From positions 171,591 through 235,590 of the forward strand of contig JAFPXD010000007.1 of NCBI GenBank assembly GCA_017394835.1: DNA of 64,000 nucleotides, written 5' to 3'. Below the pieces are notes generated by a model that saw only the letters and a list, made by a program, of their open reading frames with translations, ran no database searches and was not told where the DNA came from. The stretch comes from Clostridia bacterium (GTDB taxonomy: Bacteria; Bacillota; Clostridia; Christensenellales; CAG-138). Shown here piece after piece: positions 1 to 64,000 of this stretch. Position numbers and translations under genes: made by a program. The stretch's first letter is position 1. The number at the start of each line of letters is the position of its first letter.

Positions 1-564
1 GTGCTCGTCGATGGACGGGATGTGCGCTCCTACGATCCCAAGGAGTTGAGAAGGAAGATAGGCGTGGTCCCGCAGAAGGCGGCGCTCTTCAAGGGCACCA
101 TCCGCGAAAACCTGCTCTGGGGCTGCGAGACGGCTTGCGATGAGGAGCTCATGCGCGCCGTGCGCCTGGCTCAGGCGGAGGATATAGTCGAAAAGAAGGG
201 CGGCCTCGACGGGATCATAGAGCAGGGCGGCCGCAACCTTTCGGGCGGGCAGAAGCAGAGGCTCACGATCGCGCGCGCGCTCGTCGGGAGCCCCGAAATA
301 CTGATACTCGACGATTCCTCCTCCGCGCTCGATACCGTTACGGACGCCGCGCTCCGGCGCGCGCTCCAAAGCCTTGACAATGCGCCGACCGTGTTCATCG
401 TCTCTCAAAGGACGGGCTCCATCCGCCGCGCGGATATGATCGCGGTGCTTGAAGAAGGGCGCGTCGCGGGCATGGGCTCCCATGATGAGCTCCTTGAAAA
501 CTGCCCTGTTTATAAGGAAATTTACGATTCCCAGTACGCGGGCGGGGAGGTGAGCGCAGTATGA
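1..564 (+). CDS. ABC transporter ATP-binding/permease protein, C-terminal ATPase part (5' end cut by window edge)
   Basis: The ORF is open from base 1. It has the ABC signature LSGGQKQR and Walker B ILILDDSSSALD. Its stop overlaps the next start (ATGA at 561-564). Confidence 0.9.
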   Translation: MLVDGRDVRSYDPKELRRKIGVVPQKAALFKGTIRENLLWGCETACDEELMRAVRLAQAEDIVEKKGGLDGIIEQGGRNLSGGQKQRLTIARALVGSPEILILDDSSSALDTVTDAALRRALQSLDNAPTVFIVSQRTGSIRRADMIAVLEEGRVAGMGSHDELLENCPVYKEIYDSQYAGGEVSAV

Positions 565-2318
565 AGAAGGCGGAACTTCCAAGGGGCGCGGTAAAGCGTG
601 TGCTCGTTTATTTGAAGCCCTATCTCTGGCTCGTGCTCGTTTCGGTGCTGTTTTCCGCCGCCACGGTTGCGCTGACGCTCTATATCCCCGTGCTGATGGG
701 AAGGGCGATAGACCTCGTCGCGGGGGAAGGGAAGGTCGATCTTGCCGGTATGCTCCCCCTGCTTTTGAAGGCGGCCGCGGCAGCGGCTCTGGCGGCGGCG
801 GCGCAGTGGCTTTCCGGCAGCATAAACAACCGCGTCGCGTTCTCAGTGGTGCGGGATATCCGAGGGAAGGCCTTCCGCCATATCCAGGAGCTCCCGCTTT
901 CATATCTCGATCCCCACCCCACAGGCGATACCGTGAGCCGCGTGATCACCGACGTGGATACCTTCGCGGACGGCCTCCTGCTGGGCTTTTCACAGCTCTT
1001 CACGGGAGTCGTCACCATATTGGGCACGCTCATATTCATGCTCTCCATACGCCCTTCGATCGCGGCGATAGTCGCGGTGCTCACGCCCATGAGCCTCTTT
1101 GCCGCGAAATTCATCGCCTCGCGCAGCTATCGCTTTTTCAGGAGCAGGAGCGAGACCCGCGGCGAGCAGACGGCGTTCATAAACGAAACGATAAGCGGGC
1201 AGAAGGTCGTAAAGGCATTCGTGAGGGAGGAGGAGAGCCTCCGTTCGTTCGACGAGGTGAACGAGCGCCTTTCGGATGTGTCGCTCAAGGCGATATTCTA
1301 TTCCTCGCTCACAAATCCCTGCACGCGGTTCGTGAACAACCTCGTCTATGCCGCGGTTGCGCTCGCGGGGGCGTTCGCCTGCATAAGGACCGCGGGCGCG
1401 GCTGCTCCCTTCACTGTGGGCGCGCTCTCGGCTCTGCTCGTGTATGCAAATAAATACACAAAGCCCTTCAACGAGATAAGCGGCGTCATAACCGAGCTGC
1501 AGAACGCACTGGCCTGCGCCTCGCGGATATTCGAGCTCATAGACGAGCCCGCGGAAGCTTCCGACCGCGGCGGCCTCGTGCTTAAAAACGCCGAGGGGCG
1601 GGTGGATATTGAGGACGTTTCATTCTCCTACGTCAAGGATAAGCCGCTCATCGAGCATCTGTCCCTGCGCGTCAAGCCCGGCAGCCGCATCGCGATAGTC
1701 GGCCCCACGGGCTGCGGCAAAACGACCCTCATAAACCTGCTCATGCGCTTCTATGACGTCGATTCCGGCACTGTGAGAGCGGACGGAACGGATATAAGGG
1801 AGCTCACGCGGCACAGCCTCCGCGCACAGTATGGGATGGTGCTGCAGGAAACGTGGCTCCGGGCGGGCGCCATCCGCGAAAACCTCAAAATGGGCAAGCC
1901 GGACGCTTCCGATGAGGAGATGATCGCTGCCGCGAAGGCCGCCCACGCGCACTCGTTCATAATGCGCATGAAGGATGGGTACGATACCGTGATAGGCGAG
2001 GACGGCGGCTCGCTTTCGCAGGGGCAGAAGCAGCTCCTCTGCATAGCGAGGATAATGCTCATAGATCCCCCCATGCTGATACTGGATGAGGCGACCTCAT
2101 CAATAGATACCCGCACCGAGCTCAAGGTGCAGAACGCGTTCACGCGGATGCTCGCGGGGCGTACGGCGTTCATAGTCGCGCACAGGCTGAGCACCGTGCG
2201 CGAGGCCGACCGCATACTCGTCATGCGCGACGGCTCCATAGTGGAGCAGGGCACGCATGAGGAGCTTCTGGCAAAGGGCGGCTTCTATGCCGAGCTGCAT
2301 AAAAGCAGGTTCGCGTAA
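561..2318 (+). CDS. ABC transporter permease/ATP-binding fusion protein (multidrug-exporter type, partner of upstream gene)
   Basis: 585 aa with a hydrophobic N-terminal half. It has Walker A GPTGCGKTT, signature LSQGQKQL and Walker B MLILDEATSSID. It is translationally coupled to the upstream ABC gene. Confidence 0.9.
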   Translation: MKKAELPRGAVKRVLVYLKPYLWLVLVSVLFSAATVALTLYIPVLMGRAIDLVAGEGKVDLAGMLPLLLKAAAAAALAAAAQWLSGSINNRVAFSVVRDIRGKAFRHIQELPLSYLDPHPTGDTVSRVITDVDTFADGLLLGFSQLFTGVVTILGTLIFMLSIRPSIAAIVAVLTPMSLFAAKFIASRSYRFFRSRSETRGEQTAFINETISGQKVVKAFVREEESLRSFDEVNERLSDVSLKAIFYSSLTNPCTRFVNNLVYAAVALAGAFACIRTAGAAAPFTVGALSALLVYANKYTKPFNEISGVITELQNALACASRIFELIDEPAEASDRGGLVLKNAEGRVDIEDVSFSYVKDKPLIEHLSLRVKPGSRIAIVGPTGCGKTTLINLLMRFYDVDSGTVRADGTDIRELTRHSLRAQYGMVLQETWLRAGAIRENLKMGKPDASDEEMIAAAKAAHAHSFIMRMKDGYDTVIGEDGGSLSQGQKQLLCIARIMLIDPPMLILDEATSSIDTRTELKVQNAFTRMLAGRTAFIVAHRLSTVREADRILVMRDGSIVEQGTHEELLAKGGFYAELHKSRFA

Positions 2319-2385
2319 AACGGCGCCCGCGTGCCGCTTTACGCGCCCGGGAATGAGGGAGCAAGGAGCGAAAGAGTGCTATTTT

Positions 2386-3138
2386 TCAGCTCACCGTATC
2401 GAAAAAATCGAAGAACACGGGTATGCGCTTTTCCCAATAGGCCTCCGAATGCTCCGCGCCGCGCTCCATGCGGGCTTCAACGCAGGCTCCGCTTTGGGAT
2501 AAACGCTTTGCGGTGTTGAAAAGGGCGCGAATATCCTTTGCGTCCGCTTCCGCGGTCCCCATGTCGATATAGATCGCGGTGGGGTCCCGAAGCTCGTGAG
2601 ACGTGATGAGCTCGCGCATCCCGCTCGGGTTCACCCAAAGGCTGGGGGAGAGCGCGGCGGCGCGGGAATAGACCGCGTTGTATTCGACGGCGGCATAGAG
2701 CGCCATTATCCCGCCGAAGGAGCTGCCCGCTATCGCGGTGTGCTCCCTTTCGGGCAGGGTGCGGTATTCGGAGTCGATCGCGGGCTTGAGCGTGCCCGTG
2801 AACCATTCCATAGTGAGCCGCCCGAGCCCCTCCATGGAGCCGAGCTTCGTCGCCTTGAAATCCCATGGGGCGTATTCGTTCAGACGGCGCACCCCCTCGT
2901 GAGCGCATTCGACGGCGGCGACTATCACCTTCCGCTTCGAGCGCACAAGGTATTCCTTCATACCCCAGCTCTTGCCGTAGGTGGCGTGGGAATCGAAAAA
3001 CACGTTGTGCCCGTCGAACATATAGAGCACGGGATAGCGCTCGCCGCTTTTTTCGTATCCCTTGGGGAGATAAACGTAAAGCCTCCGCGGGCGCTCCGTG
3101 GGAAGCTCGGGTATTTTGACTTCGCTGATCCTTATCAT
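2386..3138 (-). CDS. Esterase-family alpha/beta hydrolase
   Basis: The ORF track gives 2386..3177. I prefer the Met at 3138 (MIRISEV) because AGGAG lies about 8 nt upstream. YLPKGY..YPVLYMFDGHNVF and the nucleophile elbow GSSFGG are typical of the putative-esterase family. Confidence 0.75.
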   Translation of the reverse strand: MIRISEVKIPELPTERPRRLYVYLPKGYEKSGERYPVLYMFDGHNVFFDSHATYGKSWGMKEYLVRSKRKVIVAAVECAHEGVRRLNEYAPWDFKATKLGSMEGLGRLTMEWFTGTLKPAIDSEYRTLPEREHTAIAGSSFGGIMALYAAVEYNAVYSRAAALSPSLWVNPSGMRELITSHELRDPTAIYIDMGTAEADAKDIRALFNTAKRLSQSGACVEARMERGAEHSEAYWEKRIPVFFDFFDTVS

Positions 3139-3302
3139 GGGCGGTCTCCTTTCTTTTTCAATGAAATGATAGCACATTTCGCGCCCGCAGGCAACGGCTT
3201 GAGCGGGCTCCGTATTGACATCCGCCGCATAAATTTATATACTGTTGCCAAACACATGTGAATCCCGCGGGCTTGGATCGCCGCGGGGATACAGGAGGCT
3301 CA

Positions 3303-4355
3303 ATGATCTTTTTCAGTTCCGATTACAGCCAGGGGGCGCACCCCGAGGTGCTTGCGGCGCTTGCGCGCACCAATCTTGAACATACGGACGGCTACGGGCT
3401 CGATCCGCACTGCGAAAACGCGGCGGATACAGTGCGCTCGCTCATAGGCGACGATACCGCGTCGGTGCATTTCATGGTGGGCGGCACGCCCTGCAACGTG
3501 ACCTTCGCGGCGGCGGTATTGAAGCCGTTTCAGTCGGTGATAGCCGCGCACACGGGGCATATCTATTTCCACGAAACAGGCGCTCTCGAAGGGACGGGGC
3601 ACCGCATAGTGACCGTCGAAGCCCCGGAAGGCAAGCTCACGCCGGAGCTTATAGAGCTTGCGCTTGAAGAGTATCAGGATGAGCATACCCCGAAGCCGGG
3701 CCTCGTCTATATCTCCCAGCCCACGGAGCTCGGCACTCTCTACAAGAAGGCGGAGCTTGAAGCAATATCCCGAAAATGCCGCGAACACGGGCTCATATTC
3801 TATATCGACGGGGCGCGCCTCGGCGCGGCGCTGACCTGCCGCGAAAACGACGCCTCCATCCGCGATATTGCCGCCCTCTGCGATGCTTTCTATATAGGCG
3901 GCACCAAAAACGGCGCGCTTTTCGGCGAGGCGCTCGTTATAAAAAACACGATAGACGATGGCTCCTTCCGCCACATGATAAAGCGCCAGTGCGGGCTTTT
4001 GGCAAAGGGGCGGCTTTTGGGCGTTCAGTTCGAAGCGCTTCTCGACGGCGGGGAGGAGAGCCTGCTTTACCGCATAGGCAGGCATGAAAACGAGATGGCG
4101 GAGCTCCTGCGCGAAGGGCTCGAAAAGCTCGGAGTCGGGTTTATCGGCAATTCCCGCACAAATCAGCTATTCCCCATACTGCCCGCGGAGGCGGTGCGGG
4201 AATTGAAGCGGGATTTCTTCTTCTACGAATGGAGGCGCGAAAAGGATGGCATGATCCCGATCCGGCTCGTCACCTCATGGGGGACCCAAAGGAGCGACGT
4301 TGAGGAGTTTTTGTTGAGGCTCGGGGAGCTCCTTAGAGCATGCCCCGAAGCATGA
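3303..4355 (+). CDS. Threonine aldolase / beta-eliminating-lyase family PLP-dependent enzyme
   Basis: The start is moved to ATG 3303, preceded by AGGAGG. The N-terminus FSSDYSQGAHPEVLAAL..DGYGLD, YIDGARLG and the candidate PLP-lysine block GGTKNG match the aldolase family as I recall it. Confidence 0.65.
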   Translation: MIFFSSDYSQGAHPEVLAALARTNLEHTDGYGLDPHCENAADTVRSLIGDDTASVHFMVGGTPCNVTFAAAVLKPFQSVIAAHTGHIYFHETGALEGTGHRIVTVEAPEGKLTPELIELALEEYQDEHTPKPGLVYISQPTELGTLYKKAELEAISRKCREHGLIFYIDGARLGAALTCRENDASIRDIAALCDAFYIGGTKNGALFGEALVIKNTIDDGSFRHMIKRQCGLLAKGRLLGVQFEALLDGGEESLLYRIGRHENEMAELLREGLEKLGVGFIGNSRTNQLFPILPAEAVRELKRDFFFYEWRREKDGMIPIRLVTSWGTQRSDVEEFLLRLGELLRACPEA

Positions 4356-4373
4356 TATTGCAGAGAGAACAGG

Positions 4374-5132
4374 ATGGAAAAGTATTTTAATGTCAATTCA
4401 AACGGATGCAGCATAAGCTGCAAGCTCTATGCGGACGATCCCGCCCATATCGGGAAGGTTGTGCTGTTCGGTCACGGCTTCAGCGGCAGCAGGGATAATA
4501 AATCGGCCGAAAAGCTCGCAAAGCGCCTCATTTCAAAGAACAAGGGGACGGCGCTCGTCATTTTCAACTGGCCCTGCCATGGGGATGACGTTCGCAAGAC
4601 GCTCCGCCTTGAAGACTGCGAGACCTATCTTGAAGAGATGCTTGCCTACGTAAACGCCGCGTTCCCCGGGGCGGAGCTTTACGGCTCCGCGACGAGCTTC
4701 GGCGGGTATCTTTTCCTGAAGCATATCTCGGAGCACGGCAGCCCCTTCAAAAAGCTCGCGCTCCGCTGCCCCGCCGTCGATATGTACGGCGTTATCACCG
4801 GGACCGTAATGACGGAGGAAGACAGGCGCAGGCTCGAAAAGGGCAAGCCCGTGCAGATCGGCTTCGACAGCAAGATAAGGATAGACAAGCCCTTCGTCGA
4901 AAGCCTTAAGGAAGCGGATATAACGGGAAGGGACTTCCTCGATCATGCGGAGGATATACTCATAGTCCACGGCACCGAGGATGAGGTAGTGCCCTTCGAT
5001 AAGGTGCGCGATTTTGCGGAAAACAATCTGATAGAGCTCGAAGCAGTAGAAGGGGCGGATCATAAATTCAGGGATCCCCTCAAAATGGACCGCGTATTGA
5101 AGGCTTTCGCGGCCTTCTTCGGGATGAAGTAA
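4374..5132 (+). CDS. Alpha/beta hydrolase (prolyl-oligopeptidase/dienelactone-hydrolase-like)
   Basis: 252 aa. It has an oxyanion-type HGFSGS, a nucleophile-elbow-like ATSFGG and a C-terminal HGTEDEVVP..ADH block typical of the catalytic Asp/His region. Confidence 0.6.
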   Translation: MEKYFNVNSNGCSISCKLYADDPAHIGKVVLFGHGFSGSRDNKSAEKLAKRLISKNKGTALVIFNWPCHGDDVRKTLRLEDCETYLEEMLAYVNAAFPGAELYGSATSFGGYLFLKHISEHGSPFKKLALRCPAVDMYGVITGTVMTEEDRRRLEKGKPVQIGFDSKIRIDKPFVESLKEADITGRDFLDHAEDILIVHGTEDEVVPFDKVRDFAENNLIELEAVEGADHKFRDPLKMDRVLKAFAAFFGMK

Positions 5133-5268
5133 AGCGGGGCGCAGGCCCGATAAAACGGCTTTCGGCGCCATGCCGCAAAACCGGTTGACGGAGCCCCCGC
5201 CAATGCTGTATTATTGTTGTGAAAAAGACCGCGGCCGAGGATCGGCCGCAGAACGAACGGAGGTCAAA

Positions 5269-8091
5269 ATGGGCAAGAGCATTGATGAATGGAAGATGGG
5301 CGATCCCATGATAAACGAGGGGGATTACTGGCAGGATCCCGATTACGTTCCCGCGGATCCCGAAAAGGCGGAGCTTGTGAAGAAGCTTGCCGAAATGATA
5401 ACCGACCGCGTAAAGAAAAAGCTTTTCCACAAGATCAATCACCGCGATCCCGAATACTGGATACTTGACATGATCCTCAACAAGGAGCAGGTCAAATTCC
5501 TCCTGAATTTCAAAAAGACGAGGGTGCCCTATTCCGTGCCCGAGCTTGCCGAAATGAACGGCATGAGCATTGAGGATACGCAGAAGATGATAGAGCGCCT
5601 GCGCTGGATAGGCGTCATCGAGCAGAACCGCGCCAAAACCCCCGATAAGCACCTGCAGTACGAGCTTCCCATATTCGTTCCCGGCAGCGCGGAGTTCATG
5701 ATGATGCAGGACAGGCTGACGGATGAATTCCCCCAGCTCGCGACCTTCTTCAACCTCATGACCCAGATACCTCTCGCGGGGCTCACACAGCTCGTTCCCC
5801 CCGGCGGCGCGGGCATAGGCATGCACGTTATCCCCGTCGAAAAGGCGATAAAGGCCGAAAGCCGCAGCGTGCCCGTGGAGCATCTTTCGAGATGGATAGA
5901 TATGTACGATAAATTCGGCATATCCGAATGCTCCTGCCGCAAGCAGCAGGCCATGCGCGGCGAGGGCTCCGGCGAGATCTGCGGCAATTACTGCATCGGC
6001 GTGGGCGATATGGCCGAGTATATGGACGACCGCGGCATAGGCCACTACGTTTCAAAGGAGGAGGTCTATGAGATTCTGGAGCGCGCGGAGCGTCACGGCT
6101 ACGTCCATCAGATAACCAATATAGACGGCGAGGATAAGATAGTTGCCATCTGCAACTGCGCTCCCGGCGTGTGCAACGCGATCCGCACCTCGCAGCTCTT
6201 CAACACCCCCAATATGTCCGCCTCCGCCTACCGCGCGCACGTCGAAAAGGAAAAGTGCGTCGCCTGCGGCAAGTGCGTGGAGGTATGCCCCGTGGGCGCG
6301 GCAAAGCTGGGTCAGAAGCTCTGCCGTAAGGACGGCAGCGAGGTGAAGTACCCCAAAACGCAGCTCCCCAACGGCCGCAAATGGGGCCCCGATAAATGGA
6401 ATTACAATTACCGTGACGACGCGAAGATCAACTGCTACGATACGGGCACCGCTCCCTGCAAGACCGCCTGCCCCGTGCACCTCTCCGTTCAGGGCTATAT
6501 AAAGATGGCAGCCGAGGGCAGGTACGACGAGGCGCTTCGGCTCATCAAGCAGGATAACCCCCTGCCCATGATCTGCGGCGCGATCTGCAACCGCCGCTGC
6601 GAGGAAGCCTGCACGAGGGGCACCGTCGATCAGCCCCTTGCGATAGACGAGATAAAGAAGTTCATCGCCTCGCTCGATCTGAACAGTGAGAAGCGCTATA
6701 TCCCCCTCTGCGAAAAGCACGACGGAGGCATGTGGGGCGATGAATTCAAGGTGGCCGTCATCGGCTCCGGCCCCGCGGGCCTTTCCGCCGCATACTTTTT
6801 AAGGCGCGACGGCTACCCCGTGACCGTATTCGAAAAGGAAGAACGCGCGGGCGGCATGCTGGAGCACGGCATCCCCTCATACCGTCTTGAAAAGGACGTA
6901 ATGGCCGCCGAGATAGACGTTATCCGCGAAATGGGCGTCGAATTCGAATTCGGCGTAGAGGTCGGAAAGGACGTGACCATCGAAGAGCTCCGCCGCCGGG
7001 GCTATAAGGCGTTCTTCATTGCGATAGGCATGCAGGGCGGCAGGCTTGCGGGCGTTCCCGGCGAGGACGCCGAGGGCGTTGAAACGGGAGTCGATTTCCT
7101 CCGCCGCATCAATAAGGATCATTCCGTTAAGCTCGGTGGCAAAACCATAGTCGTAGGCGGCGGAAACGTCGCGATAGACGTCGCGGGCAGCGCTCTCAGA
7201 GCGGGCTCCGAGACCGTCACGATGTACTGCCTTGAGCAGTTTGACGAGATGCCCGCCTCAAAGGATGAGGTCGAAGAGGCCCTTGAGGACGGCGTAAAGC
7301 TCGAAAACGGCTGGGGCCCCAAGGAGGTCGTAAAGGAAAACGGCCGCGTCAAGGCTGTCGTGTTCAAAAAATGCACCCGCGTTTATGATGAAAATCATCG
7401 CTTCGCCCCGCAGTATGACGAAAACGATACCGTCATCGTCCCCTGCGATAACCTCCTGCTTTCGATAGGCCAGAGCGCGGTATGGGGCGAGCTTTTGAAG
7501 GGCACGAAGGTCGAATTGAAGCCCAACGGCACCGTCGTAGCCGATCCCGTAACACGCCAGACCGCCGAGCCCGATATTTTCGTGGGCGGCGACGTGTTCA
7601 CCGGCGCGCGCTTTGCGATAGACGCGATAGCGGGCGGCCGCGAAGGCGCGGTCTCTATAAACCGCTTCGTGCATCCCGGCAACAGCCTGACTATCGCGAG
7701 GGACAGACGCGAATTCATAGAACTCGATAAGGATGACATCGCCGATCCCTCCGGGATGGAGAGCTTCGACAATGCCTCCCGCCAGATCCCCGGCAGGAAG
7801 GCGGGAAGGGCGAGCGCGACCTTCGAGGATCTTCGCCTCACCTTCACCGAGGAGCAGGTCAAAAAGGAGGCCAAGCGCTGCCTCGGCTGCGGCGCTACGA
7901 CCGTCGATGTGAACCGCTGCATAGGCTGCGGCCTCTGCACGACCAAGTGCGAGTTCGACGCGATACATCTGACCCGCGACGTTCCCGCCGCGAGCAATAT
8001 GTACAGGTCCGAGGATAAGGTAAAGGCGCTCCTGCCCTATATGGCAAAGCGCGCTATAAAGATAGTGCTCAAAAAAACGGAAGATGAATAA
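5269..8091 (+). CDS. Multidomain Fe-S / FAD-dependent oxidoreductase (GltD-like NAD(P)H-flavin core, two ferredoxin-type domains, uncharacterised Cys-rich N-terminal 340 aa)
   Basis: GGAGG precedes ATG 5269 (the track ORF starts at 5170). Ferredoxin motifs are CVACGKCVEVCPVGA and RCIGCGLCTTKCEFDA. The GltD-type N-terminal Fe-S segment is CKTACPVH..ICGAICNRRCEEACTRG. Rossmann motifs are VAVIGSGPAGLSAAYFL..VTVFEKEERAGG and IVVGGGNVAID. Confidence 0.75.
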   Translation: MGKSIDEWKMGDPMINEGDYWQDPDYVPADPEKAELVKKLAEMITDRVKKKLFHKINHRDPEYWILDMILNKEQVKFLLNFKKTRVPYSVPELAEMNGMSIEDTQKMIERLRWIGVIEQNRAKTPDKHLQYELPIFVPGSAEFMMMQDRLTDEFPQLATFFNLMTQIPLAGLTQLVPPGGAGIGMHVIPVEKAIKAESRSVPVEHLSRWIDMYDKFGISECSCRKQQAMRGEGSGEICGNYCIGVGDMAEYMDDRGIGHYVSKEEVYEILERAERHGYVHQITNIDGEDKIVAICNCAPGVCNAIRTSQLFNTPNMSASAYRAHVEKEKCVACGKCVEVCPVGAAKLGQKLCRKDGSEVKYPKTQLPNGRKWGPDKWNYNYRDDAKINCYDTGTAPCKTACPVHLSVQGYIKMAAEGRYDEALRLIKQDNPLPMICGAICNRRCEEACTRGTVDQPLAIDEIKKFIASLDLNSEKRYIPLCEKHDGGMWGDEFKVAVIGSGPAGLSAAYFLRRDGYPVTVFEKEERAGGMLEHGIPSYRLEKDVMAAEIDVIREMGVEFEFGVEVGKDVTIEELRRRGYKAFFIAIGMQGGRLAGVPGEDAEGVETGVDFLRRINKDHSVKLGGKTIVVGGGNVAIDVAGSALRAGSETVTMYCLEQFDEMPASKDEVEEALEDGVKLENGWGPKEVVKENGRVKAVVFKKCTRVYDENHRFAPQYDENDTVIVPCDNLLLSIGQSAVWGELLKGTKVELKPNGTVVADPVTRQTAEPDIFVGGDVFTGARFAIDAIAGGREGAVSINRFVHPGNSLTIARDRREFIELDKDDIADPSGMESFDNASRQIPGRKAGRASATFEDLRLTFTEEQVKKEAKRCLGCGATTVDVNRCIGCGLCTTKCEFDAIHLTRDVPAASNMYRSEDKVKALLPYMAKRAIKIVLKKTEDE

Positions 8092-8782
8092 AGCATTCGA
8101 TACGATAGGCGTAAAGGCGGGCATAGAGGCCGAAAACGGCGTCTATGCCGCTTTGGTGCGCGAGCTCATAAACAATGAGGGAGCTTTCCTCATAAACCTC
8201 ATGGCCTCCCCCGGCGCGGGAAAAACGAGCGTCCTCTGCCGCGCGATAGACGCGCTGAAGGGGCGCTTTTCATTCGGCGTTATGGAGGCGGATATGGATG
8301 CGGACGTGGACGCGCGCACCGTCGCGGAGCACGGCGCGAAGGTGATCCAGCTCCACACGGGCGCCTCCTGCCACATGGATGCGAAGATGACCCTTGAAGG
8401 GCTGCGGGCTTTGGGCAGCCCCCTTCCCGAGGTGATAGTGCTCGAAAACGTGGGCAATCTCGTCTGCCCCGCCGAATTCGACGTGGGCGCGGATATGCGC
8501 CTTATGATATTGAGCGTGCCGGAGGGCGACGATAAGCCCCTGAAATACCCGCTCATGTTCACGGTCTCCGATTGGATGCTCGTCAACAAGATCGACACGG
8601 CGCCCATATTCGATTTCGATATGGAGCGGTGCGAAAACAACGTGCGCGCGCTCAATCCCGGGATGCGGATATTCCCCGTTTCGGCAAGGACGGGGGAGGG
8701 TATGGCGGAATTTGCCGGCCGCCTTGCGGAGGCGATCTCCTCCGCCATTGCGAAAAAGAGGGGGGCGAATGAGGAATTATGA
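8084..8782 (+). CDS. hypB: HypB-type nickel-incorporation GTPase, paralogue 1
   Basis: It has the P-loop ASPGAGKTS, the metal-site CHMDA, ENVGNLVCPAEFD, EGDDKPLKYP and the NKxD motif LVNKID. The start overlaps the upstream stop by 8 nt. Confidence 0.8.
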   Translation: MNKAFDTIGVKAGIEAENGVYAALVRELINNEGAFLINLMASPGAGKTSVLCRAIDALKGRFSFGVMEADMDADVDARTVAEHGAKVIQLHTGASCHMDAKMTLEGLRALGSPLPEVIVLENVGNLVCPAEFDVGADMRLMILSVPEGDDKPLKYPLMFTVSDWMLVNKIDTAPIFDFDMERCENNVRALNPGMRIFPVSARTGEGMAEFAGRLAEAISSAIAKKRGANEEL

Positions 8783-9441
8783 AGGTGATCGAGCTCAAAA
8801 TGACCGTTACCGATTCCAACGACCGCGACGCGGAGGCGCTCCGCAGGGAGCTTTCCGAGCGCGGGATATTCCTCGTGAACCTCATGAGCGCGCCGGGCAG
8901 CGGAAAGACGACCCTCCTTGCCCGCACTGTAAAGGATCTTGCGGGCACGGTAAGTATAGGCGTGCTTGAGGCGGATATCGCTTCCGATGTTGACGCCGTC
9001 CGCATGGCGGAGCTGGGCGCGGAAAGCGTTCAGGTGCATACCGACGGCATGTGCCACATGGATGCGGGCATGACCCGCGCGGGGCTCGAAGGCATGGAAG
9101 GCGCAGGCTTCGAAATAGCGTTCCTCGAAAACGTGGGCAATCTCATCTGCCCCGCCGAATTCGATACGGGCGCGCACAGGAACGTGATGCTCCTGAGCCT
9201 GCCGGAAGGCGACGACAAGCCCTTGAAATACCCCTTGATGTTTCAAAGGAGCGACGCGCTCGTCATCACCAAAATGGACGCCGCGCCGTATTTCGATTTC
9301 GATCTCGAAGCGGTGAAGCGGAGAGCCTCGGCGCTCAATCCGAATATCCGCATATTCCCCGTCTCCGCGAAAACGGGCGAGGGCATGGCGGAATGGGAGG
9401 CGTGGCTCCTTTCCGAAAGGGAGAATGACCGCAATGCATGA
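8779..9441 (+). CDS. hypB: HypB-type nickel-incorporation GTPase, paralogue 2
   Basis: It has the P-loop SAPGSGKTT, CHMDA, ENVGNLICPAEFD and EGDDKPLKYP, with TKMD in place of NKxD. It is colinear with paralogue 1 and joined to it by an ATGA overlap. Confidence 0.8.
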   Translation: MKVIELKMTVTDSNDRDAEALRRELSERGIFLVNLMSAPGSGKTTLLARTVKDLAGTVSIGVLEADIASDVDAVRMAELGAESVQVHTDGMCHMDAGMTRAGLEGMEGAGFEIAFLENVGNLICPAEFDTGAHRNVMLLSLPEGDDKPLKYPLMFQRSDALVITKMDAAPYFDFDLEAVKRRASALNPNIRIFPVSAKTGEGMAEWEAWLLSERENDRNA

Positions 9442-9805
9442 GCTCGGCATAGTCAAACACGTGATAAAGACCCTGCGCGAGGTCGCGGAGGAAAACAGCG
9501 TCACCCGCATAGGCTCCGTGACGCTCGAAGTCGGCGAGGTCTCGGGCGTTATCACGGAACAGCTCGTCGATTGCTGGAACTATTTTCGCGAAAGGGATGA
9601 GCTCGTAAGAGGCGCGCCCCTCTATATAGAGACCCTCGAGGCGGTCACGTTCTGCACCGCCTGCGAAAAGACCTACCGCACCGTCGATCACGGCAGAATC
9701 TGCCCCTTCTGCGGCAGCGGGGAGACCTATCTTCTCCGCGGGAACGAGTTTTGCATAAAGCAGATAGAGGCGGAGACGGCGCAGGAGCCCGCCCGTGAGG
9801 AATGA
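9425..9805 (+). CDS. hypA: HypA-type nickel metallochaperone
   Basis: The MHELGIV N-terminus carries the Ni-site MHE; the real start may be ATG 9434. The zinc site is CTACEKT..CPFCGS (CxxC..CxxC). It overlaps the end of hypB2. Confidence 0.8.
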   Translation: MTAMHELGIVKHVIKTLREVAEENSVTRIGSVTLEVGEVSGVITEQLVDCWNYFRERDELVRGAPLYIETLEAVTFCTACEKTYRTVDHGRICPFCGSGETYLLRGNEFCIKQIEAETAQEPAREE

Positions 9806-9989
9806 TCCTTCGCCCGCTTGGGTCTCCCGCGCTCACTGACCAAAGGGATATAAAAGTGCTGGCGCAATTCCGAAAACCGTTCGGAATGCCCGCTCATTTC
9901 CGGCAGGATCGCCGACGTCCAAAACCCGTTGACGGCGGGTGGTTCCGGGAGATAGAATGTTATGAGAAGGAAGTATCGGAGGCAAGAAA

Positions 9990-10802
9990 ATGAAAAGCAT
10001 TATGAACGCGCCCTTCATGGCGGAAATGATACGCACTGCGACGAATATGTACGCCCACGGCTGGGATGAAAGGAACGGCGGCAACATAAGCATGCTGCTT
10101 GACGAGGCGGAATTGAAGGAATACCTCACGATCCCGGCCATCGTCCGCACCATCCCCACGGGCTTTACCGCTCCGGAGCTTGACGGAAAGCTCTTCCTCG
10201 TGACCGGCACGGGCAAATACTTCAAGAACGTTCAGTACGATCCCAAAAAGAATCTCGGCATAGTCCGCCTTGCGGAAAACGGCGCGGAGGCGGAGGTGCT
10301 CTGGGGCTTTTCGGACGGCGGCAGGTTTACTTCGGAATTCCCCGCGCACATGATGAGCCACGCGGCGCGCCTCGCCGCCGATCCCGAAAACCGCGTGATA
10401 ATGCACTGTCACCCGAACAACCTTATCGCCATGACCTATGTTCATACGCTGGATGAGCGCGAGTTCACCCGCACCCTCTGGCGCATGGAAACGGAGTGCA
10501 TAGTCGTATTCCCGGATGGCGTGAACGTGCTGCCGTGGATGCTCTGCGGCACCAACGAGATAGGGGAGGCCACCGCGAAAAAGATGGAGACCGCAAGGCT
10601 TGTCGTCTGGGCTCAGCATGGCATATACGGCGCGGGGCGCGATCTTGACGAGACCTTCGGCCTTATCGAGACCGCCGAAAAAGCCGCGGAGATATACATG
10701 AAAACGGCGCATCTGCCCATACTCAACACCATCACCGACGAAGCGCTCCATCAGCTTGAGGCGCGCTTCGGCGTAAAGGCGAGGGAAGGGTATCTCGATT
10801 GA
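9990..10802 (+). CDS. rhaD: Rhamnulose-1-phosphate aldolase (class II aldolase)
   Basis: It is near-colinear by eye with E. coli RhaD across GWDERNGGN, VTGTGKYFKNVQ, VIMHCHPNNLIA, ECIVVFPDGV and ETFGLIETAEK. GGAGG RBS. Confidence 0.85.
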   Translation: MKSIMNAPFMAEMIRTATNMYAHGWDERNGGNISMLLDEAELKEYLTIPAIVRTIPTGFTAPELDGKLFLVTGTGKYFKNVQYDPKKNLGIVRLAENGAEAEVLWGFSDGGRFTSEFPAHMMSHAARLAADPENRVIMHCHPNNLIAMTYVHTLDEREFTRTLWRMETECIVVFPDGVNVLPWMLCGTNEIGEATAKKMETARLVVWAQHGIYGAGRDLDETFGLIETAEKAAEIYMKTAHLPILNTITDEALHQLEARFGVKAREGYLD

Positions 10803-10844
10803 CCCGGAACTCAACACGGCAGATAACAGGAGAGTTAAAAATAA

Positions 10845-10871
10845 GCATCCACCGGCTTGCCCGGTGGATGC
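10845..10871. terminator. Bidirectional stem-loop between convergent genes
   Basis: Perfect 11-bp stem gcatccaccgg / ccggtggatgc with a 5-nt loop. A T-run (TTATTTTT) follows on the minus strand and a weaker T-rich tail on the plus strand. Confidence 0.6.
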
Positions 10872-10904
10872 TTGCCTTATGCCGCTCGTGTTGCGCACCT
10901 CTGC

Positions 10905-11135
10905 TTATCTGCGGCCCGTGCCCAAATACTGTGCAAAACGCCGCGCCTTTTTCCAAGTGAGCCCCTTTGCGCCGGAGCCGCTTCCGGGATCGGAGGTCGG
11001 CTCCGAGGCGGGCCCGGGAGTGAGATCGGGCGCTTCGGTCAGCACTTCATTAACCGCCGGGGGCTGTTCCTCCGCGCCGTCGTAAAACTCGCTCAAAACC
11101 ACGCTGCCGCCCGTTTCGTAAACGGCGCCGGGCAT
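10905..11135 (-). CDS. Hypothetical small protein (76 aa), Pro/Gly/Ser-rich
   Basis: Support comes only from position: it is the last ORF of a minus-strand cluster, immediately followed by the 10845-10871 hairpin plus T-run. There is no recognisable motif. Confidence 0.25.
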   Translation of the reverse strand: MPGAVYETGGSVVLSEFYDGAEEQPPAVNEVLTEAPDLTPGPASEPTSDPGSGSGAKGLTWKKARRFAQYLGTGRR

Positions 11136-11211
11136 GCTGCGCGCAGAAAAACGGGGCCCATAACGCCGTATGGGCCCCCGCGGGAGCAGCGCTTATTCTG
11201 TTTTTCACCTG

Positions 11212-11922
11212 TCAGTCCAATATCCTGCCGTCGCGTGAGATGGTCATGACCTGCCACGGGATGAACTTGCCGCTTGCCTTCAAGGCGTTTTCTGCGGCGC
11301 GCTGCAGCCCTCCGCAGCAGGGGACCTCCATACGGACTATGGTCACGGACTTTATATCGTTATCGCGGATGATGGCGGTGAGCTTTTCGGCGTAATCGAC
11401 GGCGTCGAGCTTGGGGCAGCCGATTATCGTCACTTTACCCTTCATGAAATCTTCGTGCATGTTGGCGTAGGCGTAAGCGGTGCAGTCGGCGGCGATGAGC
11501 AGCTTTGCGCCGTCAAAGAAGGGAGCCTGCGTGGGGACGAGCTTTATCTGGCAGGGCCACTGTGCAAGCTGCGAAGCGGCCCTTGCCGCCGCAGGCGCCG
11601 CGGCTTCCTCCCTCTTGAACCGCATCATCGCGGAGCCGGGGCAGCCGGGGCGGGGCGCGCGCGGCGCTTCGGCATTCGTTTCCTTGGCTTCCTTCGCCTT
11701 TTTGACGGCCGCTTCGTCGTATTCGGGAGCCTCGCGCTCCTCAAAGCTTATGGCGTTCACGGGGCAGGCGGGCAGGCAGTCGCCGAAGCCGTCGCAAAAG
11801 TTTTCGCGCACGAGCTTCGCCTTGCCATCGACCATCTCGATGGCTCCCTCGTGGCAGGCCTCGGCGCAGAGGCCGCAGCCGGTGCATTTGTCTTCGTCGA
11901 TGCGGATAACCTTGCGGATCAT
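11212..11922 (-). CDS. 4Fe-4S dicluster-domain protein
   Basis: The N-terminus has CTGCGLCAEACHEGAI and CDGFGDCLPACPVNAI, and the C-terminal domain is Cys-rich. The gene sits 1 nt after the TIGR04076 gene. Confidence 0.75.
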   Translation of the reverse strand: MIRKVIRIDEDKCTGCGLCAEACHEGAIEMVDGKAKLVRENFCDGFGDCLPACPVNAISFEEREAPEYDEAAVKKAKEAKETNAEAPRAPRPGCPGSAMMRFKREEAAAPAAARAASQLAQWPCQIKLVPTQAPFFDGAKLLIAADCTAYAYANMHEDFMKGKVTIIGCPKLDAVDYAEKLTAIIRDNDIKSVTIVRMEVPCCGGLQRAAENALKASGKFIPWQVMTISRDGRILD

Positions 11923-11923
11923 A

Positions 11924-12184
11924 TCATTCTTCCTCCTTTTCTATTTTGAATACGTTCATAACGTCGCTGTCGGGGCAGCAGAACAGCACCTCGCCGCTCC
12001 TCGCCCTCGGCGGTTCGCCGCCGTATCGGAGTATGTCGATATAGGGGAAAGCTACGTGCGCCGCCATGGGGCAGAGCGCGCCGCGCTCGGAGTCGAAGTC
12101 GAAGCTGTCGCCCACCTTGTGCCCCCTGTGGCAGGGGCATTCGCCGCGGCGTTCGATGAGAGTGATCCTGATTTTGGGCTTCAT
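11924..12184 (-). CDS. TIGR04076-family small Cys-rich protein
   Basis: 86 aa: KIRITLIERRGECPCHRGHKVGDSFDF..CPMAAHVAFPYI. The pattern matches my recollection of the TIGR04076 family. A second paralogue lies at 16925. Confidence 0.6.
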   Translation of the reverse strand: MKPKIRITLIERRGECPCHRGHKVGDSFDFDSERGALCPMAAHVAFPYIDILRYGGEPPRARSGEVLFCCPDSDVMNVFKIEKEEE

Positions 12185-12270
12185 GGTCTGCCTCCTCTTG
12201 CTTTTCTGCTTTGATTATAGTATCATTCGGGTATAAAGTCTGTTGTATTTACAACGAAAGTGAGCTTTTT

Positions 12271-12924
12271 ATGAAAAAATATGCGGATGTTTTGAAAGGA
12301 TCGAAGCTTTTTGCGAACGTGAGCGAGGATGAGATATTGGCCATGCTCGCCTGCCTCGACGCAAAGGAAAGGCATTACAAGGAGGGCGAATACGTTTTCC
12401 GTCAGGGCGAAACCGTTGATTCCGTTTCCGTTCTTGCGGAAGGAGCGCTCCTCGTGCAGGCGGACGATTACTGGGGCAACCGAAGCATAATCACCTCCGT
12501 CAGCCCGGGCGAGCTCTTCGGGCAGGCGTATTTAGCGGGCGAGGCGATAATGAACGACGTCGCTGCGGCGAAGGATTCGACCGTCGTTTTCTTCGATGCG
12601 AAAAGGGTTTTGACGACCTGCTCCTCCGCGTGCCCTTTCCACAATCAGGTCATACGCAACCTGTTCTTCGCCCTTTCGGAAACGAACCTGCGCCTCGTCA
12701 CGAAGCTTGGGCATATCCAGAAGCGCACCACGCGCGAAAAGCTTATGAGCTACCTTTCGCTAATGGCGAAGAAGGCGGGGAGCAATTCGTTCACGATTCC
12801 CTTCAACAGGCAGGAGCTTGCGGATTTCCTCTCCGTCGATCGCAGCGCCATGAGCGCGGAGCTCTGCCGAATGCGCGACGAAGGCCTGCTCCGCTTTAAC
12901 AAAAGCTCCTTCACGCTTATGTGA
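12271..12924 (+). CDS. Crp/Fnr-family transcriptional regulator
   Basis: The start is moved to ATG 12271 (MKKYADVL). It has an N-terminal cNMP-binding-type barrel (GELFGQAYL) and a C-terminal HTH (RQELADFLSVDRSAMSAELCRMRDEGLL). Confidence 0.8.
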   Translation: MKKYADVLKGSKLFANVSEDEILAMLACLDAKERHYKEGEYVFRQGETVDSVSVLAEGALLVQADDYWGNRSIITSVSPGELFGQAYLAGEAIMNDVAAAKDSTVVFFDAKRVLTTCSSACPFHNQVIRNLFFALSETNLRLVTKLGHIQKRTTREKLMSYLSLMAKKAGSNSFTIPFNRQELADFLSVDRSAMSAELCRMRDEGLLRFNKSSFTLM

Positions 12925-13064
12925 AGGAGCCGGGTCGCCGCGTTTTGTTTACGCTTCGTCCCTGTCCTCGGGCTCGAGGGGGAGAAGGATTATGTTTGCC
13001 ATAGTGCCGCCTCCGTAAAAGGGTGTGCCGGCGCTGTTCCGCGCCGATAAGCATCGCGCTTTCC

Positions 13065-14183
13065 TCACGGCTCCTTTTCGGGAGCCTTTTTTTCCCGCGC
13101 TTCCCGCGCTTCACGTCTTCTGCGCCGCTGTTCGCGGTTGTTCTTTTCGGATGCGAAAAGCTCCACAGCCGCGTCGGTGAGCACGTCGGGCCAGACCTTC
13201 CCGCTGGAAATGATATTCGCCCAGGGGCAGAGCTTTTCGTAATCGTCGTCGAATACGACGGTGTAGGGCGGGCCGCAGCGGTCGTTCACGTCCATGTAGA
13301 GGTGGCGCCCTTCGCCGATGATCTTGTATGTTTCGCGGTCGTCCATGCCGTCTTCCAACAGCTCGAATATCTCCTCCGTGATCTCGTAAAGATGATAGGC
13401 GCCTATCCCGCCTCGCTCGGCGGTGTATGTCCCGGCAGTCTCGTCATAACAGGCCTTCCAGCCGCAGCCTTCCTTGAAATGCAGCTTGTGCAGAGCGGGA
13501 TCGAGCAGCCCTTCAAGCTCGTGAAGATCCGAGATCGTGTGATCCACGCGAAATCCCTCCGGCACGGGCTTGTTTTCGGGATCGTACCAGCAGGTCGCGA
13601 TCCCGGCGTTCATGCCGCCCCTTATGTCGCTCGTAAGCGAATCGCCGACTATCATTATTTCGGAAGGATCCTCTGCGCCGATCGCGGCGAACACCTTCTC
13701 GAAGAAGCCGGGGTTGGGCTTTTCAACGCCAAGTTCCTCCGAAAGGAAAACGCCGTCCATGAGCTCGCCGAGCTTCGACCTTTCGAGCTTCTTCGTCTGC
13801 GCGGCGACGGTGCCGTTTGAAACGACATACTGCCTGACCCTGCCCTTGAGGCTTTTTACGACGTTCAGGCTGTCGTCGCGATAGACTATCGTATCGCCCA
13901 GCGTGAGCTGATAGCGCTCGTTGAATTCGGCCGCGATGGAGGTATCGACCCCGTATTCGCCGAAGAACCGCTCGAAACGGGCGACGAGCGCCTCGGCCTT
14001 TGTGAGCTCGTTCCTTTCGAGCCTCTGCCAGAATTCGACGTTTATTTCGGAATATCGGGCGATCATTTCATCCGTGCATTCGCCCAAGCCGAATTCTTCA
14101 AACAGCGTCTTTATCGCCGCCCGCTCCGCCGCATTGAAATCAAGCAGCGTTCCGTCAACGTCCCAAAGTACAGTTTTTATCAT
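13065..14183 (-). CDS. HAD-family hydrolase (YjjG-like nucleotidase type) fused to an uncharacterised C-terminal domain with a basic tail
   Basis: HAD motif I is LWDVDGTLLDF and motif IV is VGDSLTSDIRGG. About 150 extra C-terminal residues end in REQRRRRREAREAREKKAPEKEP. Confidence 0.75.
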   Translation of the reverse strand: MIKTVLWDVDGTLLDFNAAERAAIKTLFEEFGLGECTDEMIARYSEINVEFWQRLERNELTKAEALVARFERFFGEYGVDTSIAAEFNERYQLTLGDTIVYRDDSLNVVKSLKGRVRQYVVSNGTVAAQTKKLERSKLGELMDGVFLSEELGVEKPNPGFFEKVFAAIGAEDPSEIMIVGDSLTSDIRGGMNAGIATCWYDPENKPVPEGFRVDHTISDLHELEGLLDPALHKLHFKEGCGWKACYDETAGTYTAERGGIGAYHLYEITEEIFELLEDGMDDRETYKIIGEGRHLYMDVNDRCGPPYTVVFDDDYEKLCPWANIISSGKVWPDVLTDAAVELFASEKNNREQRRRRREAREAREKKAPEKEP

Positions 14184-14269
14184 AGGAAAATCTCCTCAGT
14201 CATTGAGCAGCCGGGCCGCTCCTTTGAACTTTAAGCCCTTTGAAGAGCGGCTTCATACGGTATCGACCG

Positions 14270-14857
14270 TTATTTCAGCTTCGCGCCGACCTTGAATGCA
14301 TCCGCAACCTTTTCGCCGAGCGCGAGATAGGCGTTGTTGGCGGGGTCGAACGCGATGGGCCTGAGCTTCTTCACGTCGATATGACCTTCGGTCATCACGC
14401 TCTCGTCGGCGGAAACGTTCACTATCTCGCCGATGAGGATCCCTTTTTCAAAGCTCTTGACCCTGCATTCGAGCGCCATGGGCAGCTCGGCTATGAGGGG
14501 CGCATCGACGAATTCGCTCTTTACCGCATGGAAGCCCGCCCTTTCGAACTTATCGGGGACCTTGCGCGCGGATTCGATGCCCACGTAATCACAGGCGGCG
14601 ACGTGATCCTCCGTCGCCATGCTGACGGTAAACGCCTTCCTCACAGCGAGATTGTCGGTGGTCTTGTGCTCGCCCAGGCTGATGGTGATCTCTCCGAAAT
14701 CCGTGGTGACGCCCCACGCCGCGTTCATCGCGTTGGGCACGCCGTTCTCATCGTACGTCGCGATTATCAGCACCGGCTGCGGCAGCATGATGGGTTTCGA
14801 TCCGAAATTGACTCTGCTCATTTTAACTTCCTCCTTGCCGGGTTTCCCCGTGATCAA
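14270..14857 (-). CDS. Flavin reductase-like (FMN-binding split-barrel) protein
   Basis: 195 aa. PVLIIATYDENGVPNAMNAAW and the overall size match the flavin-reductase domain family by recollection. Confidence 0.65.
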   Translation of the reverse strand: MITGKPGKEEVKMSRVNFGSKPIMLPQPVLIIATYDENGVPNAMNAAWGVTTDFGEITISLGEHKTTDNLAVRKAFTVSMATEDHVAACDYVGIESARKVPDKFERAGFHAVKSEFVDAPLIAELPMALECRVKSFEKGILIGEIVNVSADESVMTEGHIDVKKLRPIAFDPANNAYLALGEKVADAFKVGAKLK

Positions 14858-14979
14858 ATCATCGATACAAGTTTACCATATTCCCGTAAGCTTTTCAATC
14901 CGGCTTCAAAACGAGTATCGCCGCCCTCCGAGCGAAGGCGGCGAAGCGAGCCGGTCACCCGACCGGAAGCTGGATCCCC

Positions 14980-15756
14980 TTATTTTTCATTGCGCTGACC
15001 GAATAATGCGGTCAGCCCGTGAAGCACGAAGTAGGCGATAAGCGGGACAAGAATTGTCCCCGCGGAGATCATGAGCACGTAAACCGTCTGCCCCAAAAAC
15101 GCGCCGAGGCTGTTTATTATGCCGAGCCTTATCTCCTCCAAAAACGGAGCGTTGCTGTGAACGAAATTGTTGAAGTTCGTATCGATAAGCTGCGCAAGCG
15201 GGCCCACTATCAGGCAGTATAAGCCGTAGGTCATTATTACCAGCGGAACGTCCTTCTTCGTATTGAACCTTGCCAAGCCCTGGAATATGAACAGGAAGAA
15301 AGTAAACGTGCCTATCCCGTGGAACAGTACGGTATGCAGCTCGAAGAAGCTTCCTCCTCTGCCCGTGATATAATTCCACATGCTTCTTATCGCGTCGTCC
15401 GAATAAACGACGTTCGGATAGACGGCCATGAACAGGAACAAGCAGGTCGATACCACTCCCGCGAGCAGTATAAACTTACCTCTGTGTTTCCCCTTATAAA
15501 AGCACGCAATGGGATGGATAAACAGAAACAGGCTGCAGAAATGCAGGGGTATCCAATACGTGCTGTAACCCGTGACGACGCCGGTTATCTGCTTTGCGGC
15601 TTCCAGTATAAGCAGCAGAACAGTGCAGATCTTGAGCGGCAGAAGCCTTGTTTCAAGGTCCTTGTTTTTTAATGCGCGGCTCAGAATAAAAGCGATCGCG
15701 GCATAAACGATGAACTGCGGTATCAGCGTGTATGCGTGCAGCGGCGTCCAAAACAT
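14980..15756 (-). CDS. Polytopic integral membrane protein (YwaF/TIGR02206-like)
   Basis: 258 aa with about 7 hydrophobic segments. The family assignment is by recollection only. Confidence 0.5.
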   Translation of the reverse strand: MFWTPLHAYTLIPQFIVYAAIAFILSRALKNKDLETRLLPLKICTVLLLILEAAKQITGVVTGYSTYWIPLHFCSLFLFIHPIACFYKGKHRGKFILLAGVVSTCLFLFMAVYPNVVYSDDAIRSMWNYITGRGGSFFELHTVLFHGIGTFTFFLFIFQGLARFNTKKDVPLVIMTYGLYCLIVGPLAQLIDTNFNNFVHSNAPFLEEIRLGIINSLGAFLGQTVYVLMISAGTILVPLIAYFVLHGLTALFGQRNEK

Positions 15757-15838
15757 AAGCGTTGTTCCTCCTTGTTTGTAAAAAACGGTCCTTCGGATCC
15801 CGGCTCGGCGCTCCCGCTTCGGGGGAGGCCCCTGCGCT

Positions 15839-16894
15839 TCAATTACCTCCGCCCATCAGGACCTCCAGCGCCTGCTCCCACACGGTTTTTTCGGGCCATG
15901 AGGAAGTGTCGAAGGCGTCCCTCAGACAGCGCAGATAAAACTCCGTTTTTATAAGGCACGGCTCGAAATACCTGTCCGGATCCAGCTCGCTGTCGCCCAT
16001 AGCGGCTCTGCTCAGATAGCCCATCAGGTTCGCACGATCCTCCAGGGGATTCTGCATGGCGTAGCTGTTGCTGAAATACTCCAGATATTCGACGTGCTGC
16101 TCGATGATCTCGTTTGTGAGCTCCTCGTCGTCATATGGATAGACAAAGCCCTCCGGGTTGAGCGCGTTCCACGCCTCCTCGGAGAAAAGGCGGCCCTCCT
16201 CGTGCTCCGAAACGTATTGGAGCCGACGGTCCGTCACGTGGGCGAGCTCGTGCGGGAGCGTGTTGGACAAGGTGTCGATGAGAAGATCCTCGCAGTCGAT
16301 ACAGACAAAATGACGCATGCGGGACATATCCATGCCGCCAACCGGATCCACCTCCGGGCCGAAGGAGGTATATCCCATCGCAACGGAGGAATACGCCACC
16401 AGATACAGATCAAGACCATAGAATTCGTCGAATAGGAGCTGATCGAAATAGCCCTCGGGATAATAGCCGAGGATCCGCTCGACCTGATCGAGACTGCGCT
16501 TCACCAGGGCCGGATCGCACTGCGTTTCGTTCCCGTGAGCCAGTATCCAATTCGGCACAAGATCCGCGATGTAGATATAGATCCCGTGACGGCTCCCTAT
16601 CTCCGCCGCCCTTTCATACTGCTCCCGGAGCTCTTCGATCCCGCCGTAGCGCACCTCCTGCGAATGAGCCGCGCTGTTGTCGTTAAGGGAAACCGAATGA
16701 GGCGCCATGTTGGGCTCGGGAGTGGGTGCGGCTGTCGGCGCCTGCGTTTCGGGAACCGCGGTGGGCTTTTCGGTCCACGCCCCGCTCGGAACGGGGGAAT
16801 TTGCGGCATTCCCGCCTTCCGAGCCTTTGCAGGCCGCGAGAAGGATAAGCAGCAGCAGGGCTGCGATAAGTGAAACGATGCGTTTATAGCTCAT
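15839..16894 (-). CDS. Lipoprotein with HExxH zinc-metallopeptidase motif
   Basis: It has a signal peptide with the lipobox LLAAC, a Pro/Thr/Ala-rich linker and TLPHELAHVTD (HExxH). Confidence 0.6.
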   Translation of the reverse strand: MSYKRIVSLIAALLLLILLAACKGSEGGNAANSPVPSGAWTEKPTAVPETQAPTAAPTPEPNMAPHSVSLNDNSAAHSQEVRYGGIEELREQYERAAEIGSRHGIYIYIADLVPNWILAHGNETQCDPALVKRSLDQVERILGYYPEGYFDQLLFDEFYGLDLYLVAYSSVAMGYTSFGPEVDPVGGMDMSRMRHFVCIDCEDLLIDTLSNTLPHELAHVTDRRLQYVSEHEEGRLFSEEAWNALNPEGFVYPYDDEELTNEIIEQHVEYLEYFSNSYAMQNPLEDRANLMGYLSRAAMGDSELDPDRYFEPCLIKTEFYLRCLRDAFDTSSWPEKTVWEQALEVLMGGGN

Positions 16895-16924
16895 GCGCTT
16901 TTCCTCATTAACGACCTTTCTGTT

Positions 16925-17212
16925 TCAAATCTTATAAGGGTTTTTCCCATAAAACGGTTCTTTTTGATCTATTACCTCGCCGTGGATGCGAACTCTGCCT
17001 CCGTCCGGACATTCGGCGTCGAACTCTTTTGCACGACCGTCTCCGTGATCGAGCGAAGCGCCGTTTCGCAGCGCATAGACCGAGGGGTATATGCTGTTCC
17101 ACAGCTCATGGCACAATGGCGGGCACAGATCCTCAACTATAAACTCCTGTCCCTCTTTGAAATACCCGCATCTGCATTTGCTCTCTGTGATCGTCAGCTT
17201 GACTATAGGCAT
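16925..17212 (-). CDS. TIGR04076-family small Cys-rich protein (paralogue 2)
   Basis: The start is moved to the Met at 17212 (MPIVKLTI), with GGGGAG 5-6 nt upstream. Sequence: KCRCGYFKEGQEFIVEDLCPPLCHELWNSIYP. Confidence 0.6.
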   Translation of the reverse strand: MPIVKLTITESKCRCGYFKEGQEFIVEDLCPPLCHELWNSIYPSVYALRNGASLDHGDGRAKEFDAECPDGGRVRIHGEVIDQKEPFYGKNPYKI

Positions 17213-17330
17213 AATACTCCCCCGCAAATTCGGTTTTCTTAAAAACAAGTTTACCACATCCGCGCCGCTATTTCAATCTTGCCGTAATAAAACCGCCCTC
17301 GTGTGAGGGCGGCTGTCTGTGCTGTTAATA

Positions 17331-18176
17331 TCAATTCGTGCAGTCGCACGTCAATTCCAAAAGCTGCAGTTCATCTCCGAGATCCCGAAGGACCGCTTCG
17401 CCGGTTCCGATCCGATAGATCCAGTCCCTTGTCGCTTTGTTTGTGCCTTCGGCGTCAAAGATCGACATGAGGGGCATGATCGGCACATGCCGCTCGGCTT
17501 CCCCGTCCTCCCAAGCGTACGGATTCATCCGGTATAACCTGAAATGCAGAGTGCAGGTCTCCTCGTCCACGCTCTCCACAAGCGCAAAGCGGACCGGGAA
17601 AGAGAACTGTTCGGTCGGATAAGGGGGAACGTTCAAAAACCAGCCGTCTTGGTAAATACAGTTAAAGCTCTCGTTTTCATCGAGCGTAATGCTGTAATCC
17701 TCCCGATCGGGGGAAATGGTTTTTCCGAAGTAATAGGTCAGCGTTTCATTGATCTGCTCAAGCGTCAGCGCCCGGCAGGAAACGCCGTTATACTCCCGTT
17801 CGGCGACAGCTTCCGGATCGTTCGCTCTTCTGAACCCAAAGACAAATCGTATCAGCTCTTCGTCCTCGTCCAGATCGGTACTCGTGTTCGTGATGTTCTG
17901 CTGAACGATGTCGGTAATAAAACGATTCAGCCGCACATTATTCTCATCGACCTCCCATGAGCGAGGTCTTTTTGTTTCTCCGGGAGCGTTGGCCGCCGCG
18001 GAAGGCTCGGGTGTTTTTTCAGCGGCGTCGGGCGTCTCCGTCTGCCCGGTTACCGTCTGTTCGGGCGCAGATTCGCGCCGGATCCGCGCTTTTATCCCAA
18101 AGCCCGCTGCGATCAGAAGCACGACTGCCGCCGCGATGAAAAGCGCCTGCTTCCATCCGAATTTATGTTGTTTCAT
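17331..18176 (-). CDS. Membrane-anchored hypothetical protein
   Basis: 281 aa with a single N-terminal TM (ALFIAAAVVLLIAAGFGI), a low-complexity linker and a C-terminal globular part without recognisable motifs. Confidence 0.5.
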   Translation of the reverse strand: MKQHKFGWKQALFIAAAVVLLIAAGFGIKARIRRESAPEQTVTGQTETPDAAEKTPEPSAAANAPGETKRPRSWEVDENNVRLNRFITDIVQQNITNTSTDLDEDEELIRFVFGFRRANDPEAVAEREYNGVSCRALTLEQINETLTYYFGKTISPDREDYSITLDENESFNCIYQDGWFLNVPPYPTEQFSFPVRFALVESVDEETCTLHFRLYRMNPYAWEDGEAERHVPIMPLMSIFDAEGTNKATRDWIYRIGTGEAVLRDLGDELQLLELTCDCTN

Positions 18177-18295
18177 GTTCGATACCCCTTTTCTCCGCTT
18201 CCCGGTTTTGTTCCGGTCGGCGTATGTGTCGACTGAATTATACTTAGGTATCTCACATATTTCAAGACAATCGCCGCTTGTATGTCGACTTAGAA

Positions 18296-18913
18296 TCAGT
18301 CTTCGAGAACGCTGTAATAGCCCTTGTACCGAAGCCGCTCGATCATTGCGTGGAACTCGTCCTCATCAAAGCCTTCGCCCTCTTCCAGCCACCATTTTAT
18401 AATGGACGCCAGACTGACGGAATAGATTTTGATAAACAGATCGTATTTCTTCTGCTTCTTCCCGTTCTCTGCTTTCAGGATGTTCTGCGCGGCCATTTTC
18501 TTTTCGATCTCGTCCGCAAACAGCAAGAACCCGTCGAACATATCCGTTCTGACGTTCAGTATCCGCGTCAGCGCGCTGCGCCGCTGTGCGAGCCATGAGA
18601 GCAGTTCATCAAAGAGCGCCTTCTCACTATCCGTATCCCGGATGATATTCAGATCGAAGAATCGCTGAAACCACAGGCCGACCAGCGATCTGCACGTTTC
18701 CTTGAACAGCTCTTCCTTCGAGCCGAACAAGAGATAGAACGTCGTCCGGTTGATCCCGGCGCGACCGGACAATTCCGAGATCGTGACGTCGCGGTATTCC
18801 CGTTCGTTCAGACAGCACAAAAGCGCCTGTCTCAGTTTTTCAACCGTACCTGCGGAATCGGCAAGCCGTCTCATGATCATTTCCCTCCGTTTCGGATCCT
18901 TTCCATACATCAT
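18296..18913 (-). CDS. TetR/AcrR-family transcriptional regulator
   Basis: The N-terminal HTH is VTISELSGRAGINRTTFYLLF. The exact start is uncertain because there are several in-frame Met codons. Confidence 0.8.
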   Translation of the reverse strand: MMYGKDPKRREMIMRRLADSAGTVEKLRQALLCCLNEREYRDVTISELSGRAGINRTTFYLLFGSKEELFKETCRSLVGLWFQRFFDLNIIRDTDSEKALFDELLSWLAQRRSALTRILNVRTDMFDGFLLFADEIEKKMAAQNILKAENGKKQKKYDLFIKIYSVSLASIIKWWLEEGEGFDEDEFHAMIERLRYKGYYSVLED

Positions 18914-19140
18914 ACCACAACCGCCCGGAAATCGCCACCGCCATCATGCGGGGATCAAAAAAACGTCCCTTGCGCTCCGCGCGGCGTCTGACCGGGGCGG
19001 ACTGCGGGCCAAGGTCAACGCCCGCAAGCGGTCGATGGGACTTGTTTTTGCACGATGCCTTGTATTCATATTGATTCTCCTTGTAATTTGATTATGAAAA
19101 GGAAAGGCGCCCGCTTGCGCGAGCGCTTCGAGTCTTTGTT

Positions 19141-19199
19141 TATACCCGCTTGGGTATAACGACGAATGTTCAGCACACATTTATACCATTTCGGGTATA
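19141..19199. promoter_or_regulatory. Two TATACC-Nx-GGTATA dyads upstream of the hip-like operon (candidate HipB operators)
   Basis: The dyads are tataccc-gctt-gggtata (19141-19158) and tatacc-atttcg-ggtata (19182-19199). A third half-site, gggtata, lies at 19234-19240. Confidence 0.45.
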
Positions 19200-19215
19200 G
19201 TCTCCGATTTATCTC

Positions 19216-19244
19216 TTGACATTACACCTTAAAGGGTATAAAAT
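19216..19244 (+). promoter_or_regulatory. Sigma-70-type promoter of the hip-like operon
   Basis: TTGACA at 19216-19221, a 17-nt spacer, then TAAAAT at 19239-19244. Confidence 0.5.
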
Positions 19245-19277
19245 AGTTGCATAATTTGATTTATGCGAGGGCATACT

Positions 19278-19487
19278 ATGAACAAGATAGCTCAATTTAT
19301 TAAGGAGAGCCGCAAGCAGGCCGGGCTCACGCAGGAGGAGTTTGCACTGCGCTCCGGGCTCGGGCTCAGATTCGTGCGCGAGCTTGAGCAGGGCAAATCG
19401 ACGGTACGCATGGACAAGGTCAATATCGCGCTCGGTATGTTCGGCTATGAGGCTGTCCCGGGCAAAACGGAAAGGAGCGAGGAATGA
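19278..19487 (+). CDS. hipB: XRE-family HTH protein (HipB-like)
   Basis: The HTH is LTQEEFALRSGLGLRFVRELEQGK. GAGGG precedes ATG 19278 (the track start is 19263). The stop overlaps the next start. Confidence 0.75.
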   Translation: MNKIAQFIKESRKQAGLTQEEFALRSGLGLRFVRELEQGKSTVRMDKVNIALGMFGYEAVPGKTERSEE

Positions 19488-19939
19488 ACATGACATTGGA
19501 TGAATTCCGAATTGCTCACAGTAAAATCATAGCATTGTATCAAGGCCTCGAATTCAATCTGAAGAGGATCTGCTCCATTCTGAGTGATAAAGGCTTTATT
19601 GCAAGCATGGATGACCTTGAACGTGACAGCATGGGCAGCGTGATCCGAGAGCTCGTCAAGCTTACAAAGGATAATGATACCCTTCGTCTTTCCGATACTG
19701 CATACGAGGTGCTGAACAAGTTCCGCGAGAAGCGCAACTATTGGTGCCATCAGTGCTATCTTGATATTTGCGTAAAAAAAGACGCCCAGAGGCGCGAAGT
19801 ACTCAAGGCGGGAAGAAGTGAAGCGATAGGGCATATGCTTATAGACGAGACCTGCGAACTTGAAGCATTCGGTGCGGAACTTGAGGAGTTGTACTTTACT
19901 CTAACTCGAAAGATATTTGATTTACGGAGGAACGCCTGA
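19484..19939 (+). CDS. Hypothetical 151-aa protein with HEPN-type RNxxxH motif
   Basis: FREKRNYWCHQ contains an Rx4H (RNYWCH) motif in a predicted all-helical protein of minimal-HEPN size. The gene overlaps both neighbours (ATGA / TGATG). Confidence 0.5.
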   Translation: MNMTLDEFRIAHSKIIALYQGLEFNLKRICSILSDKGFIASMDDLERDSMGSVIRELVKLTKDNDTLRLSDTAYEVLNKFREKRNYWCHQCYLDICVKKDAQRREVLKAGRSEAIGHMLIDETCELEAFGAELEELYFTLTRKIFDLRRNA

Positions 19940-20277
19940 TGAACACCTTCAGGACCGCTTACATTTACGTTCGCGACAGCTTCGCCGGGCTCCTCTCGGA
20001 GACCGACGAGGGCTATATCTTCACATACGATCCTGCCTATCTGTCCGCTCCAAATGCGTCCGCCGTGTCGCTGACGATGCCGCTGACAAAAAAGCCGTAT
20101 GTCTCGAAAACGATGTTCCCGTTCTTCGACGGGCTCGTTCCCGAAGGCTGGCTGCTCGAAGTCGTCAGCCGCAACTGGAAGCTCGATCCTCAGGACCGCT
20201 TCGGGCTGCTGCTCGTCGCCTGCCGCGACGGTATCGGCAATGTGAGCGTCAAGCCCAGATCGGAGGTGACTGAATGA
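19939..20277 (+). CDS. hipS: HipA N-terminal-subdomain protein (HipS-like)
   Basis: 112 aa: AGLLSETDEGYIFTYDPAYL..FPFFDGLVPEGW is typical of the HipA N-terminal / coupling domain encoded as a separate ORF. Confidence 0.7.
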   Translation: MNTFRTAYIYVRDSFAGLLSETDEGYIFTYDPAYLSAPNASAVSLTMPLTKKPYVSKTMFPFFDGLVPEGWLLEVVSRNWKLDPQDRFGLLLVACRDGIGNVSVKPRSEVTE

Positions 20278-21227
20278 ACTGCCTTTGCTGCGGGAAACCG
20301 CTTGAACCCAATACCGAACACGGATGGCACGACAGATGCATAAAGAAGTTCTTCGGGACCACGAAGCTTCCGCTGATCGAGCTTGACGAGGAATCGCTTT
20401 CCGTACTCGTTGAAAAGAGCACGGACAAGGGCTTTACCGTGCCGGGAGTGCAGAAGAAGCTTTCACTCCATCTCCATTCAGGCCGCGGACAGCAGCCCCG
20501 CCTTACGCTCGTGGACTATCCGACCGGCTACATACTGAAGCCTCAGGTCGAAGCCTTCACGGCGCTCCCGGAGTCCGAGCATCTTGTAATGCAGATGGCG
20601 GCGCACGTCGGGATCAAGACGGTCCCGCACGCTCTCATAAAGGCCGAGAGCGGATACGCTTTCATTACAAAGCGCGTCGATCGTATCAAGGATAAAAGCG
20701 GCATGAAAAAGCTTGCAATGGAGGACTTCTGCCAGCTGGACGAAAGGCTGACGCAGGATAAATACAAGGGCTCGTATGAGCGCTGCGCGAAGCTTATTAA
20801 GAAGTATTCGTCGATCCCGGCGCTCGATATGGCGGAGCTTTTCCTGCGGCTGGTCTTCTCCTTCGCCGTCGGCAATTCAGATATGCACCTCAAGAATTTC
20901 TCGCTCATAGAGACAGCTCCCGAAAGCGGCGTTTACGTTCTTTCTCCGGCTTACGACCTGCTCCCGGTCAATCTGGTCATGCCGGAGGATAAGGAGCAGT
21001 TCGCCCTGCTGATGAACGGCAGGAAGGCCAATCTTCACCGAAAGGACTTCCTTATCTTTGCAGATACCGCGGGCATACCCGAAAAGGCCGCGAACGATTT
21101 ACTGGGCAGCGTCGTCGCCGCGCTTCCCGGGTTTATCGCGGATGCGGAAAGCTCGCTGCTGCCGGATGACATGAAAGCGGGCTTGATAGCGCTGATGGAG
21201 GATAGGTGCGGCGCAATCAAAGCGTGA
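20274..21227 (+). CDS. hipT: HipA-family Ser/Thr kinase core (HipT-like)
   Basis: It has the N-terminal Cys motif CLCCGKPL..HDRCIKKFFG, the P-loop-like GVQKKLS, the catalytic VGNSDMHLKNFSL and the Mg-binding SPAYDLLPV. Confidence 0.8.
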   Translation: MNCLCCGKPLEPNTEHGWHDRCIKKFFGTTKLPLIELDEESLSVLVEKSTDKGFTVPGVQKKLSLHLHSGRGQQPRLTLVDYPTGYILKPQVEAFTALPESEHLVMQMAAHVGIKTVPHALIKAESGYAFITKRVDRIKDKSGMKKLAMEDFCQLDERLTQDKYKGSYERCAKLIKKYSSIPALDMAELFLRLVFSFAVGNSDMHLKNFSLIETAPESGVYVLSPAYDLLPVNLVMPEDKEQFALLMNGRKANLHRKDFLIFADTAGIPEKAANDLLGSVVAALPGFIADAESSLLPDDMKAGLIALMEDRCGAIKA

Positions 21228-21365
21228 TCACCTGATCAAATCGATCACCGAACTATTTCCGATAGAAAGAGCGCCCGCACAAGCGAGCGCTCAGACCACG
21301 GACAAAGCCCGCGATTTTGCGGGCTTTGTTGCATATATCAGTTGTTGAAATACGGTCAAGAGCTT

Positions 21366-21581
21366 TTAAAAGACAGGAGCCCCCAGCCTGTGCAGGACGG
21401 TCGCTATCTTTTTCATGTTCTGCACGGCGGCGGTAAGCAGACATTGCTCTTCGACTTTGGCAAGCCCGCGCATACGGCAATATCTCTGACCGTGGAGCTC
21501 TTTGGACTCCGCAAAGCTTCGCTCGATGGTCTCTTTTCGGCGTTTGTAGATCTTTCTTCCGATATCCGAATCCTCTTCAAA
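21366..21581 (-). pseudogene. IS1182/IS5-type DDE transposase, C-terminal remnant (~71 codons)
   Basis: My minus-strand translation reads FEEDSDIGRKIYKRRKETIERSFAESKELHGQRYCRMRGLAKVEEQCLLTAAVQNMKKIATVL*. It matches the conserved C-terminus of IS1182-family transposases. An in-frame stop lies just upstream, so only the tail survives. Confidence 0.65.
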
Positions 21582-21667
21582 GCAAAGACCTCCTTACCGA
21601 AACGATTACAGAAAAGTGTTTTATATTCATTCTTATCTCGTGCATAATAGCGATCTCCCTGTGTTGT

Positions 21668-21997
21668 CTAAACATCAAAGTGGATAACATACTTATTCTC
21701 GTGCTGTGCCCTTATAAGTATCTCAGCCAACTCGGACAATTCTTTTGTACCCCAAATCAGCTGAATAACAGAATCCAGCGATTCCGGCGGGATCAGTGTA
21801 ATACCCCAATAAGCCAGACCGTATTCAGGTCTGTCCATAGTGTGCCAGTATGACTTTGTCATATTTAGTTTTTGGCAAAGAGGGAGAATATACCGGTCAT
21901 CAACGCTGATGCAGTTATATTTCTCCGGTTCAAAAAGATCATATCTTTCTCCGCTGCATGGAGCTTTTTGCATGATCCCGAAATGGTGATTCGGCAT
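21668..21997 (-). CDS. Hypothetical protein (109 aa)
   Basis: An isolated ORF in a low-GC stretch with no recognisable motif. Confidence 0.35.
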   Translation of the reverse strand: MPNHHFGIMQKAPCSGERYDLFEPEKYNCISVDDRYILPLCQKLNMTKSYWHTMDRPEYGLAYWGITLIPPESLDSVIQLIWGTKELSELAEILIRAQHENKYVIHFDV

Positions 21998-22276
21998 ATA
22001 GCCACCTTCTTTTCAGCCAATGATTTTTGGCTTTTAGTACGGCATAATTATAGTATTGACGACTTTTTTAGTCAAGTTGGATCAAGGCAAAGAAAAGAAT
22101 TGGGCGTGATTGCCGCAATCCTAAAGAAGAGTTGGCTGCTTTGGGCTCTCCGCCGAAAATCAGGTTGTGTATGCTCCGATTCGCAGGATATTTTTTCGCC
22201 AAATCGCAGGTTTTGCTTGATTATTATTCGATAATGCTGTATACTATTATCAGCAAACAGGACGGAGGATAGCCTA

Positions 22277-23554
22277 ATGGCAATTTATAAACCGAGGGTG
22301 ATCGATGAGGCGATCGCTCATCGTTTGAGAAATAAAGGGGCGATACTGGTGGAAGGCGCAAAATGGTGCGGTAAAACGACCACCTGCGAACAGCATGCGG
22401 CAAGCATCCTTTATATGAGCGATCCCGACAGGGTGAGGCAAAATCTGCAGCTTGCCGATATAAGCCCGCGTTCGCTGCTTCAGGGCGAAACGCCTCGTCT
22501 TATTGACGAATGGCAGATGGCTCCGAAGCTTTGGGATGCAGTGCGTTTCGAAGCGGATCACCGTGACGGCTTCGGGCATTTCCTTTTGACCGGCTCCGCA
22601 GTCCCGGCGGATCTTGAGCAGGTGCATCATACCGGCACCGGCAGATTCGCATGGATCAGAATGAGGCCGATGAGCCTTTACGAATCCGGCGAATCCTCCG
22701 GCGCTGTCAGCCTCGGTGCGCTGTTCTCCGAAGGCGACATGCCGATTTTCGCGGAGAACACGGCAACACTTGAAGACATCGCATTTCTGATCTGCCGCGG
22801 CGGATGGCCGCAGGCAACTTTCCTTGAGGGCGAAGACGCCCTTGTGCAGTCCTTCGACTACCTTGATGCAGTTGTGAAATCCGATATCAGCCGCGTGGAC
22901 GGCGTTTCGCGCAATGAGAACCGTGCGCGTCTTTTAATGCGCTCTCTGGCAAGGCATCAGGGCACGCAGGCTCCGAACACCACCATCTGCGAGGATATCA
23001 ACGTCAGCGACGATATGGAGCTGAGCAAAGATACCGTGGTTTCATACACCAACGCGCTGAAAAAGATATTCGTTATCGAGGACTGTCCCGCATGGAGCCC
23101 GAATCTCCGATCTAAAACGGCGATTCGCACCTCCGATACCCGCTATTTCGTGGATCCTTCCATTGCAACGGCCGCTCTCGGCGTCGGTCCCGGCGACCTT
23201 TTGAACGATCTGGAGACCTGCGGCCTGTTCTTTGAAACGCTCTGCATCCGCGATCTGCGCGTTTATGCCGAGTCGATGGACGGCAGCGTGTACCATTTCC
23301 GCACCAAGGAAGGCTTGGAATGCGACGCGGTCATACATCTGCGCAACGGCAGCTACGGCCTTGTCGAGATCAAGCTCGGAGGGGATAAGCTTATCGAGGA
23401 GGGCGCGCATACGCTTAAGGCAGTTGCCGACAAGATCGACACCTCCAAGATGAAAGAACCGTCGTTCCTTATGGTGCTGACCGGAACTTCTCCCTACGCC
23501 TACAGGCGCGAGGACGGAGTTTGTGTCGTGCCGATAACGACACTAAAGAACTGA
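22277..23554 (+). CDS. AAA-type ATPase (AAA_14/DUF4143-like architecture)
   Basis: It has the Walker A VEGAKWCGKTTT and a Walker-B-like FLLTGS. The size (425 aa) and C-terminal region fit DUF4143 ATPases by recollection. Confidence 0.6.
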   Translation: MAIYKPRVIDEAIAHRLRNKGAILVEGAKWCGKTTTCEQHAASILYMSDPDRVRQNLQLADISPRSLLQGETPRLIDEWQMAPKLWDAVRFEADHRDGFGHFLLTGSAVPADLEQVHHTGTGRFAWIRMRPMSLYESGESSGAVSLGALFSEGDMPIFAENTATLEDIAFLICRGGWPQATFLEGEDALVQSFDYLDAVVKSDISRVDGVSRNENRARLLMRSLARHQGTQAPNTTICEDINVSDDMELSKDTVVSYTNALKKIFVIEDCPAWSPNLRSKTAIRTSDTRYFVDPSIATAALGVGPGDLLNDLETCGLFFETLCIRDLRVYAESMDGSVYHFRTKEGLECDAVIHLRNGSYGLVEIKLGGDKLIEEGAHTLKAVADKIDTSKMKEPSFLMVLTGTSPYAYRREDGVCVVPITTLKN

Positions 23555-23610
23555 GCGAATGATCGTCGCACAGCATGAACATATCACGAAGGATTTATAA
23601 GGAATAAACT

Positions 23611-26361
23611 ATGACACCCGAAGAAAGAGCCCGACAACTTATTGACGCTCGCCTTGAACAGTCCGGCTGGGTATTGCAGGATTTGCGCAGCGTTAATCCC
23701 ATGGCGTCGCTCGGCGTGGCGGTAAGGGAATACCCCACCAGCACCGGGCCGGTCGACTACGCCCTTTTTGTCGGCGGCAAACCGGTCGGTGTGATCGAGG
23801 CAAAGAGGGATGATCTCGGTGAAAACATCACCGTGGTCGAAGGTCAATCCGGCCGCTATGCAAACAGCACTTTCAGATACATCACAACCGATTATAATAT
23901 CCGCTTTGCGTATGAGGCGACCGGACAGATCACGCGGTTCACGGATTACAGCGATATCAAATACCGTTCCCGCCGTGTGTTTTCGTTCCACAGGCCGGAA
24001 ACTCTGCAGGCGCTCCTTTCAAAGCCCGATACGATCCGCAATAATATGAAGCGCTTCCCGGTCTTCGATACGACCGGCTTCCGCAAATGCCAGATCACGG
24101 CGATCCAAAACCTCGATGCTTCCTTTGCGGAAAACCGCCCCAAGGCGTTGGTGCAGATGGCGACCGGCGCGGGCAAGACGTTTACCGCAATCACGGCGGC
24201 ATACCGTCTTTTGAAATTCGGAAAGATGCGCCGCATACTGTTCCTCGTTGATACCAAGTCCCTTGGCGAACAGGCCGAGCGCGAGTTCCTTGCCTACACT
24301 CCGAACGACGATAATCGCTCGTTTGCCCAGCTTTACGGCGTGCGCCGCCTGAACAGCTCCTATATCCCGAACGACGTTCAGATCTGCATCAGCACAATTC
24401 AGCGTATGTATTCGATCCTGAAGGGCGAGGAAATGGACGAATCGGCGGAGGAAGAATCCCTCTTCGAGCAGAAAGGCGCAGATTCCCAGCCCGCAAAAGA
24501 GGTCGTCTATAACGAAAAGTATCCCCCGGAGTTCTTCGACTGCATAATCGTCGATGAGTGTCACCGATCTATTTACAATGTCTGGAATCAGGTGCTTGAA
24601 TACTTCGACGCCTTTATCATCGGTCTGACCGCAACGCCGGACAAGCGCACCTATGCGTTTTTCAATCAGAATATCGTCAGCGAGTATTCCCGCGAGCAGG
24701 CCATCATCGACGGCGTCAACGTCGGTGAAGACATCTTCCTGATCGAGACCGACGTCACCAGGAACGGCGCTCACATAATGAAGCAGCAGATCGAATACCG
24801 CGACCGTCTGACCCGTGCAAAACGCTGGAAGCAGATGGATGAGGATATGGATTACACCGCTTCCAACATGGATCGGGACGTGGTCAATCCAAGCCAGATC
24901 CGCACCGTTATCCGCACCTTCAAGGAGTGCCTGCCGACGCAGCTTTTCCCGCATCGTCACGAGGTGCCGAAAACGCTGATATTCGCAAAGACCGACAGTC
25001 ATGCGGACGACATCATTCAGATCGTGCGCGAGGAGTTCGGCGAGGGCAACGAGTTCTGTCAAAAGATCACCTGTCAGGCGGACCGCCCGGAGACCGTGCT
25101 CAGCGCCTTCCGCAACGATTATTATCCCCGCATAGCCGTCACCGTCGATATGATCGCCACCGGCACGGACGTCAAGCCCATCGAGTGCCTTATCTTCATG
25201 CGCGACGTTCGCAGCAAGAACTATTTCGAGCAGATGAAGGGCCGCGGTACCCGCACGCTCGGCAAGGACGATCTGCAGAAGGTCACGCCCTCCGCCACGG
25301 AGAACAAGGACCATTTCGTTATCGTGGACGCTGTCGGCGTTACCAAATCCAGAAAGACCGAGACCCGCACTCTGGAGCGCAAGCCCTCCGTCAGCATGAA
25401 GGAGCTGATGCTCAACGTGGCGATGGGCGCAAAGGACGGGAATACCCTCACTTCGCTTGCGAACCGCGTTATCCGTTTGAACAGTCAGATGACCGACAGG
25501 GAGCGCAGTGAATTCAGCTCCGCCGTCGGCAGCAGCGCGGGCGTTATAGCACAGCGGCTTCTGGACGTCTTCGATCCGGACGTCGTTTCTTTGAAGGCCG
25601 GAGTCGATCTTTCAGACGATCACGAGCCCACCGAGGACGAGCGGCGCCGCATGGACGAGGTGAAAATAGAGCTCGTCAAGGAGGCTGTGCAGCCGTTCTA
25701 TGCTCCCGAAGTCCGCGATTACATCGAAAACGTGCGCCGCAGCCATGAGCAGGTGATCGATTCCGTCAATATCGATGCCGTGCTTTTTGCGGGATTCGAT
25801 GCGGACAAGCAGGCGAATGCCGACAGGATCATAAAGACCTTCCGCGAGTTCATAGAGGAAAACAAGGACGAGATACTTGCCCTGCGCATCGTTTACAATC
25901 AGCGGTATAAGGATCGTCCCATGGCGATCGCCCGGCTCAAGGCGCTGTATGAAAAACTGAAAGCGCATAACATAACCGTTGACCGCCTGTGGGACTGCTA
26001 TGCCATCAAAAAGCCGGAGAAGGTCAGGCGGGGCACGGTTTCGCAGCTCACCGACCTTATCTCGATCATACGCTTCGAGATGGGCTATGCCGATAACCTT
26101 GCGCCCTTTGCGGACAGGGTGAACTATAACTTCATGCAGTGGACGCTGCGCCGCAACGCCGGCAGCGTGCACTTTACCGACGAGCAGATGGAGTGGCTGC
26201 GACTGATAAAGGATCATATCGCCGTATCCCTCAGCATCGAGCCGGAGGATCTGGACCTCAGCCCCTTTGACAGGAAGGGCGGCCTTGGCAGGTTCTATGA
26301 TGTGTTCGGCGCGGAGTATGAAAAGATTTTGTGGGAAATGAATGTAGAGTTGGTGGCTTAG
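23611..26361 (+). CDS. hsdR: Type I restriction enzyme R subunit (locus 1)
   Basis: It has the N-terminal RQLIDARLEQSGW nuclease-domain start, MATGAGKT (Walker A), IVDECHRS (DEAD/DECH box), QMKGRGTR (motif VI) and a long helical C-terminal domain. Confidence 0.9.
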   Translation: MTPEERARQLIDARLEQSGWVLQDLRSVNPMASLGVAVREYPTSTGPVDYALFVGGKPVGVIEAKRDDLGENITVVEGQSGRYANSTFRYITTDYNIRFAYEATGQITRFTDYSDIKYRSRRVFSFHRPETLQALLSKPDTIRNNMKRFPVFDTTGFRKCQITAIQNLDASFAENRPKALVQMATGAGKTFTAITAAYRLLKFGKMRRILFLVDTKSLGEQAEREFLAYTPNDDNRSFAQLYGVRRLNSSYIPNDVQICISTIQRMYSILKGEEMDESAEEESLFEQKGADSQPAKEVVYNEKYPPEFFDCIIVDECHRSIYNVWNQVLEYFDAFIIGLTATPDKRTYAFFNQNIVSEYSREQAIIDGVNVGEDIFLIETDVTRNGAHIMKQQIEYRDRLTRAKRWKQMDEDMDYTASNMDRDVVNPSQIRTVIRTFKECLPTQLFPHRHEVPKTLIFAKTDSHADDIIQIVREEFGEGNEFCQKITCQADRPETVLSAFRNDYYPRIAVTVDMIATGTDVKPIECLIFMRDVRSKNYFEQMKGRGTRTLGKDDLQKVTPSATENKDHFVIVDAVGVTKSRKTETRTLERKPSVSMKELMLNVAMGAKDGNTLTSLANRVIRLNSQMTDRERSEFSSAVGSSAGVIAQRLLDVFDPDVVSLKAGVDLSDDHEPTEDERRRMDEVKIELVKEAVQPFYAPEVRDYIENVRRSHEQVIDSVNIDAVLFAGFDADKQANADRIIKTFREFIEENKDEILALRIVYNQRYKDRPMAIARLKALYEKLKAHNITVDRLWDCYAIKKPEKVRRGTVSQLTDLISIIRFEMGYADNLAPFADRVNYNFMQWTLRRNAGSVHFTDEQMEWLRLIKDHIAVSLSIEPEDLDLSPFDRKGGLGRFYDVFGAEYEKILWEMNVELVA

Positions 26362-26371
26362 GAGATAGAAA

Positions 26372-27562
26372 ATGAAAATGATACGACTTGGAGATATTGC
26401 TACAATCTATAATGGTAACAGTATCAATGCCACAGTAAAAAAAGAAAAATACATGAAAAACGTTCCAGGATGGAACTACATTGGGACTAAGGATGTTGGA
26501 TTCGACGGAACAATATCATACAATACCGGAGTAATAATTCCTTATTTCGAAACCGGATTCAGAATTGCGCCTGCCGGAAGCATATTTGTTTGTTCCGAGG
26601 GTGGAAGCGCAGGCAAGAAGACTGCAATTGTTAATGAAGATGTATGCTTTGGAAACAAGTTATTTGCAATTGTAAATGACAAGGGAAAGTTTCTTCCGAA
26701 GTACCTTTTTTACTATTCAAGATTTGAGAGGTTCAGAGAACAGTTCAGGCTGTTGTCAACATCTCTCATGGGTGGCATTTCTTCAAAAAACTTTGCAGCA
26801 ATTGAGGTTCCTCTATATGATTTGCCCGATCAGGAGCGCATCGTTGCCAGGATTGAGGAAATGTTCTCCCAGCTTGACGCCGGTGTGGAAACGCTGAAGA
26901 AAACAAAAGCACAGCTTGCTGTGTATCGGCAGGCCGTGCTGAAAGAGGCGTTTGAGAATTGTATTGATAGCATCACCATGGCCAGCGTTGCTACAATGAT
27001 TGATCCGCAGCCAAGTCATAGAACACCACCTGAGTTTGAAAATGGGATTCCTTATATTGGCATTGGAGATATAGACTACACCGGAAAAACTATCCGGTTC
27101 AAAGATGCACGCAAAGTGAATCCAGTCGTGCATGAAGAACAATTGCAGCGTTATACATTGCGCGAAGGCGACTTTGTAATGGGCAAAATTGGAACCATAG
27201 GGAAGCCTTTCCGGTTGCCACTTCCGCAGAACTACACCTTATCCGCTAATGTAATTCTGATTCAACCGGATGCAGAAAGAATCAATCCCGAATACCTGTT
27301 CTGGCAGTTTTCCTCACCGTTAATCACAGAGCAGCTTATGGAAGGAAAAAACGAAACCAGTCAACCAGCGTTTGGTATTCAGAAAGCCCGACTGCTCCAG
27401 ATAAAAATGTGTTCTCCAGAGGACCAAGACAGAATTGTTTACGATATTCGAGAGAAAATCTCTGTATGCGAAAATATTGAGCAAACGGTGACTTTGTCAT
27501 TACAGCAGGCAGAAGCCATGCGGCAAAGCATTCTGAAAGAAGCATTTGAGGGGAGTTTATAA
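26372..27562 (+). CDS. hsdS: Type I R-M specificity subunit (locus 1)
   Basis: It has two target-recognition domains separated by conserved helices (..LDAGVETLKKTKAQLAVYRQAVLKEAFE.. and ..LQQAEAMRQSILKEAFEGSL). Confidence 0.9.
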   Translation: MKMIRLGDIATIYNGNSINATVKKEKYMKNVPGWNYIGTKDVGFDGTISYNTGVIIPYFETGFRIAPAGSIFVCSEGGSAGKKTAIVNEDVCFGNKLFAIVNDKGKFLPKYLFYYSRFERFREQFRLLSTSLMGGISSKNFAAIEVPLYDLPDQERIVARIEEMFSQLDAGVETLKKTKAQLAVYRQAVLKEAFENCIDSITMASVATMIDPQPSHRTPPEFENGIPYIGIGDIDYTGKTIRFKDARKVNPVVHEEQLQRYTLREGDFVMGKIGTIGKPFRLPLPQNYTLSANVILIQPDAERINPEYLFWQFSSPLITEQLMEGKNETSQPAFGIQKARLLQIKMCSPEDQDRIVYDIREKISVCENIEQTVTLSLQQAEAMRQSILKEAFEGSL

Positions 27563-27563
27563 A

Positions 27564-28283
27564 ATGATAATAAGAAAAGAAACTACATACCGCAAAAGGC
27601 TGGTTATCTCTCAAAATAGAATTATAGAGTTGGACAGTATTCTTGAAAAATACTGTGAAAGAATACGCTACAAGGCAACGACAGACCAAGGTACATCCCT
27701 CGCTTTTGAAGATCGCGATGAACTCTTGAAGTATGATAATTTTAAGAATGGAAAAACCATAAGCCTCGATGTTTCAGGTGAATCGAAGGATCGCTCGACT
27801 TCGATAGAAATCACCATAGCTCCAACATTTAAACTTAAGGACGAGACTGCTCGATGCAGATATGAGTTTTCGGACAATGATAAAGAAAGGCTGTTTGTTG
27901 ATGATTGGACAACCTTTCTTAAAAAGTGCACAGAGTATCAAATCAGCTATACTATCTGCAAAGTTGCAACATTCGTGTTTTGGCTTTCACTTGGAGTTTA
28001 TTTCCTTGTTCGATTCTTTAATACGAAGTTGAGGGATTTATCATATTATCCATTATTGTTTATACTAATGTTTTCGTTTATCAAAACTGTTACACATGAC
28101 AAAACAATATGGGATAGGGTGTTCCCTCCCGCTGTGTTCCCTTGGGGAGAAGAGAGGGAGAAAAACCTAAAAAGAATCAATATTCGCTCTCAACTGTTCT
28201 GGGCGGTAGTTATCCCAACCGCTATCAGTATCGCTTTTGAAATTGTATCCATTATCAGGATGGCGGGGACGCCAAAGCCCTAA
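27564..28283 (+). CDS. Hypothetical membrane protein embedded in R-M locus 1 (soluble N-terminal domain + 3 C-terminal TM helices)
   Basis: ATG 27564 lies 1 nt after the hsdS stop, with GAGGGGAG upstream. The hydrophobic segments are VATFVFWLSLGVYFLVRFF, YYPLLFILMFSFIKTV and LFWAVVIPTAISIAFEIVSII. Confidence 0.65.
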   Translation: MIIRKETTYRKRLVISQNRIIELDSILEKYCERIRYKATTDQGTSLAFEDRDELLKYDNFKNGKTISLDVSGESKDRSTSIEITIAPTFKLKDETARCRYEFSDNDKERLFVDDWTTFLKKCTEYQISYTICKVATFVFWLSLGVYFLVRFFNTKLRDLSYYPLLFILMFSFIKTVTHDKTIWDRVFPPAVFPWGEEREKNLKRINIRSQLFWAVVIPTAISIAFEIVSIIRMAGTPKP

Positions 28284-28342
28284 GCGATCAGCGCTGGTTT
28301 TTATAAGCCAAAGCCCATCTATATGTCATTAAGGAGAAAACG

Positions 28343-29044
28343 ATGAAAGAGTATGTAGCATACTATTTTGCGTTCATGGACCTCTTGGGGTTCAAAGAAA
28401 TTGTGAAAACAAGCACATGCGATGAAATTGCTGAGATTTTCGATGAAGCGAAAAAGAGATTTGTAATAAATCAAGAAATCGGTGATAAGAGCGTACCTGT
28501 TGTATCACCGCAAGATATTCATTACTATGTAATGTCTGACAGCGTATGTATCTTTATCAGGGATAACATTAAATCAGCGCTTCCGGTTTTGACTTGGCTC
28601 TGTCTGAATTTTCAGGTTAGAATGTTGTGTCAGAAGAGGCCGGTTTTTGTTCGCGGAAGTATCGTCCGAGGGAAAGCGTTCGAAGAGCAGAACGTCTTGT
28701 TCGGCCCTGCAATGGTAGAAGCTTACCTTAGAGCTGAGAAGCTTGCTCAATATCCCCGGATCATTATTCCTATGGATTTATGCGAAGAGATCACCGACAC
28801 GACGGATAAAGCCTTCATGAATGGATTCACACATTTAGAGCAGGATGGGTTTTTCGTAATCAATTATTTGGATTATTTTAGTTTCCATGCTTCTGCAAAA
28901 GAGCACAGAGAGGGAGTAATTAATTATGTGAATCATATGATCAATGATTCTTTAGATCAATCTGTTCGTGATAAGTATTTGTACGTGCAATTCTGGTTGG
29001 ACTACTATACCAAGCAACGGGAGGCAGAAGCACATGAGCAATGA
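28343..29044 (+). CDS. Nucleotidyl-cyclase-fold (class III cyclase-like) protein embedded in R-M locus 1
   Basis: RBS AAGGAG. The ordered motifs are YYFAFMDLLGFKEIV (FxDxxGF), YYVMSDSVCIF (second Asp) and VFVRGSIVRGKAF..LFGPAMVEAYLRAEKLAQYPRIIIP. There is no GGDEF motif. The 3' end overlaps hsdM by 11 nt. Confidence 0.55.
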   Translation: MKEYVAYYFAFMDLLGFKEIVKTSTCDEIAEIFDEAKKRFVINQEIGDKSVPVVSPQDIHYYVMSDSVCIFIRDNIKSALPVLTWLCLNFQVRMLCQKRPVFVRGSIVRGKAFEEQNVLFGPAMVEAYLRAEKLAQYPRIIIPMDLCEEITDTTDKAFMNGFTHLEQDGFFVINYLDYFSFHASAKEHREGVINYVNHMINDSLDQSVRDKYLYVQFWLDYYTKQREAEAHEQ

Positions 29045-30515
29045 AACCTCTATTATCTCAAGAGTTTGGGGGATGTGTAACCCTCTGCGTGACGACGGCG
29101 TTTCCTACGGCGATTATCTGGAGCAGCTTACCTATCTCATCTTTCTTAAAATGTCGGATGAGTATTCCAAGCCGCCGTATAACAAAAAGACCGGCATTCC
29201 CGAGGGCTGCGGCTGGACGGATATGAACACCCTCACCGGCGCGGAGTTGGAAGCGCAGTACAAAAAGACGCTTGAAACGCTTGGCGGACAGGGCGGCATA
29301 CTCGGCCAGATATTCCAAGGGGCGATCAACAAGGTCTCAAACGCCGCGATACTCTACCGCATCGTGCAGATGATCGACCGCGAAAAGTGGGTATCCATGT
29401 CCTCGGACGTAAAGGGCGAGATCTACGAGGGTCTGCTGCAGAAGAACGCCGAGGACGTGAAATCCGGCGCAGGGCAGTACTTCACGCCCCGCGCGCTGAT
29501 ACAGGCAATGGTCGCCTGCATCCGTCCGGAGCCTATGAAGACCATCGCGGATCCCTGCTGCGGCAGCGGCGGCTTCTTCCTCGCGGCGCAGGCGTTCCTT
29601 GCCGATCCCGCTAATTATTCGCTCGACCGCGATCAGAAGGAGTTTTTGAAGAACGGCACGTTCTACGGAAATGAGCTTGTCGCCTCCACCTTCAAGCTCT
29701 GCCTGATGAATCTGTATCTGCACAACATCGGCGATATTTACGGCGCCGTGCCCGTTACCCGCGGGGATTCGCTGCTGACCGATCCGGGCTACCGCGTGGA
29801 TTACGTGCTGACAAACCCGCCGTTCGGCAAGAAATCCTCCCTCACGTTCACCAACGAGGAAGGCGAGCAGGAGGAGGAAGACCTCGTCTATAACCGTCAG
29901 GATTTCTGGACGACAAGCAGCAATAAGCAGCTCAATTTCGTACAGCACATCAATACGATATTGAAAGCGACGGGCAAGGCCGCCGTAGTCGTGCCGGATA
30001 ATGTGCTGTTCGAGGGCGGCGCGGGCGAGATCGTCCGCAAAAAGCTGCTGCAGACCACCGACCTGCATACGATCCTGCGTCTGCCCACCGGCATCTTCTA
30101 CAAGCCCGGCGTAAAGGCGAACGTCATTTTCTTTGACAAGCGCCCCGCCGGCCCCGAAATGCAGACTAAGACCGTTTGGATCTATGATTTCCGCACCAAC
30201 GTCCACTTCACGCTGAAGCAGAACCCGATGCAGTATTCCGATCTGCAGGAATTCATCGCCTGCTATCACCCGGAGAACCGCTTTGAGCGCACCGAAACAT
30301 GGAGCGAGGATAATCCCGACGGCCGCTGGCGCAAGTTCGATATTGCGGAAATACTTGGGCGGGACAAGACCAGCCTCGATATCTTCTGGATCAAGGACAA
30401 ATCCCTTGCGGATCTGGATAATCTGCCTTCGCCCGACGTGCTCGCCGATGAGATCATCGAAAACCTGCAAAGCGCGCTGGAAAGCTTCCGGGAGCTGAAA
30501 GCCCAGCTGAAATAA
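29034..30515 (+). CDS. hsdM: Type I R-M DNA methyltransferase subunit (locus 1)
   Basis: The start is moved to ATG 29034, preceded by GGGAGG. SAM motif I is IADPCCGSGGFF and motif IV is LTNPPFGKK. Confidence 0.9.
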   Translation: MSNETSIISRVWGMCNPLRDDGVSYGDYLEQLTYLIFLKMSDEYSKPPYNKKTGIPEGCGWTDMNTLTGAELEAQYKKTLETLGGQGGILGQIFQGAINKVSNAAILYRIVQMIDREKWVSMSSDVKGEIYEGLLQKNAEDVKSGAGQYFTPRALIQAMVACIRPEPMKTIADPCCGSGGFFLAAQAFLADPANYSLDRDQKEFLKNGTFYGNELVASTFKLCLMNLYLHNIGDIYGAVPVTRGDSLLTDPGYRVDYVLTNPPFGKKSSLTFTNEEGEQEEEDLVYNRQDFWTTSSNKQLNFVQHINTILKATGKAAVVVPDNVLFEGGAGEIVRKKLLQTTDLHTILRLPTGIFYKPGVKANVIFFDKRPAGPEMQTKTVWIYDFRTNVHFTLKQNPMQYSDLQEFIACYHPENRFERTETWSEDNPDGRWRKFDIAEILGRDKTSLDIFWIKDKSLADLDNLPSPDVLADEIIENLQSALESFRELKAQLK

Positions 30516-30592
30516 CAAAGAACGGAACTCTAATTTCCAGAAAGTGTGCAACGGGATCGTGCCGGGAGCGGAAAAAATGCTAAACAGCTGAG

Positions 30593-30643
30593 AAAACAGG
30601 ATCCAAAACCGTGTGCAACCGGTGTGCAACGCATCCTGTTTTT
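30593..30643 (+). terminator. Large-loop hairpin + T-run downstream of hsdM
   Basis: The 10-bp stem aaaacaggat / atcctgtttt has a 30-nt loop containing two tandem GTGTGCAAC copies. The 3' arm runs into TTTTT. Confidence 0.4.
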
Positions 30644-30725
30644 AACGATTCTAAGTTGATCCAAGTTGAAATACTGAGCTTCAAAAAACCTTATGATCAT
30701 TGGGTTTTAGGCATTTTGGGCAAAG

Positions 30726-30755
30726 AAAAACCCGGGCCCGAAAACCCGGGTTTTT
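30726..30755. terminator. Symmetric A5-stem-loop-T5 terminator-like hairpin
   Basis: The sequence aaaaacccggg-cccgaaaa-cccgggttttt could work in either direction. Confidence 0.5.
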
Positions 30756-30898
30756 GGTGCGAATAGCGATAACGGATTATTTGAACGGAGTACGATTATT
30801 CCTGCAATCAAAAGCTTTTTTTGAATAAAGCTTTCGCACGTTCGACAGCATAATTATCCTTTGCTATGCTTTTCATCGTTAAAAAGGAGGATGCACAC

Positions 30899-31060
30899 AT
30901 GGAGATCGACCGTCAGGCCAATGAGCAGATCGATTTCATTACCTCCCGGCTCGCCAAAGCCGAAGGTGTGACCACGGACCTTAAAGCAAACGATCTTCTC
31001 AAATGGATCCGCGGGGCGAACTCGGTCCGCATCCGCGCTGAAGCGCAGGTGATCCGGTAA
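30899..31060 (+). CDS. TnpV-like transposon protein, C-terminal-half homologue (53 aa)
   Basis: AGGAGG precedes ATG 30899. LAKAEGVTTDLKANDLLKWIRGANSVRIRAEAQV resembles the conserved C-terminal half of clostridial TnpV-family proteins as I recall them. Its short length suggests a remnant. Confidence 0.45.
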   Translation: MEIDRQANEQIDFITSRLAKAEGVTTDLKANDLLKWIRGANSVRIRAEAQVIR

Positions 31061-31083
31061 ACGGTGTTGAGCTGACGTTATGG

Positions 31084-31113
31084 ACGCCGGAGTGAAAAAT
31101 CTCCGGCGTTTTT
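31084..31113 (+). terminator. Rho-independent terminator
   Basis: The 9-bp stem acgccggag / ctccggcgt has an 8-nt loop and runs into TTTTT. Confidence 0.7.
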
Positions 31114-31137
31114 CACAGATCCCGATCAATTAAGGGC

Positions 31138-31188
31138 TTGACAAATGTGGTCTATGGTTATAGAATAAAGTTAGTCTATAAATATAGA
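31138..31188 (+). promoter_or_regulatory. Promoter of blaI-like operon with two TCTATNNNNATAGA dyads (candidate BlaI-family operators)
   Basis: TTGACA at 31138-31143, a 17-nt spacer, then TAGAAT at 31161-31166. The dyad tctatggttataga (31151-31164) overlaps the -10. The dyad tctataaatataga (31175-31188) lies just downstream. Confidence 0.6.
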
Positions 31189-31204
31189 ACAACCAAAAGG
31201 AGCG

Positions 31205-31585
31205 ATGACCGTGGATTATAAAAGGCTTTGCGAAAGCGATCAGAAGCTGATGAACCTCATTTGGGACAACGAGCCCATACCTTCGGGCGAGCTTGCAAGG
31301 CTCTGCCTCGATGAGTTCGGCTGGAAGAAATCGACCTCCTATACGATCCTCCGCAAGCTTATCGACAAGGGGCTTGCCAAAAACGAGGACGGCATGGTCT
31401 CCGCCGCCGCAAAGCGCGAGGAAGTCATGGGGCTTGAGAGCGCCGTGTTCGTGGAGCGGTCCTTCGGCGGTTCGCTGCCCGGGTTCCTCGTTTCGTTCCT
31501 CGGCGGCAGGCGCATCAGCAAAAAGGAGGCGGACGAGCTTCGCCGCCTGATCGACGAGTATGAGGAGGACGGTGACGAAGAGTGA
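31205..31585 (+). CDS. BlaI/MecI/CopY-family transcriptional repressor
   Basis: The winged-helix N-terminus is LMNLIWDNEPIPSGELARLC..WKKSTSYTILRKLIDKGLA. 126 aa. The stop overlaps the next start (GTGA). Confidence 0.85.
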   Translation: MTVDYKRLCESDQKLMNLIWDNEPIPSGELARLCLDEFGWKKSTSYTILRKLIDKGLAKNEDGMVSAAAKREEVMGLESAVFVERSFGGSLPGFLVSFLGGRRISKKEADELRRLIDEYEEDGDEE

Positions 31586-33576
31586 GCGCGCTTTTCCAAA
31601 CGGTGCTGAGGATGAGCCTCTTGGGAGCGGCGACGGTCGTGTTCGTGCTGCTCGTTCGGCTATTGCTCAGGCGCGCACCGAAGAAATGGTCATATCTCGC
31701 GTGGCTGCCCGTGCTGTTCCGGCTCGTCTGCCCCGTCGGTCCCAGGGCGGCGTTCAGCCTGTTCGGGCTGTTCACGCGCAAAACGACCGCGCCTGGCGAC
31801 GGTTGGACGGTATTCCGAGCCGCCGAATTATTCAATGCTTTCGAAGCCGTGCCGCAGACCTCCGTTCCGGCGGAGACCGCCGCGCCGTATGAAGCCGTGC
31901 CCGCCCAGCCCGCATTCGATTGGATGAAGCTGATCGCGTTCTTCTGGCTTATCGGGATGCTTGCGCTCGCCGTGATCTCCGCCGTCAAAACGGTCGAGCT
32001 TATAAAAAAACTGCGCGGAGCCCGAATGACGGGCGGCGTTTACGAATCGGCAAAGGTCGTTTCGCCCTTCGTTTTCGGCATTTTCCGCCCGCGTGTGTAT
32101 CTGCCCGCCAGTCTCGACGCGGAGACAAAGGGCATTATCATCGCCCATGAAAACAGTCATATCAGGAGGGGCGACCATATAGTAAAGCTCATTGCGTTCG
32201 CCGTGCTCTCGGTGCATTGGTTCGATCCGTTCGTCTGGCTCGCGTTCCTGCTGATGACGCGCGATATGGAGATGAGCTGCGACGAAAGCATCATCGCCCG
32301 GGATCCGAAGCTCAAGAAGCAGTACGGAAAAGCGCTTTTGAGGTTTGCCGAAACGCGGGAGAGCGGCTTCCCCTCCCCCTGCCCGGTATCGTTCGGCGAA
32401 ACGTGCGTTAAGGCCCGCATTAAAAACGTGCTGGGCTATAGGAAACCGAAAAAGCTCGTTTGCGTCATCGCCGTGCTGCTTATAATAGCCGCAGCGACCG
32501 TCTGCATCACCGATCCGGCCGTCAAGGCCGCCGCCGGTCCGGAGGATACGCCGCAGGTCCTGCCGACTCAATTGCCGGTTCCGGCTGCGACCTCATTCCC
32601 GGAGCCGACCGTATCGCCGGAGCCCGGGGAGCCGGCTGCCGCATTTGCGGATCCGCTCGTTGAAAAGGCGGTGCTGGCGCAGCTCGGGCGCGAAAGCGGT
32701 CCCGTGTATGGATCCGAGCTTTTGAGGATATCCGGGCTTGCGCTCTGTGAAGGCCGGTTCGATGATCTGTCCGACCTTGACAAGCTGCCGAATCTGTTTT
32801 CCTTATTCTTGGTCGAAGCGGAGATATCGGACACAGCCTCCCTCGCCCGGCTTTCAAATCTCAGGCACCTTGTAGCATGGGACTGCAGTTTTTCCGATAT
32901 ATCGTTCCTTGCGAGAACGACGAAGCTGACCGTGCTCCGGCTGGTCCACTGCGGCCTGACGGACGTCTCCCCGCTTGCCGGGCTAAGCGCTCTTGATGTG
33001 CTCGATCTCACCGGCAATCGGATAACGGATCTATCACCGCTTATGGGGCTCGGCGGTCTTGCACAGCTTACGATATCGTGGAACCCGTTCCCGATCGGGC
33101 AGGCGGAAGCGCTCGACGCCGCACTTGGATGCACCGTTCGGCACTCATCCGCCGCTGATGAAAACGCGATGCTTTGGCCGCTCGATATCGACGGCGACGG
33201 CAAGGATGAATACGCGGCGATCGACCGGAAAGAGCTCGCCGCGGGCAGCACTTGCGCGGTGCTGCTTGACGACGACATGAGCTATATCGCAAGCCTTTCG
33301 TCTGTCGGCGTCACACAAAACGGCGAGCGCGTGTGCATTGCCGCAGTGCATGACGAGCCCTTCGGAGACTGCATACTCATCTGCTTCATGGACAGGGAGA
33401 ACGCGCTCCCGACCTATAATCTGCTGCATGTCAGCGGCGGAATGCTCTGCTCCGTCGAGCATCAAAGCGGCGAAACGGACCGCGACCGCCTGCTGGCACT
33501 GTATAGAAAGAGTTCGATCATAGTCTGTACGGATGAACGGATAAGCGAAAGCTTATCTTCGTCTGCGAACGACTGA
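31582..33576 (+). CDS. BlaR1-type M56 peptidase signal transducer with C-terminal leucine-rich-repeat domain
   Basis: It has N-terminal TM helices, the M56 HExxH block IIAHENSHIRRGDH and a Pro-rich linker. These are followed by about 6 LRRs (LSNLRHLVAWDCSFSDISFL..LTVLRLVHCGLTDVSPLAGLSALDVLDLTGNRITDLSPL). Confidence 0.8.
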   Translation: MSALFQTVLRMSLLGAATVVFVLLVRLLLRRAPKKWSYLAWLPVLFRLVCPVGPRAAFSLFGLFTRKTTAPGDGWTVFRAAELFNAFEAVPQTSVPAETAAPYEAVPAQPAFDWMKLIAFFWLIGMLALAVISAVKTVELIKKLRGARMTGGVYESAKVVSPFVFGIFRPRVYLPASLDAETKGIIIAHENSHIRRGDHIVKLIAFAVLSVHWFDPFVWLAFLLMTRDMEMSCDESIIARDPKLKKQYGKALLRFAETRESGFPSPCPVSFGETCVKARIKNVLGYRKPKKLVCVIAVLLIIAAATVCITDPAVKAAAGPEDTPQVLPTQLPVPAATSFPEPTVSPEPGEPAAAFADPLVEKAVLAQLGRESGPVYGSELLRISGLALCEGRFDDLSDLDKLPNLFSLFLVEAEISDTASLARLSNLRHLVAWDCSFSDISFLARTTKLTVLRLVHCGLTDVSPLAGLSALDVLDLTGNRITDLSPLMGLGGLAQLTISWNPFPIGQAEALDAALGCTVRHSSAADENAMLWPLDIDGDGKDEYAAIDRKELAAGSTCAVLLDDDMSYIASLSSVGVTQNGERVCIAAVHDEPFGDCILICFMDRENALPTYNLLHVSGGMLCSVEHQSGETDRDRLLALYRKSSIIVCTDERISESLSSSAND

Positions 33577-33609
33577 CAAGCCTCAACACAGCAAAAAGGA
33601 GAATACGGT

Positions 33610-35043
33610 ATGTTTGAATTGAAAGCCAAAAGGCTTGCAAGCGTGTTTCTTGTACTCATAATCGCGCTCTTTGCCGGGTGCTCGGGCGTAAAGATCGATC
33701 CGCTCGCGCCGGATCCGACGGCGAGCGCCGCTTCTCCCGTGCCCATTCCCACGGAAAAGGCTTCCGATACCGCCTCGCCCGCTCCGACACAAGCCGCGCC
33801 CGATAAGATAGGACCGCCCTCGGACTTTTTCAGTCTTACGATGCGGGAATCATACGAAAAATACGGCATTTTCTCGGCTTTTGCATTCGTATCCTATGAG
33901 AACTTCTATGATGACGGAAAGTTTTATTCCGTGCGCTACGTCAACGAAGACGCCGCCTCTCCTTACGCGGCTTCAACGCTGAAATACCGCGAGTATCCGG
34001 ACGGCGACGCCTGGCTGCCGGTCTGTTCCGATCCGCTCTGCACCCACACGGGGGCGGCGGGCTGCCCGCTTGCAAAATGCGCCAATCTCTTTTCGTTTGC
34101 CATGCTCGACGGCAAGGTGTTCTTTATGGGGCCCGACGACGCGCTGTATCGTTATGATCCGCTGACGAACAGCAGTGCAAAGCTCATGGATCGATGCCGT
34201 GAATGGAGGCTTTTCAAGCAGGACGGCTCCATCTACGTCGTCTATAAAATCGAAGACGATGCGTTCAACGCCCGGTTCGCCGCCTTAAAGGCGGAAGCGG
34301 ACGGCAGCATAACGGAGCTTGGGAGCGTTAGCGGGCTGTTCACAACGCAGCAGAACCCCGTGTATGCCGACAGATACCTTATCGATTCCCGATTCGATCC
34401 CGAAAACACCCATAATAAAGCGGTCATGTATCTTCGGGATCTTGAGACGGACGAGCTGCGCGAGGTTTTGGAGCTCGATTATTCCGATGCCGGCAGTATC
34501 ATCCCCGAATGGGCGTACGCAGTTGCGGTATACGGCAGCCGGGTGCTTTTCAGGGTCTCTTACATGATCGGGGACTCCGAAACGAGCTCCGTGCGGAATG
34601 ATGAATACTGGCTTTTCGATATCGCCTCCGGTGAAAAACGCCTGCTTTGCAGCGGAGACGATCTGGGCACAAATCTGCTGTATTCCGGCAAGTGCATCGT
34701 GTTCTGCGATGAACGGACCGACGACGCCGATCCGTTCCTGCTGCATCTGCTGTTTGTCGATACGGGCGAGGAGCAGGTGTTCGATCTCGGCGCCGCCGCC
34801 GGGCGGGAGGGTGCGCTGATCACCGAAAATGCGGATCTGATCTCGCTCAACAAGGGCGCCGTTCAGCTTCAATGCGTCTATGCAATGCAGGACGGGATCG
34901 ATGACGAAGGGAAGCCCGTCTACGATATGACGCCGTATCCCCTGCTGGACTATGATCTTGCGTCGGGCCGGATCTTCTTCTACGATAAGCCCGAGCTGCC
35001 CGAATTCTACGGCCTGACTTCGCAGGGGAGCGGAGAAAGCTGA
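33610..35043 (+). CDS. Lipoprotein, function unknown
   Basis: It has a signal peptide with the lipobox LFAGC and a Pro/Ala/Ser linker. The 400-aa body has repeated aromatic/Asp strands suggestive of a beta-propeller. No catalytic motif was recognised. Confidence 0.55.
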   Translation: MFELKAKRLASVFLVLIIALFAGCSGVKIDPLAPDPTASAASPVPIPTEKASDTASPAPTQAAPDKIGPPSDFFSLTMRESYEKYGIFSAFAFVSYENFYDDGKFYSVRYVNEDAASPYAASTLKYREYPDGDAWLPVCSDPLCTHTGAAGCPLAKCANLFSFAMLDGKVFFMGPDDALYRYDPLTNSSAKLMDRCREWRLFKQDGSIYVVYKIEDDAFNARFAALKAEADGSITELGSVSGLFTTQQNPVYADRYLIDSRFDPENTHNKAVMYLRDLETDELREVLELDYSDAGSIIPEWAYAVAVYGSRVLFRVSYMIGDSETSSVRNDEYWLFDIASGEKRLLCSGDDLGTNLLYSGKCIVFCDERTDDADPFLLHLLFVDTGEEQVFDLGAAAGREGALITENADLISLNKGAVQLQCVYAMQDGIDDEGKPVYDMTPYPLLDYDLASGRIFFYDKPELPEFYGLTSQGSGES

Positions 35044-35044
35044 A

Positions 35045-37471
35045 ATGAGGCTTTTATTCAACGAGATAAAAAAGCTTGCGGACGCAAGGCTTCATATCGT
35101 GATCCCCGCGATACTGCTCATCGCCTGCGCCGCGGTCTGCTTTTTGACGGTCCCCAGCAGCGGCGGGTATTCTGGCGCTGCGGCGGACCGGGCGGCGGAG
35201 GAGTTCTGTGCCGCATTCTCTGACGACCCCGAGGGGCTCGATGTGTTCAAAGAGCGTTATCACGAGGCGGTCAAAGCCAAAACCGGGGAGTTGCTCCAAA
35301 AATACGGCGACGCACTGCCGGATCTTCACAAGCATCCGGAGCTGCTTTACACCTTCGTTTTCAGCCCAGATATGCCGGACAGCCTGCTGCTTCGGGGCTT
35401 TGAGGAGACCGAGGCGAGAACGAGCGAATACAGAACGGGCGTTGCGACCGTTATAGCGCAGGCCGTGACCAATATGGAGCGGCTGAAGCAGGACGCCGGC
35501 GCGGGGCTTTCCGATCCGCTCTACCAATATCAGGCATACGCCTATCTGAAATACGCGAACGTGCGTGATAATGCCGCCGTCGGCATAGCCCGGGTCCGCG
35601 GATGGGATACGCTCTTTTCATGGAACTACGGCGGGATATTCCTGTTCGCCTCGCTCATCATATTTGCAAACGCGGTGTTCATCCCCGAAAAGCAGCGCGG
35701 GATGTTGCCAGTGCTTCGCACTGCAAAGCGCGGCAGGCTCGCGTCCGCCACGGCAAAGACCGCGCTGCTGATCGCCGGCGATACGATCCTGTCGCTTCTT
35801 TTTGCGCTCATTCCGTTCTCGGTCATCCTTATAAAGCAGGGCTATTCCGATCCGAATGCCGTCGTGCAGAACATCCGCGCGCTCGCCCTCTTTCCCGAGG
35901 TGTGGAGCATAAAGCGGTTCTTCCTGTACGATCTCGGCGTTAAGCTCCTCGCCGGCACGGCTTTCGGCGCGCTCTGCGGGGCGGTCTCGCTTTTGACATA
36001 CGAGCTCGTTTCTTCCCTCGCCCTCGGGAGCCTGCTTTACGGCGTTTCGTTCGCCTGCTCGAATGTGAGCGCGGCACGATTTCCGCTCGTTCATGCGCTC
36101 AACACCTATTCCGCATACGATATCGCCGCCGTCTCGGACAGGCTGCATATTATCCAGCCGGGGCTGAAATGCATAAGCCTCAACGCCGCCGCGCCCGCCG
36201 CCTGCGCCGTGTGGCTCGCGCTCGGAGCCTGCGCCTGCGTGCTGCTGTTCACGTTCAAAAGGGGACGCGCCGGATCGGCGGGCGGGAAGCTGAAAGCGCA
36301 TATCGCGGCGGGGCTTGCCGCTGTCAAAACAAAAACGCACCGGAAGGAACGGCCCGCGAAGAACCGAGGATACGGCGGAAGCCTCATCGGCTGGGAGCTG
36401 AAAAAGCTGCTCTTTGCCAATACCCCCGTGCTCCTTGCGGTGATCGTACTCTTTGCCGCGTGGCTGGGGTTTCTCGCTTTCCGCCGCGTACAAACCGAGC
36501 CCAGCCGGGAATACCGCATCTGGAAGACTTTCCTTTTGATGGAGGCCGAAGGAGTTTTTTCCGGAAAGCGGGAGCTTTATTCGCTCCTCCTTTCCGCGTA
36601 TTCCTCGCCGAACACCGGTAAGGAACTGCTTGACGAGGCGCTTGACCAAGGCCGAATAACGCCGGAACAGCATTCTCGTTACAGCGAAGCGCTTAATAAG
36701 ATAACAGACGGCGAGCTTTCGGACGACCTTGGTTACGCCTCGGAGCTGTATTTCGAATACACACAGCTGGCGGACGAGGGCATGGAGCCTCACTTTACCG
36801 ACACGGCGGGCGCGGAGCCTCTTATCACTGGCGGAGCGTCGTATCCGCTGTATGCCGCGCTGCTTTTGATACTGCTTGGCGCGTACTTGAAGGAACGCGG
36901 CGGCAAGGACGCGAACGAGCATTTTGAAAGGATCCTCCGCAGCACGAAAAACGGAAGGTCGGCGACCTTCCGTGCAAAGCTTTCGGCGGGGCTCATGCTT
37001 GCGTTCGCGCTGTTTCTGTTGTTCAACGCCGCGGAATTCGCCGCACTGACGGCGGGACGTTCCCTGCGTGCGCTCTCCGCGCCGCTCTGCTCCTTCCCGG
37101 GGTTTGCCGCGGTATCGAGCCGTATGACCGCAGGCGGCTATATGGCGCTGATGTACGCCGTCCGCCTTGCTGCGGCGCTGCTGCTCGCCCTGTTCGCTGC
37201 TGCGGTATCGGCGCTGAGCCAAAGCTTCGTTTCGGCGTTCGGCGCGGCGCTCGGAATAACGCTCCTTCCGACGCTCGTCTTCAAGGCGGGGCTTGACGCA
37301 GCGGGCTTTGCGTCGTTCATGTCCTTCTTCGGAGCAAATGAAATGCTCCTGTTCTCAGCCGAAAAGCAGCTCTTCCGGTCGAGCTTCGGCGTGCTCGCTG
37401 TGTTTACTGCCGCATTTGCATCAATAACGCTCCTGCTGCTTTTCAAAGCATACCGCAAAACTGCGAAATAA
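35045..37471 (+). CDS. Large polytopic membrane protein (putative ABC-2-type permease partner)
   Basis: 808 aa with more than 10 hydrophobic segments in two blocks separated by a soluble insert. It is flanked with 1-2-nt gaps by the lipoprotein gene and the ABC ATPase gene. Confidence 0.55.
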   Translation: MRLLFNEIKKLADARLHIVIPAILLIACAAVCFLTVPSSGGYSGAAADRAAEEFCAAFSDDPEGLDVFKERYHEAVKAKTGELLQKYGDALPDLHKHPELLYTFVFSPDMPDSLLLRGFEETEARTSEYRTGVATVIAQAVTNMERLKQDAGAGLSDPLYQYQAYAYLKYANVRDNAAVGIARVRGWDTLFSWNYGGIFLFASLIIFANAVFIPEKQRGMLPVLRTAKRGRLASATAKTALLIAGDTILSLLFALIPFSVILIKQGYSDPNAVVQNIRALALFPEVWSIKRFFLYDLGVKLLAGTAFGALCGAVSLLTYELVSSLALGSLLYGVSFACSNVSAARFPLVHALNTYSAYDIAAVSDRLHIIQPGLKCISLNAAAPAACAVWLALGACACVLLFTFKRGRAGSAGGKLKAHIAAGLAAVKTKTHRKERPAKNRGYGGSLIGWELKKLLFANTPVLLAVIVLFAAWLGFLAFRRVQTEPSREYRIWKTFLLMEAEGVFSGKRELYSLLLSAYSSPNTGKELLDEALDQGRITPEQHSRYSEALNKITDGELSDDLGYASELYFEYTQLADEGMEPHFTDTAGAEPLITGGASYPLYAALLLILLGAYLKERGGKDANEHFERILRSTKNGRSATFRAKLSAGLMLAFALFLLFNAAEFAALTAGRSLRALSAPLCSFPGFAAVSSRMTAGGYMALMYAVRLAAALLLALFAAAVSALSQSFVSAFGAALGITLLPTLVFKAGLDAAGFASFMSFFGANEMLLFSAEKQLFRSSFGVLAVFTAAFASITLLLLFKAYRKTAK

Positions 37472-37482
37472 AGGTGACGATA

Positions 37483-38352
37483 ATGAAGCTTGAATTTGAA
37501 AAGGTAAGCAAATCGTATGGGAAAACGAGGGCGCTCACAGGCTTTTCGGCCGTGCTCGAGCCCGGCGTTTATGCGCTCCTCGGGCCGAACGGCTCGGGAA
37601 AAAGCACGCTCATGAACATACTGACGGACAACCTAAAGGCGGACGAGGGCCGCATCACCTTCGACGGCAAGGACGTTTTGAAGATGGGCGGCAGATTCCG
37701 CGAAAAGCTCGGCTTCATGCCGCAGTACCCGGGCATGTACGGAAGCTTTACCGCAGAGAGCTTCCTTTGGTACGTCGCCGAGCTTAAAGCCGTTCCGCAC
37801 GAAAAGGCGAAAAGGGATATCGCCGAAGTGCTTGAAGCAGTCGAGCTCTCTGACGCCGCGGGGAAGCGTATTTCATCCTTCTCCGGCGGCATGAAGCAGC
37901 GGCTCGCGCTCGCTCAAGCGGTGCTCGGCGATCCTGCCGTGCTCGTGCTCGATGAGCCCACGGCCGGGCTCGATCCCAAACAGCGCATAGCCGTCCGCAA
38001 TTACATTTCAAAGATCGCCTTCAACAAGATCGTGATCATAGCAACGCACGTCGTTTCCGATATCGAATACATCGCCCGCGACGTCATCATGCTCAAAAAG
38101 GGCGTGATAGTCGATAACGCTCCACCCGCCGAGCTCATCTCCCGTATCGATGGCAGGGTCTGGCGCGTGCCCGCGGCGCCAAGCGAGGTGCAGGAGCTCC
38201 AAGCCCGCTTCACCGTCACGAACATCCAGAAGGACGACCGCGGCGTATCCCTCCGCATCCTCTCGGACGAAGCGCCCGCGCCTGAAGCGGAGCCCGTAAT
38301 GCCCTCGCTGGAGGACTACTATCTGCACGTTTTCGGAGAGACGTCGAACTGA
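37483..38352 (+). CDS. ABC transporter ATP-binding protein
   Basis: It has Walker A GPNGSGKST, signature FSGGMKQRL and Walker B VLVLDEPTAGLD. ATG 37483 is preferred over GTG 37474. Confidence 0.9.
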   Translation: MKLEFEKVSKSYGKTRALTGFSAVLEPGVYALLGPNGSGKSTLMNILTDNLKADEGRITFDGKDVLKMGGRFREKLGFMPQYPGMYGSFTAESFLWYVAELKAVPHEKAKRDIAEVLEAVELSDAAGKRISSFSGGMKQRLALAQAVLGDPAVLVLDEPTAGLDPKQRIAVRNYISKIAFNKIVIIATHVVSDIEYIARDVIMLKKGVIVDNAPPAELISRIDGRVWRVPAAPSEVQELQARFTVTNIQKDDRGVSLRILSDEAPAPEAEPVMPSLEDYYLHVFGETSN

Positions 38353-38741
38353 AACGGTTTTATCCTGCGGTACAATAATTCGAGTAAGCTAAATCATCCA
38401 CGCTCCGCGGCATCGGGTCATAGGGCACAGCCCTTGCAAGCGGCGTTTGTGTACACAAAGGCGATGCTTGCAGGGACATTAACCCGCTGGTATTTCATAT
38501 GGTCTTGCAGAGCGCAAAGCACTTTTGATGGACTTGCTCCGTCAAAAGTGCTTTGCGTCACTTTATCACAAAGTAACAAAGGCTTCTGGTGCAACGTAAG
38601 GGAGTTATAAAAGTCGTGATTACCGATCTTTCCATGCAAAAACTATTTGGTAAGGGGCTGATCCTCTAAAACTGATAAATCTATGGCCGCCAGTTTAACA
38701 CATATGACGAAATATTTAAAAAACTTCGACACGTATAACGG

Positions 38742-38770
38742 TTGTGTTTAACAGTAAAGTGTGGTAGAAT
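38742..38770 (+). promoter_or_regulatory. Possible promoter with extended -10 for the HNH-Fic-R-M operon
   Basis: TGgTAGAAT at 38762-38770 is an extended -10. A weak -35, ttgtgt, lies 17 nt upstream. Two leader hairpins follow at 38789-38814 and 38819-38842. Confidence 0.35.
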
Positions 38771-38907
38771 AGTAGCCGAAGACAAAAACCACCACCAGCT
38801 GGCACTGGCGGTGGTATAGGGTAAAATCAGTAGTTTACCCTGCGCTCCTTCAAGCATTCTTATCATAGCATATCTGCTGCGCTTTGTCAATTTCTACTGG
38901 AGAAAGG

Positions 38908-39180
38908 ATGCAAAAAAGCATGGCGTTTTCAAGCAGCGTAATAGCTGCAGCTTGGCAGCGTTCCGGCGGCAGATGTGAATGTTGCCGTACTACTTGCGGA
39001 CATGGTTCCCGACGTTGCAACAAAGTCTTGAACTGGTATGCACGCGGTAACGATTATGCATCGGGCGGTTGGGAAGCACACCACAAAACCGCAGTAGCTT
39101 CTGGTGGAAGCGACACACTCTCTAATTGCGAGATTCTGTGTATCGCCTGTCACAAGAACACACGTACATACGGACGGTAA
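38908..39180 (+). CDS. HNH endonuclease-domain protein (90 aa)
   Basis: GGAGAAAGG precedes ATG 38908. The HNH core is GGWEAHHKTAVASGGSDTLSNCEILCIACHKNT, with additional CxC/CxxC Cys residues. Confidence 0.75.
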   Translation: MQKSMAFSSSVIAAAWQRSGGRCECCRTTCGHGSRRCNKVLNWYARGNDYASGGWEAHHKTAVASGGSDTLSNCEILCIACHKNTRTYGR

Positions 39181-39234
39181 TCACCGGTTGGCGGGCAGCG
39201 CAAACCTGCCCGCCAATATCCAGGAGGTTGAATC

Positions 39235-40362
39235 ATGTTTGATCCGAAACAACCATATAACGAACTGCCGCTGATTTCAACACTCGAAATCGACGTTTCT
39301 ACTGGTCTTGGAAAGCTTGCAGAGGATACTAGGGTTGCAGTCGAGATTCTGAATTACGCAGTTAAAACATTGCCTGATCATAACATCCTTTTGGATACAC
39401 TCGCGCTCCAAGAAGCACGGGCCAGCAGTAATATCGAAAACATAGTAACAACAAATGATGATCTGTATCGGGGCGTCGTCTTTGAAGACTTTACGGCGGA
39501 GGCAAAAGAAGTCAGCTGCTATAAAGATGCTTTGTTTGCCGGTTATACCCGGATGCTGGATAAAGGCCTAATCTCAACCAGTGATATCGAAGCAATCAAT
39601 GCGCCGGTGAATCATAAACAACCTGGGATCCGGACGAACCTTCCGAATTTCAATGACCTTACCAGGATAGAGAATCGCAAATCTAATGGAGAGAGTGAGA
39701 TAATCTACACGCCGCCGCATGGCATTGATCTCCTTCACAGATTGCTAATTGATATGTTGGACTTCGTTTATGATGATGACACATACTCTCTTCATCCACT
39801 GATAAAAATAGCTTTAGCCCACTATCAATTTGAAAGCATCCACCCGTTCCGGGATGGAAATGGCAGAACTGGGCGTATTTTGAATATCCTCTTCCTTTGT
39901 CAAAAAGGTTATCTGGATTCGCCAATCCTATATGCCAGTTCTTACATTATCAGAAATAAAAATCTCTATTACGATCTTTTGCGAGTATCCAAGGAAACGG
40001 AAAAATACGAGCCCATCGTAGAATTTATGCTTCGCTCGTTCAAGGAAACCGCCGAAGAGACATTGAGAATTGTCGAAAGCATACGGGCGCTGATCACGCA
40101 GTATTCGGACAAGGAATACCTCTCGACGCTAAAAGGTCAGATCGAACCGCTGCAAAACACGGTCGAGGCAATCTTCAAAAAGGTCTATGTCCGGGTTGCG
40201 GATCTTGTGGAACTGGGCATCCACCGGCAGACAGCCGCAACTTATCTTGACCAGTTCGTTGACCAGGGCCTACTGAGCAAAGAGCGTGTTGGCCGGGATA
40301 ACATCTATAAAAACATCAAACTGCTTGAGCTGTTTGATTACGATAGTGAGGAAACGAAATGA
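39235..40362 (+). CDS. Fic-family protein (AMPylase-type, class II auto-inhibited)
   Basis: The canonical active site is HPFRDGNGRTGR. The N-terminal inhibitory motif SSNIEN matches (S/T)xxxE(G/N). There is a C-terminal winged-helix-like tail. The stop overlaps the hsdM start (ATGA). Confidence 0.9.
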   Translation: MFDPKQPYNELPLISTLEIDVSTGLGKLAEDTRVAVEILNYAVKTLPDHNILLDTLALQEARASSNIENIVTTNDDLYRGVVFEDFTAEAKEVSCYKDALFAGYTRMLDKGLISTSDIEAINAPVNHKQPGIRTNLPNFNDLTRIENRKSNGESEIIYTPPHGIDLLHRLLIDMLDFVYDDDTYSLHPLIKIALAHYQFESIHPFRDGNGRTGRILNILFLCQKGYLDSPILYASSYIIRNKNLYYDLLRVSKETEKYEPIVEFMLRSFKETAEETLRIVESIRALITQYSDKEYLSTLKGQIEPLQNTVEAIFKKVYVRVADLVELGIHRQTAATYLDQFVDQGLLSKERVGRDNIYKNIKLLELFDYDSEETK

Positions 40363-42098
40363 ATAACACTGCTCTGACTGCTGACGTAACCAGCAAAGTC
40401 AATCTTGTAAAAAGCATTGCAAACAAGACTCGCGGGCCGTACACTCCGGAGAAGTACGGCAGCGTCATCATCCCCATGGCGATCATCCGCCGGTTTGACT
40501 GCATCCTGGCCGAGAAAAACGCCGACATCGAAAAGATCCTGCAGGCCGCCTCCAAGGTCAAAGGTATGACGCCTGATAAACTGGAGGAAATGGTCAAGCG
40601 TTCCTGCGGCGTGCCGTTCTATAACGCAAAGTGCGTCTCTCTGGAACAGCTGGTTGGAGACAGCGACAACCTCAATTCCAATTTCCTGGAATTTATCGCC
40701 GCATACTCACCCAGCATTCAAAGGATCCTGCAGAGTCTGAAATTCCGCGAGGAAGTGGAGTTCATGATTAAGAAGGGCATCTTGTTCGAGGTTGTAAAGG
40801 CCTTCTCGGAAGTTGACTTCCACCCCTCCACCACAAGCCCCATGGCTATGGGTTATATCTTCGAAGAGATCATCCGCACCTATAAGGCCAATGCCGAGGC
40901 CGGTGATCATTACACCCCCCGTGAGGTCATCGAACTTTGCATTGATCTGATGCTCAGCGAGAACGTGGACAGTCTGAAAAAAGAGGGCAAGATCATTCGC
41001 ATCTATGACGGATGCTGCGGTACCGGCGGCATGTTGACTACAGCTAAGCGCATGCTTACCGATCCGGAGGAGGGCTTCAATATCCGTGCCGATAACATTC
41101 GCCTTTACGGTCAGGACAACAACCCGGAGGCGTACGCGGTCTGCCAGGCGGAAATGCTGATGCTGGGCGACGATCCCGCCTATATTCGTGAGGGCAACAC
41201 CCTTACAGAGGACCAGTTTCCGGGAGAGAAATTTGACCTGCTGATCACCAATCCTCCTTTCGGCGTAGAGTGGAAAACGGAAAAGAGCACGGTGGAAAAA
41301 GAGCTCAAGCAGCCCAACAACCGCTTTGTGGCTGGGACACCCCGCGTCAGCGACGGGCAGCTTCTTTTCCTGCAGAATCTGTTAGCCAAAGCCGAGGATG
41401 ACGCCCGCGTGGCCATTATCTTGAATGGTTCTCCGCTGTTTTCAGGCGATGCCGGCAGCGGGGAGAGCGAGATACGCCGCTATGTACTGGAGAACCATCT
41501 GCTTGAAGCAATCGTTGCGCTTCCGGACCAAATGTTTTATAACACAGGCATCTATACCTATATCTGGATTCTGTCCAAAACGCCCAATCGCAAGCGTAAT
41601 AAGCAGATCCAGCTCATCGATGCAACCAAGGAGTTCATTCCTCAGCTTCCGAAATCGCTAGGCAATAAACGCAAATTCATCGACGAAGCAAATCGAAAGT
41701 CAATTGTCGCGGAATACCGCGCCGCACAGCAGTCAGAGATCAGCAAGTTCTTTGACGCGAACGACTTTGGCTATACCAAGGTGACGATGGAATGTCCGCT
41801 GTATGACGAGAAGGGCAACAAAGTCATCAAGCGGGGTGTAGTGCAGGTGGATCCCAAGCGGCGTGATACAGAGATCATCCCGCTCAAGCGGGACATCGAT
41901 GCATATATCAAGGCGGAGGTCCTGCCCTATGTACCCGACGCTTTCCCCGACCGCAGCAAGGACAAGATCGGCTATGAAATTCCCTTCACCCGGTATTTCT
42001 ACAAATATACGCCGCCTCGCAAGAGTGAGGACATCCTCAAAGAGATCATCGCCAACGAAGAAGAGCTGCAGCAGACCCTGAAGGTGGTGCTCAGCTAA
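40359..42098 (+). CDS. hsdM: Type I R-M DNA methyltransferase subunit (locus 2)
   Basis: Motif I is YDGCCGTGGML and motif IV is ITNPPFGVEW. 579 aa. Confidence 0.9.
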   Translation: MNNTALTADVTSKVNLVKSIANKTRGPYTPEKYGSVIIPMAIIRRFDCILAEKNADIEKILQAASKVKGMTPDKLEEMVKRSCGVPFYNAKCVSLEQLVGDSDNLNSNFLEFIAAYSPSIQRILQSLKFREEVEFMIKKGILFEVVKAFSEVDFHPSTTSPMAMGYIFEEIIRTYKANAEAGDHYTPREVIELCIDLMLSENVDSLKKEGKIIRIYDGCCGTGGMLTTAKRMLTDPEEGFNIRADNIRLYGQDNNPEAYAVCQAEMLMLGDDPAYIREGNTLTEDQFPGEKFDLLITNPPFGVEWKTEKSTVEKELKQPNNRFVAGTPRVSDGQLLFLQNLLAKAEDDARVAIILNGSPLFSGDAGSGESEIRRYVLENHLLEAIVALPDQMFYNTGIYTYIWILSKTPNRKRNKQIQLIDATKEFIPQLPKSLGNKRKFIDEANRKSIVAEYRAAQQSEISKFFDANDFGYTKVTMECPLYDEKGNKVIKRGVVQVDPKRRDTEIIPLKRDIDAYIKAEVLPYVPDAFPDRSKDKIGYEIPFTRYFYKYTPPRKSEDILKEIIANEEELQQTLKVVLS

Positions 42099-42126
42099 CA
42101 TTAGGCTAAGACAAAAGGAGATACAG

Positions 42127-42903
42127 ATGTCATTAATCATTACGATCCATGTTGAAGAAGGCATCGTTATGGCTAGCGATAGCCGAACGACTTTCAATAC
42201 ACAAGATTTTAGCCCGCTTCCTGATGGAAAAGGTGCAATTATTACTAAGTACCAAGGTGTTCATTATTCAGATACGACATATAAGACTTTTTTAGCTCCG
42301 AACAGCACAGGCATTTCAACATGCGGAGCCGCTGCTATCAACGGGAAGCCGTTGACAGGGTATGTTGAAAAGTTCATACATAACTCTATTCAAAAAGACA
42401 CTGATATCTGTGATGTTCCCGCGCTCCTTCTTGCACATTTTAGAAGCTATGTTCCGATTCCTGATATTGTCTTTCAAGTGGCGGGCTATTCAAAAACTGG
42501 AACCACATCTGTGCAGAAAGTGTATAGAGTTTTTGTAATGGCCAACCGCATTGACGAACTTGATACTTCCTCCCAGGGTGCGGCATGGAACGGTGAGACC
42601 GAAATCCTGTCAAGGATCATCAATTCATTGTGGACGCAGAAAAAAGGAAAAGATCAAAAAACGGGTGAAGAAATCGTCCTGTATGACGAATTAAAGGCTC
42701 CCCCTATACCTTGGAATTTCTTTTCTCTCCAGGATGGAATTGATTTTGCTACATACGCCATTAATACGACTATAGAAACCATGCGATTCCAAGAACGGCT
42801 AAAAACTGTTGGTGGTCCCATTGATATTCTGATTATCAAGCCAGATGGTGCATTTTGGGCCTCCCATAAAACCCTCCACGTGCGAGGAAAGGGGAAACGA
42901 TAA
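42127..42903 (+). CDS. Proteasome-beta/HslV-like Ntn-hydrolase-fold protein with Ser at position 2, embedded in R-M locus 2
   Basis: MSLIITIHVEEGIVMASDSRTT aligns with the mature TTIVGVxxxxGVVLAADxRxT, which puts Ser1/Asp17/Arg19 at canonical positions. Later blocks follow in order: YKTFLAPNSTGISTCGAAA, IVFQVAGYSK, AAWNGETE and KTVGGPIDILIIKPDG. Confidence 0.55.
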   Translation: MSLIITIHVEEGIVMASDSRTTFNTQDFSPLPDGKGAIITKYQGVHYSDTTYKTFLAPNSTGISTCGAAAINGKPLTGYVEKFIHNSIQKDTDICDVPALLLAHFRSYVPIPDIVFQVAGYSKTGTTSVQKVYRVFVMANRIDELDTSSQGAAWNGETEILSRIINSLWTQKKGKDQKTGEEIVLYDELKAPPIPWNFFSLQDGIDFATYAINTTIETMRFQERLKTVGGPIDILIIKPDGAFWASHKTLHVRGKGKR

Positions 42904-42905
42904 CT

Positions 42906-44198
42906 ATGCGAGCCATGAAAGACAGTGGGATCGAATGGATCGGTGCAATTCCGCAAAACTGGGAGCTGCGAAAAATCAAGACCAACTTTGACATAATTGC
43001 CGGAGCAACGCCGAAAAGCGGTGAGGCAAGTTTTTGGGATGGCGATATTCCTTGGATCACCCCTGCCGACTATACGACCGAAGGTGTATATGTCTCTGCC
43101 GGTCATAAAAGCATTACGCAGGATGGCTTGAACTCCTGCGCAACAAGTCTCATTCCGGAAGGTAGCATCATTTTTTCCAAACGTGCTCCCGTGGGGCTTG
43201 TGGCCATTAACAGCAACTCTCTCTGCACCAATCAAGGTTGCCTATCCTGCGTCCCGAAAGATTCGGTTGATGCGAAATACTATTATTATGTCATGAGCAT
43301 TTATGGCGAACAGTTTGATCTGTTTGCCTCGGGAACCACATTTAAGGAGATTTCGGCAGACGCTTTTGCAAACTTCAAACTTCCATATCCGGATTATGAG
43401 ACGCAGAAGCGGATCACGTCATTCCTCGACACTAAATGTGCCGAGATTGATGCGCTGATTGCCGCAAAGGAAAAGACCAACGCGCTGCTGAAAGAGCGGC
43501 GGCAGAGCATCATCTATGAGGCGGTCACCAAAGGCCTTGATCCCACCGTGCCCATGAAGGATAGCGGCGTTGAATGGATCGGAGAGATCCCAGAGGGTTG
43601 GAAAATTACAGCATTAAAAAGGTTGGGAACACCGGCAACCGGTTCCACACCGTCAAAAGATAATGCCGATTATTGGGACGGCGATATTCCCTGGGTGTCT
43701 TCTAAGGATATAAAATCGGATTATCTCCTTGATTCCGAGGATCATATTACGCAAACCGCTGTTGATGAGTGCGGGCTTACGCTGTTCTCTTCTGGGGCTT
43801 TAATCTTTTGCGTTCGCTCCGGTATCCTTCGTCATACATTCCCGGTTGCTGTAGCAACAATCCCGGTTACGATCAATCAGGATCTCAGATCGCTTAGTAT
43901 GACCGGTGATGTCAATCCAGCCTTCGTGCTCTACTACATGAGGGGAATGAACGATATCATTGTAAGGCTCTATCAAAAAATAGGCGCAACAGTCGAGAGC
44001 ATCGAGATGGATTGGTTCCTATATTTCCCTGTAGTGTTGCCGACGCGTGAAGAACAGGATCGTATTGTTGAAGCGCTTGATTCAAGATGCACATCACTGG
44101 ATCACACAGTAATGCAGAATGAGGCTACCATTAGGCAACTGAAAGAATACCGACAAAGCCTGATCTACGAGGCGATTACCGGAAAAATAGAGGTGTAA
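42906..44198 (+). CDS. hsdS: Type I R-M specificity subunit (locus 2)
   Basis: The two TRDs each open with MKDSG(I/V)EWIG.IP..W. The conserved helices are LKERRQSIIYEAVTKGL and LKEYRQSLIYEAITGKI. Confidence 0.9.
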   Translation: MRAMKDSGIEWIGAIPQNWELRKIKTNFDIIAGATPKSGEASFWDGDIPWITPADYTTEGVYVSAGHKSITQDGLNSCATSLIPEGSIIFSKRAPVGLVAINSNSLCTNQGCLSCVPKDSVDAKYYYYVMSIYGEQFDLFASGTTFKEISADAFANFKLPYPDYETQKRITSFLDTKCAEIDALIAAKEKTNALLKERRQSIIYEAVTKGLDPTVPMKDSGVEWIGEIPEGWKITALKRLGTPATGSTPSKDNADYWDGDIPWVSSKDIKSDYLLDSEDHITQTAVDECGLTLFSSGALIFCVRSGILRHTFPVAVATIPVTINQDLRSLSMTGDVNPAFVLYYMRGMNDIIVRLYQKIGATVESIEMDWFLYFPVVLPTREEQDRIVEALDSRCTSLDHTVMQNEATIRQLKEYRQSLIYEAITGKIEV

Positions 44199-44199
44199 A

Positions 44200-45018
44200 A
44201 TGTTTAACGTGTACTATATCAATTATGCAAAAGCGTTTGAAATCACAATGCAAATGGATAATAAGATACTCGAACAGACTATAAAGGAAAGAGGCTGGGA
44301 TGTTTCTGCTAATGCACATGGAGAATTTGATGTAAAACAGTCCTTTCTAAACGCATTGTTTCCTAAGCTTTCTGCTTCATCCGATCTAAAAGGATCGAAA
44401 TCCAGCAAGACAACGGACACCATAAAAGTGGTTTCTACAAAATCCACCGTTCTATCTCCGATAGTAAAGAAGGCAACCGAGGTCAAGAAAATTGACGATA
44501 ACAAGATCGGGAATCTGATAAAAATCAAAAATGTTCAGTTAACAGTTCATAACGGGAATGACATGATGGCAGTAAAAGCACTCTTGAGCGGCTTTCTTGA
44601 TCAAATACCTGTCGAAGGACTTGGGCAGAAAGATCTTACAGGCCTTGCGGATGCATTTTTTAAAGGTGCATCATACATACTAACGGGGAAAATGCCCGAG
44701 AAAGTAAATACTGGTAAAAAAGGGGATCAGATTATTCTAAAGATCCCGATTCAGCTTGAGAATGAGATGGAATCTCAGTACAGTATTGCCGACATAGAGA
44801 TAGGTCCGGTTACAGTCATTGGTATCTATCGCGGGAAGCATAACGCCGGAGAAGTAAGAGCAAGAATGGACATGCTATCTGCATATAACGAACGTAAAAG
44901 TACAATCGAAATTGAGACGGCAGATGATGCAACCAATCCAGACAGAAAGGGCTTTGATGCAAAAGCAGAGATGCACTACATTGATGTAATTGCAGTTATT
45001 CAGGAATTGAATGTGTGA
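44200..45018 (+). CDS. Hypothetical 272-aa protein, DolA-like by position (partner of ClpB-like ATPase)
   Basis: It starts 1 nt after the hsdS stop. I recognise no catalytic motif. The assignment rests on the gene pair matching the published Dodola gene content (DUF6414 + ClpB-like), which I cannot verify without an HMM search. Confidence 0.4.
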   Translation: MFNVYYINYAKAFEITMQMDNKILEQTIKERGWDVSANAHGEFDVKQSFLNALFPKLSASSDLKGSKSSKTTDTIKVVSTKSTVLSPIVKKATEVKKIDDNKIGNLIKIKNVQLTVHNGNDMMAVKALLSGFLDQIPVEGLGQKDLTGLADAFFKGASYILTGKMPEKVNTGKKGDQIILKIPIQLENEMESQYSIADIEIGPVTVIGIYRGKHNAGEVRARMDMLSAYNERKSTIEIETADDATNPDRKGFDAKAEMHYIDVIAVIQELNV

Positions 45019-45028
45019 GGGTAAGTAT

Positions 45029-46216
45029 ATGGCAGGACTAACGCTATACACATACGATCGAAAAAACTGGGATGCTATCTCAGATACAATTAAGCTTGAA
45101 AACATAAAAGTGTTGACAGCACAGGAGATGAGCTATGTTGCTGTAATCAGAAACACCCCCAAGAAGGATGGAGAAGAAATTAAGATTCATCCGTTTAAAC
45201 ACGAGTATTATGATATTTCGTTGTTAATTTCAGGAGATAATGAAAGAGTCGATGTATGGAGTGGACATCTGATAACAGCTCTTCAACTTGCTGAAGAAGA
45301 TCACAACAAAAACAGGAAATTTATTGTTGACAAGAAATATGCAAGTGATATTCTCAGTGCTTTGTTTTATTTCTTTAGCGACAGTGCGCCATTGGAGAAG
45401 TTTCTAAAGCTGGATGACACGACAGTCACCAATATTGTGGATTGTGCGGACGAGACTATCGTTGGGCTGGGAATTTATCTCCAAGCCAATCTGTTCGGCA
45501 ATCCTAAATTCAAAACCAGATTGATACAAGAGCTAAAGCGATTTCGCTTGTTTAACAAGCTTGGAGAAAGAAAAGTCTTTTCAGCGTTTGTATGCGGGCC
45601 AAGCGGCATTGGCAAAACATTAACAGCAAAGCTGTTGCATGATTTCCTTGCGCCGAATGAAAGATACATCAAGATTAATCTTGGAAATTACAGCGATCAT
45701 AATGCGTTAAGCAGTCTTATAGGAAGTCCACGAGGATATGTTGGAAGCAGTAAAGGGGAACTGTCAAGCAAGATAGCAGAGAGCAAGTCCACTGTTATTC
45801 TGATTGATGAATTTGAGAAAGCAAGTCAGGAGGTGCATAATTTCTTTCTCGAGTTGCTTGCAGATGGTAAGTTTACAGATTCTCAGGGTAGAGAATATGA
45901 TTTGAATAAGTACATCATCATCTTTACTTCTAATATTGATGAAAACGAATTCAACAGAAAGATCCCTCCGGAGCTGCGATCTCGCTTTGACTTGGTTTAT
46001 AAAATGGTTCTGCTATCGAAAGAAGAAAAAACAGCTTATATTCAGTATAAAACCAACTATTATGTAGAACAAGCCAAAGAGATGATGGGTATTTCTCTTG
46101 AGTCGGACAGCATTATCGCCAATATGGGAAGCAAAGTAATGAGCTTGGATAATATCAGGTTTATTACAAGAGAGATTGAGCAGTATATAGCTGCTGCTGT
46201 AGAAGAAAAACAATAA
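45029..46216 (+). CDS. ClpB-D2-like AAA+ ATPase (DolB-like)
   Basis: It has Walker A VCGPSGIGKTLTAKLL, the Clp-type IGSPRGYVGSSKGELS, Walker B VILIDEFEKA, GKFTDSQGREYDLNKYIIIFTSN (sensor 1) and PPELRSRFD. An alternative start is at 45011. The about 180-aa N-terminal region is unassigned. Confidence 0.75.
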   Translation: MAGLTLYTYDRKNWDAISDTIKLENIKVLTAQEMSYVAVIRNTPKKDGEEIKIHPFKHEYYDISLLISGDNERVDVWSGHLITALQLAEEDHNKNRKFIVDKKYASDILSALFYFFSDSAPLEKFLKLDDTTVTNIVDCADETIVGLGIYLQANLFGNPKFKTRLIQELKRFRLFNKLGERKVFSAFVCGPSGIGKTLTAKLLHDFLAPNERYIKINLGNYSDHNALSSLIGSPRGYVGSSKGELSSKIAESKSTVILIDEFEKASQEVHNFFLELLADGKFTDSQGREYDLNKYIIIFTSNIDENEFNRKIPPELRSRFDLVYKMVLLSKEEKTAYIQYKTNYYVEQAKEMMGISLESDSIIANMGSKVMSLDNIRFITREIEQYIAAAVEEKQ

Positions 46217-46266
46217 TTCCCCACCGCCGAGGGTGCCAGACCTCGGAGAGAAAAGGAGGAATCAAT

Positions 46267-49215
46267 ATGGCAGAATCGGATCTTCGGGAAAACCCCTTCC
46301 GGGACGAGATCTATGATTACTTTCTCGCCCATGGCTATGTAGCCGGTCAGAAGGCAGACTATGACTATAAGCACGCTCTGGACGTCAGCAAGCTGTTTGC
46401 GTTCCTGGAAGCGACCCAGTCCAAAGAGCTTGCCAGGTTAAAGGAAACATACGGTTCCCGTTATCAGGAACGGTATGTGGAGCTGCTGTGCCAAAAAATC
46501 GAAAACCGCGGACTGCTGACTGCCCTTAATGAATGGGTTGAGGATTACGCAAGCGGGACGAAATTCAGCCTTGCCTTTTTCAAGTCAGGGCTGAGTGCAA
46601 TGTCCGAAGGACTTGAGCTTTATAAGAAAAACGTGTTCTCGATCCGAAAGGAGTTCAGCTTTGAGGACAAGGCCGATCCCTACCGGGTAGACCTTGCGAT
46701 GTTCTTGAACGGCATTCCCATTGTGATGATCGAGCTGAAAAAGCAGACAGCCGGGCAAAAGGCAGTCTTTGAGGGAACAAAGCAATTCCGGACGACGCGC
46801 AATCCGGACGAACTGATATTCTCCTTTAACCGCCGCACGCTGGCATACTTCACTTTGGATGAGTTTGCGGCATTTCTGACCACACGGCTGGACCGAAAGG
46901 AAACCAAGTTCCTGCCTTTCAACCGTGGATCAGACGATGAAGGTGCAGGCAATCCCGTTGTTCCGGGCAAGCACAGCACCTGCTATGTTTGGGAAGATAT
47001 CCTTCAGCGGGATATGCTGCTGCGCATCATTCGGGAGTTCATGTTTATCGACGATGAGGGGGCCATGATTTTCCCTCGCTTTCACCAACTTCGGGCAGTC
47101 CTGCGCTGTGAACAGGATGTGCAGAAAAACGGAGTCGGCGGACGCTACCTTATCTGGCACAGCGCCGGCAGCGGCAAGACGAAGACCATCGCTTGGCTGG
47201 CGAAGCGGATGATCAACCATCCGGAAATCAACACGGTCATCGTTATCAGCGACCGCACGGTCATTGACGGACAGTTAGGCGCTGAGCTGATGAACGTTGA
47301 TGGAAAAAAAGGCGTGGCGCAGCATATCGATACGACCTCTAAGGATCTGCTGAAAAAGCTGAATGACGGCGGCTATATTATCGTAACAACGCTGCAGAAA
47401 TTCAGACCGATCCTGAGTGAAATCAAACAGCACGAGGATCGCAATTACGCCATTATTATTGATGAAGCTCATTCCTCTACCGCAGGCAAGTCCATGTCCA
47501 AGGCGTCTGAAACCCTGACCGGCAAGTCTTTAAAGGAGGCGGTCGAACTGGATGATATATATGAAGATCTGGAAGATGGGCAGAATCAGCTGATTCGGGA
47601 CGGAGCGGCCATTCGCAGCACTCGCAACGTCAGCTACTTTGCCTTTACCGCTACGCCTAAGAAGGAGACCATGGAGCTCTTCGGTACGCGCACGGAAATA
47701 GGTAAGACGTATTTTGACAAATATTCCATGAAGCAGGCAATCGAGGAACGCTTTATTCTCAACCCGTTGCTCTGTTATACTTCGTATCGGGACTTCTATC
47801 GCGTTGAAAAGAAGAAGGAAGATGATAACGAATATGACAGTGCAAAAGCGCAGGCGGCGATCCTTAATTATGTGACGTCCTCTGATGAAGTGATCCAAAC
47901 GAAAACGGAGATCATGTTGAGCGATTTCATCGAGCGTCGCCAGACCTGGCTTGAGGGAAGATCGAAAGCCATGATTATTACGCCTTCCCGCAAACATGCC
48001 GTATGCTATAAATTAGCCATAGATGAGTATCTGAAAAAGCGTGGCTGTGGGTTCCGCTCTTGTGTTGCCTTTACCGGCACGATCGAGCTTGACGGCATCA
48101 AGTTCACTGAAGAGCAGATGAATAAGGATTATCTTGAACACGGTGTACCTTATGATATCAAATCGATCATTCATAAAAACGACGACTGCAGGATTATAAT
48201 CGTCGCCGACAAGCTGCAGACGGGCTTTGACGAAGATGCTCTTTGTGTCATGTATATTGACAAAAAGCTGAACAGCAGCGTAAAGGCTGTTCAGACAATA
48301 TCGCGTTTGAATCGTACAGCTCGCAACAAGCGCACCTTCGTAATGGATTTTATAAACGATCCTGATATGATCCGGGCTTTCTTTACACAGTATTACGGCG
48401 GTGAACTGTACCTTCCCACCGAGAACGAGACTGATCCGAACATCCTGTTTGCGAAACGGGATCATATTCTGGATTATTGTGTTGTAACGCTTTTAGATGC
48501 ACAGAAGATTTACAGCTTGATTTCTTCCAATGAAGAAAACGGTGGCGAATTGACATCGATGATTGCCAGCATTTCCCGCAATTACCGCGCTCTTGAGCCG
48601 GATCTCAGGAAAGCTTTTGCTCTGGAATTGGATAAATTTGGGAAGCTGTTCTACTATATCTCTGCTGTTTATAATGTATGGAATCGAGATATGGAGCAGT
48701 TGGCGGTTGTCTTTAGTGTCCTGTACAACGTACTTTATGAGAAAGAGGTTACACCTGATATTGATGCCTCCGAACTCGTTGAACTAGTCGAATACTCAAC
48801 CAAGCTGTCCCAGGAAGAATTCACGATTTTTCTATCTGCGGAAGATCAGGCATTTAACGGCATTTCAACGGATGTTACTGCTGCGGATAGAACTATGTCG
48901 GTGATCGATGAGATCATCGAAAAGTTTAATCTTCGCTATGCACACGCAGACGAGGAGATAGGCAATATAATAACTGAGCTTAGCAGTGATAAGGATCTAC
49001 AGTCTAACGTGCAGAATAGTAGTACTAGTGCGTATGAGGCTGCAGTGGCAGAACGCCTCTCGTCTCGTATTATGGATGGCTTATTCGACGGAACAGTTAA
49101 CGGAGAAACGGAGAAGGCAGAATTTTACACTGAATTGAGTGAGAACACCTCAGCACTGATTCAAATCCGCAATTCGATTATTCGAAAGATCAAGGATCTC
49201 TTGCTGGCGAGTTGA
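46267..49215 (+). CDS. hsdR: Type I restriction enzyme R subunit (locus 2)
   Basis: AAGGAGG RBS. It has Walker A WHSAGSGKTKT, the DEAH-type IIIDEAHSS and motif VI QTISRLNR. 982 aa. Confidence 0.9.
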   Translation: MAESDLRENPFRDEIYDYFLAHGYVAGQKADYDYKHALDVSKLFAFLEATQSKELARLKETYGSRYQERYVELLCQKIENRGLLTALNEWVEDYASGTKFSLAFFKSGLSAMSEGLELYKKNVFSIRKEFSFEDKADPYRVDLAMFLNGIPIVMIELKKQTAGQKAVFEGTKQFRTTRNPDELIFSFNRRTLAYFTLDEFAAFLTTRLDRKETKFLPFNRGSDDEGAGNPVVPGKHSTCYVWEDILQRDMLLRIIREFMFIDDEGAMIFPRFHQLRAVLRCEQDVQKNGVGGRYLIWHSAGSGKTKTIAWLAKRMINHPEINTVIVISDRTVIDGQLGAELMNVDGKKGVAQHIDTTSKDLLKKLNDGGYIIVTTLQKFRPILSEIKQHEDRNYAIIIDEAHSSTAGKSMSKASETLTGKSLKEAVELDDIYEDLEDGQNQLIRDGAAIRSTRNVSYFAFTATPKKETMELFGTRTEIGKTYFDKYSMKQAIEERFILNPLLCYTSYRDFYRVEKKKEDDNEYDSAKAQAAILNYVTSSDEVIQTKTEIMLSDFIERRQTWLEGRSKAMIITPSRKHAVCYKLAIDEYLKKRGCGFRSCVAFTGTIELDGIKFTEEQMNKDYLEHGVPYDIKSIIHKNDDCRIIIVADKLQTGFDEDALCVMYIDKKLNSSVKAVQTISRLNRTARNKRTFVMDFINDPDMIRAFFTQYYGGELYLPTENETDPNILFAKRDHILDYCVVTLLDAQKIYSLISSNEENGGELTSMIASISRNYRALEPDLRKAFALELDKFGKLFYYISAVYNVWNRDMEQLAVVFSVLYNVLYEKEVTPDIDASELVELVEYSTKLSQEEFTIFLSAEDQAFNGISTDVTAADRTMSVIDEIIEKFNLRYAHADEEIGNIITELSSDKDLQSNVQNSSTSAYEAAVAERLSSRIMDGLFDGTVNGETEKAEFYTELSENTSALIQIRNSIIRKIKDLLLAS

Positions 49216-49260
49216 ATATAGAATATTTGGACAAAAGTTTGGGAAAGACTATCATAATAC

Positions 49261-49291
49261 GAGGCTCGGAGTAACTCTCCGTGCCTCTTTT
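49261..49291 (+). terminator. Rho-independent terminator after hsdR (locus 2)
   Basis: The hairpin gaggcTcggag-taact-ctccgTgcctc (5+5 bp with one internal mismatch) is followed by TTTT. Confidence 0.6.
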
Positions 49292-49351
49292 CATAATCGT
49301 GACAGTTTTGTCAAGTTTGGACAGATCGGTACAAAACTTTTCAAAAAGGTA

Positions 49352-49405
49352 TTGACAGTGGATAGTGGGGCATGTATAATATGTATGCTAATGAAACATA
49401 TGTTT
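49352..49405 (+). promoter_or_regulatory. Consensus sigma-70 promoter plus Cheo/SOS-box-like palindrome upstream of the LexA-family gene
   Basis: TTGACA at 49352-49357, a 17-nt spacer, then TATAAT at 49375-49380. The perfect palindrome AAACATATGTTT lies at 49394-49405. Its core AACATATGTT equals the centre of the Bacillus-type box CGAACATATGTTCG. Confidence 0.7.
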
Positions 49406-49423
49406 TATTTAATCGGAGGTGGC

Positions 49424-50020
49424 ATGAGAAGCAAGGATAAGACGCTAATGGCCGCAATAGAGCGGTTCGTGTGCGAATACGCGGACAGGCACGGCTACTC
49501 CCCTTCGATGCAGGAGATCGCCGAAGGAGTGGGAAGCTCCAAGCCCACGGTGTATAGGTACATCAGCCAGATGAACCGTGACGGCATACTGGAGTATTCA
49601 GGTGTGAGGAACGTTCACTCCGCAAAGGATAACCCAAGCGCTGCGAGAGTCGGGATACCGGGACGTGTTGCGTGCGGTCTTCCGAGGTTGGCAGAGGAGA
49701 ATATAGAGGAGTACGTTAAGCTTCCTGTATCGTTATTCGGCGAAGGACCCTTCTATCTGCTTACCGCAAGCGGTGATAGTATGATCGAAGCCGGAATCGA
49801 CGACGGAGACTGGGTGCTCGTAAGGCAGCAGGATACCGCCGAACCCGGAAAAATCGTCGTCGCTCTCATTGGGGACGAAGCCACTCTCAAGCGCTACTAC
49901 CCCGAGCCGGAGAATCACCGGATCAGGCTCCACCCGGAGAACCGTACGATGGAGGATATTTACGTCGACTCCTGCGAGATACAGGGTGTCGCGGTAAGTG
50001 TATTCAAGGATCTGACATAA
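49424..50020 (+). CDS. LexA-family repressor (winged-helix + S24 self-cleaving peptidase)
   Basis: GGAGG precedes ATG 49424; the track start at 49352 lies inside the promoter. It has the LexA-type N-domain GYSPSMQEIAEGVGSSKPTVYRYISQMNRDGIL, the cleavage-site-like VACG, the catalytic Ser in SGDSM and the catalytic Lys in EATLKRY. Confidence 0.8.
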   Translation: MRSKDKTLMAAIERFVCEYADRHGYSPSMQEIAEGVGSSKPTVYRYISQMNRDGILEYSGVRNVHSAKDNPSAARVGIPGRVACGLPRLAEENIEEYVKLPVSLFGEGPFYLLTASGDSMIEAGIDDGDWVLVRQQDTAEPGKIVVALIGDEATLKRYYPEPENHRIRLHPENRTMEDIYVDSCEIQGVAVSVFKDLT

Positions 50021-50034
50021 GGAGGCAAGAAGAA

Positions 50035-50223
50035 TTGGAAGACGGCGTTAAGCTGTACGCCTGCTGCCCGAGATGCGGCAGGCAGATCTGTAAGGCAAAG
50101 ACATGTGACGGAATGGAACTGAGCTGCTCGAAATGCGGAGCGGACCTTCGTATTACGGTTGACGAGAACTGCCGCGTAGAGGTCGAGCTGCTCCGATACG
50201 AGCGGGAACGCAAACGGGCTTGA
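50035..50223 (+). CDS. Small zinc-ribbon protein (Mu Com-like)
   Basis: 62 aa with two CxxC pairs (CPRCGRQ..CSKCGAD). TTG start with GGAGG 9 nt upstream. Confidence 0.45.
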   Translation: MEDGVKLYACCPRCGRQICKAKTCDGMELSCSKCGADLRITVDENCRVEVELLRYERERKRA

Positions 50224-50689
50224 TTTAAAAAACAACTGAATACATACTCCGCTGTGCATTGAAGCGACGGACTCGGCATGAACCGTTAGGATCGTCGTGC
50301 ACGGGGAGGATCTGTTAAGGGATGGGACTTGGCTGTGAATCAAGAGGCTTCCGACAGATAGCTTATCCAAGGGATAGGTCTATCGTCGGGGGCTTTTGAT
50401 TTGTGAATCACATTTCGGGTATGGTGCCAAACACGCCGTTTTGGGCATCACAGGGCAGAACGGTGATGCCGCCGTGATGCCAAATTGATACCCGTGAATG
50501 GCTTTGCAAGCATCGCCTCTGTCATGACAAAGGCCGCATGCCTGCGGTGGACAATTGCCCGGATGTTATTGCCGGCAATTGTCCTTGCAAGCATGGGATT
50601 TGTGTCCCCAAATCCGCGCTTGCAAAGACTCCGCCCTTGGACCTCATGCCGCTCAGCGGGAAAAGAACGATAATAAACCGGAGGTATAA

Positions 50690-51010
50690 ATGAGAAACAG
50701 ACAGTATGAAACGCATTTGCGGCTGAACGAAAAAGAACAGAAAAAGCTTGACGAGCTCGCAAAGAAGGCCGGCGTCACCAAGTCGGCGGTGTTAAGAAAG
50801 CTTATCATGGGCACGGAGATCAAGGAGCGCCCGAACGTCGATTTCATCGACCTTATTCAATCGATCGACCATCTGGCAATAAACGTCAACCAGATAGCGC
50901 ATCATGCAAATATGCAGGGCGGTATCACCGTGGAGGAGGCTGCCGAGGCAAAACGATTGGTAACGGAGATACGCAGACGGCTGTATTCGAGGAGGGATAT
51001 TTTCGGCTGA
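50690..51010 (+). CDS. MobC-family mobilisation (relaxosome accessory) protein
   Basis: The ribbon-helix-helix-like RLNEKEQKKLDELAKKAGVTKSAVLRKLI and the conserved NVNQIAHHAN block fit the family. GGAGG RBS. Confidence 0.7.
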   Translation: MRNRQYETHLRLNEKEQKKLDELAKKAGVTKSAVLRKLIMGTEIKERPNVDFIDLIQSIDHLAINVNQIAHHANMQGGITVEEAAEAKRLVTEIRRRLYSRRDIFG

Positions 51011-51029
51011 GCATCGTCCCCATGAAGGA

Positions 51030-52409
51030 ATGAAGCATAATACGATAAGACAAGGAGACAGAACATTGAAATTTCCCGAAGCAACAAAAGATGAAAAACG
51101 AAGCATTCGTTTTACGCGGAACAAGCTCGTAAAGTGCAAGGACGAAAAACCCCTGAGCAGCATATCGAACTTCGTGACGGTCCTTGAAAACGATCCGAGG
51201 CTCGCTGGCGCTATTAGGCTCAATGAGATGAGCGGCAGGATACATATAATCAAACCGCTTGGCTGGAAAAGGGAGGAAAACGGCGCGATCACCGATACCG
51301 ATATAAACTGCATCCGCTTGCTCATAGAGCAGACCTATGGCCTCACAGGAGAAAAACCCGCAATATCGGCTATTGATATAGTCGCTAATGAGAACCGCTA
51401 TCATCCGATACGCGATCTGCTCTTTTCCTTCAAATGGGACGGCAAAGAACGCATACGGTACGTGCTTCATCACTTTCTAGGAGCCGAGGTAAACGATTTC
51501 AATTACGAGTGTATGAAGCTGTTCCTGCTCGGAGGTATAAGCAGGATAATGACGCCCGGTTGCAAGTTCGATTATATGCTCTGCCTGATCGGCGACCAGG
51601 GAGCGGGCAAATCGACCTTCTTTAGGAAGCTCGCCCTGCGCGACGAGTGGTTCACGGATGACATCAAGCGCCTTGATGATGAAAACGTCTATCGCCGACT
51701 GGAGGGGCATTTCATAATCGAAATGCCGGAGATGAGCGCCATAGCCAACACACGCACAATTGAAGAAACCAAGGCGTTCATCTCCCGGGCGAAGGATACA
51801 TACAAGGTCCCGTATGACCGTCTGCCTAAGGACCGTCCCCGCCAGTGCATATTCGGCGGCAGCGGGAACCGTGTGGCATTTCTTCCGCTCGACAGATCGG
51901 GAAACAGAAGGTTCCTTCCGATACTCATCGACATGTCAAAAGCCGAGGTGCATATCCTCGAGGATGAAGCCGAAAGCGAGCGTTACATTGAGCAGGTCTG
52001 GGCGGAAGCGGTCATGCTCTATTGCTTGGGCGAGCCGGTACTTAAGCTCTCCGAGGAGGATCAAAAGGAGCTTACGAAAATCCAACGTTATTTCATGCCC
52101 GAGGACGACCGTCTGGGTGTGATAGCCGGCTTCCTTGCCAAAACGAATGAATCGAGCGTATGCTCCCGTATGCTCTACAAAAAGGCGTTCGGCCGCGATG
52201 ACGAACCCAAGCATTGGGAGCTGCAGGAGATAACCGAGATCATGAACGCAGGTATCGCATCAAAGGAAATAGTCGGCTGGAAGAGATGTGATGACGTCAG
52301 GCACTTCCATGATTACGGCAAGCAGCGCTGCTGGGAGCGAGTTTCCGATAAAGAACCCGAATTCACCGAGATCCAATGTGAATTGCCCGAGGGTCTATTC
52401 GATGATTAA
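51030..52409 (+). CDS. VirE/VapE-family P-loop protein (primase-helicase-associated)
   Basis: It has Walker A LIGDQGAGKSTFF and a Walker-B region FIIEMPEM. The 459-aa architecture matches virulence-associated protein E family members on mobile elements. Confidence 0.75.
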   Translation: MKHNTIRQGDRTLKFPEATKDEKRSIRFTRNKLVKCKDEKPLSSISNFVTVLENDPRLAGAIRLNEMSGRIHIIKPLGWKREENGAITDTDINCIRLLIEQTYGLTGEKPAISAIDIVANENRYHPIRDLLFSFKWDGKERIRYVLHHFLGAEVNDFNYECMKLFLLGGISRIMTPGCKFDYMLCLIGDQGAGKSTFFRKLALRDEWFTDDIKRLDDENVYRRLEGHFIIEMPEMSAIANTRTIEETKAFISRAKDTYKVPYDRLPKDRPRQCIFGGSGNRVAFLPLDRSGNRRFLPILIDMSKAEVHILEDEAESERYIEQVWAEAVMLYCLGEPVLKLSEEDQKELTKIQRYFMPEDDRLGVIAGFLAKTNESSVCSRMLYKKAFGRDDEPKHWELQEITEIMNAGIASKEIVGWKRCDDVRHFHDYGKQRCWERVSDKEPEFTEIQCELPEGLFDD

Positions 52410-52507
52410 CCTTCCTCCCAGTAGGCAAAAAGGGTTGATCATATGGTAACAGTAACGGTAACAAGCACCAAAAAAGAAAAATATGGCGTGTAAAGAAATA
52501 GGGTTAT

Positions 52508-53401
52508 ATGGCCGTGTTTCCAGTTACCGTTACCGGCGGCACGGCGGAAAGGAATAAAAGATTGAAGGAAATAGGCATTACAGAATTAAAGCCCTTTGAG
52601 GGGCATCCGTATAAGGTCAGGGACGATAATGAAATGGACGCCCTTGTTGACAGCATCCGCGAACATGGGATAATGACTCCGCTTATCGTGCGGCGCGTTA
52701 ATGACGGATATGAGATCATTAGCGGGCACAGGCGCGCTCATGCTGCGGAGCTGGCGGGGCTTGCGACCGTTCCTGTTATTGAAATGGAGTTGAACCGTGA
52801 CGAGGCCGCGGTGATGCTCGTTGACAGCAATCTTCACCGGGAGCATATCCTTCCGAGTGAAAAGGCGTTTGCGTATAAGCTGAAATCGGAAGCCTTGGAG
52901 CATCAGGGCAAAAGCTTAACTTCGGGACAAGTTGTCCCGAAGTCGGACGGGAACAGGACGACGGCGGCTATCGGTGCGCAGACAGGCGAAAGCTACAAGA
53001 CCGTACAGCGCTATATCCGCCTGACGCATCTTCTCCCGGCTCTGCTAGAAATGGTCGATTCTGAGCGTATAGCGTTTTCGGTGGGCGTAGAGCTTTCATT
53101 CCTCGATCCCGAGCTTCAGGCCGCGCTCGTTACATCTATCGGGGTCAACGACTGCACGCCATCATATGCCCAGGCAAACCGTATGCACAAGGCTGCTGTT
53201 GCCGGAGAGCTCGACGAGGAAATGCTTTTTGCCATTATGGAGGAAGAAAAGCCCAACCAGCGGGAGAAAGTCAGCATATCGACCGACGAGCTCCGCCGTT
53301 ATCTTCCCAACGCCACGCCCTCCGAAATGCAGGCGTTCGTCCGTAAGGCTTGCGAACATTATTCCGCTTTCCTCAAAAAGAACCGCGAGGAGGTGCGATA
53401 A
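52508..53401 (+). CDS. ParB/Srx-domain protein
   Basis: The ParB N-terminal box is PLIVRRVNDGYEIISGHRRAHAA, followed by an HTH-like region. Confidence 0.8.
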   Translation: MAVFPVTVTGGTAERNKRLKEIGITELKPFEGHPYKVRDDNEMDALVDSIREHGIMTPLIVRRVNDGYEIISGHRRAHAAELAGLATVPVIEMELNRDEAAVMLVDSNLHREHILPSEKAFAYKLKSEALEHQGKSLTSGQVVPKSDGNRTTAAIGAQTGESYKTVQRYIRLTHLLPALLEMVDSERIAFSVGVELSFLDPELQAALVTSIGVNDCTPSYAQANRMHKAAVAGELDEEMLFAIMEEEKPNQREKVSISTDELRRYLPNATPSEMQAFVRKACEHYSAFLKKNREEVR

Positions 53402-53404
53402 ACA

Positions 53405-55352
<1,948 letters not shown>

Positions 55353-55373
55353 CCGATTTTGGACATAAGAAAA

Positions 55374-55409
55374 GCGAGTATTGACGTTAAATCCGTTGTC
55401 AATACTCGC
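55374..55409 (-). terminator. Rho-independent terminator of tRNA-Leu
   Basis: The perfect 12-bp stem gcgagtattgac / gtcaatactcgc has a 12-nt loop. It starts 2 nt after the tRNA CCA end and is followed by TTTTCTTA on the minus strand. Confidence 0.75.
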
Positions 55410-55411
55410 TA

Positions 55412-55494
55412 TGGTGCGGTCGATGGGACTTGAACCCATACGGTCTCCCATACGCCCCTCAAACGTACGCGTCTGCCTATTCCGCCACGACCGC
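55412..55494 (-). tRNA. tRNA-Leu (anticodon GAG), class II with long variable arm, CCA encoded
   Basis: The hand-folded minus-strand sequence is GCGGTCGTGGCGGAATAGGCAGACGCGTACGTTTGAGGGGCGTATGGGAGACCGTATGGGTTCAAGTCCCATCGACCGCACCA. It has a 7-bp acceptor stem, an anticodon stem TACGT/GCGTA with loop TTGAGGG, a T-arm ATGGG-TTCAAGT-CCCAT and an 11-nt variable arm. Confidence 0.9.
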
Positions 55495-55514
55495 AAAATT
55501 CGATTGCGAAAGGT

Positions 55515-55543
55515 ATTATATCGCGCCGCGGGGGAATTGTCAA
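55515..55543 (-). promoter_or_regulatory. Consensus sigma-70 promoter for tRNA-Leu
   Basis: The minus strand reads TTGACA (55543-55538), a 17-nt spacer, then TATAAT (55520-55515). The -10 ends 20 nt upstream of the mature tRNA 5' end. Confidence 0.75.
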
Positions 55544-55600
55544 CCCCGTTTTTTCAAAATCGCGGGTGAAAACCCGGTATATTTTCGCGGGCGCGGATGG

Positions 55601-56031
55601 GCGCGAACGGAGTTAGGCCGAAACGCAGTGCGGAAAAGCGGAGGAGCCCGAGCCTGCGCGAACGGAGTTCGGCCGAAACGCAGTGCGGAATGCGGAGGAG
55701 CCCGAGCCTGCGCGAACGGAATACAGCCGCAACGGAGTGCGGAAGGCGGAGGAGCCCGAGCCTGCGCGAACGGAGTTAGGCCGAAACGCAGTGCGGAAAA
55801 GCGGAGGAGCCCGAGCCTTCGCGAACAGAGTTAGGCCGAAACGCAGTGCGGAAAAGCGGAGGAGCCCGAGCCTTCGCGAACGGAGTTAGGCCGAAACGCA
55901 GTGCGGAAAAGCGGAGGAGCCCGAGCCTGCGCGAACGGAGTTAGGCCAAAACGGAGTGCGGAAAAGCGGGGTAGCCCGAGCCTGCGCGAACGGAATACAG
56001 CCGAAACGGAGTACGGAATGCGGAGAAGCCC
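55601..56031. repeat. Tandem repeat, ~7.9 copies of a 54/55-bp GC-rich unit
   Basis: Units start at 55601, 55656, 55710, 55764, 55819, 55874, 55929 and 55984 (the last truncated). The consensus is GCGCGAACGGAGTTAGGCCGAAACGCAGTGCGGAAAAGCGGAGGAGCCCGAGCCT. Units 3 and 8 share the GGAATACAGCC variant. Confidence 0.95.
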
Positions 56032-56428
56032 AAAATATATTTTCATGAAAAGCCGCTCGAAATGGCTGAAAAACCCGCAAAATGTGATAAGAACAACCAA
56101 AAACTACTCGGTGTAAAATGACGCAAAAACCCGCAAACAGGAGCATCGAAAAAAGCGGAAAGAAGGGGGAACGCCGGTTTTTACCCCTCGGAAATGTGAT
56201 AAAAACGACCAAAACAGACAGGGCGCATACTTCATTCGGCGATTTGCCGTCCGCCCCGAAAACCTCCGCTTTGCGGCCGTTTTTCCGCGCCCGCTCTTTC
56301 GGCCTCCCCCGAAGTCCTTCGGCTTGGCCTGCGCAAAACGCACTCAATACCGTCGATCGCAGACCGAAAGCTTCCGCAGCGGCGAGCGCGGAACGAAAAA
56401 ACGCATACAGCCCGCAAAAACAGTCGAT

Positions 56429-56457
56429 TTGCGCGTTTTCGGGTCGGCCTCTATAAT
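56429..56457 (+). promoter_or_regulatory. Promoter of the Spo0A-C-like gene
   Basis: TTGCGC at 56429-56434, a 17-nt spacer, then TATAAT at 56452-56457. GAAGGAGGG RBS lies before ATG 56487. Confidence 0.5.
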
Positions 56458-56486
56458 GGGTCCCAGCAACCGAAGGAGGGCGGCCT

Positions 56487-56846
56487 ATGGAACCGTGGAA
56501 GATAGGGGAGGAGCTGTTCGATCAGGGCATATCTCCCAAGCTGAAGGGCTTTCACTATATCTGCAGCGCGCTTTCGCTGCTTATCGGGCAGAGGCGCGTT
56601 TTGACGGCGGAGGACGCGGCCCGGGCGATCAGGACGGTCGGCGGGCAGAACGTGCGCAGGACGGAATGCTGCATGCGTTACGCGATCCGCCGCGCGTGGG
56701 AGCTCGGCGAGGGCAGCATCCGCCTTTCGTTTCCGAACCTCAGCTATCCGCCCGCGGTTGTGGAATTCCTGCTCGTGACCCAGTGGAGGCTCGCCGCGGG
56801 GGCGGAGGCCGCGGATAAGGTCGATAAGAGGGTGAAGCGGCTGTGA
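56487..56846 (+). CDS. Stand-alone Spo0A C-terminal (DNA-binding) domain-like protein
   Basis: 119 aa. GISPKLKGFHYICSALSLL.., VRRTECCMRYAIRRAWELGEG and PPAVVEFL parallel the Spo0A effector-domain blocks (..HIKGY.YLREAI.., VERAIRHAIEVAW.., ..NSEFIA). There is no receiver domain. Confidence 0.6.
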   Translation: MEPWKIGEELFDQGISPKLKGFHYICSALSLLIGQRRVLTAEDAARAIRTVGGQNVRRTECCMRYAIRRAWELGEGSIRLSFPNLSYPPAVVEFLLVTQWRLAAGAEAADKVDKRVKRL

Positions 56847-56942
56847 GGGGGAGCCGGCAGCGAAGCGGGCCGAGTAAAGCCCGGAAATAAAAAACCGCCG
56901 GCGGGGCGTAGGGCCCTGCGGCGGCGTGAACAGCAAAACACC

Positions 56943-58016
56943 TTATTGCATCTGCAAAAAGGAAGCGGCGTTGGGATCGATGGAAAGCGGCGAGGGATCG
57001 TGCGCCATGAGCTCGTAATGCCCCTGGCAGGCGATCATGGCGGCGTTGTCGGTGCAGTATTTCATATCCGGACGGCAGAAGCGTATGCCGAACTTATCGC
57101 ATTCCCTCTGCAGCCGCTCCCTCAAAGCGCCGTTTGCGGAAACTCCCCCCGCGAGCGCAAGCGTATTCATGCCGTATTCCCTTGCGGCGCGGACGGATTT
57201 TACGGCCAGAGCGTCCGTCACGGCGCGCTGGAACGAGGCGGCGAGATCCGCCCTGTTCACGCTCTCGCCCTTCTGCTCGGCGTTGTGCATTATGTTCACC
57301 ACGGCGGTCTTTATGCCGGAGAACGAAAAATCATAGCCCTCGCCCTCGTTGAAGGCGGTGTGCAGACGGTATGCCTCCGGGTCGCCGTCCTTTGCGAGCT
57401 TTTCAAGCTCGGGCCCGCCGGGATAGGGGAGGCCCATAGCCCTCGCGACCTTGTCGAAGGCCTCGCCCGCCGCGTCGTCGCGGGTGCGGCCTATGAGAGT
57501 GAATTCGGTGCAGCCGTCAACGCGCACTATATGGCTGTGCCCGCCGGAGGCCACTATGCACATGAAGGGGGGCGTAAGCTCCGGATAGGTGATGTAATTC
57601 GCGGCGATGTGCCCGGTTATGTGATCGACCCCGACGAGGGGCTTGCCCGCGGCGAAGGCGAGGCCCTTGGCGTAGCTCGCGCCTACGAGCAGCGCGCCTA
57701 TGAGCCCCGGACGGTAGGTGACTGAAACGGCGTCTATATCCGAAAGGGTCACGCCCGCCTTTTCCAAAGCGTCGCGCACGACTCCGCCCATCCTCTCGGT
57801 ATGGCTGCGGGAGGCGATCTCCGGCACGACTCCGCCGTAAAGACGGTGGACGGGTATCTGCGTGTGGACGGAGGCGGATAAGACCTCGCGGCCGTTTCTC
57901 ACGACGGCGGCGGCCGTCTCATCGCATGAGGACTCGATCCCCAGCATCAGCGGAGCTTCTTTTTTTCTGTATTCGGCGGCCAGACGGAGCGCCTTTTCAT
58001 AATAGCTTTCAGACAT
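56943..58016 (-). CDS. tsaD: tRNA N6-adenosine threonylcarbamoyltransferase
   Basis: The start is moved to the Met at 58016 (MSESYY). It has GIESSCDETAAAVV, the metal-site VDHITGHIAA and the conserved C-terminal CTDNAAMIA. The upstream 91 codons of the track ORF run through a repeat element. Confidence 0.9.
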   Translation of the reverse strand: MSESYYEKALRLAAEYRKKEAPLMLGIESSCDETAAAVVRNGREVLSASVHTQIPVHRLYGGVVPEIASRSHTERMGGVVRDALEKAGVTLSDIDAVSVTYRPGLIGALLVGASYAKGLAFAAGKPLVGVDHITGHIAANYITYPELTPPFMCIVASGGHSHIVRVDGCTEFTLIGRTRDDAAGEAFDKVARAMGLPYPGGPELEKLAKDGDPEAYRLHTAFNEGEGYDFSFSGIKTAVVNIMHNAEQKGESVNRADLAASFQRAVTDALAVKSVRAAREYGMNTLALAGGVSANGALRERLQRECDKFGIRFCRPDMKYCTDNAAMIACQGHYELMAHDPSPLSIDPNAASFLQMQ

Positions 58017-58065
58017 TATTAACAACCTTTCGTCTCGCGGGCGCCGCCTCGCGAGCCGCATCCCC

Positions 58066-58272
58066 TTGGTCGGCAAGTAACAAAGCTGTTCCGATCCTTC
58101 CCCTATTGAGGGGAAGGGGGACCGCCGCCGCAGGGTTAAAAGCGGCGGTGGATGAGGTGGTCCCGGGGACTGCCCGCAAGACGCTTCCTCACGGTCAGCT
58201 TGCTTATTATAATGAATACTGAAGACTGAAGGATGAATAATGAATAATACGACCCTTCCGTCTTTTCGGAGC
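58066..58272 (+). repeat. Intergenic GC-rich repeat element, copy A (~200 bp)
   Basis: The core at 58087-58160 is tgttccgatccttcccctattgaggggaagggggaccgccgccgcagggttaaaagcggcggtggatgaggtgg. It is near-identical to 62190-62263. Copy A has a shared tail with 2 GAATAAT heptamers (4 in copy B). Confidence 0.85.
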
Positions 58273-58392
58273 AAGCCCCGAAAATCCACCTCCCCTTAAC
58301 AAGGGGAGGCATTGCACACCCGGCTCCCCTTGCGAAGGGGAGGCAGTCAGCCGCTTCGCCGAATTGCGCGCCCTGCGCTTCCCGGTGCGCGG

Positions 58393-58590
58393 TCAGTCCT
58401 TCCCGTTTTCGCGTTCGCGCTTAGCCTCGCCTATCCTGCGGACGGCGTTTATGAAGGTCATGAGGAACGCGGCGAACAGCAGCGCGAGGCCTATAAAGCC
58501 CGCCGCCTTGCTCTTCAGAACGAACATGAGCGCGAAGCACGCGGCGCCGACTACGTAGAGCAGAATGTGGATTATGAGCTTGAGCTTCAC
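58393..58590 (-). CDS. Small two-TM membrane protein (65 aa)
   Basis: It has two hydrophobic helices (IIHILLYVVGAACFALMFVL and FIGLALLFAAFLMTFI) and a basic tail. It overlaps the stop of the upstream gene by 4 nt. Confidence 0.5.
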   Translation of the reverse strand: MKLKLIIHILLYVVGAACFALMFVLKSKAAGFIGLALLFAAFLMTFINAVRRIGEAKRERENGKD

Positions 58591-59501
58591 TTCGTATCCT
58601 CCTTATGCAGGCTCTTGCGGAAGGCCTCTTCGGCCTCCCTGTTTTTTCTTTCGACAGTCAGATTGATGATTTTGAGCACGCTTGCGGCGATCAGAAGAAC
58701 GAACCCCGCGAGACGGAGGGGTTCATAACCGGATATGAGCTCCGCAAAAAGCGCGATGCAGGCCAGCGAATAAAGTGCAAACGCAATAATGGCGGGGACG
58801 GAGAGCCTGGGGCTCGTTATACGGTTGCGTAATACGAGCCACAGCACGCTCACGATCACGGGCGTGAGGAGCCCCAGCCCCGCGATGAGCGCGAAATGCT
58901 TGATGAAATCGGAGAAGAGCTCTGCGGGGCATATGCGGATCATTCGGCTCACCGCGGGATCGAAGGTGGAGCTTTCAAGATCGAGGAACACGACGTGGAA
59001 CATCGTCCAGAAGGAGTCGAAATCGACCGCGATCCATATCCCGAGAGCGATCACGACTATCAGCAACGCGCCGAGGGCGATCAAAAACGCCTTTGAGAAC
59101 GCGATGCACACGTCCTCCTTAAGCACGACGACGAAAACGAAAAGCAGCGAGCCCAATATGAGCGCCGCGAGGCCCAGATTCATCACCGTTACGGTGAGCG
59201 CGCGCACGTCCTTCATGTGGGAAAGCTCGCTTTCGTTGAAGAAGGGCTCGGTATCATAGTCGGGCGGAAGATACACGTCCTCAAGCGTGTCCCTCGCCTT
59301 GATGCTGTAATCCATCATCGAAGTCAGCACGAAGGTGCAGTATTCGGAGCTCCAGCCCGTCTGCGATTGGATATCAAGGCGGTCGTATTCCTTCCTTACC
59401 CACTCGTGGCCGGTGAACACGTGGTAAAGCGCACCCGTGAGCAGGGAGAAGAGGAGCAGCACGGCGGCGATCACAGCCGCGGCCTTGGCAAGCTTTTTCA
59501 T
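58587..59501 (-). CDS. TIGR01906-family integral membrane protein
   Basis: The start is moved to the Met at 59501 (MKKLAKAAAV), with GGAGG upstream. FNESELSHMKDVRAL (HMxDV block) and the C-terminal polytopic region fit TIGR01906/DUF1461 as I recall it. Confidence 0.65.
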   Translation of the reverse strand: MKKLAKAAAVIAAVLLLFSLLTGALYHVFTGHEWVRKEYDRLDIQSQTGWSSEYCTFVLTSMMDYSIKARDTLEDVYLPPDYDTEPFFNESELSHMKDVRALTVTVMNLGLAALILGSLLFVFVVVLKEDVCIAFSKAFLIALGALLIVVIALGIWIAVDFDSFWTMFHVVFLDLESSTFDPAVSRMIRICPAELFSDFIKHFALIAGLGLLTPVIVSVLWLVLRNRITSPRLSVPAIIAFALYSLACIALFAELISGYEPLRLAGFVLLIAASVLKIINLTVERKNREAEEAFRKSLHKEDTK

Positions 59502-59566
59502 GGGAACCTCCTTAAAGCATCGGTTCGTTTTCGGGGCAGGCGGGCTTTTTCCGCTGCGGTCAGCCG

Positions 59567-60397
59567 TCAAAAGGAACCTTCGATAAGCCTCTTGTGCGCC
59601 GCAAACGCCCTTTCGAGATACTCCTCCGGACCCATGCCGAAGTAGGGATCCTTTTCGCGGGGGAGGAGCGCCTTTCCGAATTTGTCGGTGAGGGGATGCT
59701 CTATTTCAAGGCTCCACGCGCCGGTATAGGCGGAGTCGATGAGCTCCCGCCTTATCACGCCCCAGTCGGCATTGCCGTCGAAGGGGATCAGGTGGCTGTC
59801 CGCCGTGCCGTCGTTATCGTGAAGATGGACGGCCTTTATGCGGGGGGCGAAATCGCGGCAGATGCGCGTTTCGGGGCAGACGTAATGATTGTGCCCGCAG
59901 TCGAAGCAGACGCCGACGCGATCGGAATCGACCCTTCGCATCATCTCGTAAAGCGGGTGGATGACCTTCAAATTTTCGAACGCGAGCTCGACCCCGACCT
60001 TTTCGGCGACCTCGATCATCCGCAGGAAGCGGGAAAAGCCGATATCGGTGAAGGGCGGGGGAGTCGAGGTGCGGGTCAGATGCACCACGAGCCTCGGCAC
60101 GCCGTAAACGCCCGCCTCCGCAATGAGGCCTATAAGCTCCTCTGCGTAATGCTCGCCCTCTTCGGAAGCTTCCCAAAGGGAATTCACTCCCGCAAAATGC
60201 AGGTGCGCGTTCTCCACGGCAAGGCCGTGCTTTGCGGCGGTCTCCGCCTTTTTGGGGATGGGCGGCTCGTATGCGGAGCTTGTCGCCCACCATAAAAGCA
60301 CCGCCTTGAAGCCCGCCTCGCTTATGAGGCGGAGGCGGTCGTCAAGCTCCAGCGGGTAGCCGAACCAGCCCGCCATTGCGGGAGTGGGGTTGAACAT
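59567..60397 (-). CDS. Sugar phosphate isomerase/epimerase (xylose-isomerase-like TIM barrel)
   Basis: 276 aa. The blocks ELAFENL, CFDCGHNH and VHLHDNDG are typical of the AP-endonuclease-2/TIM-barrel family. Confidence 0.7.
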   Translation of the reverse strand: MFNPTPAMAGWFGYPLELDDRLRLISEAGFKAVLLWWATSSAYEPPIPKKAETAAKHGLAVENAHLHFAGVNSLWEASEEGEHYAEELIGLIAEAGVYGVPRLVVHLTRTSTPPPFTDIGFSRFLRMIEVAEKVGVELAFENLKVIHPLYEMMRRVDSDRVGVCFDCGHNHYVCPETRICRDFAPRIKAVHLHDNDGTADSHLIPFDGNADWGVIRRELIDSAYTGAWSLEIEHPLTDKFGKALLPREKDPYFGMGPEEYLERAFAAHKRLIEGSF

Positions 60398-60867
60398 TAT
60401 CCTATGCCCCTTTCTTTCAGGAATGAGTCGAGCAGCGCGGCGGCGTATGCGACGAAAGGCGAACAGGGCTTGGGGAACTCCTCCGTGACGAGGGGATGGT
60501 TCGCCTCCGCATAGCGGGGGACGACGTTTTCCTTAAGCTCCGCACAGCTCATCGTGCCGAATTCCGCCTTGAAGGCGTTTATGAGCATCGCGCCCTCCGC
60601 ATAGAGGCGCTGCTTGTGGGAAATATCCTCCGTATCGCAATAGCCGCGGATGAGCCCAAGCGCCATCAGCATTCCGGAGACGGCTCCGCATTGCCCGTGG
60701 GTGCCCGAAACGCCGCCGCCGAAATCGGAGGCGACGCGCAGAAGCGCCTTCTCGTCGAGGTCAATGAGGTCGCGGAAGGCGAGAAGCACCGCCTGGGCGC
60801 AGTTGCAGCCCGAAAGATGCAGCTCTATCGCGAGCGCCGTGCGCTCCGTGCGGGCGAGCTCAGCCAT
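60397..60867 (-). CDS. C_GCAxxG_C_C-family protein
   Basis: It has the signature GCNCAQAVLLAF, QCGAVSGMLMALG and a later CSPF Cys residue. 156 aa. Confidence 0.75.
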   Translation of the reverse strand: MAELARTERTALAIELHLSGCNCAQAVLLAFRDLIDLDEKALLRVASDFGGGVSGTHGQCGAVSGMLMALGLIRGYCDTEDISHKQRLYAEGAMLINAFKAEFGTMSCAELKENVVPRYAEANHPLVTEEFPKPCSPFVAYAAALLDSFLKERGIG

Positions 60868-61702
60868 TTTTTACCTCTTCGCCGCAGATGGACTGCGCAA
60901 GCTTATCCAGCCAGTTCCCCTCGAAAAGCTCTATGAGGCCGGCGTCGCACGCGGCGGCGAGCTTGGGGTTTATGGGGAGCTTCGCAACGTTCAGTATGCC
61001 GTATTCGTTCGCTATCGCGTCAACGTGGCTCTCGCCGTAGATCTTGTGCTGCTCATGGCAGTTGGGGCACTCGAAATAGCTCATGTTCTCGACTATGCCG
61101 AGCACGGGGATGTTCATCATGCCCGCCATCTTGACGGCCTTTTCGACTATCATCTTGACGAGCTCCTGCGGGCTGGTGACGACGATTATGCCGTCAACGG
61201 GGATTGACTGGAACACGGTGAGGGGCACGTCGCCCGTTCCCGGAGGCATGTCGATGAACATGATATCCTCGTTTTCCCAGATGACCTCCGTCCAGAACTG
61301 CTTTACGGTGCCCGCGATGACGGGGCCGCGCCAGATGACGGGATCGGCGGGGTTTTCGAGAAGAAGGTTGATGCTCATCACGTCGATGCCGGTCTTTGTC
61401 CTGACGGGGTAAACGCCGAAGCCGTCTGCCTCCGCGGACTGACCCTCGAGTCCGAAGAGACGGGGGATGGAGGGGCCGGTGATGTCGGCGTCCAGCACGG
61501 CGGTCTTAAAGCCCGCGCGCTGCATTATGGTCGCCATGAGGGAGGTGACGAGGGATTTGCCCACGCCGCCCTTGCCGCTGATGACGGCGATGACCTTCTT
61601 GACGCGGCTCATGGGATTGAGCTGCTCGATCATGCTCGATGAATCGCGGGAGGGGCAGTTTTCACCGCAGGATGAACAATCGTGAGTACAGTTTTCGCTC
61701 AT
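60860..61702 (-). CDS. Mrp/NBP35 (ApbC-type) Fe-S cluster carrier ATPase
   Basis: The start is moved to the Met at 61702 (MSENCTHDCSSCGENC), with AGGAG upstream. It has the deviant Walker A SGKGGVGKS and the CPNC Cys pair. Confidence 0.85.
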   Translation of the reverse strand: MSENCTHDCSSCGENCPSRDSSSMIEQLNPMSRVKKVIAVISGKGGVGKSLVTSLMATIMQRAGFKTAVLDADITGPSIPRLFGLEGQSAEADGFGVYPVRTKTGIDVMSINLLLENPADPVIWRGPVIAGTVKQFWTEVIWENEDIMFIDMPPGTGDVPLTVFQSIPVDGIIVVTSPQELVKMIVEKAVKMAGMMNIPVLGIVENMSYFECPNCHEQHKIYGESHVDAIANEYGILNVAKLPINPKLAAACDAGLIELFEGNWLDKLAQSICGEEVKNG

Positions 61703-61837
61703 TGTAAAGATCTCCTTTAGGGTGTATTTATACAATTACTATTATACCCCGAAAGGGGAAGGTGTCAATGATGGGAAAGGAATATAATGGCGCGATGCAG
61801 GAGCGAAGACGGATGAGGGCATGCTGCCGATCCACCA

Positions 61838-61988
61838 CCTCATCCGGCGCTCCGCGCCAACTTCCCCTCAGTAGGGGAAGGAGGAAAGCAGGTGCAGCGC
61901 ATTACTTCCTCGGCTTTTGCCCAACCAAAAGCCTTCCCCCGCGGCGAAGCCGCAATGCGGGGAAGGTGCCGCGAAGCGGCGGATGAGG
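61838..61988. repeat. Two further partial copies of the hairpin-repeat core (one inverted, one direct)
   Basis: 61838-61881 (ccaccacctcatcc..cttcccctcagtaggggaagg) is the core in reverse orientation. 61930-61988 (ccttcccccgcgg..gcggggaagg..gaagcggcggatgagggg) is in direct orientation. Confidence 0.6.
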
Positions 61989-62167
61989 GGATAAAATCTG
62001 ATACTGCACGTCAGCAGATTGAATGGAAACGATTTTCCCTTCATCCGTCAGCTCGCTTCGCTCGCCCGTTTCTCTCGGCAGCCGCAGCCGCAGCTGCCTC
62101 GTCAAAAAGCTATAAAAGGTTCACCGGACCTTTTATTGCGCTTTTTGCCCCTTGTGCAGGGGAGCCA

Positions 62168-62383
62168 TTTGGTTCGCAAGCAGCAAGGGTGTTCCGATCC
62201 TTCCCCTATGAGGGGAAGGGGGACCGCCGCCCCGCAGGTCAAAGGCGGCGGTGGATGAGGTGGTAGCGGGCACAGCCGGAGAGACGCGGCCCCGCGGCCG
62301 GGCTGCTTAGGGTAATGAATACTTAAGAATGAATAATGAATAATGAATAATGAATAATTACGATCCTTCAGTCTTTTTTGAAG
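62168..62383 (+). repeat. Intergenic GC-rich repeat element, copy B (~215 bp) with (GAATAAT)4 microsatellite
   Basis: The core at 62190-62263 matches copy A apart from a few indels/substitutions. GAATAAT x4 lies at 62331-62358. Confidence 0.85.
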
Positions 62384-62442
62384 GGAGCCCTCTCTTGTGC
62401 GATCCCCTCTTGTAAACGCCCGTCTTTTATGGTATATATATT

Positions 62443-63783
62443 ATGAATCAATATGTTTCGGAGGGACCTATGAGGGATTTTCGCGATTGTTCCTGGGATG
62501 AGGGCACGGAGGCGATATTGGCGCTCCTGCCGAGGCTTACCGTAATGCGCGGCATGCTCGCTTCAAAGCCCATGCGCGAGCTTCAGCGCTGCTGCGAGGC
62601 TGTGGTCGAGGGCAATATCCGCGCCGCGGCAGACGCCTGCTTTTCCATGACGAGCGCCCTGCTTCGGGGCGGTTACAGGCGCATCAGCGGCGATCTTCTC
62701 ATGGATCTCATTCTGCACAAGCTCCTGCTGGAGCCCCATCCCTTTGCGCGGGAGGCCGCCGCGAACCGCCTTGACGAGGCGCTTTACCGCGGCATAAAGG
62801 ATGATATGGAGCTGCTTTCCGCCCTCCGCAGGCTCGATGGTGAAACGCTTTACCGCTTCATACAGGAGCGCTACAAGGAATTGAAGCAGAAGCTCCGTCC
62901 CAACCGCGATTCCGCGACGAGGCTTGCCGAGGCCGCGTGGGGAGGCGGCGCGCTCCGTCCCGAAAAGGAGGAGCCGCAGGAGCCCATGCCCAAGCTCCCC
63001 GCGTATCTTCCCGCCGCCGCGCCCTCATGGGATTACGGCGAGGAGGAGCTTCGCGGCAATTACGTTGCGGACGAGGCGCTTGAAGAGATGTATCACCGCT
63101 TCCTTGAAGGCGGGCCCGATTGGCAGGGCATGGCGGAGGACGTATGGAATTTCTTTGCCGCATACGGCTGCGGCGTGTTCCTTAAGGAGCGCATGTTCGA
63201 GTGGAGAAGGGGAGGTCTCTTCCCCATGGAGGAGCTCCGCACGGAGGAGATGCCCCCCGTGCCGGACAGGGAATACAGGGAATTTCTGGATCACGCGATC
63301 GAATTCATGCGCGGGAGCTGTATGGATCCCGTCCAGATAGTCGGCGCGGCAGGCATGGGCAAGACCTCCATGCTCTTCGCCCTTGCGGAGGAGCTGCCCG
63401 AGCTCCGCTTCATATACGTGCCCGAGTGCCGCTCGATAAACGAGCTTGCGCCCCTCATGCACATACTGCGCGATCAGCCTCTCAAATTCATGGTCGCGAT
63501 AGACGATCCCGCCTTCTGCGGGTTTGCCGAAAGGATGCTCCCCGCGAACGTACTGCTCGCCGCGGTATCCGAAAACGCCGATCCGCGCTTCAAAAAGCGC
63601 ATCCGCGTCCGCGAGCTGAGGCTCGAAGGCTTTATCGACTGCGTACAGCGCATACTCGACCGCCGCGGAGCGGAGCTCCCGCGCGATATAGTGCGCTCCG
63701 CCTGCGTCGATCATCAGGTGGATTCCAAGGGCGAGCTGACCGTAGCCGCCGCGTTTGCCGTTGCGGACGGCCTCATGAGCTGA
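62443..63783 (+). CDS. P-loop ATPase (DUF815-like)
   Basis: 446 aa with the Walker A GAAGMGKTS in the C-terminal third and a Walker-B-like FMVAIDD. The family call is by recollection. Confidence 0.5.
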   Translation: MNQYVSEGPMRDFRDCSWDEGTEAILALLPRLTVMRGMLASKPMRELQRCCEAVVEGNIRAAADACFSMTSALLRGGYRRISGDLLMDLILHKLLLEPHPFAREAAANRLDEALYRGIKDDMELLSALRRLDGETLYRFIQERYKELKQKLRPNRDSATRLAEAAWGGGALRPEKEEPQEPMPKLPAYLPAAAPSWDYGEEELRGNYVADEALEEMYHRFLEGGPDWQGMAEDVWNFFAAYGCGVFLKERMFEWRRGGLFPMEELRTEEMPPVPDREYREFLDHAIEFMRGSCMDPVQIVGAAGMGKTSMLFALAEELPELRFIYVPECRSINELAPLMHILRDQPLKFMVAIDDPAFCGFAERMLPANVLLAAVSENADPRFKKRIRVRELRLEGFIDCVQRILDRRGAELPRDIVRSACVDHQVDSKGELTVAAAFAVADGLMS

Positions 63784-63940
63784 AAATAAGGAACCCGATC
63801 CCGCTTTTTTGAAAAAGGCGGGATATTTATGCAACCGCGAGGGTGCGTTTATCGTCTTTTTAATTGAAGGGCGCATGCCGGCAGGCCCTTTATTCCAAAG
63901 GGCGATGGCCCGCAAACGGAGGGAAAGACCGTGAATAACG

Positions 63941-64000
63941 ACAAAATAATTGAAACGATAGGCGATATAGACCCCGAATTCATTAAGGAGGCGCGTCCGA
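63941..64000 (+). CDS. 5' end of an unidentified CDS (runs off window)
   Basis: GTG at 63941 is preceded by GGAGGG. The open frame VNNDKIIETIGDIDPEFIKEARP resembles a common clostridial N-terminal motif (..IG.IDd.fIeEA). Confidence 0.35.

Follow-up and report, generated by a model that had tools for sequence, protein, structure and literature searches.

Judged from its sequence, the hip locus of a Clostridia bacterium (CAG-138, contig JAFPXD010000007.1) is a typical HipBST split-kinase toxin-antitoxin of the L. pneumophila-like subclade, and between its hipB and hipS genes stands an additional gene, here named X, which by comparison with sibling loci is a recent, narrow and polymorphic insertion and not a core component. 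The whole stretch of DNA examined, called the window below, has 64,000 nt. On the whole we lean, with slightly more confidence than doubt, towards an autoregulated HipBST operon that has recently received a foreign X, which would be a minimal and divergent HEPN-type protein serving as an independent passenger or an accessory effector.

The four genes (Table 1) are chained by start/stop overlaps, read from the sequence as ATGA at 19484-19487, TGATG at 19937-19941 and ATGA at 20274-20277. This confirms the four ORFs and overlaps of the original prediction, together with its additional gene after hipB and before hipS. A single promoter serves the operon, accompanied by palindromes that resemble operators. 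The sigma-70-type promoter is the sole strong forward-strand site 5' of the operon, and the three palindromes are spaced by exactly 41 bp, with the third overlapping the promoter; by analogy with the operators of hipBA and hipBST, they are candidate sites for HipB binding. The hairpin downstream of hipT folds as RNA at -21.9 kcal/mol (z -3.7), and equal stability is reached in 0 of 200 shuffles; the end of the transcription unit is placed there tentatively, because the T-run is weak. From this layout we infer that hipB-X-hipS-hipT are co-transcribed as one operon. It belongs to a defence island of this gut or rumen Clostridia genome, whose further genes occupy 22277-30515 on the forward strand.

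Table 1. Features of the hip operon and its surroundings (positions in the window; residues of X in 151-aa numbering where indicated)
Feature	Position	Strand	Description
Palindromes TTATACC-N5-GGGTATA	19140-19158, 19181-19199, 19222-19240		three 19-nt palindromes, from repeat search
Sigma-70-type promoter	19216-19244	+	TTGACA, 17-nt spacer, TAAAAT; 11/12 consensus matches
hipB-like	19263-19487	+	74-aa XRE helix-turn-helix protein
ATGAAC, upstream copy	19484-19489	+	left insertion junction; former hipS start plus one codon
X	19490-19939	+	149 aa, all-helical; 151 aa from ATG 19484
Helix-1 motif Q-x2-E-x3-K (QGLEFNLK)	19541-19564	+	Q20, E23 of X (151-aa numbering)
FREKRNYWCHQ	19721-19753	+	X residues 80-90
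R-N-Y-W-C-H	19733-19750	+	R84 to H89 of X (151-aa numbering); candidate HEPN Rx4H catalytic motif
hipS-like	19939-20277	+	112 aa, HipA N-subdomain 1 only; presumed antitoxin
ATGAAC, downstream copy	19939-19944	+	right insertion junction; present hipS start
hipT-like	20274-21227	+	317-aa HipA_C kinase core
P-loop PGVQKKLS	20442-20465	+	in HipT
Catalytic loop GNSDMHLKN	20868-20906	+	within VGNSDMHLKNFSL, HipT residues 199-211
Mg-binding site AYD	20943-20969	+	within SPAYDLLPV, HipT residues 224-232
Terminator-like hairpin	21301-21330	+	13-bp stem, then CUUUGUUG
AAA_14/DUF4143 gene	22277-23554	+	PADLOC candidate PDC-S01
Type I R-M operon	hsdR 23611-26361, hsdS 26372-27562, hsdM 28968-30515	+	two unknown ORFs between hsdS and hsdM

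The HipB-like, HipS-like and HipT-like assignments made earlier are borne out by domain matches. ORF1 matches HTH_3 (E 8e-08) and narrowly misses the cutoff of TIGR03070 'couple_hipB' (E 4.9e-20, 71.2 bits against 71.65); in the 74 hipBST loci that are without X, HipB is 72-84% identical to its product. ORF3 matches Couple_hipA (E 1.9e-25), as well as HipS(Lp) (7vkb_B, E 2.3e-17) and the E. coli O127 HipS (7ab3_B, E 8e-12). ORF4 matches HipA_C (E 9.8e-46), with E 2.9e-40 to HipT(Lp) (8ezr_B) and 2e-18 to the E. coli O127 HipT. The HipT kinase core is without N-subdomain 1, which forms a separate protein of the ~100-aa class, HipS. In the alignment with HipT(Lp), GVQKKLS, GNSDMHLKNFSLI and SPAYDLL are all conserved, so that the P-loop, the catalytic Asp loop and the Mg-binding Asp are intact; the two kinase strings picked out before, as well as FREKRNYWCHQ in X, are indeed present. 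By analogy with known systems, HipT is presumed to be toxic and HipS to neutralise it, and autoregulation by HipB is presumed from the palindromes overlapping a consensus promoter. The original prediction named the HipT of E. coli O127 as a tRNA-synthetase kinase. For the present HipT this has to be treated as an assumption, since its closer relative is the HipT of L. pneumophila, for which no kinase target is assigned (PMC10653801), and the O127 enzyme, a TrpS kinase, is more distant.

The evidence for an insertion comes from the closest 80 of more than 567 hipBST relatives. The contiguous hipB-hipS-hipT order, kept in the 74 of these 80 that are without X, is broken here by a 455-bp gene between hipB and hipS; the carriers of X among the 80 are L086 and L088 only. 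The X-less siblings include L087 (HipT 96%) and L089 (HipT 78%), and one sibling operon is without exactly the 455-bp X segment. Compared with L087 and L089, the junction reads GAGGAATGAACACCTTC without X, and GAGGAATGAAC/ATGACA...CCTGATGAAC/ACCTTC with X. Beside X, 100-nt bins are 100% identical between L086, which has X, and L087, which has not. In sibling loci ATAAGT replaces the first ATGAAC and X starts at the next ATG (MTLDEF...), so the conserved start of X is probably ATG 19490, giving 149 aa; ATG 19484 is, on the junction sequences, the old hipS start codon. Identical copies of X occur in operons with strongly diverged hipT, as in L086 and L088, where dS is 0 for X and 1.56 for hipT. 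The composition of X also differs, with a G+C content of 45.6% versus 56-58% in the flanking genes (~11 points lower), and a GC3 of 51% versus 71-77% for hipB, hipS and hipT. With a median dN/dS of 0.25, X is, by this measure, under purifying selection.

On these observations, a single foreign gene landed recently and exactly at the hipB-hipS junction, where X took over the ribosome-binding site and start codon of hipS, and the insertion provided hipS with a new GGAGGA site and the TGATG overlap. Because X reuses the hipS site and hipS gained both of these elements, all four genes would still be translated from one HipB-controlled transcript. X would be a lone passenger or an accessory effector borrowing the hip promoter, with no structural or regulatory part in HipBST; we infer this independence from HipST, and the near-identical operons without X speak for a passenger and against a fourth subunit. 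The earlier idea of a tripartite Hip system gaining a fourth component stands only as a recent, narrow and polymorphic insertion, but an integrated subunit is argued against by those near-identical operons and by an X family that lies almost wholly outside hip operons.

The X family has 299 clusters at E<=1e-3 (about 300 at 50% identity), mostly in Clostridia and unannotated. Among 85 loci with X homologues, Hip genes are found only in five, all at least 86% identical, and none is found near the ~75 distant homologues. The neighbours are otherwise varied. For example, X homologues stand between engB (at -4 nt) and valS; on an element with a relaxase, at 11 nt from a preceding Y-family polymerase gene and 17 nt from a following 145-aa gene; 25 nt after hsdS; 4 nt before hsdR; on integrase elements; and before an XRE gene. 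Another stands 1 nt after the gene of a RelA_SpoT-domain synthetase (a small alarmone synthetase), for which a toxSAS was considered and whose best match is a housekeeping-type YjbM/RelQ model, below cutoff. Links to XRE HTH genes recur: 23 neighbours encode HTH proteins, and in one protein, P0026, HTH and X are fused. The recurrent 162-aa XRE neighbour resembles HipB no more than HTH proteins do in general (24% over 41 aa). Searching with tblastn gave no match to X in PLSDB plasmids or INPHARED phages, and among viral contigs there is one IMG/VR locus, resembling a conjugative element.

As for the nature of X, its membership of the HEPN superfamily is likely. Five residues, Q, E, R, N and H, are near-invariant, each being present in 80 of 81 diverse members, and K or R follows at E+4 in 62 of 81. 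The last three are arranged R-N-x3-H, so the R and H of RNYWCH, on which the original HEPN proposal was based, are conserved. A bare RxxxxH string is not beyond chance, because in translations of the window the expected number per 151 aa is ~0.43 (0.014 for RNxxxH), and the RNxxxH of X is meaningful because its R, N and H are conserved across the family. HEPN domains are defined by a conserved Rx4-6H with a polar N/D/H after the R, placed where the penultimate helix ends, and by a conserved acidic residue (Ex3[K/R]) in helix-2 (PMC3710099). The R-N-x3-H of X fits this definition, and so does its location in the AF2 model (pLDDT 95.9), where by DSSP the penultimate helix 69-87 (149-aa numbering) is predicted to carry R82 to H87 and to be followed first by a hairpin and then by the last helix, 109-148; the conserved E, in contrast, lies in the first helix. 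Weak, sub-threshold Pfam matches among 110 members point the same way, with HEPN_Swt1 in 18 (best 9.8e-4), DUF4145 in 18, HEPN_Cthe2314 in 7 (best 2.4e-4) and HEPN_Apea in 5. Below curated thresholds likewise, the family consensus matches HEPN_Swt1, HEPN_Cthe2314 and HepT-like_2, and PADLOC gives CARF_HEPN_mCpol (1.8e-5), Csx1, Cas13a, Cas13-ApeA and Csm6. By analogy with HEPN proteins, X is probably an RNase, predicted to be dimeric and metal-independent and to use R84, N85 and H89, with Q20 and E23 possibly near these residues in the putative RNase centre.

X is assigned to no family by Pfam, NCBIfam, PADLOC or PHROGs, has no match among PDB sequences by phmmer or profile search, and in a profile search of a large protein database its family alignment retrieves only 'hypothetical' members, with no bridge to a named family. 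Aligning the family with the Hypoth_Ymh HEPN proteins of related loci by hhalign gave a probability of 0.5%, which is uninformative at such a shallow alignment (Neff 1.3). With Foldseek, a first model gave nothing significant against PDB and BFVD (HEPN toxin 7bxo_G, E 2.9), and the model with pLDDT 95.9 gave a best E of 0.6 against PDB, none at <=0.001 and no HEPN protein among the top matches; what both models retrieved below significance were helical bundles. Helical bundles are a hard case for Foldseek, so this null weakens a HEPN fold without excluding it; the HEPN part of the original prediction is upheld by the conserved motif and the weak profile matches, and for want of a Foldseek relative it stays at likely, short of proof. 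X might instead have another helical fold, for instance a metal- or ligand-binding or regulatory one acting through H12, C88 and C91, with a coincidental R-N-x3-H. The missing structural match despite a very confident model, the sub-threshold level of every family match, the CxxC of the window's protein and the weak zinc-ribbon or zinc-finger matches of a few members would agree with this, which we nevertheless judge very unlikely: the near-invariant residues, five in all, are just those of the HEPN type, and most of the commonest weak matches, from two independent libraries, are HEPN families. A CxxC/His metal site is moreover rejected as a family-wide feature, because Cys is replaced in many members (V/A/T at position 86 in 39 of 81, non-Cys at position 89 in 28 of 81). 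X was also considered as a HipB-type or HipS-type protein, and this was rejected as no similarity was found.

A free minimal HEPN RNase is expected to need an antitoxin. None for X is evident in the operon, and no nucleotidyltransferase gene, as in HEPN-MNT pairs, occurs there or among the neighbours of X homologues. This bears on an integrated reading, in which the HipB/HipS/HipT complex, or HipB, would restrain X as a latent HEPN RNase. X would be freed together with HipT, so that kinase-mediated translation arrest and RNA cleavage would act jointly, as might happen in abortive infection. Type I R-M enzymes that guard PrrC-type RNases are an analogue. In its favour are, besides the missing antitoxin, the translational coupling of X between a regulator gene and an antitoxin gene, the recurrent links to XRE HTH, the location in a defence island, and the purifying selection on X and its spread with the hip flanks over diverged hipBST alleles, by which X could be useful specifically in this context. 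In addition, another hipBST lineage (L114/L158) has an unrelated nuclease gene (HNH) at the same hipB-hipS junction, a hint that a functional theme may be at work and not hitch-hiking alone, and HEPN genes inside R-M operons have been described (PMC3710099). Even so, we consider it unlikely: operons without X have 94-96% identical HipS and HipT, so HipST did not adapt to X, and the distant homologues work without Hip genes, while X is in only 2 of the nearest 80 hipBST loci.

The insertion could also be read as selfish, with X being a mobile single gene that inserts or recombines exactly between co-oriented genes and is irrelevant to toxin-antitoxin biology; its conserved polar residues would then serve its own propagation or some unrelated function. 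Homologues of X repeatedly lie between two genes of the same orientation, overlapping them or separated from them by a few nt. The insert is bounded by a 6-bp repeat, is polymorphically present or absent between identical flanks, and recurs as identical copies in diverged operons; in L114 the site is occupied by an HNH gene, a type typical for free-standing homing endonucleases. On the other hand, X comes in the hip operon with no transposase, no integrase and no terminal inverted repeats, and HEPN-like proteins are not known to have a mobility mechanism. The 6-bp repeat is possibly mere microhomology, and homologous recombination of the ordinary kind, via the hipB and hipS flanks, accounts for the spread among hip alleles, so that this reading appears quite improbable, and an accessory or passenger X in an otherwise ordinary HipBST operon is still preferred. 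A more speculative reading, in our view rather unlikely, would make the hipB-hipS junction a recurrent landing site, where unrelated nuclease genes (X, and the HNH of L114/L158) come under HipB control and are coupled to the kinase as a composite abortive-infection module; X would there define a new minimal HEPN family that can do without an antitoxin of its own, being silenced by the Hip complex or an XRE-type partner, or else would be a new kind of single-gene element invading operon junctions.

Under the preferred reading, the sibling alleles with and without X, with their exact junctions, indicate that a toxin-antitoxin operon can gain an effector-like gene while keeping translational coupling, and L086 versus L087 is a natural experiment on toxin-antitoxin and defence operons as expression platforms for passenger genes. 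The ~300 clusters of gut and rumen Clostridia, with a five-residue catalytic-looking signature, probably form a new family of minimal HEPN RNases. Should nuclease and kinase indeed work together, Hip systems would have a further, composite architecture that is new. Ten organisations of Hip kinase operons have been described, with HipS, HipN with HIRAN, Stl-like and resolvase-like partners (Gerdes et al. 2021, PMC8262856); in the portion of that text considered here, the order hipB-X-hipS-hipT is not among them, and neither 'HEPN' nor 'nuclease' occurs in the text of the paper.

Among known systems, the HipBST of L. pneumophila (Lpg2368-2370; 7vkb, 8ezr; PMC9325769, PMC10653801) is alike in its XRE HipB, ~100-aa HipS and ~315-aa HipT core, and gives the best structure-sequence matches, with the P-loop, GN(E/S)DMHLKNFSLI and SPAYDLL aligning with the HipT of the window. 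The differences are that here hipB and hipS are separated by an unrelated gene of 149 aa, that the host genome is from Clostridia, and that the N-terminus of HipT has a Cys-rich CxCC...HxxC. The HipBST of E. coli O127:H6 (7ab3-5), with HipS as antitoxin, HipT as kinase toxin targeting TrpS and HipB as DNA-binding partner (PMC6581861, PMC10627512), shares the tricistronic logic and the overlapping coding regions; however, it is more distant, has no inserted gene, and its TrpS target is not to be presumed here. Among HEPN proteins, the minimal toxins (HepT) and the DUF4145, Abi2/AbiD/F, Swt1-like, Cthe_2314 and ApeA families (PMC3710099) resemble X in their size of ~140 aa and in being all-helical, and it is these families that the weak profile matches point to. 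The minimal toxins and the HEPN genes of R-M or Abi loci share with X an R-N-x3-H that closes the penultimate helix and have a conserved acidic residue in Ex3[K/R], to which the E in the first helix of X may correspond. X differs from the HEPN toxins in that it has no MNT partner, carries its Q/E pair in the first helix and has a beta-hairpin after the helix with the motif and before the last one; members of its family are named just 'hypothetical protein', and Pfam, NCBIfam and PADLOC have no model for them. Like the HEPN genes embedded in R-M operons, which are a described theme (PMC3710099), X homologues too occur next to type I R-M genes and on mobile elements.

The four ORFs of the window module and their three start/stop overlaps (ATGA at 19484-19487, TGATG at 19937-19941 and ATGA at 20274-20277) were read from the sequence exactly as originally predicted, and domain searches agree with the labels of an XRE HTH, a HipS-like protein and a HipT-like kinase core. 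ORF1 also comes close to TIGR03070, the model of HipA-coupled antitoxins (E 4.9e-20, 71.2 bits; cutoff 71.65). The last of three upstream palindromes overlaps a sigma-70 promoter, and within the operon no + strand promoter comparable to this site is found, so that the natural reading would place all four genes on one HipB-regulated transcript. Among solved structures, the nearest to ORF4 is HipT of Legionella pneumophila, HipT(Lp) (8ezr/7vkb, E 2.9e-40), with the P-loop GVQKKLS, the catalytic GNSDMHLKNFSLI and SPAYDLL each aligned, and the best structure-sequence match of ORF3 is HipS(Lp) (E 2.3e-17). The module is therefore placed in the HipBST(Lp)-like subclade, while the E. coli O127 HipBST is more distant (HipT E 2e-18). 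The tRNA-synthetase kinase activity proposed earlier was an extrapolation from E. coli O127, and the kinase target of the HipBST(Lp)-like subclade is reported to be different from those of characterised HipA/HipT toxins (PMC10653801). In addition, the HipT N-terminus (window 20280-20339) carries C3-x-C5-C6 ... H19-x2-C22, kept in all sibling operons and lying outside the HipT(Lp)-aligned region (query residues 54-313); it may be a small zinc knuckle.

On the whole, our analysis shows that X, the ORF between hipB and hipS, is a recent insertion, apparently of foreign origin. A HipT scan of metagenome contigs gave more than 567 relatives, of which the best 80 were compared. Among these, 74 have hipS directly after hipB, three are truncated, one has a split hipS, and X is present in two contigs only, L086 and L088; the four-gene order recurs in these two but is absent from the 74. 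Two sibling contigs, L087 and L089, are without X, and L087 has HipB, HipS and HipT 96%, 94% and 96% identical to those of the window. The X-less junction reads ...GGAGCGAGGAATGAACACCTTCAGG..., while the window joins ...GGAGCGAGGAATGAAC to ATGACATTGGAT... before X and ...GGAGGAACGCCTGATGAAC to ACCTTCAGG... after it, giving an insert of 455 bp with the 6-bp repeat ATGAAC on both sides. hipS formerly started at the first ATGAAC, and its GGAGGA site now comes from the 3' end of X. Since this first copy has decayed to ATAAGT in four sibling loci, where X starts at the following ATG (MTLDEF), the conserved start of X is likely to be 19490. By eye, an imperfect direct repeat of ~21 nt is also seen between the 3' ends of hipB (ACGGAAAGGAGCGAGGAATGAAC) and X (ACGGAGGAACGCCTGATGAAC), which could be the remains of a longer target duplication.

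The G+C content of X is 45.6% (GC3 51%), and that of hipB, hipS and hipT is 56-58% (GC3 71-77%). L086 (with X) and L087 (without) show 100% identity in the 100-nt bins to either side of the insert. Between L086 and L088, X is identical (dS 0) beside a strongly diverged hipT (dS 1.56), and within hipS and hipT identity drops from 100% to about 70%; recombination has therefore carried the segment from hipB through X to the 5' part of hipS between diverged hipBST alleles. Purifying selection acts on X, with a median pairwise dN/dS of 0.25 (0.11 for hipS and hipT), from few sequences of low divergence. The same hipB|hipS junction holds an HNH endonuclease gene of 178-193 aa (PF01844, E 2.7e-7; PtuB-like, 5.8e-8) in two loci of a separate hipBST lineage, L114 and L158, with HipT 64-68% identical to the window HipT; this is a second insertion, unrelated to X.

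Coordinates of features in the window and in compared loci (L numbers)
Feature	Location	Details
hipB-like ORF1, XRE HTH	window 19263-19487	74 aa; HTH_3 E 8e-08
ORF X	window 19484-19939	151 aa
hipS-like ORF3, Couple_hipA only	window 19939-20277	112 aa; Couple_hipA E 1.9e-25
hipT-like ORF4, HipA_C kinase core	window 20274-21227	317 aa; HipA_C E 9.8e-46
Palindromes TTATACC-N5-GGGTATA	window 19140, 19181, 19222	three, 19 nt; exact 41-bp spacing
Sigma-70 promoter TTGACA-17-TAAAAT	window 19216-19244	11/12 consensus
Imperfect repeat arms	window 19471-19489, 19922-19944	extends beyond perfect 6-bp repeat
Hairpin 3' of hipT	window 21301-21330	13-bp stem; -21.9 kcal/mol; z -3.7
AAA_14/DUF4143 ATPase gene	window 22277-23554	PADLOC candidate PDC-S01, E 1.5e-59
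hsdS	window 26372-27562	type I R-M operon, between hsdR and hsdM
Uncharacterised ORF	window 27546-28283	between hsdR and hsdM; C-terminal TM helices
Uncharacterised ORF	window 28343-29044	between hsdR and hsdM
X homologue	L001 6001-6411	after hsdM-hsdS
X homologue	L045; L072 64-522	beside 1053-1055-aa HsdR-like genes; before hsdR in L072
X homologue	L002 2420-2809; L027 8007-8393	between engB/ysxC and valS
X homologue	L170-L173 (L170 6001-6441)	1 nt after small RelA_SpoT synthetase gene; PDC-S01-like ATPase gene adjacent
X homologue	L166-L169	prophage-/element-like regions with integrases
X homologue	L174 6007-6432	between Y-family polymerase gene and 145-aa gene, upstream of relaxase gene
HNH gene	L114 3093-3674; L158 2848-3384	

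X matches nothing in Pfam, NCBIfam, PADLOC, PHROGs or PDB sequences, and no account of its family was found in the literature. A word-indexed search gave only 10 relatives; the full HMMER profile search of 1.84 billion representatives gave 299 clusters at E<=1e-3, and the members in the large database are all unannotated or 'hypothetical protein'. In 81 diverse single-domain members (149-aa numbering), Q18 and E21 of helix 1, R82, N83 and H87 are each present in 80, and K or R stands at E+4 in 62. The AlphaFold2 model built with the family alignment (pLDDT 95.9, pTM 0.88) has helices at 3-31, 36-43, 48-61 and 69-87 (+89-92), and its last helix, 109-148, comes after a beta-hairpin (95-105); R-N-x3-H thus sits at the end of the penultimate helix of the predicted fold. 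Both cysteines of WCHQC are often replaced, so a metal site is not common to the family. Three proteins have the X domain fused to others: to an N-terminal XRE HTH (P0026), to an uncharacterised domain of about 235 aa (P0037), and to one of about 290 aa (P0052), whose GDFN...DH motifs recall endonuclease/exonuclease/phosphatase enzymes, without Pfam confirmation.

HEPN proteins are defined by Rx4-6H closing helix-3, with the residue that follows R being polar, and in many cases by Ex3[KR] (PMC3710099), and X fits in motif position, in the polar N and in Ex3[K/R]. When 110 members were scanned against Pfam one at a time, weak matches appeared to HEPN_Swt1 and DUF4145 (18 each), HEPN_Cthe2314 (7, best E 2.4e-4), HEPN_Apea (5), and Abi_2 and HepT-like_2 (2 each). 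The family consensus matches HEPN_Swt1, HEPN_Cthe2314 and HepT-like_2, and PADLOC gives weak matches to Csx1, CARF_HEPN_mCpol (1.8e-5), Cas13a, Cas13-ApeA and Csm6; all these profile matches lie under the curated thresholds. A non-HEPN fold is the less likely alternative, in line with Foldseek, which with both X models against PDB and BFVD finds no significant relative. The profile search of PDB sequences also gives nothing. The HEPN assignment of the original prediction is supported by the conserved R and H and by weak profile matches but lacks a fold relative; X probably belongs to HEPN, and with somewhat less confidence we predict an active RNase.

The genome scan places X at 97 loci, of which nearly all belong to Clostridia (Oscillospiraceae, Acutalibacteraceae, Ruminococcus, Lachnospiraceae); searches of PLSDB plasmids and INPHARED phages gave no X. 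Hip genes lie within 8 kb in only 5 of 85 X-homologue loci (L003-L007), all with at least 86% identity. In 20 Lachnospiraceae loci (within L041-L081), X is on an integrase-bearing element near tuf (e.g. L042 7896-9722), and the gene after it encodes an XRE HTH protein of about 160 aa. After the latter, nine of them have a 233-aa Hypoth_Ymh gene (PF09509, HEPN), so that two HEPN-type genes flank one HTH gene. In L170, L171 and L173, a PDC-S01-like ATPase gene immediately precedes the RelA_SpoT synthetase gene.

Taken together, the best-supported reading is a conventional HipBST module with a recently acquired passenger, an independently distributed, probably HEPN-type gene that would be expressed from the hip promoter. 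The predicted fourth component stands as an extra gene within the operon, and a passenger is favoured over a new four-component mechanism, because siblings without X have nearly identical HipS and HipT, and the X family is almost entirely outside hip operons. The same two facts make the integrated dual-effector model, with X as a latent RNase checked by the Hip proteins, rather unlikely, although no antitoxin for X is visible, selection maintains it, it spreads together with hip flanks, and a second nuclease gene occupies the same junction. X homologues repeatedly adjoin co-oriented genes with few-nt gaps or overlaps (L001, L002, L027, L072, L170, L174), which may reflect junction-targeted insertion. 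That X is a selfish single-gene cassette invading such junctions would account for its repeated placement exactly between co-oriented genes, but mobility machinery is not evident with X, and we hold this slightly less likely than the latent RNase. The catalogue of ten Hip operon organisations (PMC8262856) lists neither nuclease nor HEPN partners, and its text uses neither word; what is new here is a HipBST whose inserted gene comes from a new family, likely HEPN. Its spread is narrow, in a handful of rumen/gut Clostridia contigs, and its presence is polymorphic.

The surroundings of the operon are a defence island, with the PDC-S01 gene and the type I R-M operon both 3' of hipBST. In the R-M region (window 26372-30515), neither of the uncharacterised ORFs matches a Pfam, NCBIfam or PADLOC model. 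The G+C content is 38-43% in hsdS and both ORFs and 55-56% in hsdR and hsdM; these ORFs may be an exchanged cassette or an accessory pair.

Follow-up and report, generated by a model that had tools for sequence, protein, structure and literature searches.

The hsdR-hsdS-hsdM type I restriction-modification (R-M) operon in the window analysed, a 64,000-nucleotide stretch of a Clostridia bacterium genome, contains two additional open reading frames between hsdS and hsdM. The locus raises the question of whether these genes, ORF-A and ORF-B, constitute a membrane effector and its signal-generating cyclase, as proposed in a first-pass annotation, or are passengers that share only their location. 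The coordinates assigned earlier to hsdR, hsdS and hsdM were reproduced and the identities were backed by Pfam and PADLOC (Table 1). The two intervening ORFs are likewise real genes, with homologues found for each, and the tight junctions described for them hold: the ATG of ORF-A (27564) lies 1 nt downstream of the hsdS stop codon (27560-27562), and ORF-B, ending with the stop codon at 29042-29044, overlaps hsdM from its ATG (29034) by 11 nt. An AAGGAG Shine-Dalgarno sequence is located 8 nt upstream of the ORF-B ATG. The sole terminator-like site on the + strand of the operon is just 3' of hsdM at 30621.

Table 1. Features of the hsd operon and of the genes carried between hsdS and hsdM (positions in the window).
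Feature	Position	Strand	Size	Evidence or description
hsdR	23611..26361	+	916 aa	Pfam ResIII, EcoEI_R_C, HSDR_N; PADLOC REase_I
Variable low-GC 'hsdS + cargo' segment	26365..29048	+		blastn breakpoints, GC
hsdS	26372..27562	+	396 aa	Pfam Methylase_S; PADLOC Specificity_I
ORF-A	27564..28283	+	239 aa	N-terminal α/β domain and three C-terminal TM helices
Spacer	28284..28342	+	59 nt	AAGGAG Shine-Dalgarno for ORF-B; cassette junction
ORF-B	28343..29044	+	233 aa	Divergent class III cyclase-homology-domain protein, helical C-terminal extension
ORF-B codon D13	28379-28381			
ORF-B codon D66	28538-28540			
ORF-B codon R104	28652-28654			
ORF-B codon R139	28757-28759			
ORF-B codon K211	28973-28975			
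hsdM	29034..30515	+	493 aa	Pfam N6_Mtase, HsdM_N; PADLOC MTase_I 3.6e-183
Terminator-like hairpin and T-run, 3' of hsdM	30621..30645	+		Likely operon end

The region between hsdR and hsdM, the conserved backbone genes of the operon, is distinguished from its flanks by composition and by DNA homology. The GC content is 0.37-0.46 in the variable segment versus 0.55-0.60 in the flanks, the drop spanning 26.2-29.0 kb and including hsdS (0.39-0.46). Alignment by blastn revealed that hsdR is 96% identical at the DNA level to the corresponding genes of loci L018 and L089, with identity ending at 26360-26364, and that hsdM is 97% identical to that of L018 from 29049 onward; the recombination breakpoints of the segment are at the 3' end of hsdR and the 5' end of hsdM. 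Within the segment, hsdS aligned to its relatives in two short islands alone (about 26826-26955 and 27455-27566), and DNA homology to loci L089 and L090 started exactly at 28343, the ATG of ORF-B. Between operons with an embedded homologue of ORF-B, the embedded proteins are 28-36% identical while HsdM and HsdR are 79-98% identical. The cargo of the slot varied among 74 near-identical operons picked for comparison by HsdM similarity only. A '204-aa' family with one TM helix was present in the slot of 43 of the 74, and none of them encoded a homologue of ORF-A or ORF-B. In this type I R-M operon family, cassettes are exchanged at a hotspot between hsdS and hsdM, which in the window is occupied by two independent passenger genes, ORF-A and ORF-B. 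The hotspot stands out in its composition and could serve as a source of additional candidates, among them ORF-A and the abundant 204-aa family.

ORF-A has the layout ascribed to it earlier, a soluble N-terminal domain followed by three C-terminal hydrophobic helices. The N-terminal α/β domain comprises about residues 1-122, and the helices comprise residues 125-153, 161-186 and 197-234 in the AF2 model, with family-averaged hydrophobic segments at 127-156, 159-178 and 210-236. Homologues, all sharing an invariant FPPAxFPWGEE loop, formed 5 clusters at 52-56% identity. The gene was found in four independent lineages, in every one of which it starts 1 nt after hsdS; the next gene, depending on the lineage, is ORF-B, Mrr_cat or that of an unrelated TM protein, or is lacking. 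Searches with ORF-A returned no match in Pfam (E≤1), PADLOC, NCBIfam or PHROGs and none in plasmids, and the fold search yielded nothing significant. Scattered matches to CYTH and START-like folds (TM ≤0.23) were set aside. No cNMP-binding domain was detected in ORF-A by Pfam (PF00027 included, E≤1) or by the fold search and, thus, the feature that defines a Pycsar effector is missing. We conclude that ORF-A, a rare membrane protein whose translation is coupled to that of hsdS, stands apart from ORF-B and is not its receptor.

In order to assign a fold to ORF-B, the AF2 model (pLDDT 88, pTM 0.88) was compared with known structures. The top 45 Foldseek matches in the PDB were all catalytic domains of class III adenylyl or guanylyl cyclases (AC/GC) with E values of 6e-6 to 9e-4 and a probability of 1.00; target-normalised TM values of the PDB matches reached 0.67. 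The PycC uridylate cyclase AnPycC (8jsz) was among the significant matches, the best matches in BFVD were cyclase-domain proteins, and GGDEF proteins were present among the weaker matches. The core is arranged β-α-α-β-β-α-β, to which the model adds an extra β-hairpin at residues 43-52 and a helical C-terminal extension. A profile of the family searched against PDB sequences produced only two matches, both weak and both to guanylyl cyclases, at the β1 FxDxxGF motif, where D13 aligned with the Asp of FSDIVGFT. Matches to PF00211 were sub-threshold in 8 of 65 ORF-B relatives (best E 0.0014), and one of the 65 gave a weak match to the PADLOC PycC model (E about 0.007). ORF-B itself matched nothing in Pfam or PADLOC at E≤1, did not reach the gathering threshold of PF00211 and had no match in NCBIfam; the sole match among the Pfam, PADLOC, NCBIfam and PHROGs libraries was phrog_23933, of no assigned function. 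The Foldseek results and the family-wide conservation of both Asp residues bear out the class III nucleotidyl-cyclase fold attributed to ORF-B in the first-pass annotation.

Residue conservation was computed over 332 members of the ORF-B family. D13, D66 and R104 were each 99% conserved, as was G105 of the R104-G105 pair, and K18, R139, D168 and K211 were 94-97% conserved. The AF2 model places D66 in the β2-β3 hairpin, where the motif is SDS, and R104 at the start of β4; we take the two residues to be equivalent to D440 and R484 of AC. The motif landmarks recognized earlier were retained across the family for D13, D66 and R104-G105, and the AxR motif and E126 were found to be features of the clade of ORF-B only. 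Position 126 (E in ORF-B) is occupied family-wide by E (26%), D (25%), K (16%) or N (10%) and position 130 (R in ORF-B) by L (49%), M (16%) or R (12%). Since the canonical α4 Asn/Arg pair (VNxAxR) is not conserved across the family, the chemistry may not be cyclisation at all. Family members of ~475 aa consist of two copies fused in tandem, with D66, R104 and G16 missing only from the N-terminal one, and locus L031 encodes tandem paralogues of the family. Since the fusions show asymmetry of the C1/C2 type with one copy degenerate, the sequences imply that the active site of the family would be shared at a dimer interface.

The family is very large, comprising 40 close homologues of ORF-B and, at greater distance, about 7,800 cluster representatives, and its distribution is patchy and plasmid-borne. 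The source names of members were 'hypothetical protein' or absent throughout, no name or Pfam, PADLOC or NCBIfam model for the family was found, and a description was not found in the literature. A tblastn search of sequenced phages with ORF-B returned nothing. Genomic context was analysed in the best tblastn matches to ORF-B (80 loci), with counts taken over 77 loci. The family gene was embedded in a type I R-M operon in at least 14 of the 77, with the arrangement hsdS-[B]-hsdM within one backbone family in 13 and with a different type I family from Bacteroidota at locus L075. The embedded fraction (18%) is a biased frequency since one horizontally spread hsd backbone dominates and the sample was drawn from best matches. 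Embedded genes belong to at least 8 sub-clades that are interleaved with free-standing ones. Free-standing copies adjoin genes encoding AbiH, AbiGi/Gii, AAA_21+HNH, GmrSD, SIR2, Nmad2/3-WYL and patatin/AbiEii, and certain copies lie among housekeeping or metal-resistance genes. A Methanobacterium locus (L072) taken as an hsd operon was dropped; the neighbour is a SIR2_2 protein by Pfam. The only recurrent neighbours over the 77 loci were hsdM, hsdS and hsdR, and 38 tightly linked neighbours had no Pfam family in common and included no PF00027 protein. Over this sample, the ORF-B family has no conserved partner gene. Type I R-M operons can carry an anticodon nuclease, PrrC or RloC, embedded between their hsd genes, and the prior description of a gene hitch-hiking in such an operon in a prrC-like position is upheld for ORF-B, the family having entered the hsdS-hsdM slot repeatedly.

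Overall, ORF-B is probably a solo, non-canonical cyclase-fold enzyme carried as defence-type cargo in a PrrC-like position, with ORF-A separate. The protein would be a stand-alone enzyme of a large unannotated family with the class III nucleotidyl-cyclase (CHD/palm) fold, most likely a head-to-tail homodimer. A putative two-metal centre of D13 and D66, together with R104, K18, R139, D168 and K211, would act on a nucleoside triphosphate to yield a cyclic or otherwise modified nucleotide and pyrophosphate. ORF-B is co-transcribed and translationally coupled with hsdM, and may supply a PrrC-like second-line function that rides with restriction; by analogy, the position suggests a back-up role to restriction. 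Physical or functional coupling to Hsd proteins, of the PrrC type, would not be required since more than 80% of the family members in the genome sample are without hsd linkage. Since there is no dedicated effector gene, the output could conceivably arise from the chemistry of the enzyme itself, either consumption of NTP or a toxic or protective nucleotide, or through an unlinked receptor. It is possible, although we put it forward tentatively, that the family is a new and widespread single-protein immune module, a dimeric, non-canonical cyclase-fold enzyme that protects either by means of its nucleotide chemistry or as a guard of type I restriction enzymes. The former would involve NTP depletion or a toxic or decoy nucleotide with no dedicated effector, and the product may be a nucleotide not yet seen in bacterial immunity; the latter would be a guard against phage anti-restriction, following the logic of PrrC with different chemistry.

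Several other explanations were considered. It is rather unlikely that the palm/CHD scaffold supports another chemistry, or none, instead of that of a 3',5'-cNMP cyclase, the options that share this low probability being a nucleotidyltransferase or oligonucleotide synthase, an NTP pyrophosphatase and a nucleotide-sensing pseudo-cyclase. The replacement of the Asn/Arg pair by invariant K18, R139, D168 and K211, the additional hairpin and C-terminal extension, the sub-threshold cyclase sequence models and the GGDEF proteins in weaker fold matches are consistent with such a protein. However, the top structural matches are class III cyclases with no GGDEF or Cas10 protein among them, and Pfam matches to mCpol, GGDEF and Cas10 were absent from all 65 family members searched. 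Catalysis is favoured over a pseudo-enzyme since the metal dyad and the β4 Arg are the most conserved positions.

It is improbable that cyclases of the family act with any adjacent membrane protein as an interchangeable TM effector. All three hsd-embedded members of the closest clade adjoin TM proteins, which are mutually unrelated (ORF-A here, a 343-aa 5-TM protein at L089 and a 224-aa TM protein at L090), but this adjacency is unremarkable since TM proteins occupy the slot in about 60% of operons that lack the cyclase-fold gene. The pairing was rejected because the slot is equally often filled by a TM protein in the absence of that gene. Furthermore, the cassette of L090, comprising the TM protein and a 58-aa protein, was found without the cyclase-fold gene at L142. 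A recurrent TM partner was found neither in the 13 other hsd-embedded cases nor among the tightly linked neighbours of free-standing copies, and a nucleotide-binding domain could not be recognised in any of these TM proteins.

A role outside of defence, in housekeeping second-messenger signalling or in regulation of R-M by restriction alleviation or control of hsd expression, has little to recommend it. The translational coupling to hsdM and the family members among housekeeping or metal-resistance genes would fit this role, whereas the patchy and plasmid-borne distribution, the fast turnover of the gene relative to the hsd backbone, the repeated capture into the slot and the frequency of defence genes as neighbours argue against it, as do the operons of the same backbone, which mostly lack the gene and still function. 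Finally, the arrangement envisaged in the first-pass annotation, a non-canonical Pycsar-like abortive-infection pair with ORF-B as the signal cyclase and ORF-A as the dedicated membrane-disrupting effector, is very improbable. In its favour, the two genes adjoin each other in the same orientation without an intervening terminator, combine a cyclase fold with a membrane protein and are constant over 18 contigs, albeit all of one population. However, they are not co-conserved, which that annotation had itself named as grounds for rejection, with an ORF-A homologue in 0 of 77 loci of the ORF-B family, ORF-B absent from three of the four ORF-A lineages, and an unrelated 343-aa protein preceding the 91%-identical relative of ORF-B with a break in homology exactly at the ATG. 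No CNBD or other nucleotide-binding domain was detected in ORF-A by Pfam at E≤1 or by the fold search.

Comparison with known systems further defines ORF-B. Pycsar reportedly consists of a PycC pyrimidine cyclase and a PycTM or PycTIR effector (Tal et al. 2021), and its hallmarks include the production of cCMP or cUMP and protection against phage. The effector gene is adjacent to and co-conserved with that of the cyclase, and encodes a CNBD fused to TM helices or a TIR domain. ORF-B has no CNBD effector adjoining or co-conserved, and matches no PycC model itself. The Pycsar cyclase adopts the class III fold, acts as a dimer and binds metal through two catalytic Asp residues (PMC11224242). ORF-B resembles it in fold (8jsz matched), in two conserved Asp residues and in a dimeric site that we infer; the family further resembles Pycsar in its defence contexts and in the one member with the weak PycC match. 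The inserted hairpin lengthens the spacing between the Asp residues from 44 to 53 residues, and ORF-B differs also in the invariant K18, R139, D168 and K211, the helical C-terminal extension and the single-gene module.

As with PrrC, ORF-B lies between hsd genes with which it is co-transcribed and is accessory, most operons with this backbone lacking it. The embedded arrangement recurs in at least 13 other operons and in a second type I family. PrrC-type genes encode a latent toxin that is restrained by the Hsd complex and set free by anti-restriction factors of phages. In contrast to PrrC and RloC, which combine an ABC ATPase with a HEPN-like nuclease, ORF-B has the CHD/palm fold, and no PADLOC or Pfam match to PrrC or RloC was obtained with it. 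Payne et al. (10.1101/2024.01.29.577857) describe PrrC as confined almost entirely to type I R-M operons, in which it is embedded, whereas only a minority of ORF-B family genes are hsd-embedded. No cyclase candidate was found among the embedded-defence genes of that study.

A constitutively active cyclase has a defence precedent in Panoptes (mCpol and 2TM-β; PMC12657230). The likeness is that of a minimal palm-domain nucleotide cyclase adjoining a small membrane protein. However, mCpol is Cas10-like with a GGDD motif versus SDS in ORF-B, which matches class III cyclases and not Cas10, and ORF-A has the reversed layout, with the soluble domain N-terminal and the TM helices C-terminal, and is not co-conserved with ORF-B. 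The 'cyclase' of DefensePredictor is a diadenylate cyclase attached to CBASS. To our knowledge, a signal enzyme and a linked receptor-effector have been paired in every form of cyclase-based immunity so far (Pycsar, CBASS, type III CRISPR, Panoptes). Should the ORF-B family prove defensive, this repertoire would gain a cyclase without an effector, and the 'embedded back-up' arrangement of PrrC would have a second, chemically unrelated case. The family of ~7,800 clusters combines a confident class III cyclase fold and a strictly conserved metal centre with the lack of a name, a library model and a conserved partner. Its members have been captured repeatedly, both by type I operons, in the slot between hsdS and hsdM, and by defence islands. 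Residues D13, D66, R104, K18, R139, D168 and K211 are ready-made targets for mutagenesis.

With the class III AC/GC enzymes (PF00211), ORF-B shares the core topology, a β1 motif of the FxDxxGF type, the second Asp in the β2-β3 hairpin and the Arg at the start of β4, and the pseudo-heterodimeric tandem fusions of the family parallel the C1/C2 arrangement. ORF-B departs from these enzymes in falling below the Pfam threshold and the family in being without the conserved α4 Asn/Arg and recognisable base-specifying residues. ORF-B is also small and stand-alone, with no regulatory or sensor domain, and is found at mobile or defence loci.

The three Hsd subunits of the operon were confirmed by Pfam and PADLOC, and the gene map of the first-pass annotation was found to be exact in its coordinates, the 1-nt gap after hsdS and the 11-nt overlap into hsdM. 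The only terminator-like site on the + strand follows hsdM (30621), which fits a single transcript reading hsdR, hsdS, ORF-A, ORF-B and hsdM.

Features of the hsd operon, its flanks and related loci (L handles are loci from other genomes)
Feature	Locus	Position	Strand	Remarks
HipA_C-domain kinase	window	20274-21227		~2 kb before the operon
AAA_14 + DUF4143 ATPase	window	22277-23554		PADLOC PDC-S01 candidate, E 1.5e-59; directly upstream of hsdR
hsdR	window	23611-26361	+	Pfam, PADLOC
hsdS	window	26372-27562	+	Pfam, PADLOC
ORF-A	window	27564-28283	+	239 aa; ATG 1 nt past hsdS stop
ORF-B	window	28343-29044	+	233 aa; AAGGAG 8 nt before the ATG; 3' end shares 11 nt with hsdM
hsdM	window	29034-30515	+	Pfam, PADLOC
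BlaI/BlaR1-type pair and SoFic-like Fic protein	window	31205-33576 and 39235-40362		downstream of the operon
hsdM-91aa-ORF6N-B-hsdS	L075	4234-8916		Bacteroidota
Tandem B paralogues	L031	5972-6835 and adjacent B gene
204-aa family	L007; L093	8761-9375; 3440-4042
Multi-TM protein and basic peptide	L090; L142	4906-5759; 1470-2220
116-125-aa ORF	L007; L018; L021; L065; L184	6483-6833; 4848-5225;;; 2814-3176		between hsdR and hsdS
HipA-like C-terminus	L002; L003; L004	1-234; 2-604; 3-563		ends 27 nt before ORF-B homologue P0020
Mob_Pre relaxase and TnpV	L007; L175	1362-2928; 7836-7997

Neither ORF-B nor ORF-A matched any Pfam, PADLOC or NCBIfam model at E<=1, including PF00211 and PycC, the models proposed in the first-pass annotation as a check on ORF-B. 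A word-indexed search recovered 40 ORF-B homologues (49-91% identity), none named and none with a domain, among which D13, D66, R104-G105, G110, G121 and further residues are invariant. The AlphaFold2 model built on this alignment (pLDDT 88.3, pTM 0.88) showed the strand and helix order of the cyclase homology domain (CHD); a hairpin is inserted at residues 43-52, and the C-terminus is extended by helices. All 45 PDB matches obtained with Foldseek (E<=1e-3) were catalytic domains of class III adenylyl or guanylyl cyclases, including those of sGC, RhoGC, Rv1264, Cya2, CyaC, Ma1120, sAC and mammalian AC as well as the Pycsar uridylate cyclase 8jsz. The model and these matches support the cyclase fold first proposed from sequence landmarks. 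Giant-virus cyclase-domain proteins ranked first in BFVD, and ORF-B also matched phrog_23933, of unassigned function in PHROGs. Sequence comparisons agree with the fold, though weakly: a profile of 65 diverse B members retrieved only two PDB sequences, both guanylyl cyclases (E 0.29 and 2.1) aligned at YVAFLDiLGFK / FSDIVGFT, while PF00211 was sub-threshold in 8 of the 65 (best E 0.0014) and PycC matched one weakly.

An exhaustive profile search revealed 7,836 cluster representatives of the B family at E<=1e-3 (2,658 at E<=1e-10), most of them free-standing proteins of 225-300 aa. 'Hypothetical protein' is the only name given to any member, and precomputed Pfam domains are absent throughout. 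Copies were found on 34 plasmids and in none of the sequenced phages in INPHARED. Across 332 aligned members D13, D66, R104 and G105 are conserved at 99%, G16, F17, S65, G110, G121 and P138 at 98%, R139 at 97%, K18 and A127 at 95%, and D168 and K211 at 94%, indicating that constraint is strongest on the metal dyad and beta4 Arg of this strictly conserved two-Asp/Arg centre. No such conservation is seen at the canonical alpha4 Asn/Arg transition-state pair: position 126 (Asn) is E in 26%, D in 25%, K in 16% and N in 10%, and position 130 (Arg) is L in 49%, M in 16% and R in 12%. The AxR motif noted earlier therefore holds in ORF-B's own clade and fails family-wide. Since the pair is missing, a chemistry other than 3',5'-cyclisation deserves some weight, unlikely as it is.

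Three members of approximately 475 aa (P0177, P0216, P0222) combine two B domains in tandem; the C-terminal copy keeps all motifs, whereas D66 (FYNCL), R104 (FCGS) and G16 are gone from the N-terminal one. Asymmetric degeneration of one copy is known from C1/C2 and sGC alpha/beta, and the one-sided loss here likewise argues for a head-to-tail B dimer with a shared site. Such a dimer would perform two-metal catalysis on an NTP; speculatively, it might act by depleting NTPs, by making a toxic or decoy nucleotide, or by signalling to an unlinked receptor. Two separate tandem B paralogues lie in one operon at L031.

The proposal that ORF-B and ORF-A form a cyclase and membrane-effector pair was not borne out, the genes not being co-conserved. 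No ORF-A homologue was present at 77 B-family loci drawn from species-representative genomes. ORF-A itself occurs in four independent lineages, every one starting 1 nt after hsdS. In the window lineage, where 18 contigs with identical ORF-A represent one population, it is followed by ORF-B; in the others it is followed by Mrr_cat and a 137-aa protein (homologue P0042), by hsdM directly (P0043) or by an unrelated 204-aa 1-TM protein (P0044/45). The closest relative of ORF-B (P0001, 91% identity), which likewise runs 11 nt into hsdM, follows an unrelated 343-aa 5-TM protein. DNA of the window and L018 is 96-97% identical across hsdR as far as 26364, and identity resumes at this level at 29049, with only two conserved HsdS islands aligning between, and homology with L089 and L090 begins exactly at 28343, the ORF-B ATG. 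ORF-A and ORF-B are separate cassettes.

The ORF-A family comprises only six clusters (52-56% identity), all with an invariant VFPPAxFPWGEE loop that lies between hydrophobic helices two and three. AF2 modelled the N-terminal alpha/beta domain well but the membrane part poorly; the best PDB fold match (E 8e-3) had a TM <= 0.23, and fold searching detected no cyclic-nucleotide-binding domain (CNBD). Several fold matches of residues 1-122 (window 27564-27930) were to CYTH (triphosphate-tunnel) or START/Bet v1-like proteins, but at E 0.008-0.1 and TM near 0.2 they are non-significant and too weak for interpretation.

Among 74 operons sampled solely by HsdM similarity (82-93% identical), neither ORF-A nor ORF-B occupied the hsdS-hsdM junction, which was empty in 18, held a 204-aa 1-TM family in 43 and contained assorted singletons in the remainder. 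GC is 0.37-0.46 across 26.2-29.0 kb of the window (hsdS, ORF-A and ORF-B) versus 0.55-0.60 in hsdR and hsdM, and the edges of this segment coincide with the homology breakpoints at 26364 and 29049. The ORF-A lineages, the 77 B loci, P0001, the breakpoints, the 74 operons and the GC drop together indicate that the junction is a cassette hotspot. The 204-aa family, by far its commonest cargo (43/74 loci among L092-L171), has one N-terminal TM helix and a beta-rich C-terminal domain without Pfam match; it counts as a further candidate, so far uncharacterised, whose layout loosely recalls TM plus beta-domain effectors. Another independent cargo module, found with and without a B gene, consists of a multi-TM protein (~190-224 aa) and a basic peptide of 58-65 aa.

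The only recurrent neighbours at the 77 B loci were hsdM (14 loci), hsdS (13) and hsdR (7). The 38 tightly linked non-hsd neighbours revealed no conserved partner, with no Pfam family common to more than two and PF00027 in none; many of them were defence-type singletons, namely Mrr_cat, PDDEXK_4, DUF4238, RhuM, Fic, HEPN_AbiU2, TIR_2, Vsr and PDC-S02/S05/S23/S26. Free-standing B genes adjoin AbiH and AAA_21+HNH, AbiGi/AbiGii, and Nmad2/Nmad3/WYL and Vsr; in a Methanobacterium the neighbour is a SIR2_2 protein, a B. thuringiensis plasmid has a DNA methyltransferase and SIR2 beside B, and a Rhizobium plasmid has patatin/endonuclease/AAA and AbiEii there. Housekeeping or metal-resistance genes neighbour some of the copies. 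Where B is embedded, HsdM and HsdR share 68-98% identity with their window counterparts and B only 28-36%. Embedded genes spread over at least 8 sub-clusters (>=40% identity; L072 left out of the count), 5 of which also hold free-standing members, and the nearest relative of several is a free-standing gene, a mixing that points to repeated capture or exchange. At L075 B overlaps hsdS by 4 nt within a type I system of a different operon family, opposite in gene order and only about 24% identical to that of the window. The earlier idea of a hitch-hiker in R-M operons is supported for B, which is recurrently embedded in type I systems.

By its position B may be defence-type cargo co-expressed with the restriction enzyme and possibly backing it up, in the manner of PrrC, with which it shares genomic position only. 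Pycsar is defined by a cyclase and a CNBD effector (PMC11224242); the B family has the fold and Asp dyad but falls outside the definition on effector and sequence models. Assignment to Panoptes (PMC12657230) was rejected, as the B family has neither a GGDD/Cas10-like palm nor a co-conserved 2TM-beta. None of the papers in the literature library searched describes the family. From sequence and model comparisons, the B family can be described as large, unannotated and effector-less, with a cyclase fold, a non-canonical active site and repeated links to type I R-M operons.

Several minor features were observed around the operons. The PDC-S01 candidate also lies directly upstream of hsdR in L175. 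The HipA-like neighbour of B genes, seen on three contigs beside P0020 and more distantly in the window, could be there by chance or be a second recurrent neighbour. The BlaR1-type sensor downstream of the window operon carries leucine-rich repeats. The 116-125-aa ORF, conserved in many relatives and absent between hsdR and hsdS in the window, encodes a coiled-coil and, after it, a Zn-ribbon-like end (CxxC...CxxC). Mob_Pre relaxase and TnpV genes adjoin related hsd operons, and in the population to which the window belongs hsdM is followed by a TnpV fragment; the relaxase and TnpV neighbours suggest that the hsd operon travels on a mobilisable element.

Follow-up and report, generated by a model that had tools for sequence, protein, structure and literature searches.

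The eight-gene block described here is a Type I restriction–modification (R-M) operon that travels as cargo of a mobile element and has two slots for interchangeable cassettes; its products probably form layers that act independently of one another. The window, i.e. the whole stretch of DNA analysed, is 64,000 nt long, and its host belongs to a Clostridia lineage known from metagenomes.

Layout of the operon

All eight ORFs of the block point in the same direction, in the order HNH, SoFic-type Fic, HsdM, proteasome-beta-like Ser-Ntn hydrolase, HsdS, PDC-M37A, PDC-M37B and HsdR:

38884-49215, plus strand: eight-gene block
38920-39180, plus strand: small HNH zinc-finger protein, 86 aa, conserved ATG start
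39235-40362, plus strand: SoFic-type Fic (Pfam: Fic_N, Fic and a C-terminal winged-helix domain, SoFic-like_C)
40359-42098, plus strand: HsdM, Type I methyltransferase subunit (HsdM_N and N6_Mtase)
42127-42903, plus strand: orphan proteasome-beta-like N-terminal-nucleophile (Ntn) hydrolase, 258 aa (slot 1, hsdM/hsdS)
42906-44198, plus strand: HsdS specificity subunit, two target-recognition domains (TRDs; Methylase_S twice)
44200-45018, plus strand: PDC-M37A, distant DolA/DUF6414 relative (slot 2, gene 1)
45011-46216, plus strand: PDC-M37B, AAA+ ATPase of the ClpB NBD2 type (slot 2, gene 2)
46267-49215, plus strand: HsdR restriction/translocase subunit (HSDR_N, ResIII/SWI2_SNF2 and T1R_D3)

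An ORF scan gives the successive junctions as a 54-nt gap, a 4-nt overlap (ATGA) and gaps of 28, 2 and 1 nt; M37A and M37B then overlap by 8 nt or lie 10 nt apart, depending on the start used for M37B (the alternative, at 45029, yields 395 aa), and 50 nt separate M37B from hsdR. A first-pass annotation of the same DNA had described eight co-directional genes with these junctions, and the ORF coordinates match it exactly. Its gene calls were also essentially correct, including “Ntn hydrolase” and “ClpB-like”, and its picture of one compact, operon-like block of defence genes is supported. It placed the HNH start at ATG 38908; the frame is open from TTG 38884, with in-frame ATGs at 38908 and 38920, and relatives keep the latter.

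The backbone genes are readily recognised, and none of the eight ORFs is disrupted, their catalytic motifs being present. HNH scores just under the Pfam HNH cut-off (3.3e-4) and matches PADLOC mREase_IV in its C-terminal part (1.4e-7). By tblastn, 25 related loci encode it 5' of Fic, with amino-acid identities of 57-98%, and its 97% amino-acid versus 83% nucleotide identity shows clear purifying selection. Fic matches PADLOC SoFic (1.1e-88) and reaches 283 bits with the NCBIfam SoFic equivalog, below its 550-bit cut-off; the intact HPFRDGNGRTGR site and the SSNIEN motif reported earlier are both found in its translation. By its ATGA overlap, Fic is judged to be translationally coupled to hsdM. 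HsdM (N6_Mtase 5e-56; PADLOC MTase_I PDLC03029 1e-208; motifs NPPF and DGCCGTGG) has more than 8000 relatives, the top 120 at 81-91% identity. HsdS (Methylase_S 9e-40, with many PADLOC Specificity_I models also matching) contains an internal repeat (42913-42952/43552-43591). HsdR (TIGR00348 6e-61) has the D...ELK nuclease, GSGKT and DEAH motifs; its identical sequence has been deposited from a Clostridia MAG (MBQ4447085.1), and the same sequence is present in 10 contigs.

Mobile element and genomic context

The block was said to be AT-richer than its flanks, and its G+C is indeed 0.39-0.54 (minimum 0.39-0.41 at 44000-46000) versus 0.58-0.61 upstream at 31000-38000. Low G+C persists as far as about 55.4 kb, which means that the operon makes up only a portion of the foreign segment. 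The remainder contains the following features:

49352-55494, plus strand: remainder of the low-GC mobile element (Pfam, ARAGORN, Rfam, G+C profile)
49352-50020, plus strand: LexA-like S24 repressor (Pfam)
50690-51010, plus strand: NikA/MobC (Pfam)
51030-52409, plus strand: VapE-like (Pfam)
52508-53401, plus strand: ParB_N (Pfam)
53577-55352, plus strand: large serine recombinase (Pfam)
55412-55494, minus strand: tRNA-Leu(GAG) (ARAGORN, Rfam)

A ~17-kb integrative mobilisable element beside tRNA-Leu carries the block as cargo, and the same arrangement occurs in other samples (L170-L172). The whole eight-gene block is also found on a second, different element that carries a tyrosine integrase, Mob_Pre and TnpV (~83% nucleotide identity; L001-L004). 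The full combination has been kept together through ~17% divergence and a move between two elements, and shared horizontal transfer is likely.

A conserved backbone with two exchangeable slots

Comparison with about 50 related loci shows a conserved backbone, consisting of HNH-Fic-hsdM, hsdS and hsdR, with the hsdM/hsdS and hsdS/hsdR junctions as exchangeable slots. Among 32 loci with an HsdM of about 59% identity or more, 26 have Fic directly 5' of hsdM, and 15 of those 26 share the same 4-nt overlap. The first-pass annotation counted five cargo genes in three slots. That count must be reduced to three cargo genes and two junctions, because HNH and Fic, rather than being inserted cargo, form with hsdM the conserved front end of this R-M family.

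Both slots vary among relatives. Of 30 loci in close relatives, 23 have nothing between hsdM and hsdS; the others carry PDC-S13/Bro-N, a KAP NTPase with an AbiJ-like gene, or a 121-aa protein there. Between hsdS and hsdR, 6 of 23 loci lack any cargo, and the rest have at least nine different cassettes among them. Empty-site alleles, proposed earlier as something to look for, were found at both: hsdM and hsdS meet in an ATGA overlap in L090-L092, and 0-9 nt separate hsdS from hsdR in L104, L105 and L112. The alternative cargo comprises known or candidate defence genes, namely PDC-S13/Bro-N, KAP NTPase (PDC-S20) with AbiJ-like (PDC-S32), ThsB-type TIR, PDC-M34A/B (DUF5343 + HEPN), DUF6119 and PDC-S08 5'-nucleotidase; TIR pairs are among the unrelated slot cassettes.

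Where are the edges of the slots? In seven relatives with other cargo, blastn finds two conserved blocks, one starting at 38697-38779 and ending at 42064-42094, the other running from 46212-46229 to 49181-49226, and between them only parts of hsdS match. Homology restarts 40-55 nt 5' of the hsdR ATG, irrespective of cargo. TRD1 of HsdS is 92% identical to that of L090, versus 84% for the flanking hsdM. The likeliest history is that self-contained defence modules have been gained, lost and swapped at the two inter-hsd junctions, most likely by homologous recombination between conserved hsdM, hsdS-core and hsdR flanks.

Cargo of the two slots

The slot-1 protein has no match in Pfam, NCBIfam or PADLOC. 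In Foldseek, its AlphaFold2 model (pLDDT 83) is matched by 20S proteasome beta subunits and by Anbu (E 1.6e-6 to 1e-4, probability 1.0), and the profile of its family (1893 clusters at 50% identity) matches a proteasome beta subunit at E 0.0093, with Ser2 aligned to Thr1. M1, D18, K53 and G62 do not vary, and conservation of S2 is 90% or more; Ser2 is the predicted nucleophile, with Asp18 and Lys53. Where the protein is at least 63% identical, its gene lies between hsdM and hsdS in 6 of 6 arrangements examined, and it does so in two Type I families with opposite order (M-Ntn-S and S-Ntn-M), which may point to a particular link with the methylase core rather than just a free slot. An orphan proteasome homolog that recurs between hsdM and hsdS is worth recording in its own right. 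The wider family sits mostly among metabolic genes and far from R-M: in 70 species genomes, hsd genes are 2 of 139 immediate neighbours.

In slot 2, M37A (PADLOC PDC-M37A 9.3e-87) had been called “DolA-like”. This holds through intermediates, since 5 of 42 M37A homologs match DUF6414 (best E 3.3e-7), but the window protein itself has no DUF6414 match; a structural search with its poor AlphaFold2 model (pLDDT 63) returned no significant match. M37B matches PDC-M37B (1.6e-113) and DolB (4.7e-30) in PADLOC and AAA_2 in Pfam (6e-26); its Walker A and Walker B motifs read GPSGIGKT and ILIDEFE. M37A accompanies it in every case, also outside R-M loci. The pair stands free of R-M on plasmids and chromosomes, for example on Priestia and Listeria plasmids, beside Lamassu in Clostridium drakei and on another mobilisable element. 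Judged by this distribution, M37AB is autonomous.

Could the Ntn hydrolase and M37B be the two halves of an HslUV-like ATP-dependent protease, encoded at separate places in the operon? A proteasome-beta fold and a ClpB NBD2-type AAA_2 ATPase do occur together here, and orphan proteasome homologs have no known AAA+ partner (PMC8665760). This reading is scarcely credible and already disfavoured, because the two genes occupy separate slots and are freely separable: Ntn occurs without M37B in L005, L010, L177-L181 and about 70 other genomes, and M37B occurs without Ntn, always beside M37A.

The reading of the first-pass annotation, that the block is one functionally integrated multi-layer system, is unlikely, and so is its extension to a machine in which the cargo senses or backs up the R-M system and depends on it as a PrrC-like guardian. 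In favour, the genes are tightly packed in one direction with translational coupling, the block is preserved across two different mobile elements, the Ntn clade keeps its place between hsdM and hsdS, and PrrC/EcoprrI is a published precedent for a defence gene embedded in Type I R-M (PMC12707154). Against this, the slots of close relatives are empty or filled with unrelated cassettes, most of the Ntn family lies away from R-M, and M37AB exists as a stand-alone pair. Moreover, the Ntn gene and M37AB assort independently; for example, L177/L178 combine Ntn with a different slot-2 cassette (140 aa + TIR). Free exchange of cargo in homologous operons, which that annotation had itself named as refuting integration, was observed, and its claim of functional integration, “not a random neighbourhood”, is not supported.

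It is very improbable that the inserted genes are non-defence passengers, of housekeeping or mobile-element origin, or that the block is a genomic fossil with a decayed R-M system. The metabolic neighbourhood of the wider Ntn family, the status of PDC-M37 as an untested candidate (bioRxiv 10.1101/2024.01.29.577857) and one sample with a split M37B (L173) would fit such a view. However, the ORFs and motifs are intact, one HsdR sequence recurs across contigs, HNH is under purifying selection, and the alternative cargo belongs overwhelmingly to recognised defence families.

Leader and candidate regulatory signals

The candidate signals are as follows:

38705-38731, strand not assigned: operator-like palindrome (G)TCGAA-N13-TTCGAC, just 5' of the candidate operon promoter
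38742-38770, plus strand: candidate operon promoter (TTGTGT, 17-nt spacer, TGgTAGAAT; extended -10)
38779-38890, minus strand: candidate cis-antisense small RNA gene, opposite the operon 5' UTR
39188-39216, plus strand: GC-rich hairpin with an 11-bp stem, after the HNH stop codon and before the Fic ribosome-binding site
49261-49291, plus strand: terminator-like hairpin with T-rich tail, closing the operon after hsdR

In six aligned leaders the palindrome is nearly invariant and the -35 TTG and -10 TAnAAT of the promoter are kept; GTCGAA...TTCGAC also precedes Fic in the HNH-less relatives L104, L105, L109 and L117. The candidate antisense RNA has a promoter scoring 11/12 (TTGACA at 38890-38885, 17-nt spacer, TGcTATGAT ending at 38862), a predicted three-stem transcript of ~77 nt, and an intrinsic terminator (12-bp stem at 38815-38788 plus U-run). 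Its -35/-10 elements are retained in 13 distinct relatives, 11 of 25 pairs show compensatory changes (RNAalifold), and the G-U pairs are consistent with the minus strand alone. An Rfam search gave no match.

A single terminator had been reported. The hairpin after hsdR stands (49267-49281 by scan; 49261-49291 by eye, with a 9-bp stem and one mismatch), and a perfect 12/12 sigma-70 consensus at 49352-49380 begins the next unit. But there is also a conserved hairpin after HNH, as well as the candidate antisense gene in the leader. The post-HNH hairpin looks terminator- or attenuator-like, with a weak U-tract in the window; it keeps its position in nearly all HNH-bearing relatives while the stem sequences vary, and a clear T-run follows it in several (L092, L094, L097, L111). 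It could be a real terminator, in which case Fic-hsdR would need read-through or another promoter. Scans for promoters (22 vs 17.9 +/- 4.9) and terminators (13 vs 11.9 +/- 3.0) did no better than shuffled controls; they neither prove nor exclude internal signals. Shared transcription is likely: all genes are probably on one transcript that starts from the promoter at ~38742-38770, reads through a leaky post-HNH hairpin and ends at the terminator at ~49261-49291. A single transcript would mean common regulation and joint travel of the genes.

Functional implications and comparison with known systems

What would the layers do? Most likely they are stacked defences, each acting alone. First, HsdM2S1(R2) would methylate host DNA and cut unmodified DNA. 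Second, Fic would be a SoFic-type AMPylating toxin that is auto-inhibited and leads to abortive infection. Third, M37AB would be an AAA+-driven Dodola-type system with a presumed anti-phage function; the pair is Dodola-like in that M37B matches DolB directly, whereas M37A resembles DolA through intermediates only. Fourth, the Ntn hydrolase is predicted to be a peptidase or amidase, and it too may act against phage.

The slot pattern is already in the literature, and this locus is a good example of it rather than a new kind of system. Defence genes are systematically embedded in Type I R-M, BREX and DISARM, 96.7% of them in the same orientation, and the survey that established this (“guilt-by-embedding”) is the source of the PDC candidates (bioRxiv 10.1101/2024.01.29.577857). 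TgvAB lies inside the VPI-2 Type I R-M system and is protective alone (10.1101/2024.04.04.588119).

Anatomy of the operon

Eight genes run in one direction on the + strand at 38884-49215, in the order HNH, Fic, hsdM, Ntn hydrolase, hsdS, PDC-M37A, PDC-M37B and hsdR. The first-pass annotation, made from the sequence alone, had described them as a nearly gapless, AT-rich operon. That description was borne out: an ORF check returned eight co-directional ORFs and every junction length that had been given, namely an ATGA in which the Fic stop codon overlaps the hsdM start codon, and otherwise gaps of 54, 28, 2, 1, 10 (or an 8-nt overlap) and 50 nt. G+C content is 0.39–0.54 in the block versus 0.58–0.61 upstream. 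After hsdR comes a hairpin with a T-rich tail (49261-49291), and the next unit opens with a perfect consensus promoter (49352-49380). A consensus scan for internal promoters and terminators did no better than on shuffled sequence, so the scan does not settle whether the operon forms a single transcript.

Judged by their genes, HsdM, HsdS and HsdR qualify as the subunits of a Type I restriction-modification (R-M) system, and the catalytic motifs of each read as intact. HsdM combines HsdM_N with an N6-adenine methylase domain, an NPPF catalytic motif and the SAM motif DGCCGTGG (HMM search and translation); its family counts more than 8000 relatives. HsdS matches Methylase_S twice and contains an internal repeat, giving two target-recognition domains (TRDs). 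HsdR matches HSDR_N, ResIII and SWI2_SNF2, its translation contains D..ELK, GSGKT and DEAH, and its match to TIGR00348 (6e-61, 207 bits) lies under the subfamily cut-off of 284 bits. HsdR thus combines an N-terminal PD-(D/E)xK nuclease with SF2 translocase motifs. The first TRD of HsdS (42915-43602) is 92% identical to the corresponding part of a related locus (L090:11746-12433), while the adjoining hsdM is just 84% identical; this difference indicates a recent exchange of a specificity domain, which would be usual TRD shuffling.

A fixed backbone and two cassette slots

Which of the eight genes belong together? A metagenome scan with HsdM gave 80 loci, which were annotated locally by phmmer using the window proteins; the counts of backbone and slots that follow come from loci with HsdM at least ~59% identical. 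Fic lies directly upstream of hsdM at 26 of 32 loci, 15 of them with the same 4-nt overlap, and HNH was found at 25 loci with up to 98% amino-acid identity. The hsdM/hsdS junction (slot 1) is empty at 23 of 30 loci, with an ATGA overlap in three of them (L090-L092), and is elsewhere filled by PDC-S13/Bro-N (288-290 aa), a 121-aa protein, or a KAP NTPase with an AbiJ-like gene. The hsdS/hsdR junction (slot 2) is empty at 6 of 23 loci, where the two genes are 0-9 nt apart. It otherwise holds at least nine different cassettes, none of which is the PDC-M37A/PDC-M37B pair (M37AB) of the window. Family-library scans covered part of these cassettes, which include:

TM protein + ThsB-type TIR
DUF6119
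PDC-M34A/B (DUF5343 + HEPN)
PDC-S08 5'-nucleotidase

The edges of the exchanged segments are sharp. By blastn against seven relatives with different cargo, a left block of homology begins at 38697-38779 and stops at 42064-42094, the end of hsdM, and homology resumes at 46212-46229, 40-55 nt before the hsdR ATG; between the two blocks only portions of hsdS match. The two slots can also change separately. Two loci (L177 and L178) carry HNH-Fic-HsdM-Ntn-HsdS, with the Ntn protein 74% identical, followed by a 140-aa protein and TIR pair in place of M37AB.

M37AB is at home outside R-M systems as well. Self-contained M37A-M37B pairs without R-M were found on Priestia and Listeria plasmids and on another mobilisable element, and in Clostridium drakei the pair adjoins Lamassu, again without an R-M system. 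In the window, PADLOC assigns the adjacent or overlapping genes, in A-B order, to PDC-M37A (9.3e-87) and PDC-M37B (1.6e-113). PDC-M37B also matches DolB (4.7e-30, PADLOC) and AAA_2, and is on these grounds a ClpB-like AAA+ ATPase of the DolB type. Its partner matched neither the DolA nor the DUF6414 model, although DUF6414, which we take to be the family of DolA, was matched by 5 of 42 M37A homologs. An AlphaFold2 model of M37A was poor (pLDDT 63), and its best Foldseek match (E 0.05, MCM N-terminal/OB-fold) is unusable. M37AB and Dodola thus share a two-gene layout, an A protein without an assigned function followed by a ClpB-like AAA+ B protein, but PADLOC keeps the A protein of the window under a separate candidate system, PDC-M37, rather than with DolA. 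The same genes can be called PDC-M37 by PADLOC and Dodola by DefenseFinder (PMC11811056). In one metagenome sample, an otherwise identical locus (L173:1703-2916) has M37B split into ORFs of 34 and 362 aa, reflecting a frameshift allele or, alternatively, an assembly error.

The first-pass annotation had gone on to argue that R-M subunits and cargo form a functionally integrated system, and had itself named free exchange of the cargo as evidence to the contrary. Such exchange is what the relatives display, and M37AB is autonomous. A compact, operon-like block of defence genes stands, but a functionally integrated machine is unlikely, because the cargo assorts independently. The locus is probably best read as a mobile R-M backbone, HNH-Fic-hsdMSR, with two cassette slots, its genes being co-expressed and co-transferred and most likely acting independently. 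Of the two slots, the first would now be occupied by an orphan proteasome-like hydrolase and the second by a Dodola-like pair.

The carrier element

The low-GC segment continues to ~55.4 kb, making the operon part of a larger foreign element. Downstream of the operon lie genes for a LexA-like S24 repressor, NikA/MobC, a VapE-like protein, ParB_N and a large serine recombinase that abuts tRNA-Leu; the operon is thus carried as cargo by an integrative mobilisable element of ~17 kb. Other metagenome samples contain the identical arrangement, and the HsdR sequence has a database entry (MBQ4447085.1) from a Clostridia MAG. Four further loci (L001-L004) carry the eight-gene block at ~83% nucleotide identity on a different element, marked by a tyrosine integrase, Mob_Pre and TnpV. 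A repeat search around the island gave no convincing att-type direct repeats, and an Rfam scan of 38000-56500 matched the tRNA alone.

Three repeat features accompany the element. First, a 48-nt inverted repeat, 77% complementary, has arms 12 kb apart (38436-38483 and 50494-50541) that enclose the R-M operon and the S24 repressor, the right arm lying upstream of NikA. Second, a separate oriT-like hairpin with 20-nt arms (38513-38557) matches the sequence that precedes Mob_Pre in two relatives (L001 and L090) and may be left over from the other carrier element. Third, 7.9 tandem copies of a 55-nt G+C-rich unit, with 90% matches, lie at the element edge immediately beyond tRNA-Leu (55601-56031); since the period is not divisible by three and unique spacers are absent, this array is neither a coding repeat nor a CRISPR.

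The HNH-Fic front and the leader

The first two genes are part of the backbone. HNH is a small protein by HMM search, and Fic consists of Fic_N, Fic and a SoFic-like C-terminal domain (PADLOC SoFic 1.1e-88, residues 13-367). The motifs reported earlier as intact, the catalytic HPFRDGNGRTGR and the inhibitory SSNIEN, were both read in the translation, and they fit the HPFx(D/E)GN(G/K)R and class II (S/T)xxxE(G/N) patterns, respectively. Against the NCBIfam equivalog NF046030 the protein scores 283 bits, short of the 550-bit cut-off, so it is SoFic-like and no equivalog. It shares its three domains and both motifs with SoFic, a single-gene defence system and class II auto-inhibited AMP transferase. 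Whereas SoFic is solitary, the Fic gene of the window has a fixed, translationally coupled place at the head of an R-M operon, which is a lead in its own right. SO4266 itself presumably lies in a Type I R-M cluster; the SoFic/EF-Tu preprint is silent on the genomic context of SoFic. SoFic-like genes with 41% identity also stand first in other defence-type operons, followed by TerB-N/ATPase/DEAD helicase/DUF4297 on a Phaeobacter plasmid (L182) and by DNA methyltransferase/DEAD helicase/GIY-YIG on a Komagataeibacter plasmid (L183), suggesting that a "leader" role is general among Fic proteins of this class.

The leader region contains several candidate control elements:

38705-38731: palindrome GTCGAA-N13-TTCGAC, nearly invariant, just upstream of the operon promoter
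38742-38770, + strand: candidate operon promoter with an extended -10
38779-38890, - strand: candidate small-RNA gene, antisense to the operon 5' UTR
39188-39216: GC-rich hairpin, after the HNH stop codon and ahead of the Fic ribosome-binding site

The palindrome is a candidate operator, possibly bound by the C-terminal winged-helix domain of Fic. The same palindrome lies upstream of Fic in four loci that have no HNH (L104, L105, L109 and L117). The small-RNA gene has a near-consensus promoter (38890-38862), three stems and a 12-bp intrinsic terminator (38815-38788, - strand), predicting an RNA of ~77 nt antisense to the operon 5' UTR. Of the 25 base pairs, 11 show compensatory changes over 13 distinct sequences, and the G-U pairs suit the - strand only. 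Rfam has no family for this RNA. Together, antisense RNA and operator could account for the safe establishment of a toxic Fic and a restriction enzyme after transfer; both are candidates worth follow-up.

The hairpin between HNH and Fic occurs in almost all relatives with differing stem sequences, and with a U-tract in several. Within the operon it may serve to attenuate or terminate transcription, in which case HNH may exceed the rest in expression, and Fic to hsdR may need read-through. The proposal that the operon has a single terminator is accordingly qualified: the hairpin after hsdR is present, but this second one is terminator-like too.

A predicted proteasome-like hydrolase between hsdM and hsdS

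What is the 258-aa slot-1 product (42127-42903)? It has no match among Pfam, NCBIfam or PADLOC models, and a Pfam search at E <= 0.01 did not match it to Proteasome (PF00227); a single-sequence search of PDB sequences gave a chance match only. By Foldseek, its AlphaFold2 model (pLDDT 83, pTM 0.78) has 152 PDB matches at E <= 1e-3; the 50 best, as listed, all belong to 20S proteasome subunits or to Anbu, led by 20S beta subunits and Anbu (E ~1e-6, probability 1.0), and on this model the protein has the alpha-beta-beta-alpha proteasome-beta fold. At the sequence level, a profile from 42 homologs picks up a proteasome beta subunit (E 0.0093), with residue 4 aligned to beta residue 3, such that Ser2 falls on the catalytic Thr1. 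M1, D18, K53 and G62 are invariant in the family, and S2 is conserved at 90% or more, pointing to an N-terminal nucleophile with equivalents of Asp17 and Lys33. The family is a divergent relative of the Pfam Proteasome family, and its matches begin at residue 1 almost always, so it has no propeptide. Fold match, profile alignment and conserved residues thus uphold the earlier call of an Ntn hydrolase, with Ser as the predicted nucleophile.

The Ntn protein shares the proteasome-beta fold, N-terminal nucleophile and conserved Asp and Lys with orphan proteasome homologs, HslV, Anbu and BPH, but differs in having Ser rather than Thr as nucleophile, an M-S start and two insertions. Like the orphan proteasome homologs (Fuchs et al. 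2021, PMC8665760), its family, which comprises 1893 clusters at 50% identity, is prokaryote-wide and patchy, and has no known partner. A tblastn search of 50,697 phage records found nothing. The neighbourhoods of the wider family, sampled as 139 immediate neighbours in 70 species-representative genomes (members ~40-50% identical), are very varied and mostly metabolic, with GNAT, aminotransferase and asparaginase genes commonest. Only two of the 139 are hsd genes, and this sample shows no recurrent partner or AAA+ gene and no enrichment for defence.

Closer relatives are placed more regularly. All six arrangements examined with an Ntn protein at least 63% identical lie inside a Type I operon, between hsdM and hsdS, as do two Ntn genes at 44-45% identity (L078 and L080). 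A second Type I family, arranged hsdR-(x)-hsdS-Ntn-hsdM with a variable x, also encodes Ntn proteins, at 63-65% identity. In one case, an operon of this second family (L179-L181) is directly followed by a Piwi and SIR2 pair (a short pAgo system), forming a compact defence island. The survey of new proteasome homologs reported neither an informative genomic context nor an AAA+ partner (PMC8665760), whereas one subclade of the Ntn family has a reproducible place at the hsdM/hsdS junction.

Only this constant position speaks for something beyond a free slot, and it is the basis for reading the R-M-embedded clade as an effector or accessory. Specifically, the embedded Ser-Ntn clade would be an unrecognised defence effector or R-M accessory at the methylase core, a reading that we consider unlikely but that would, if true, give a large uncharacterised family of proteasome homologs its first functional context. 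Alongside this, and equally unlikely, palindrome and antisense RNA may form an unusual control circuit of the R-M family. The protein may process or degrade Hsd subunits (restriction alleviation), degrade anti-restriction proteins, or act as a guardian. A separate idea, an HslUV-like protease formed with M37B, was rejected because the two genes assort independently. A Ser-Ntn family outside Pfam and PADLOC that falls under the published "guilt-by-embedding" criterion in two R-M families is a lead, and its R-M association is worth follow-up.

Comparison with known embedding systems

Type I R-M, BREX, DISARM and Hma systems often hold embedded genes, which share the orientation of the host system in 96.7% of cases, and 145 PDC candidates, including PDC-M37, -S13, -S20, -S32, -M34 and -S08, were derived from such embedding (Payne et al., 10.1101/2024.01.29.577857). 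The classic coupled case, and a model for the functional coupling that an integrated view supposes, is the anticodon nuclease PrrC, which is held in check by the Type Ic R-M system EcoprrI (PMC12707154). Its gene lies inside an hsd operon, as the cargo of the window does. However, PrrC is almost always R-M-embedded (10.1101/2024.01.29.577857), unlike M37AB and most members of the Ntn family. The eight proteins include no match to the PADLOC models of PrrC or RloC and no ABC-ATPase/anticodon-nuclease protein. TgvAB, embedded in the Type I R-M system of V. cholerae VPI-2, is protective on its own (10.1101/2024.04.04.588119) and autonomous like M37AB.

As in the guilt-by-embedding set, TgvAB and the Campylobacter Rlo genes, the extra genes of the window sit between hsd genes and share their orientation, and the cargo of the window and its relatives belongs to known or candidate defence families, as in the embedding catalogue. 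Given these published cases and the PDC catalogue, the locus belongs to a kind already described. It is a clean natural example of a Type I R-M operon carrying exchangeable immune cassettes and brings no new principle, but it offers empty-site alleles, sharp recombination breakpoints and, in gut and rumen Clostridia, a single backbone borne by small mobile elements of two kinds. Several features set it apart from described embeddings. First, both junctions are filled at once, behind a conserved HNH-Fic front. Second, PADLOC-DB v2 and Pfam both lack a model for one cargo gene, the Ntn hydrolase. Third, the host is an uncultured Clostridia lineage, in which the operon rides small integrative mobilisable elements.
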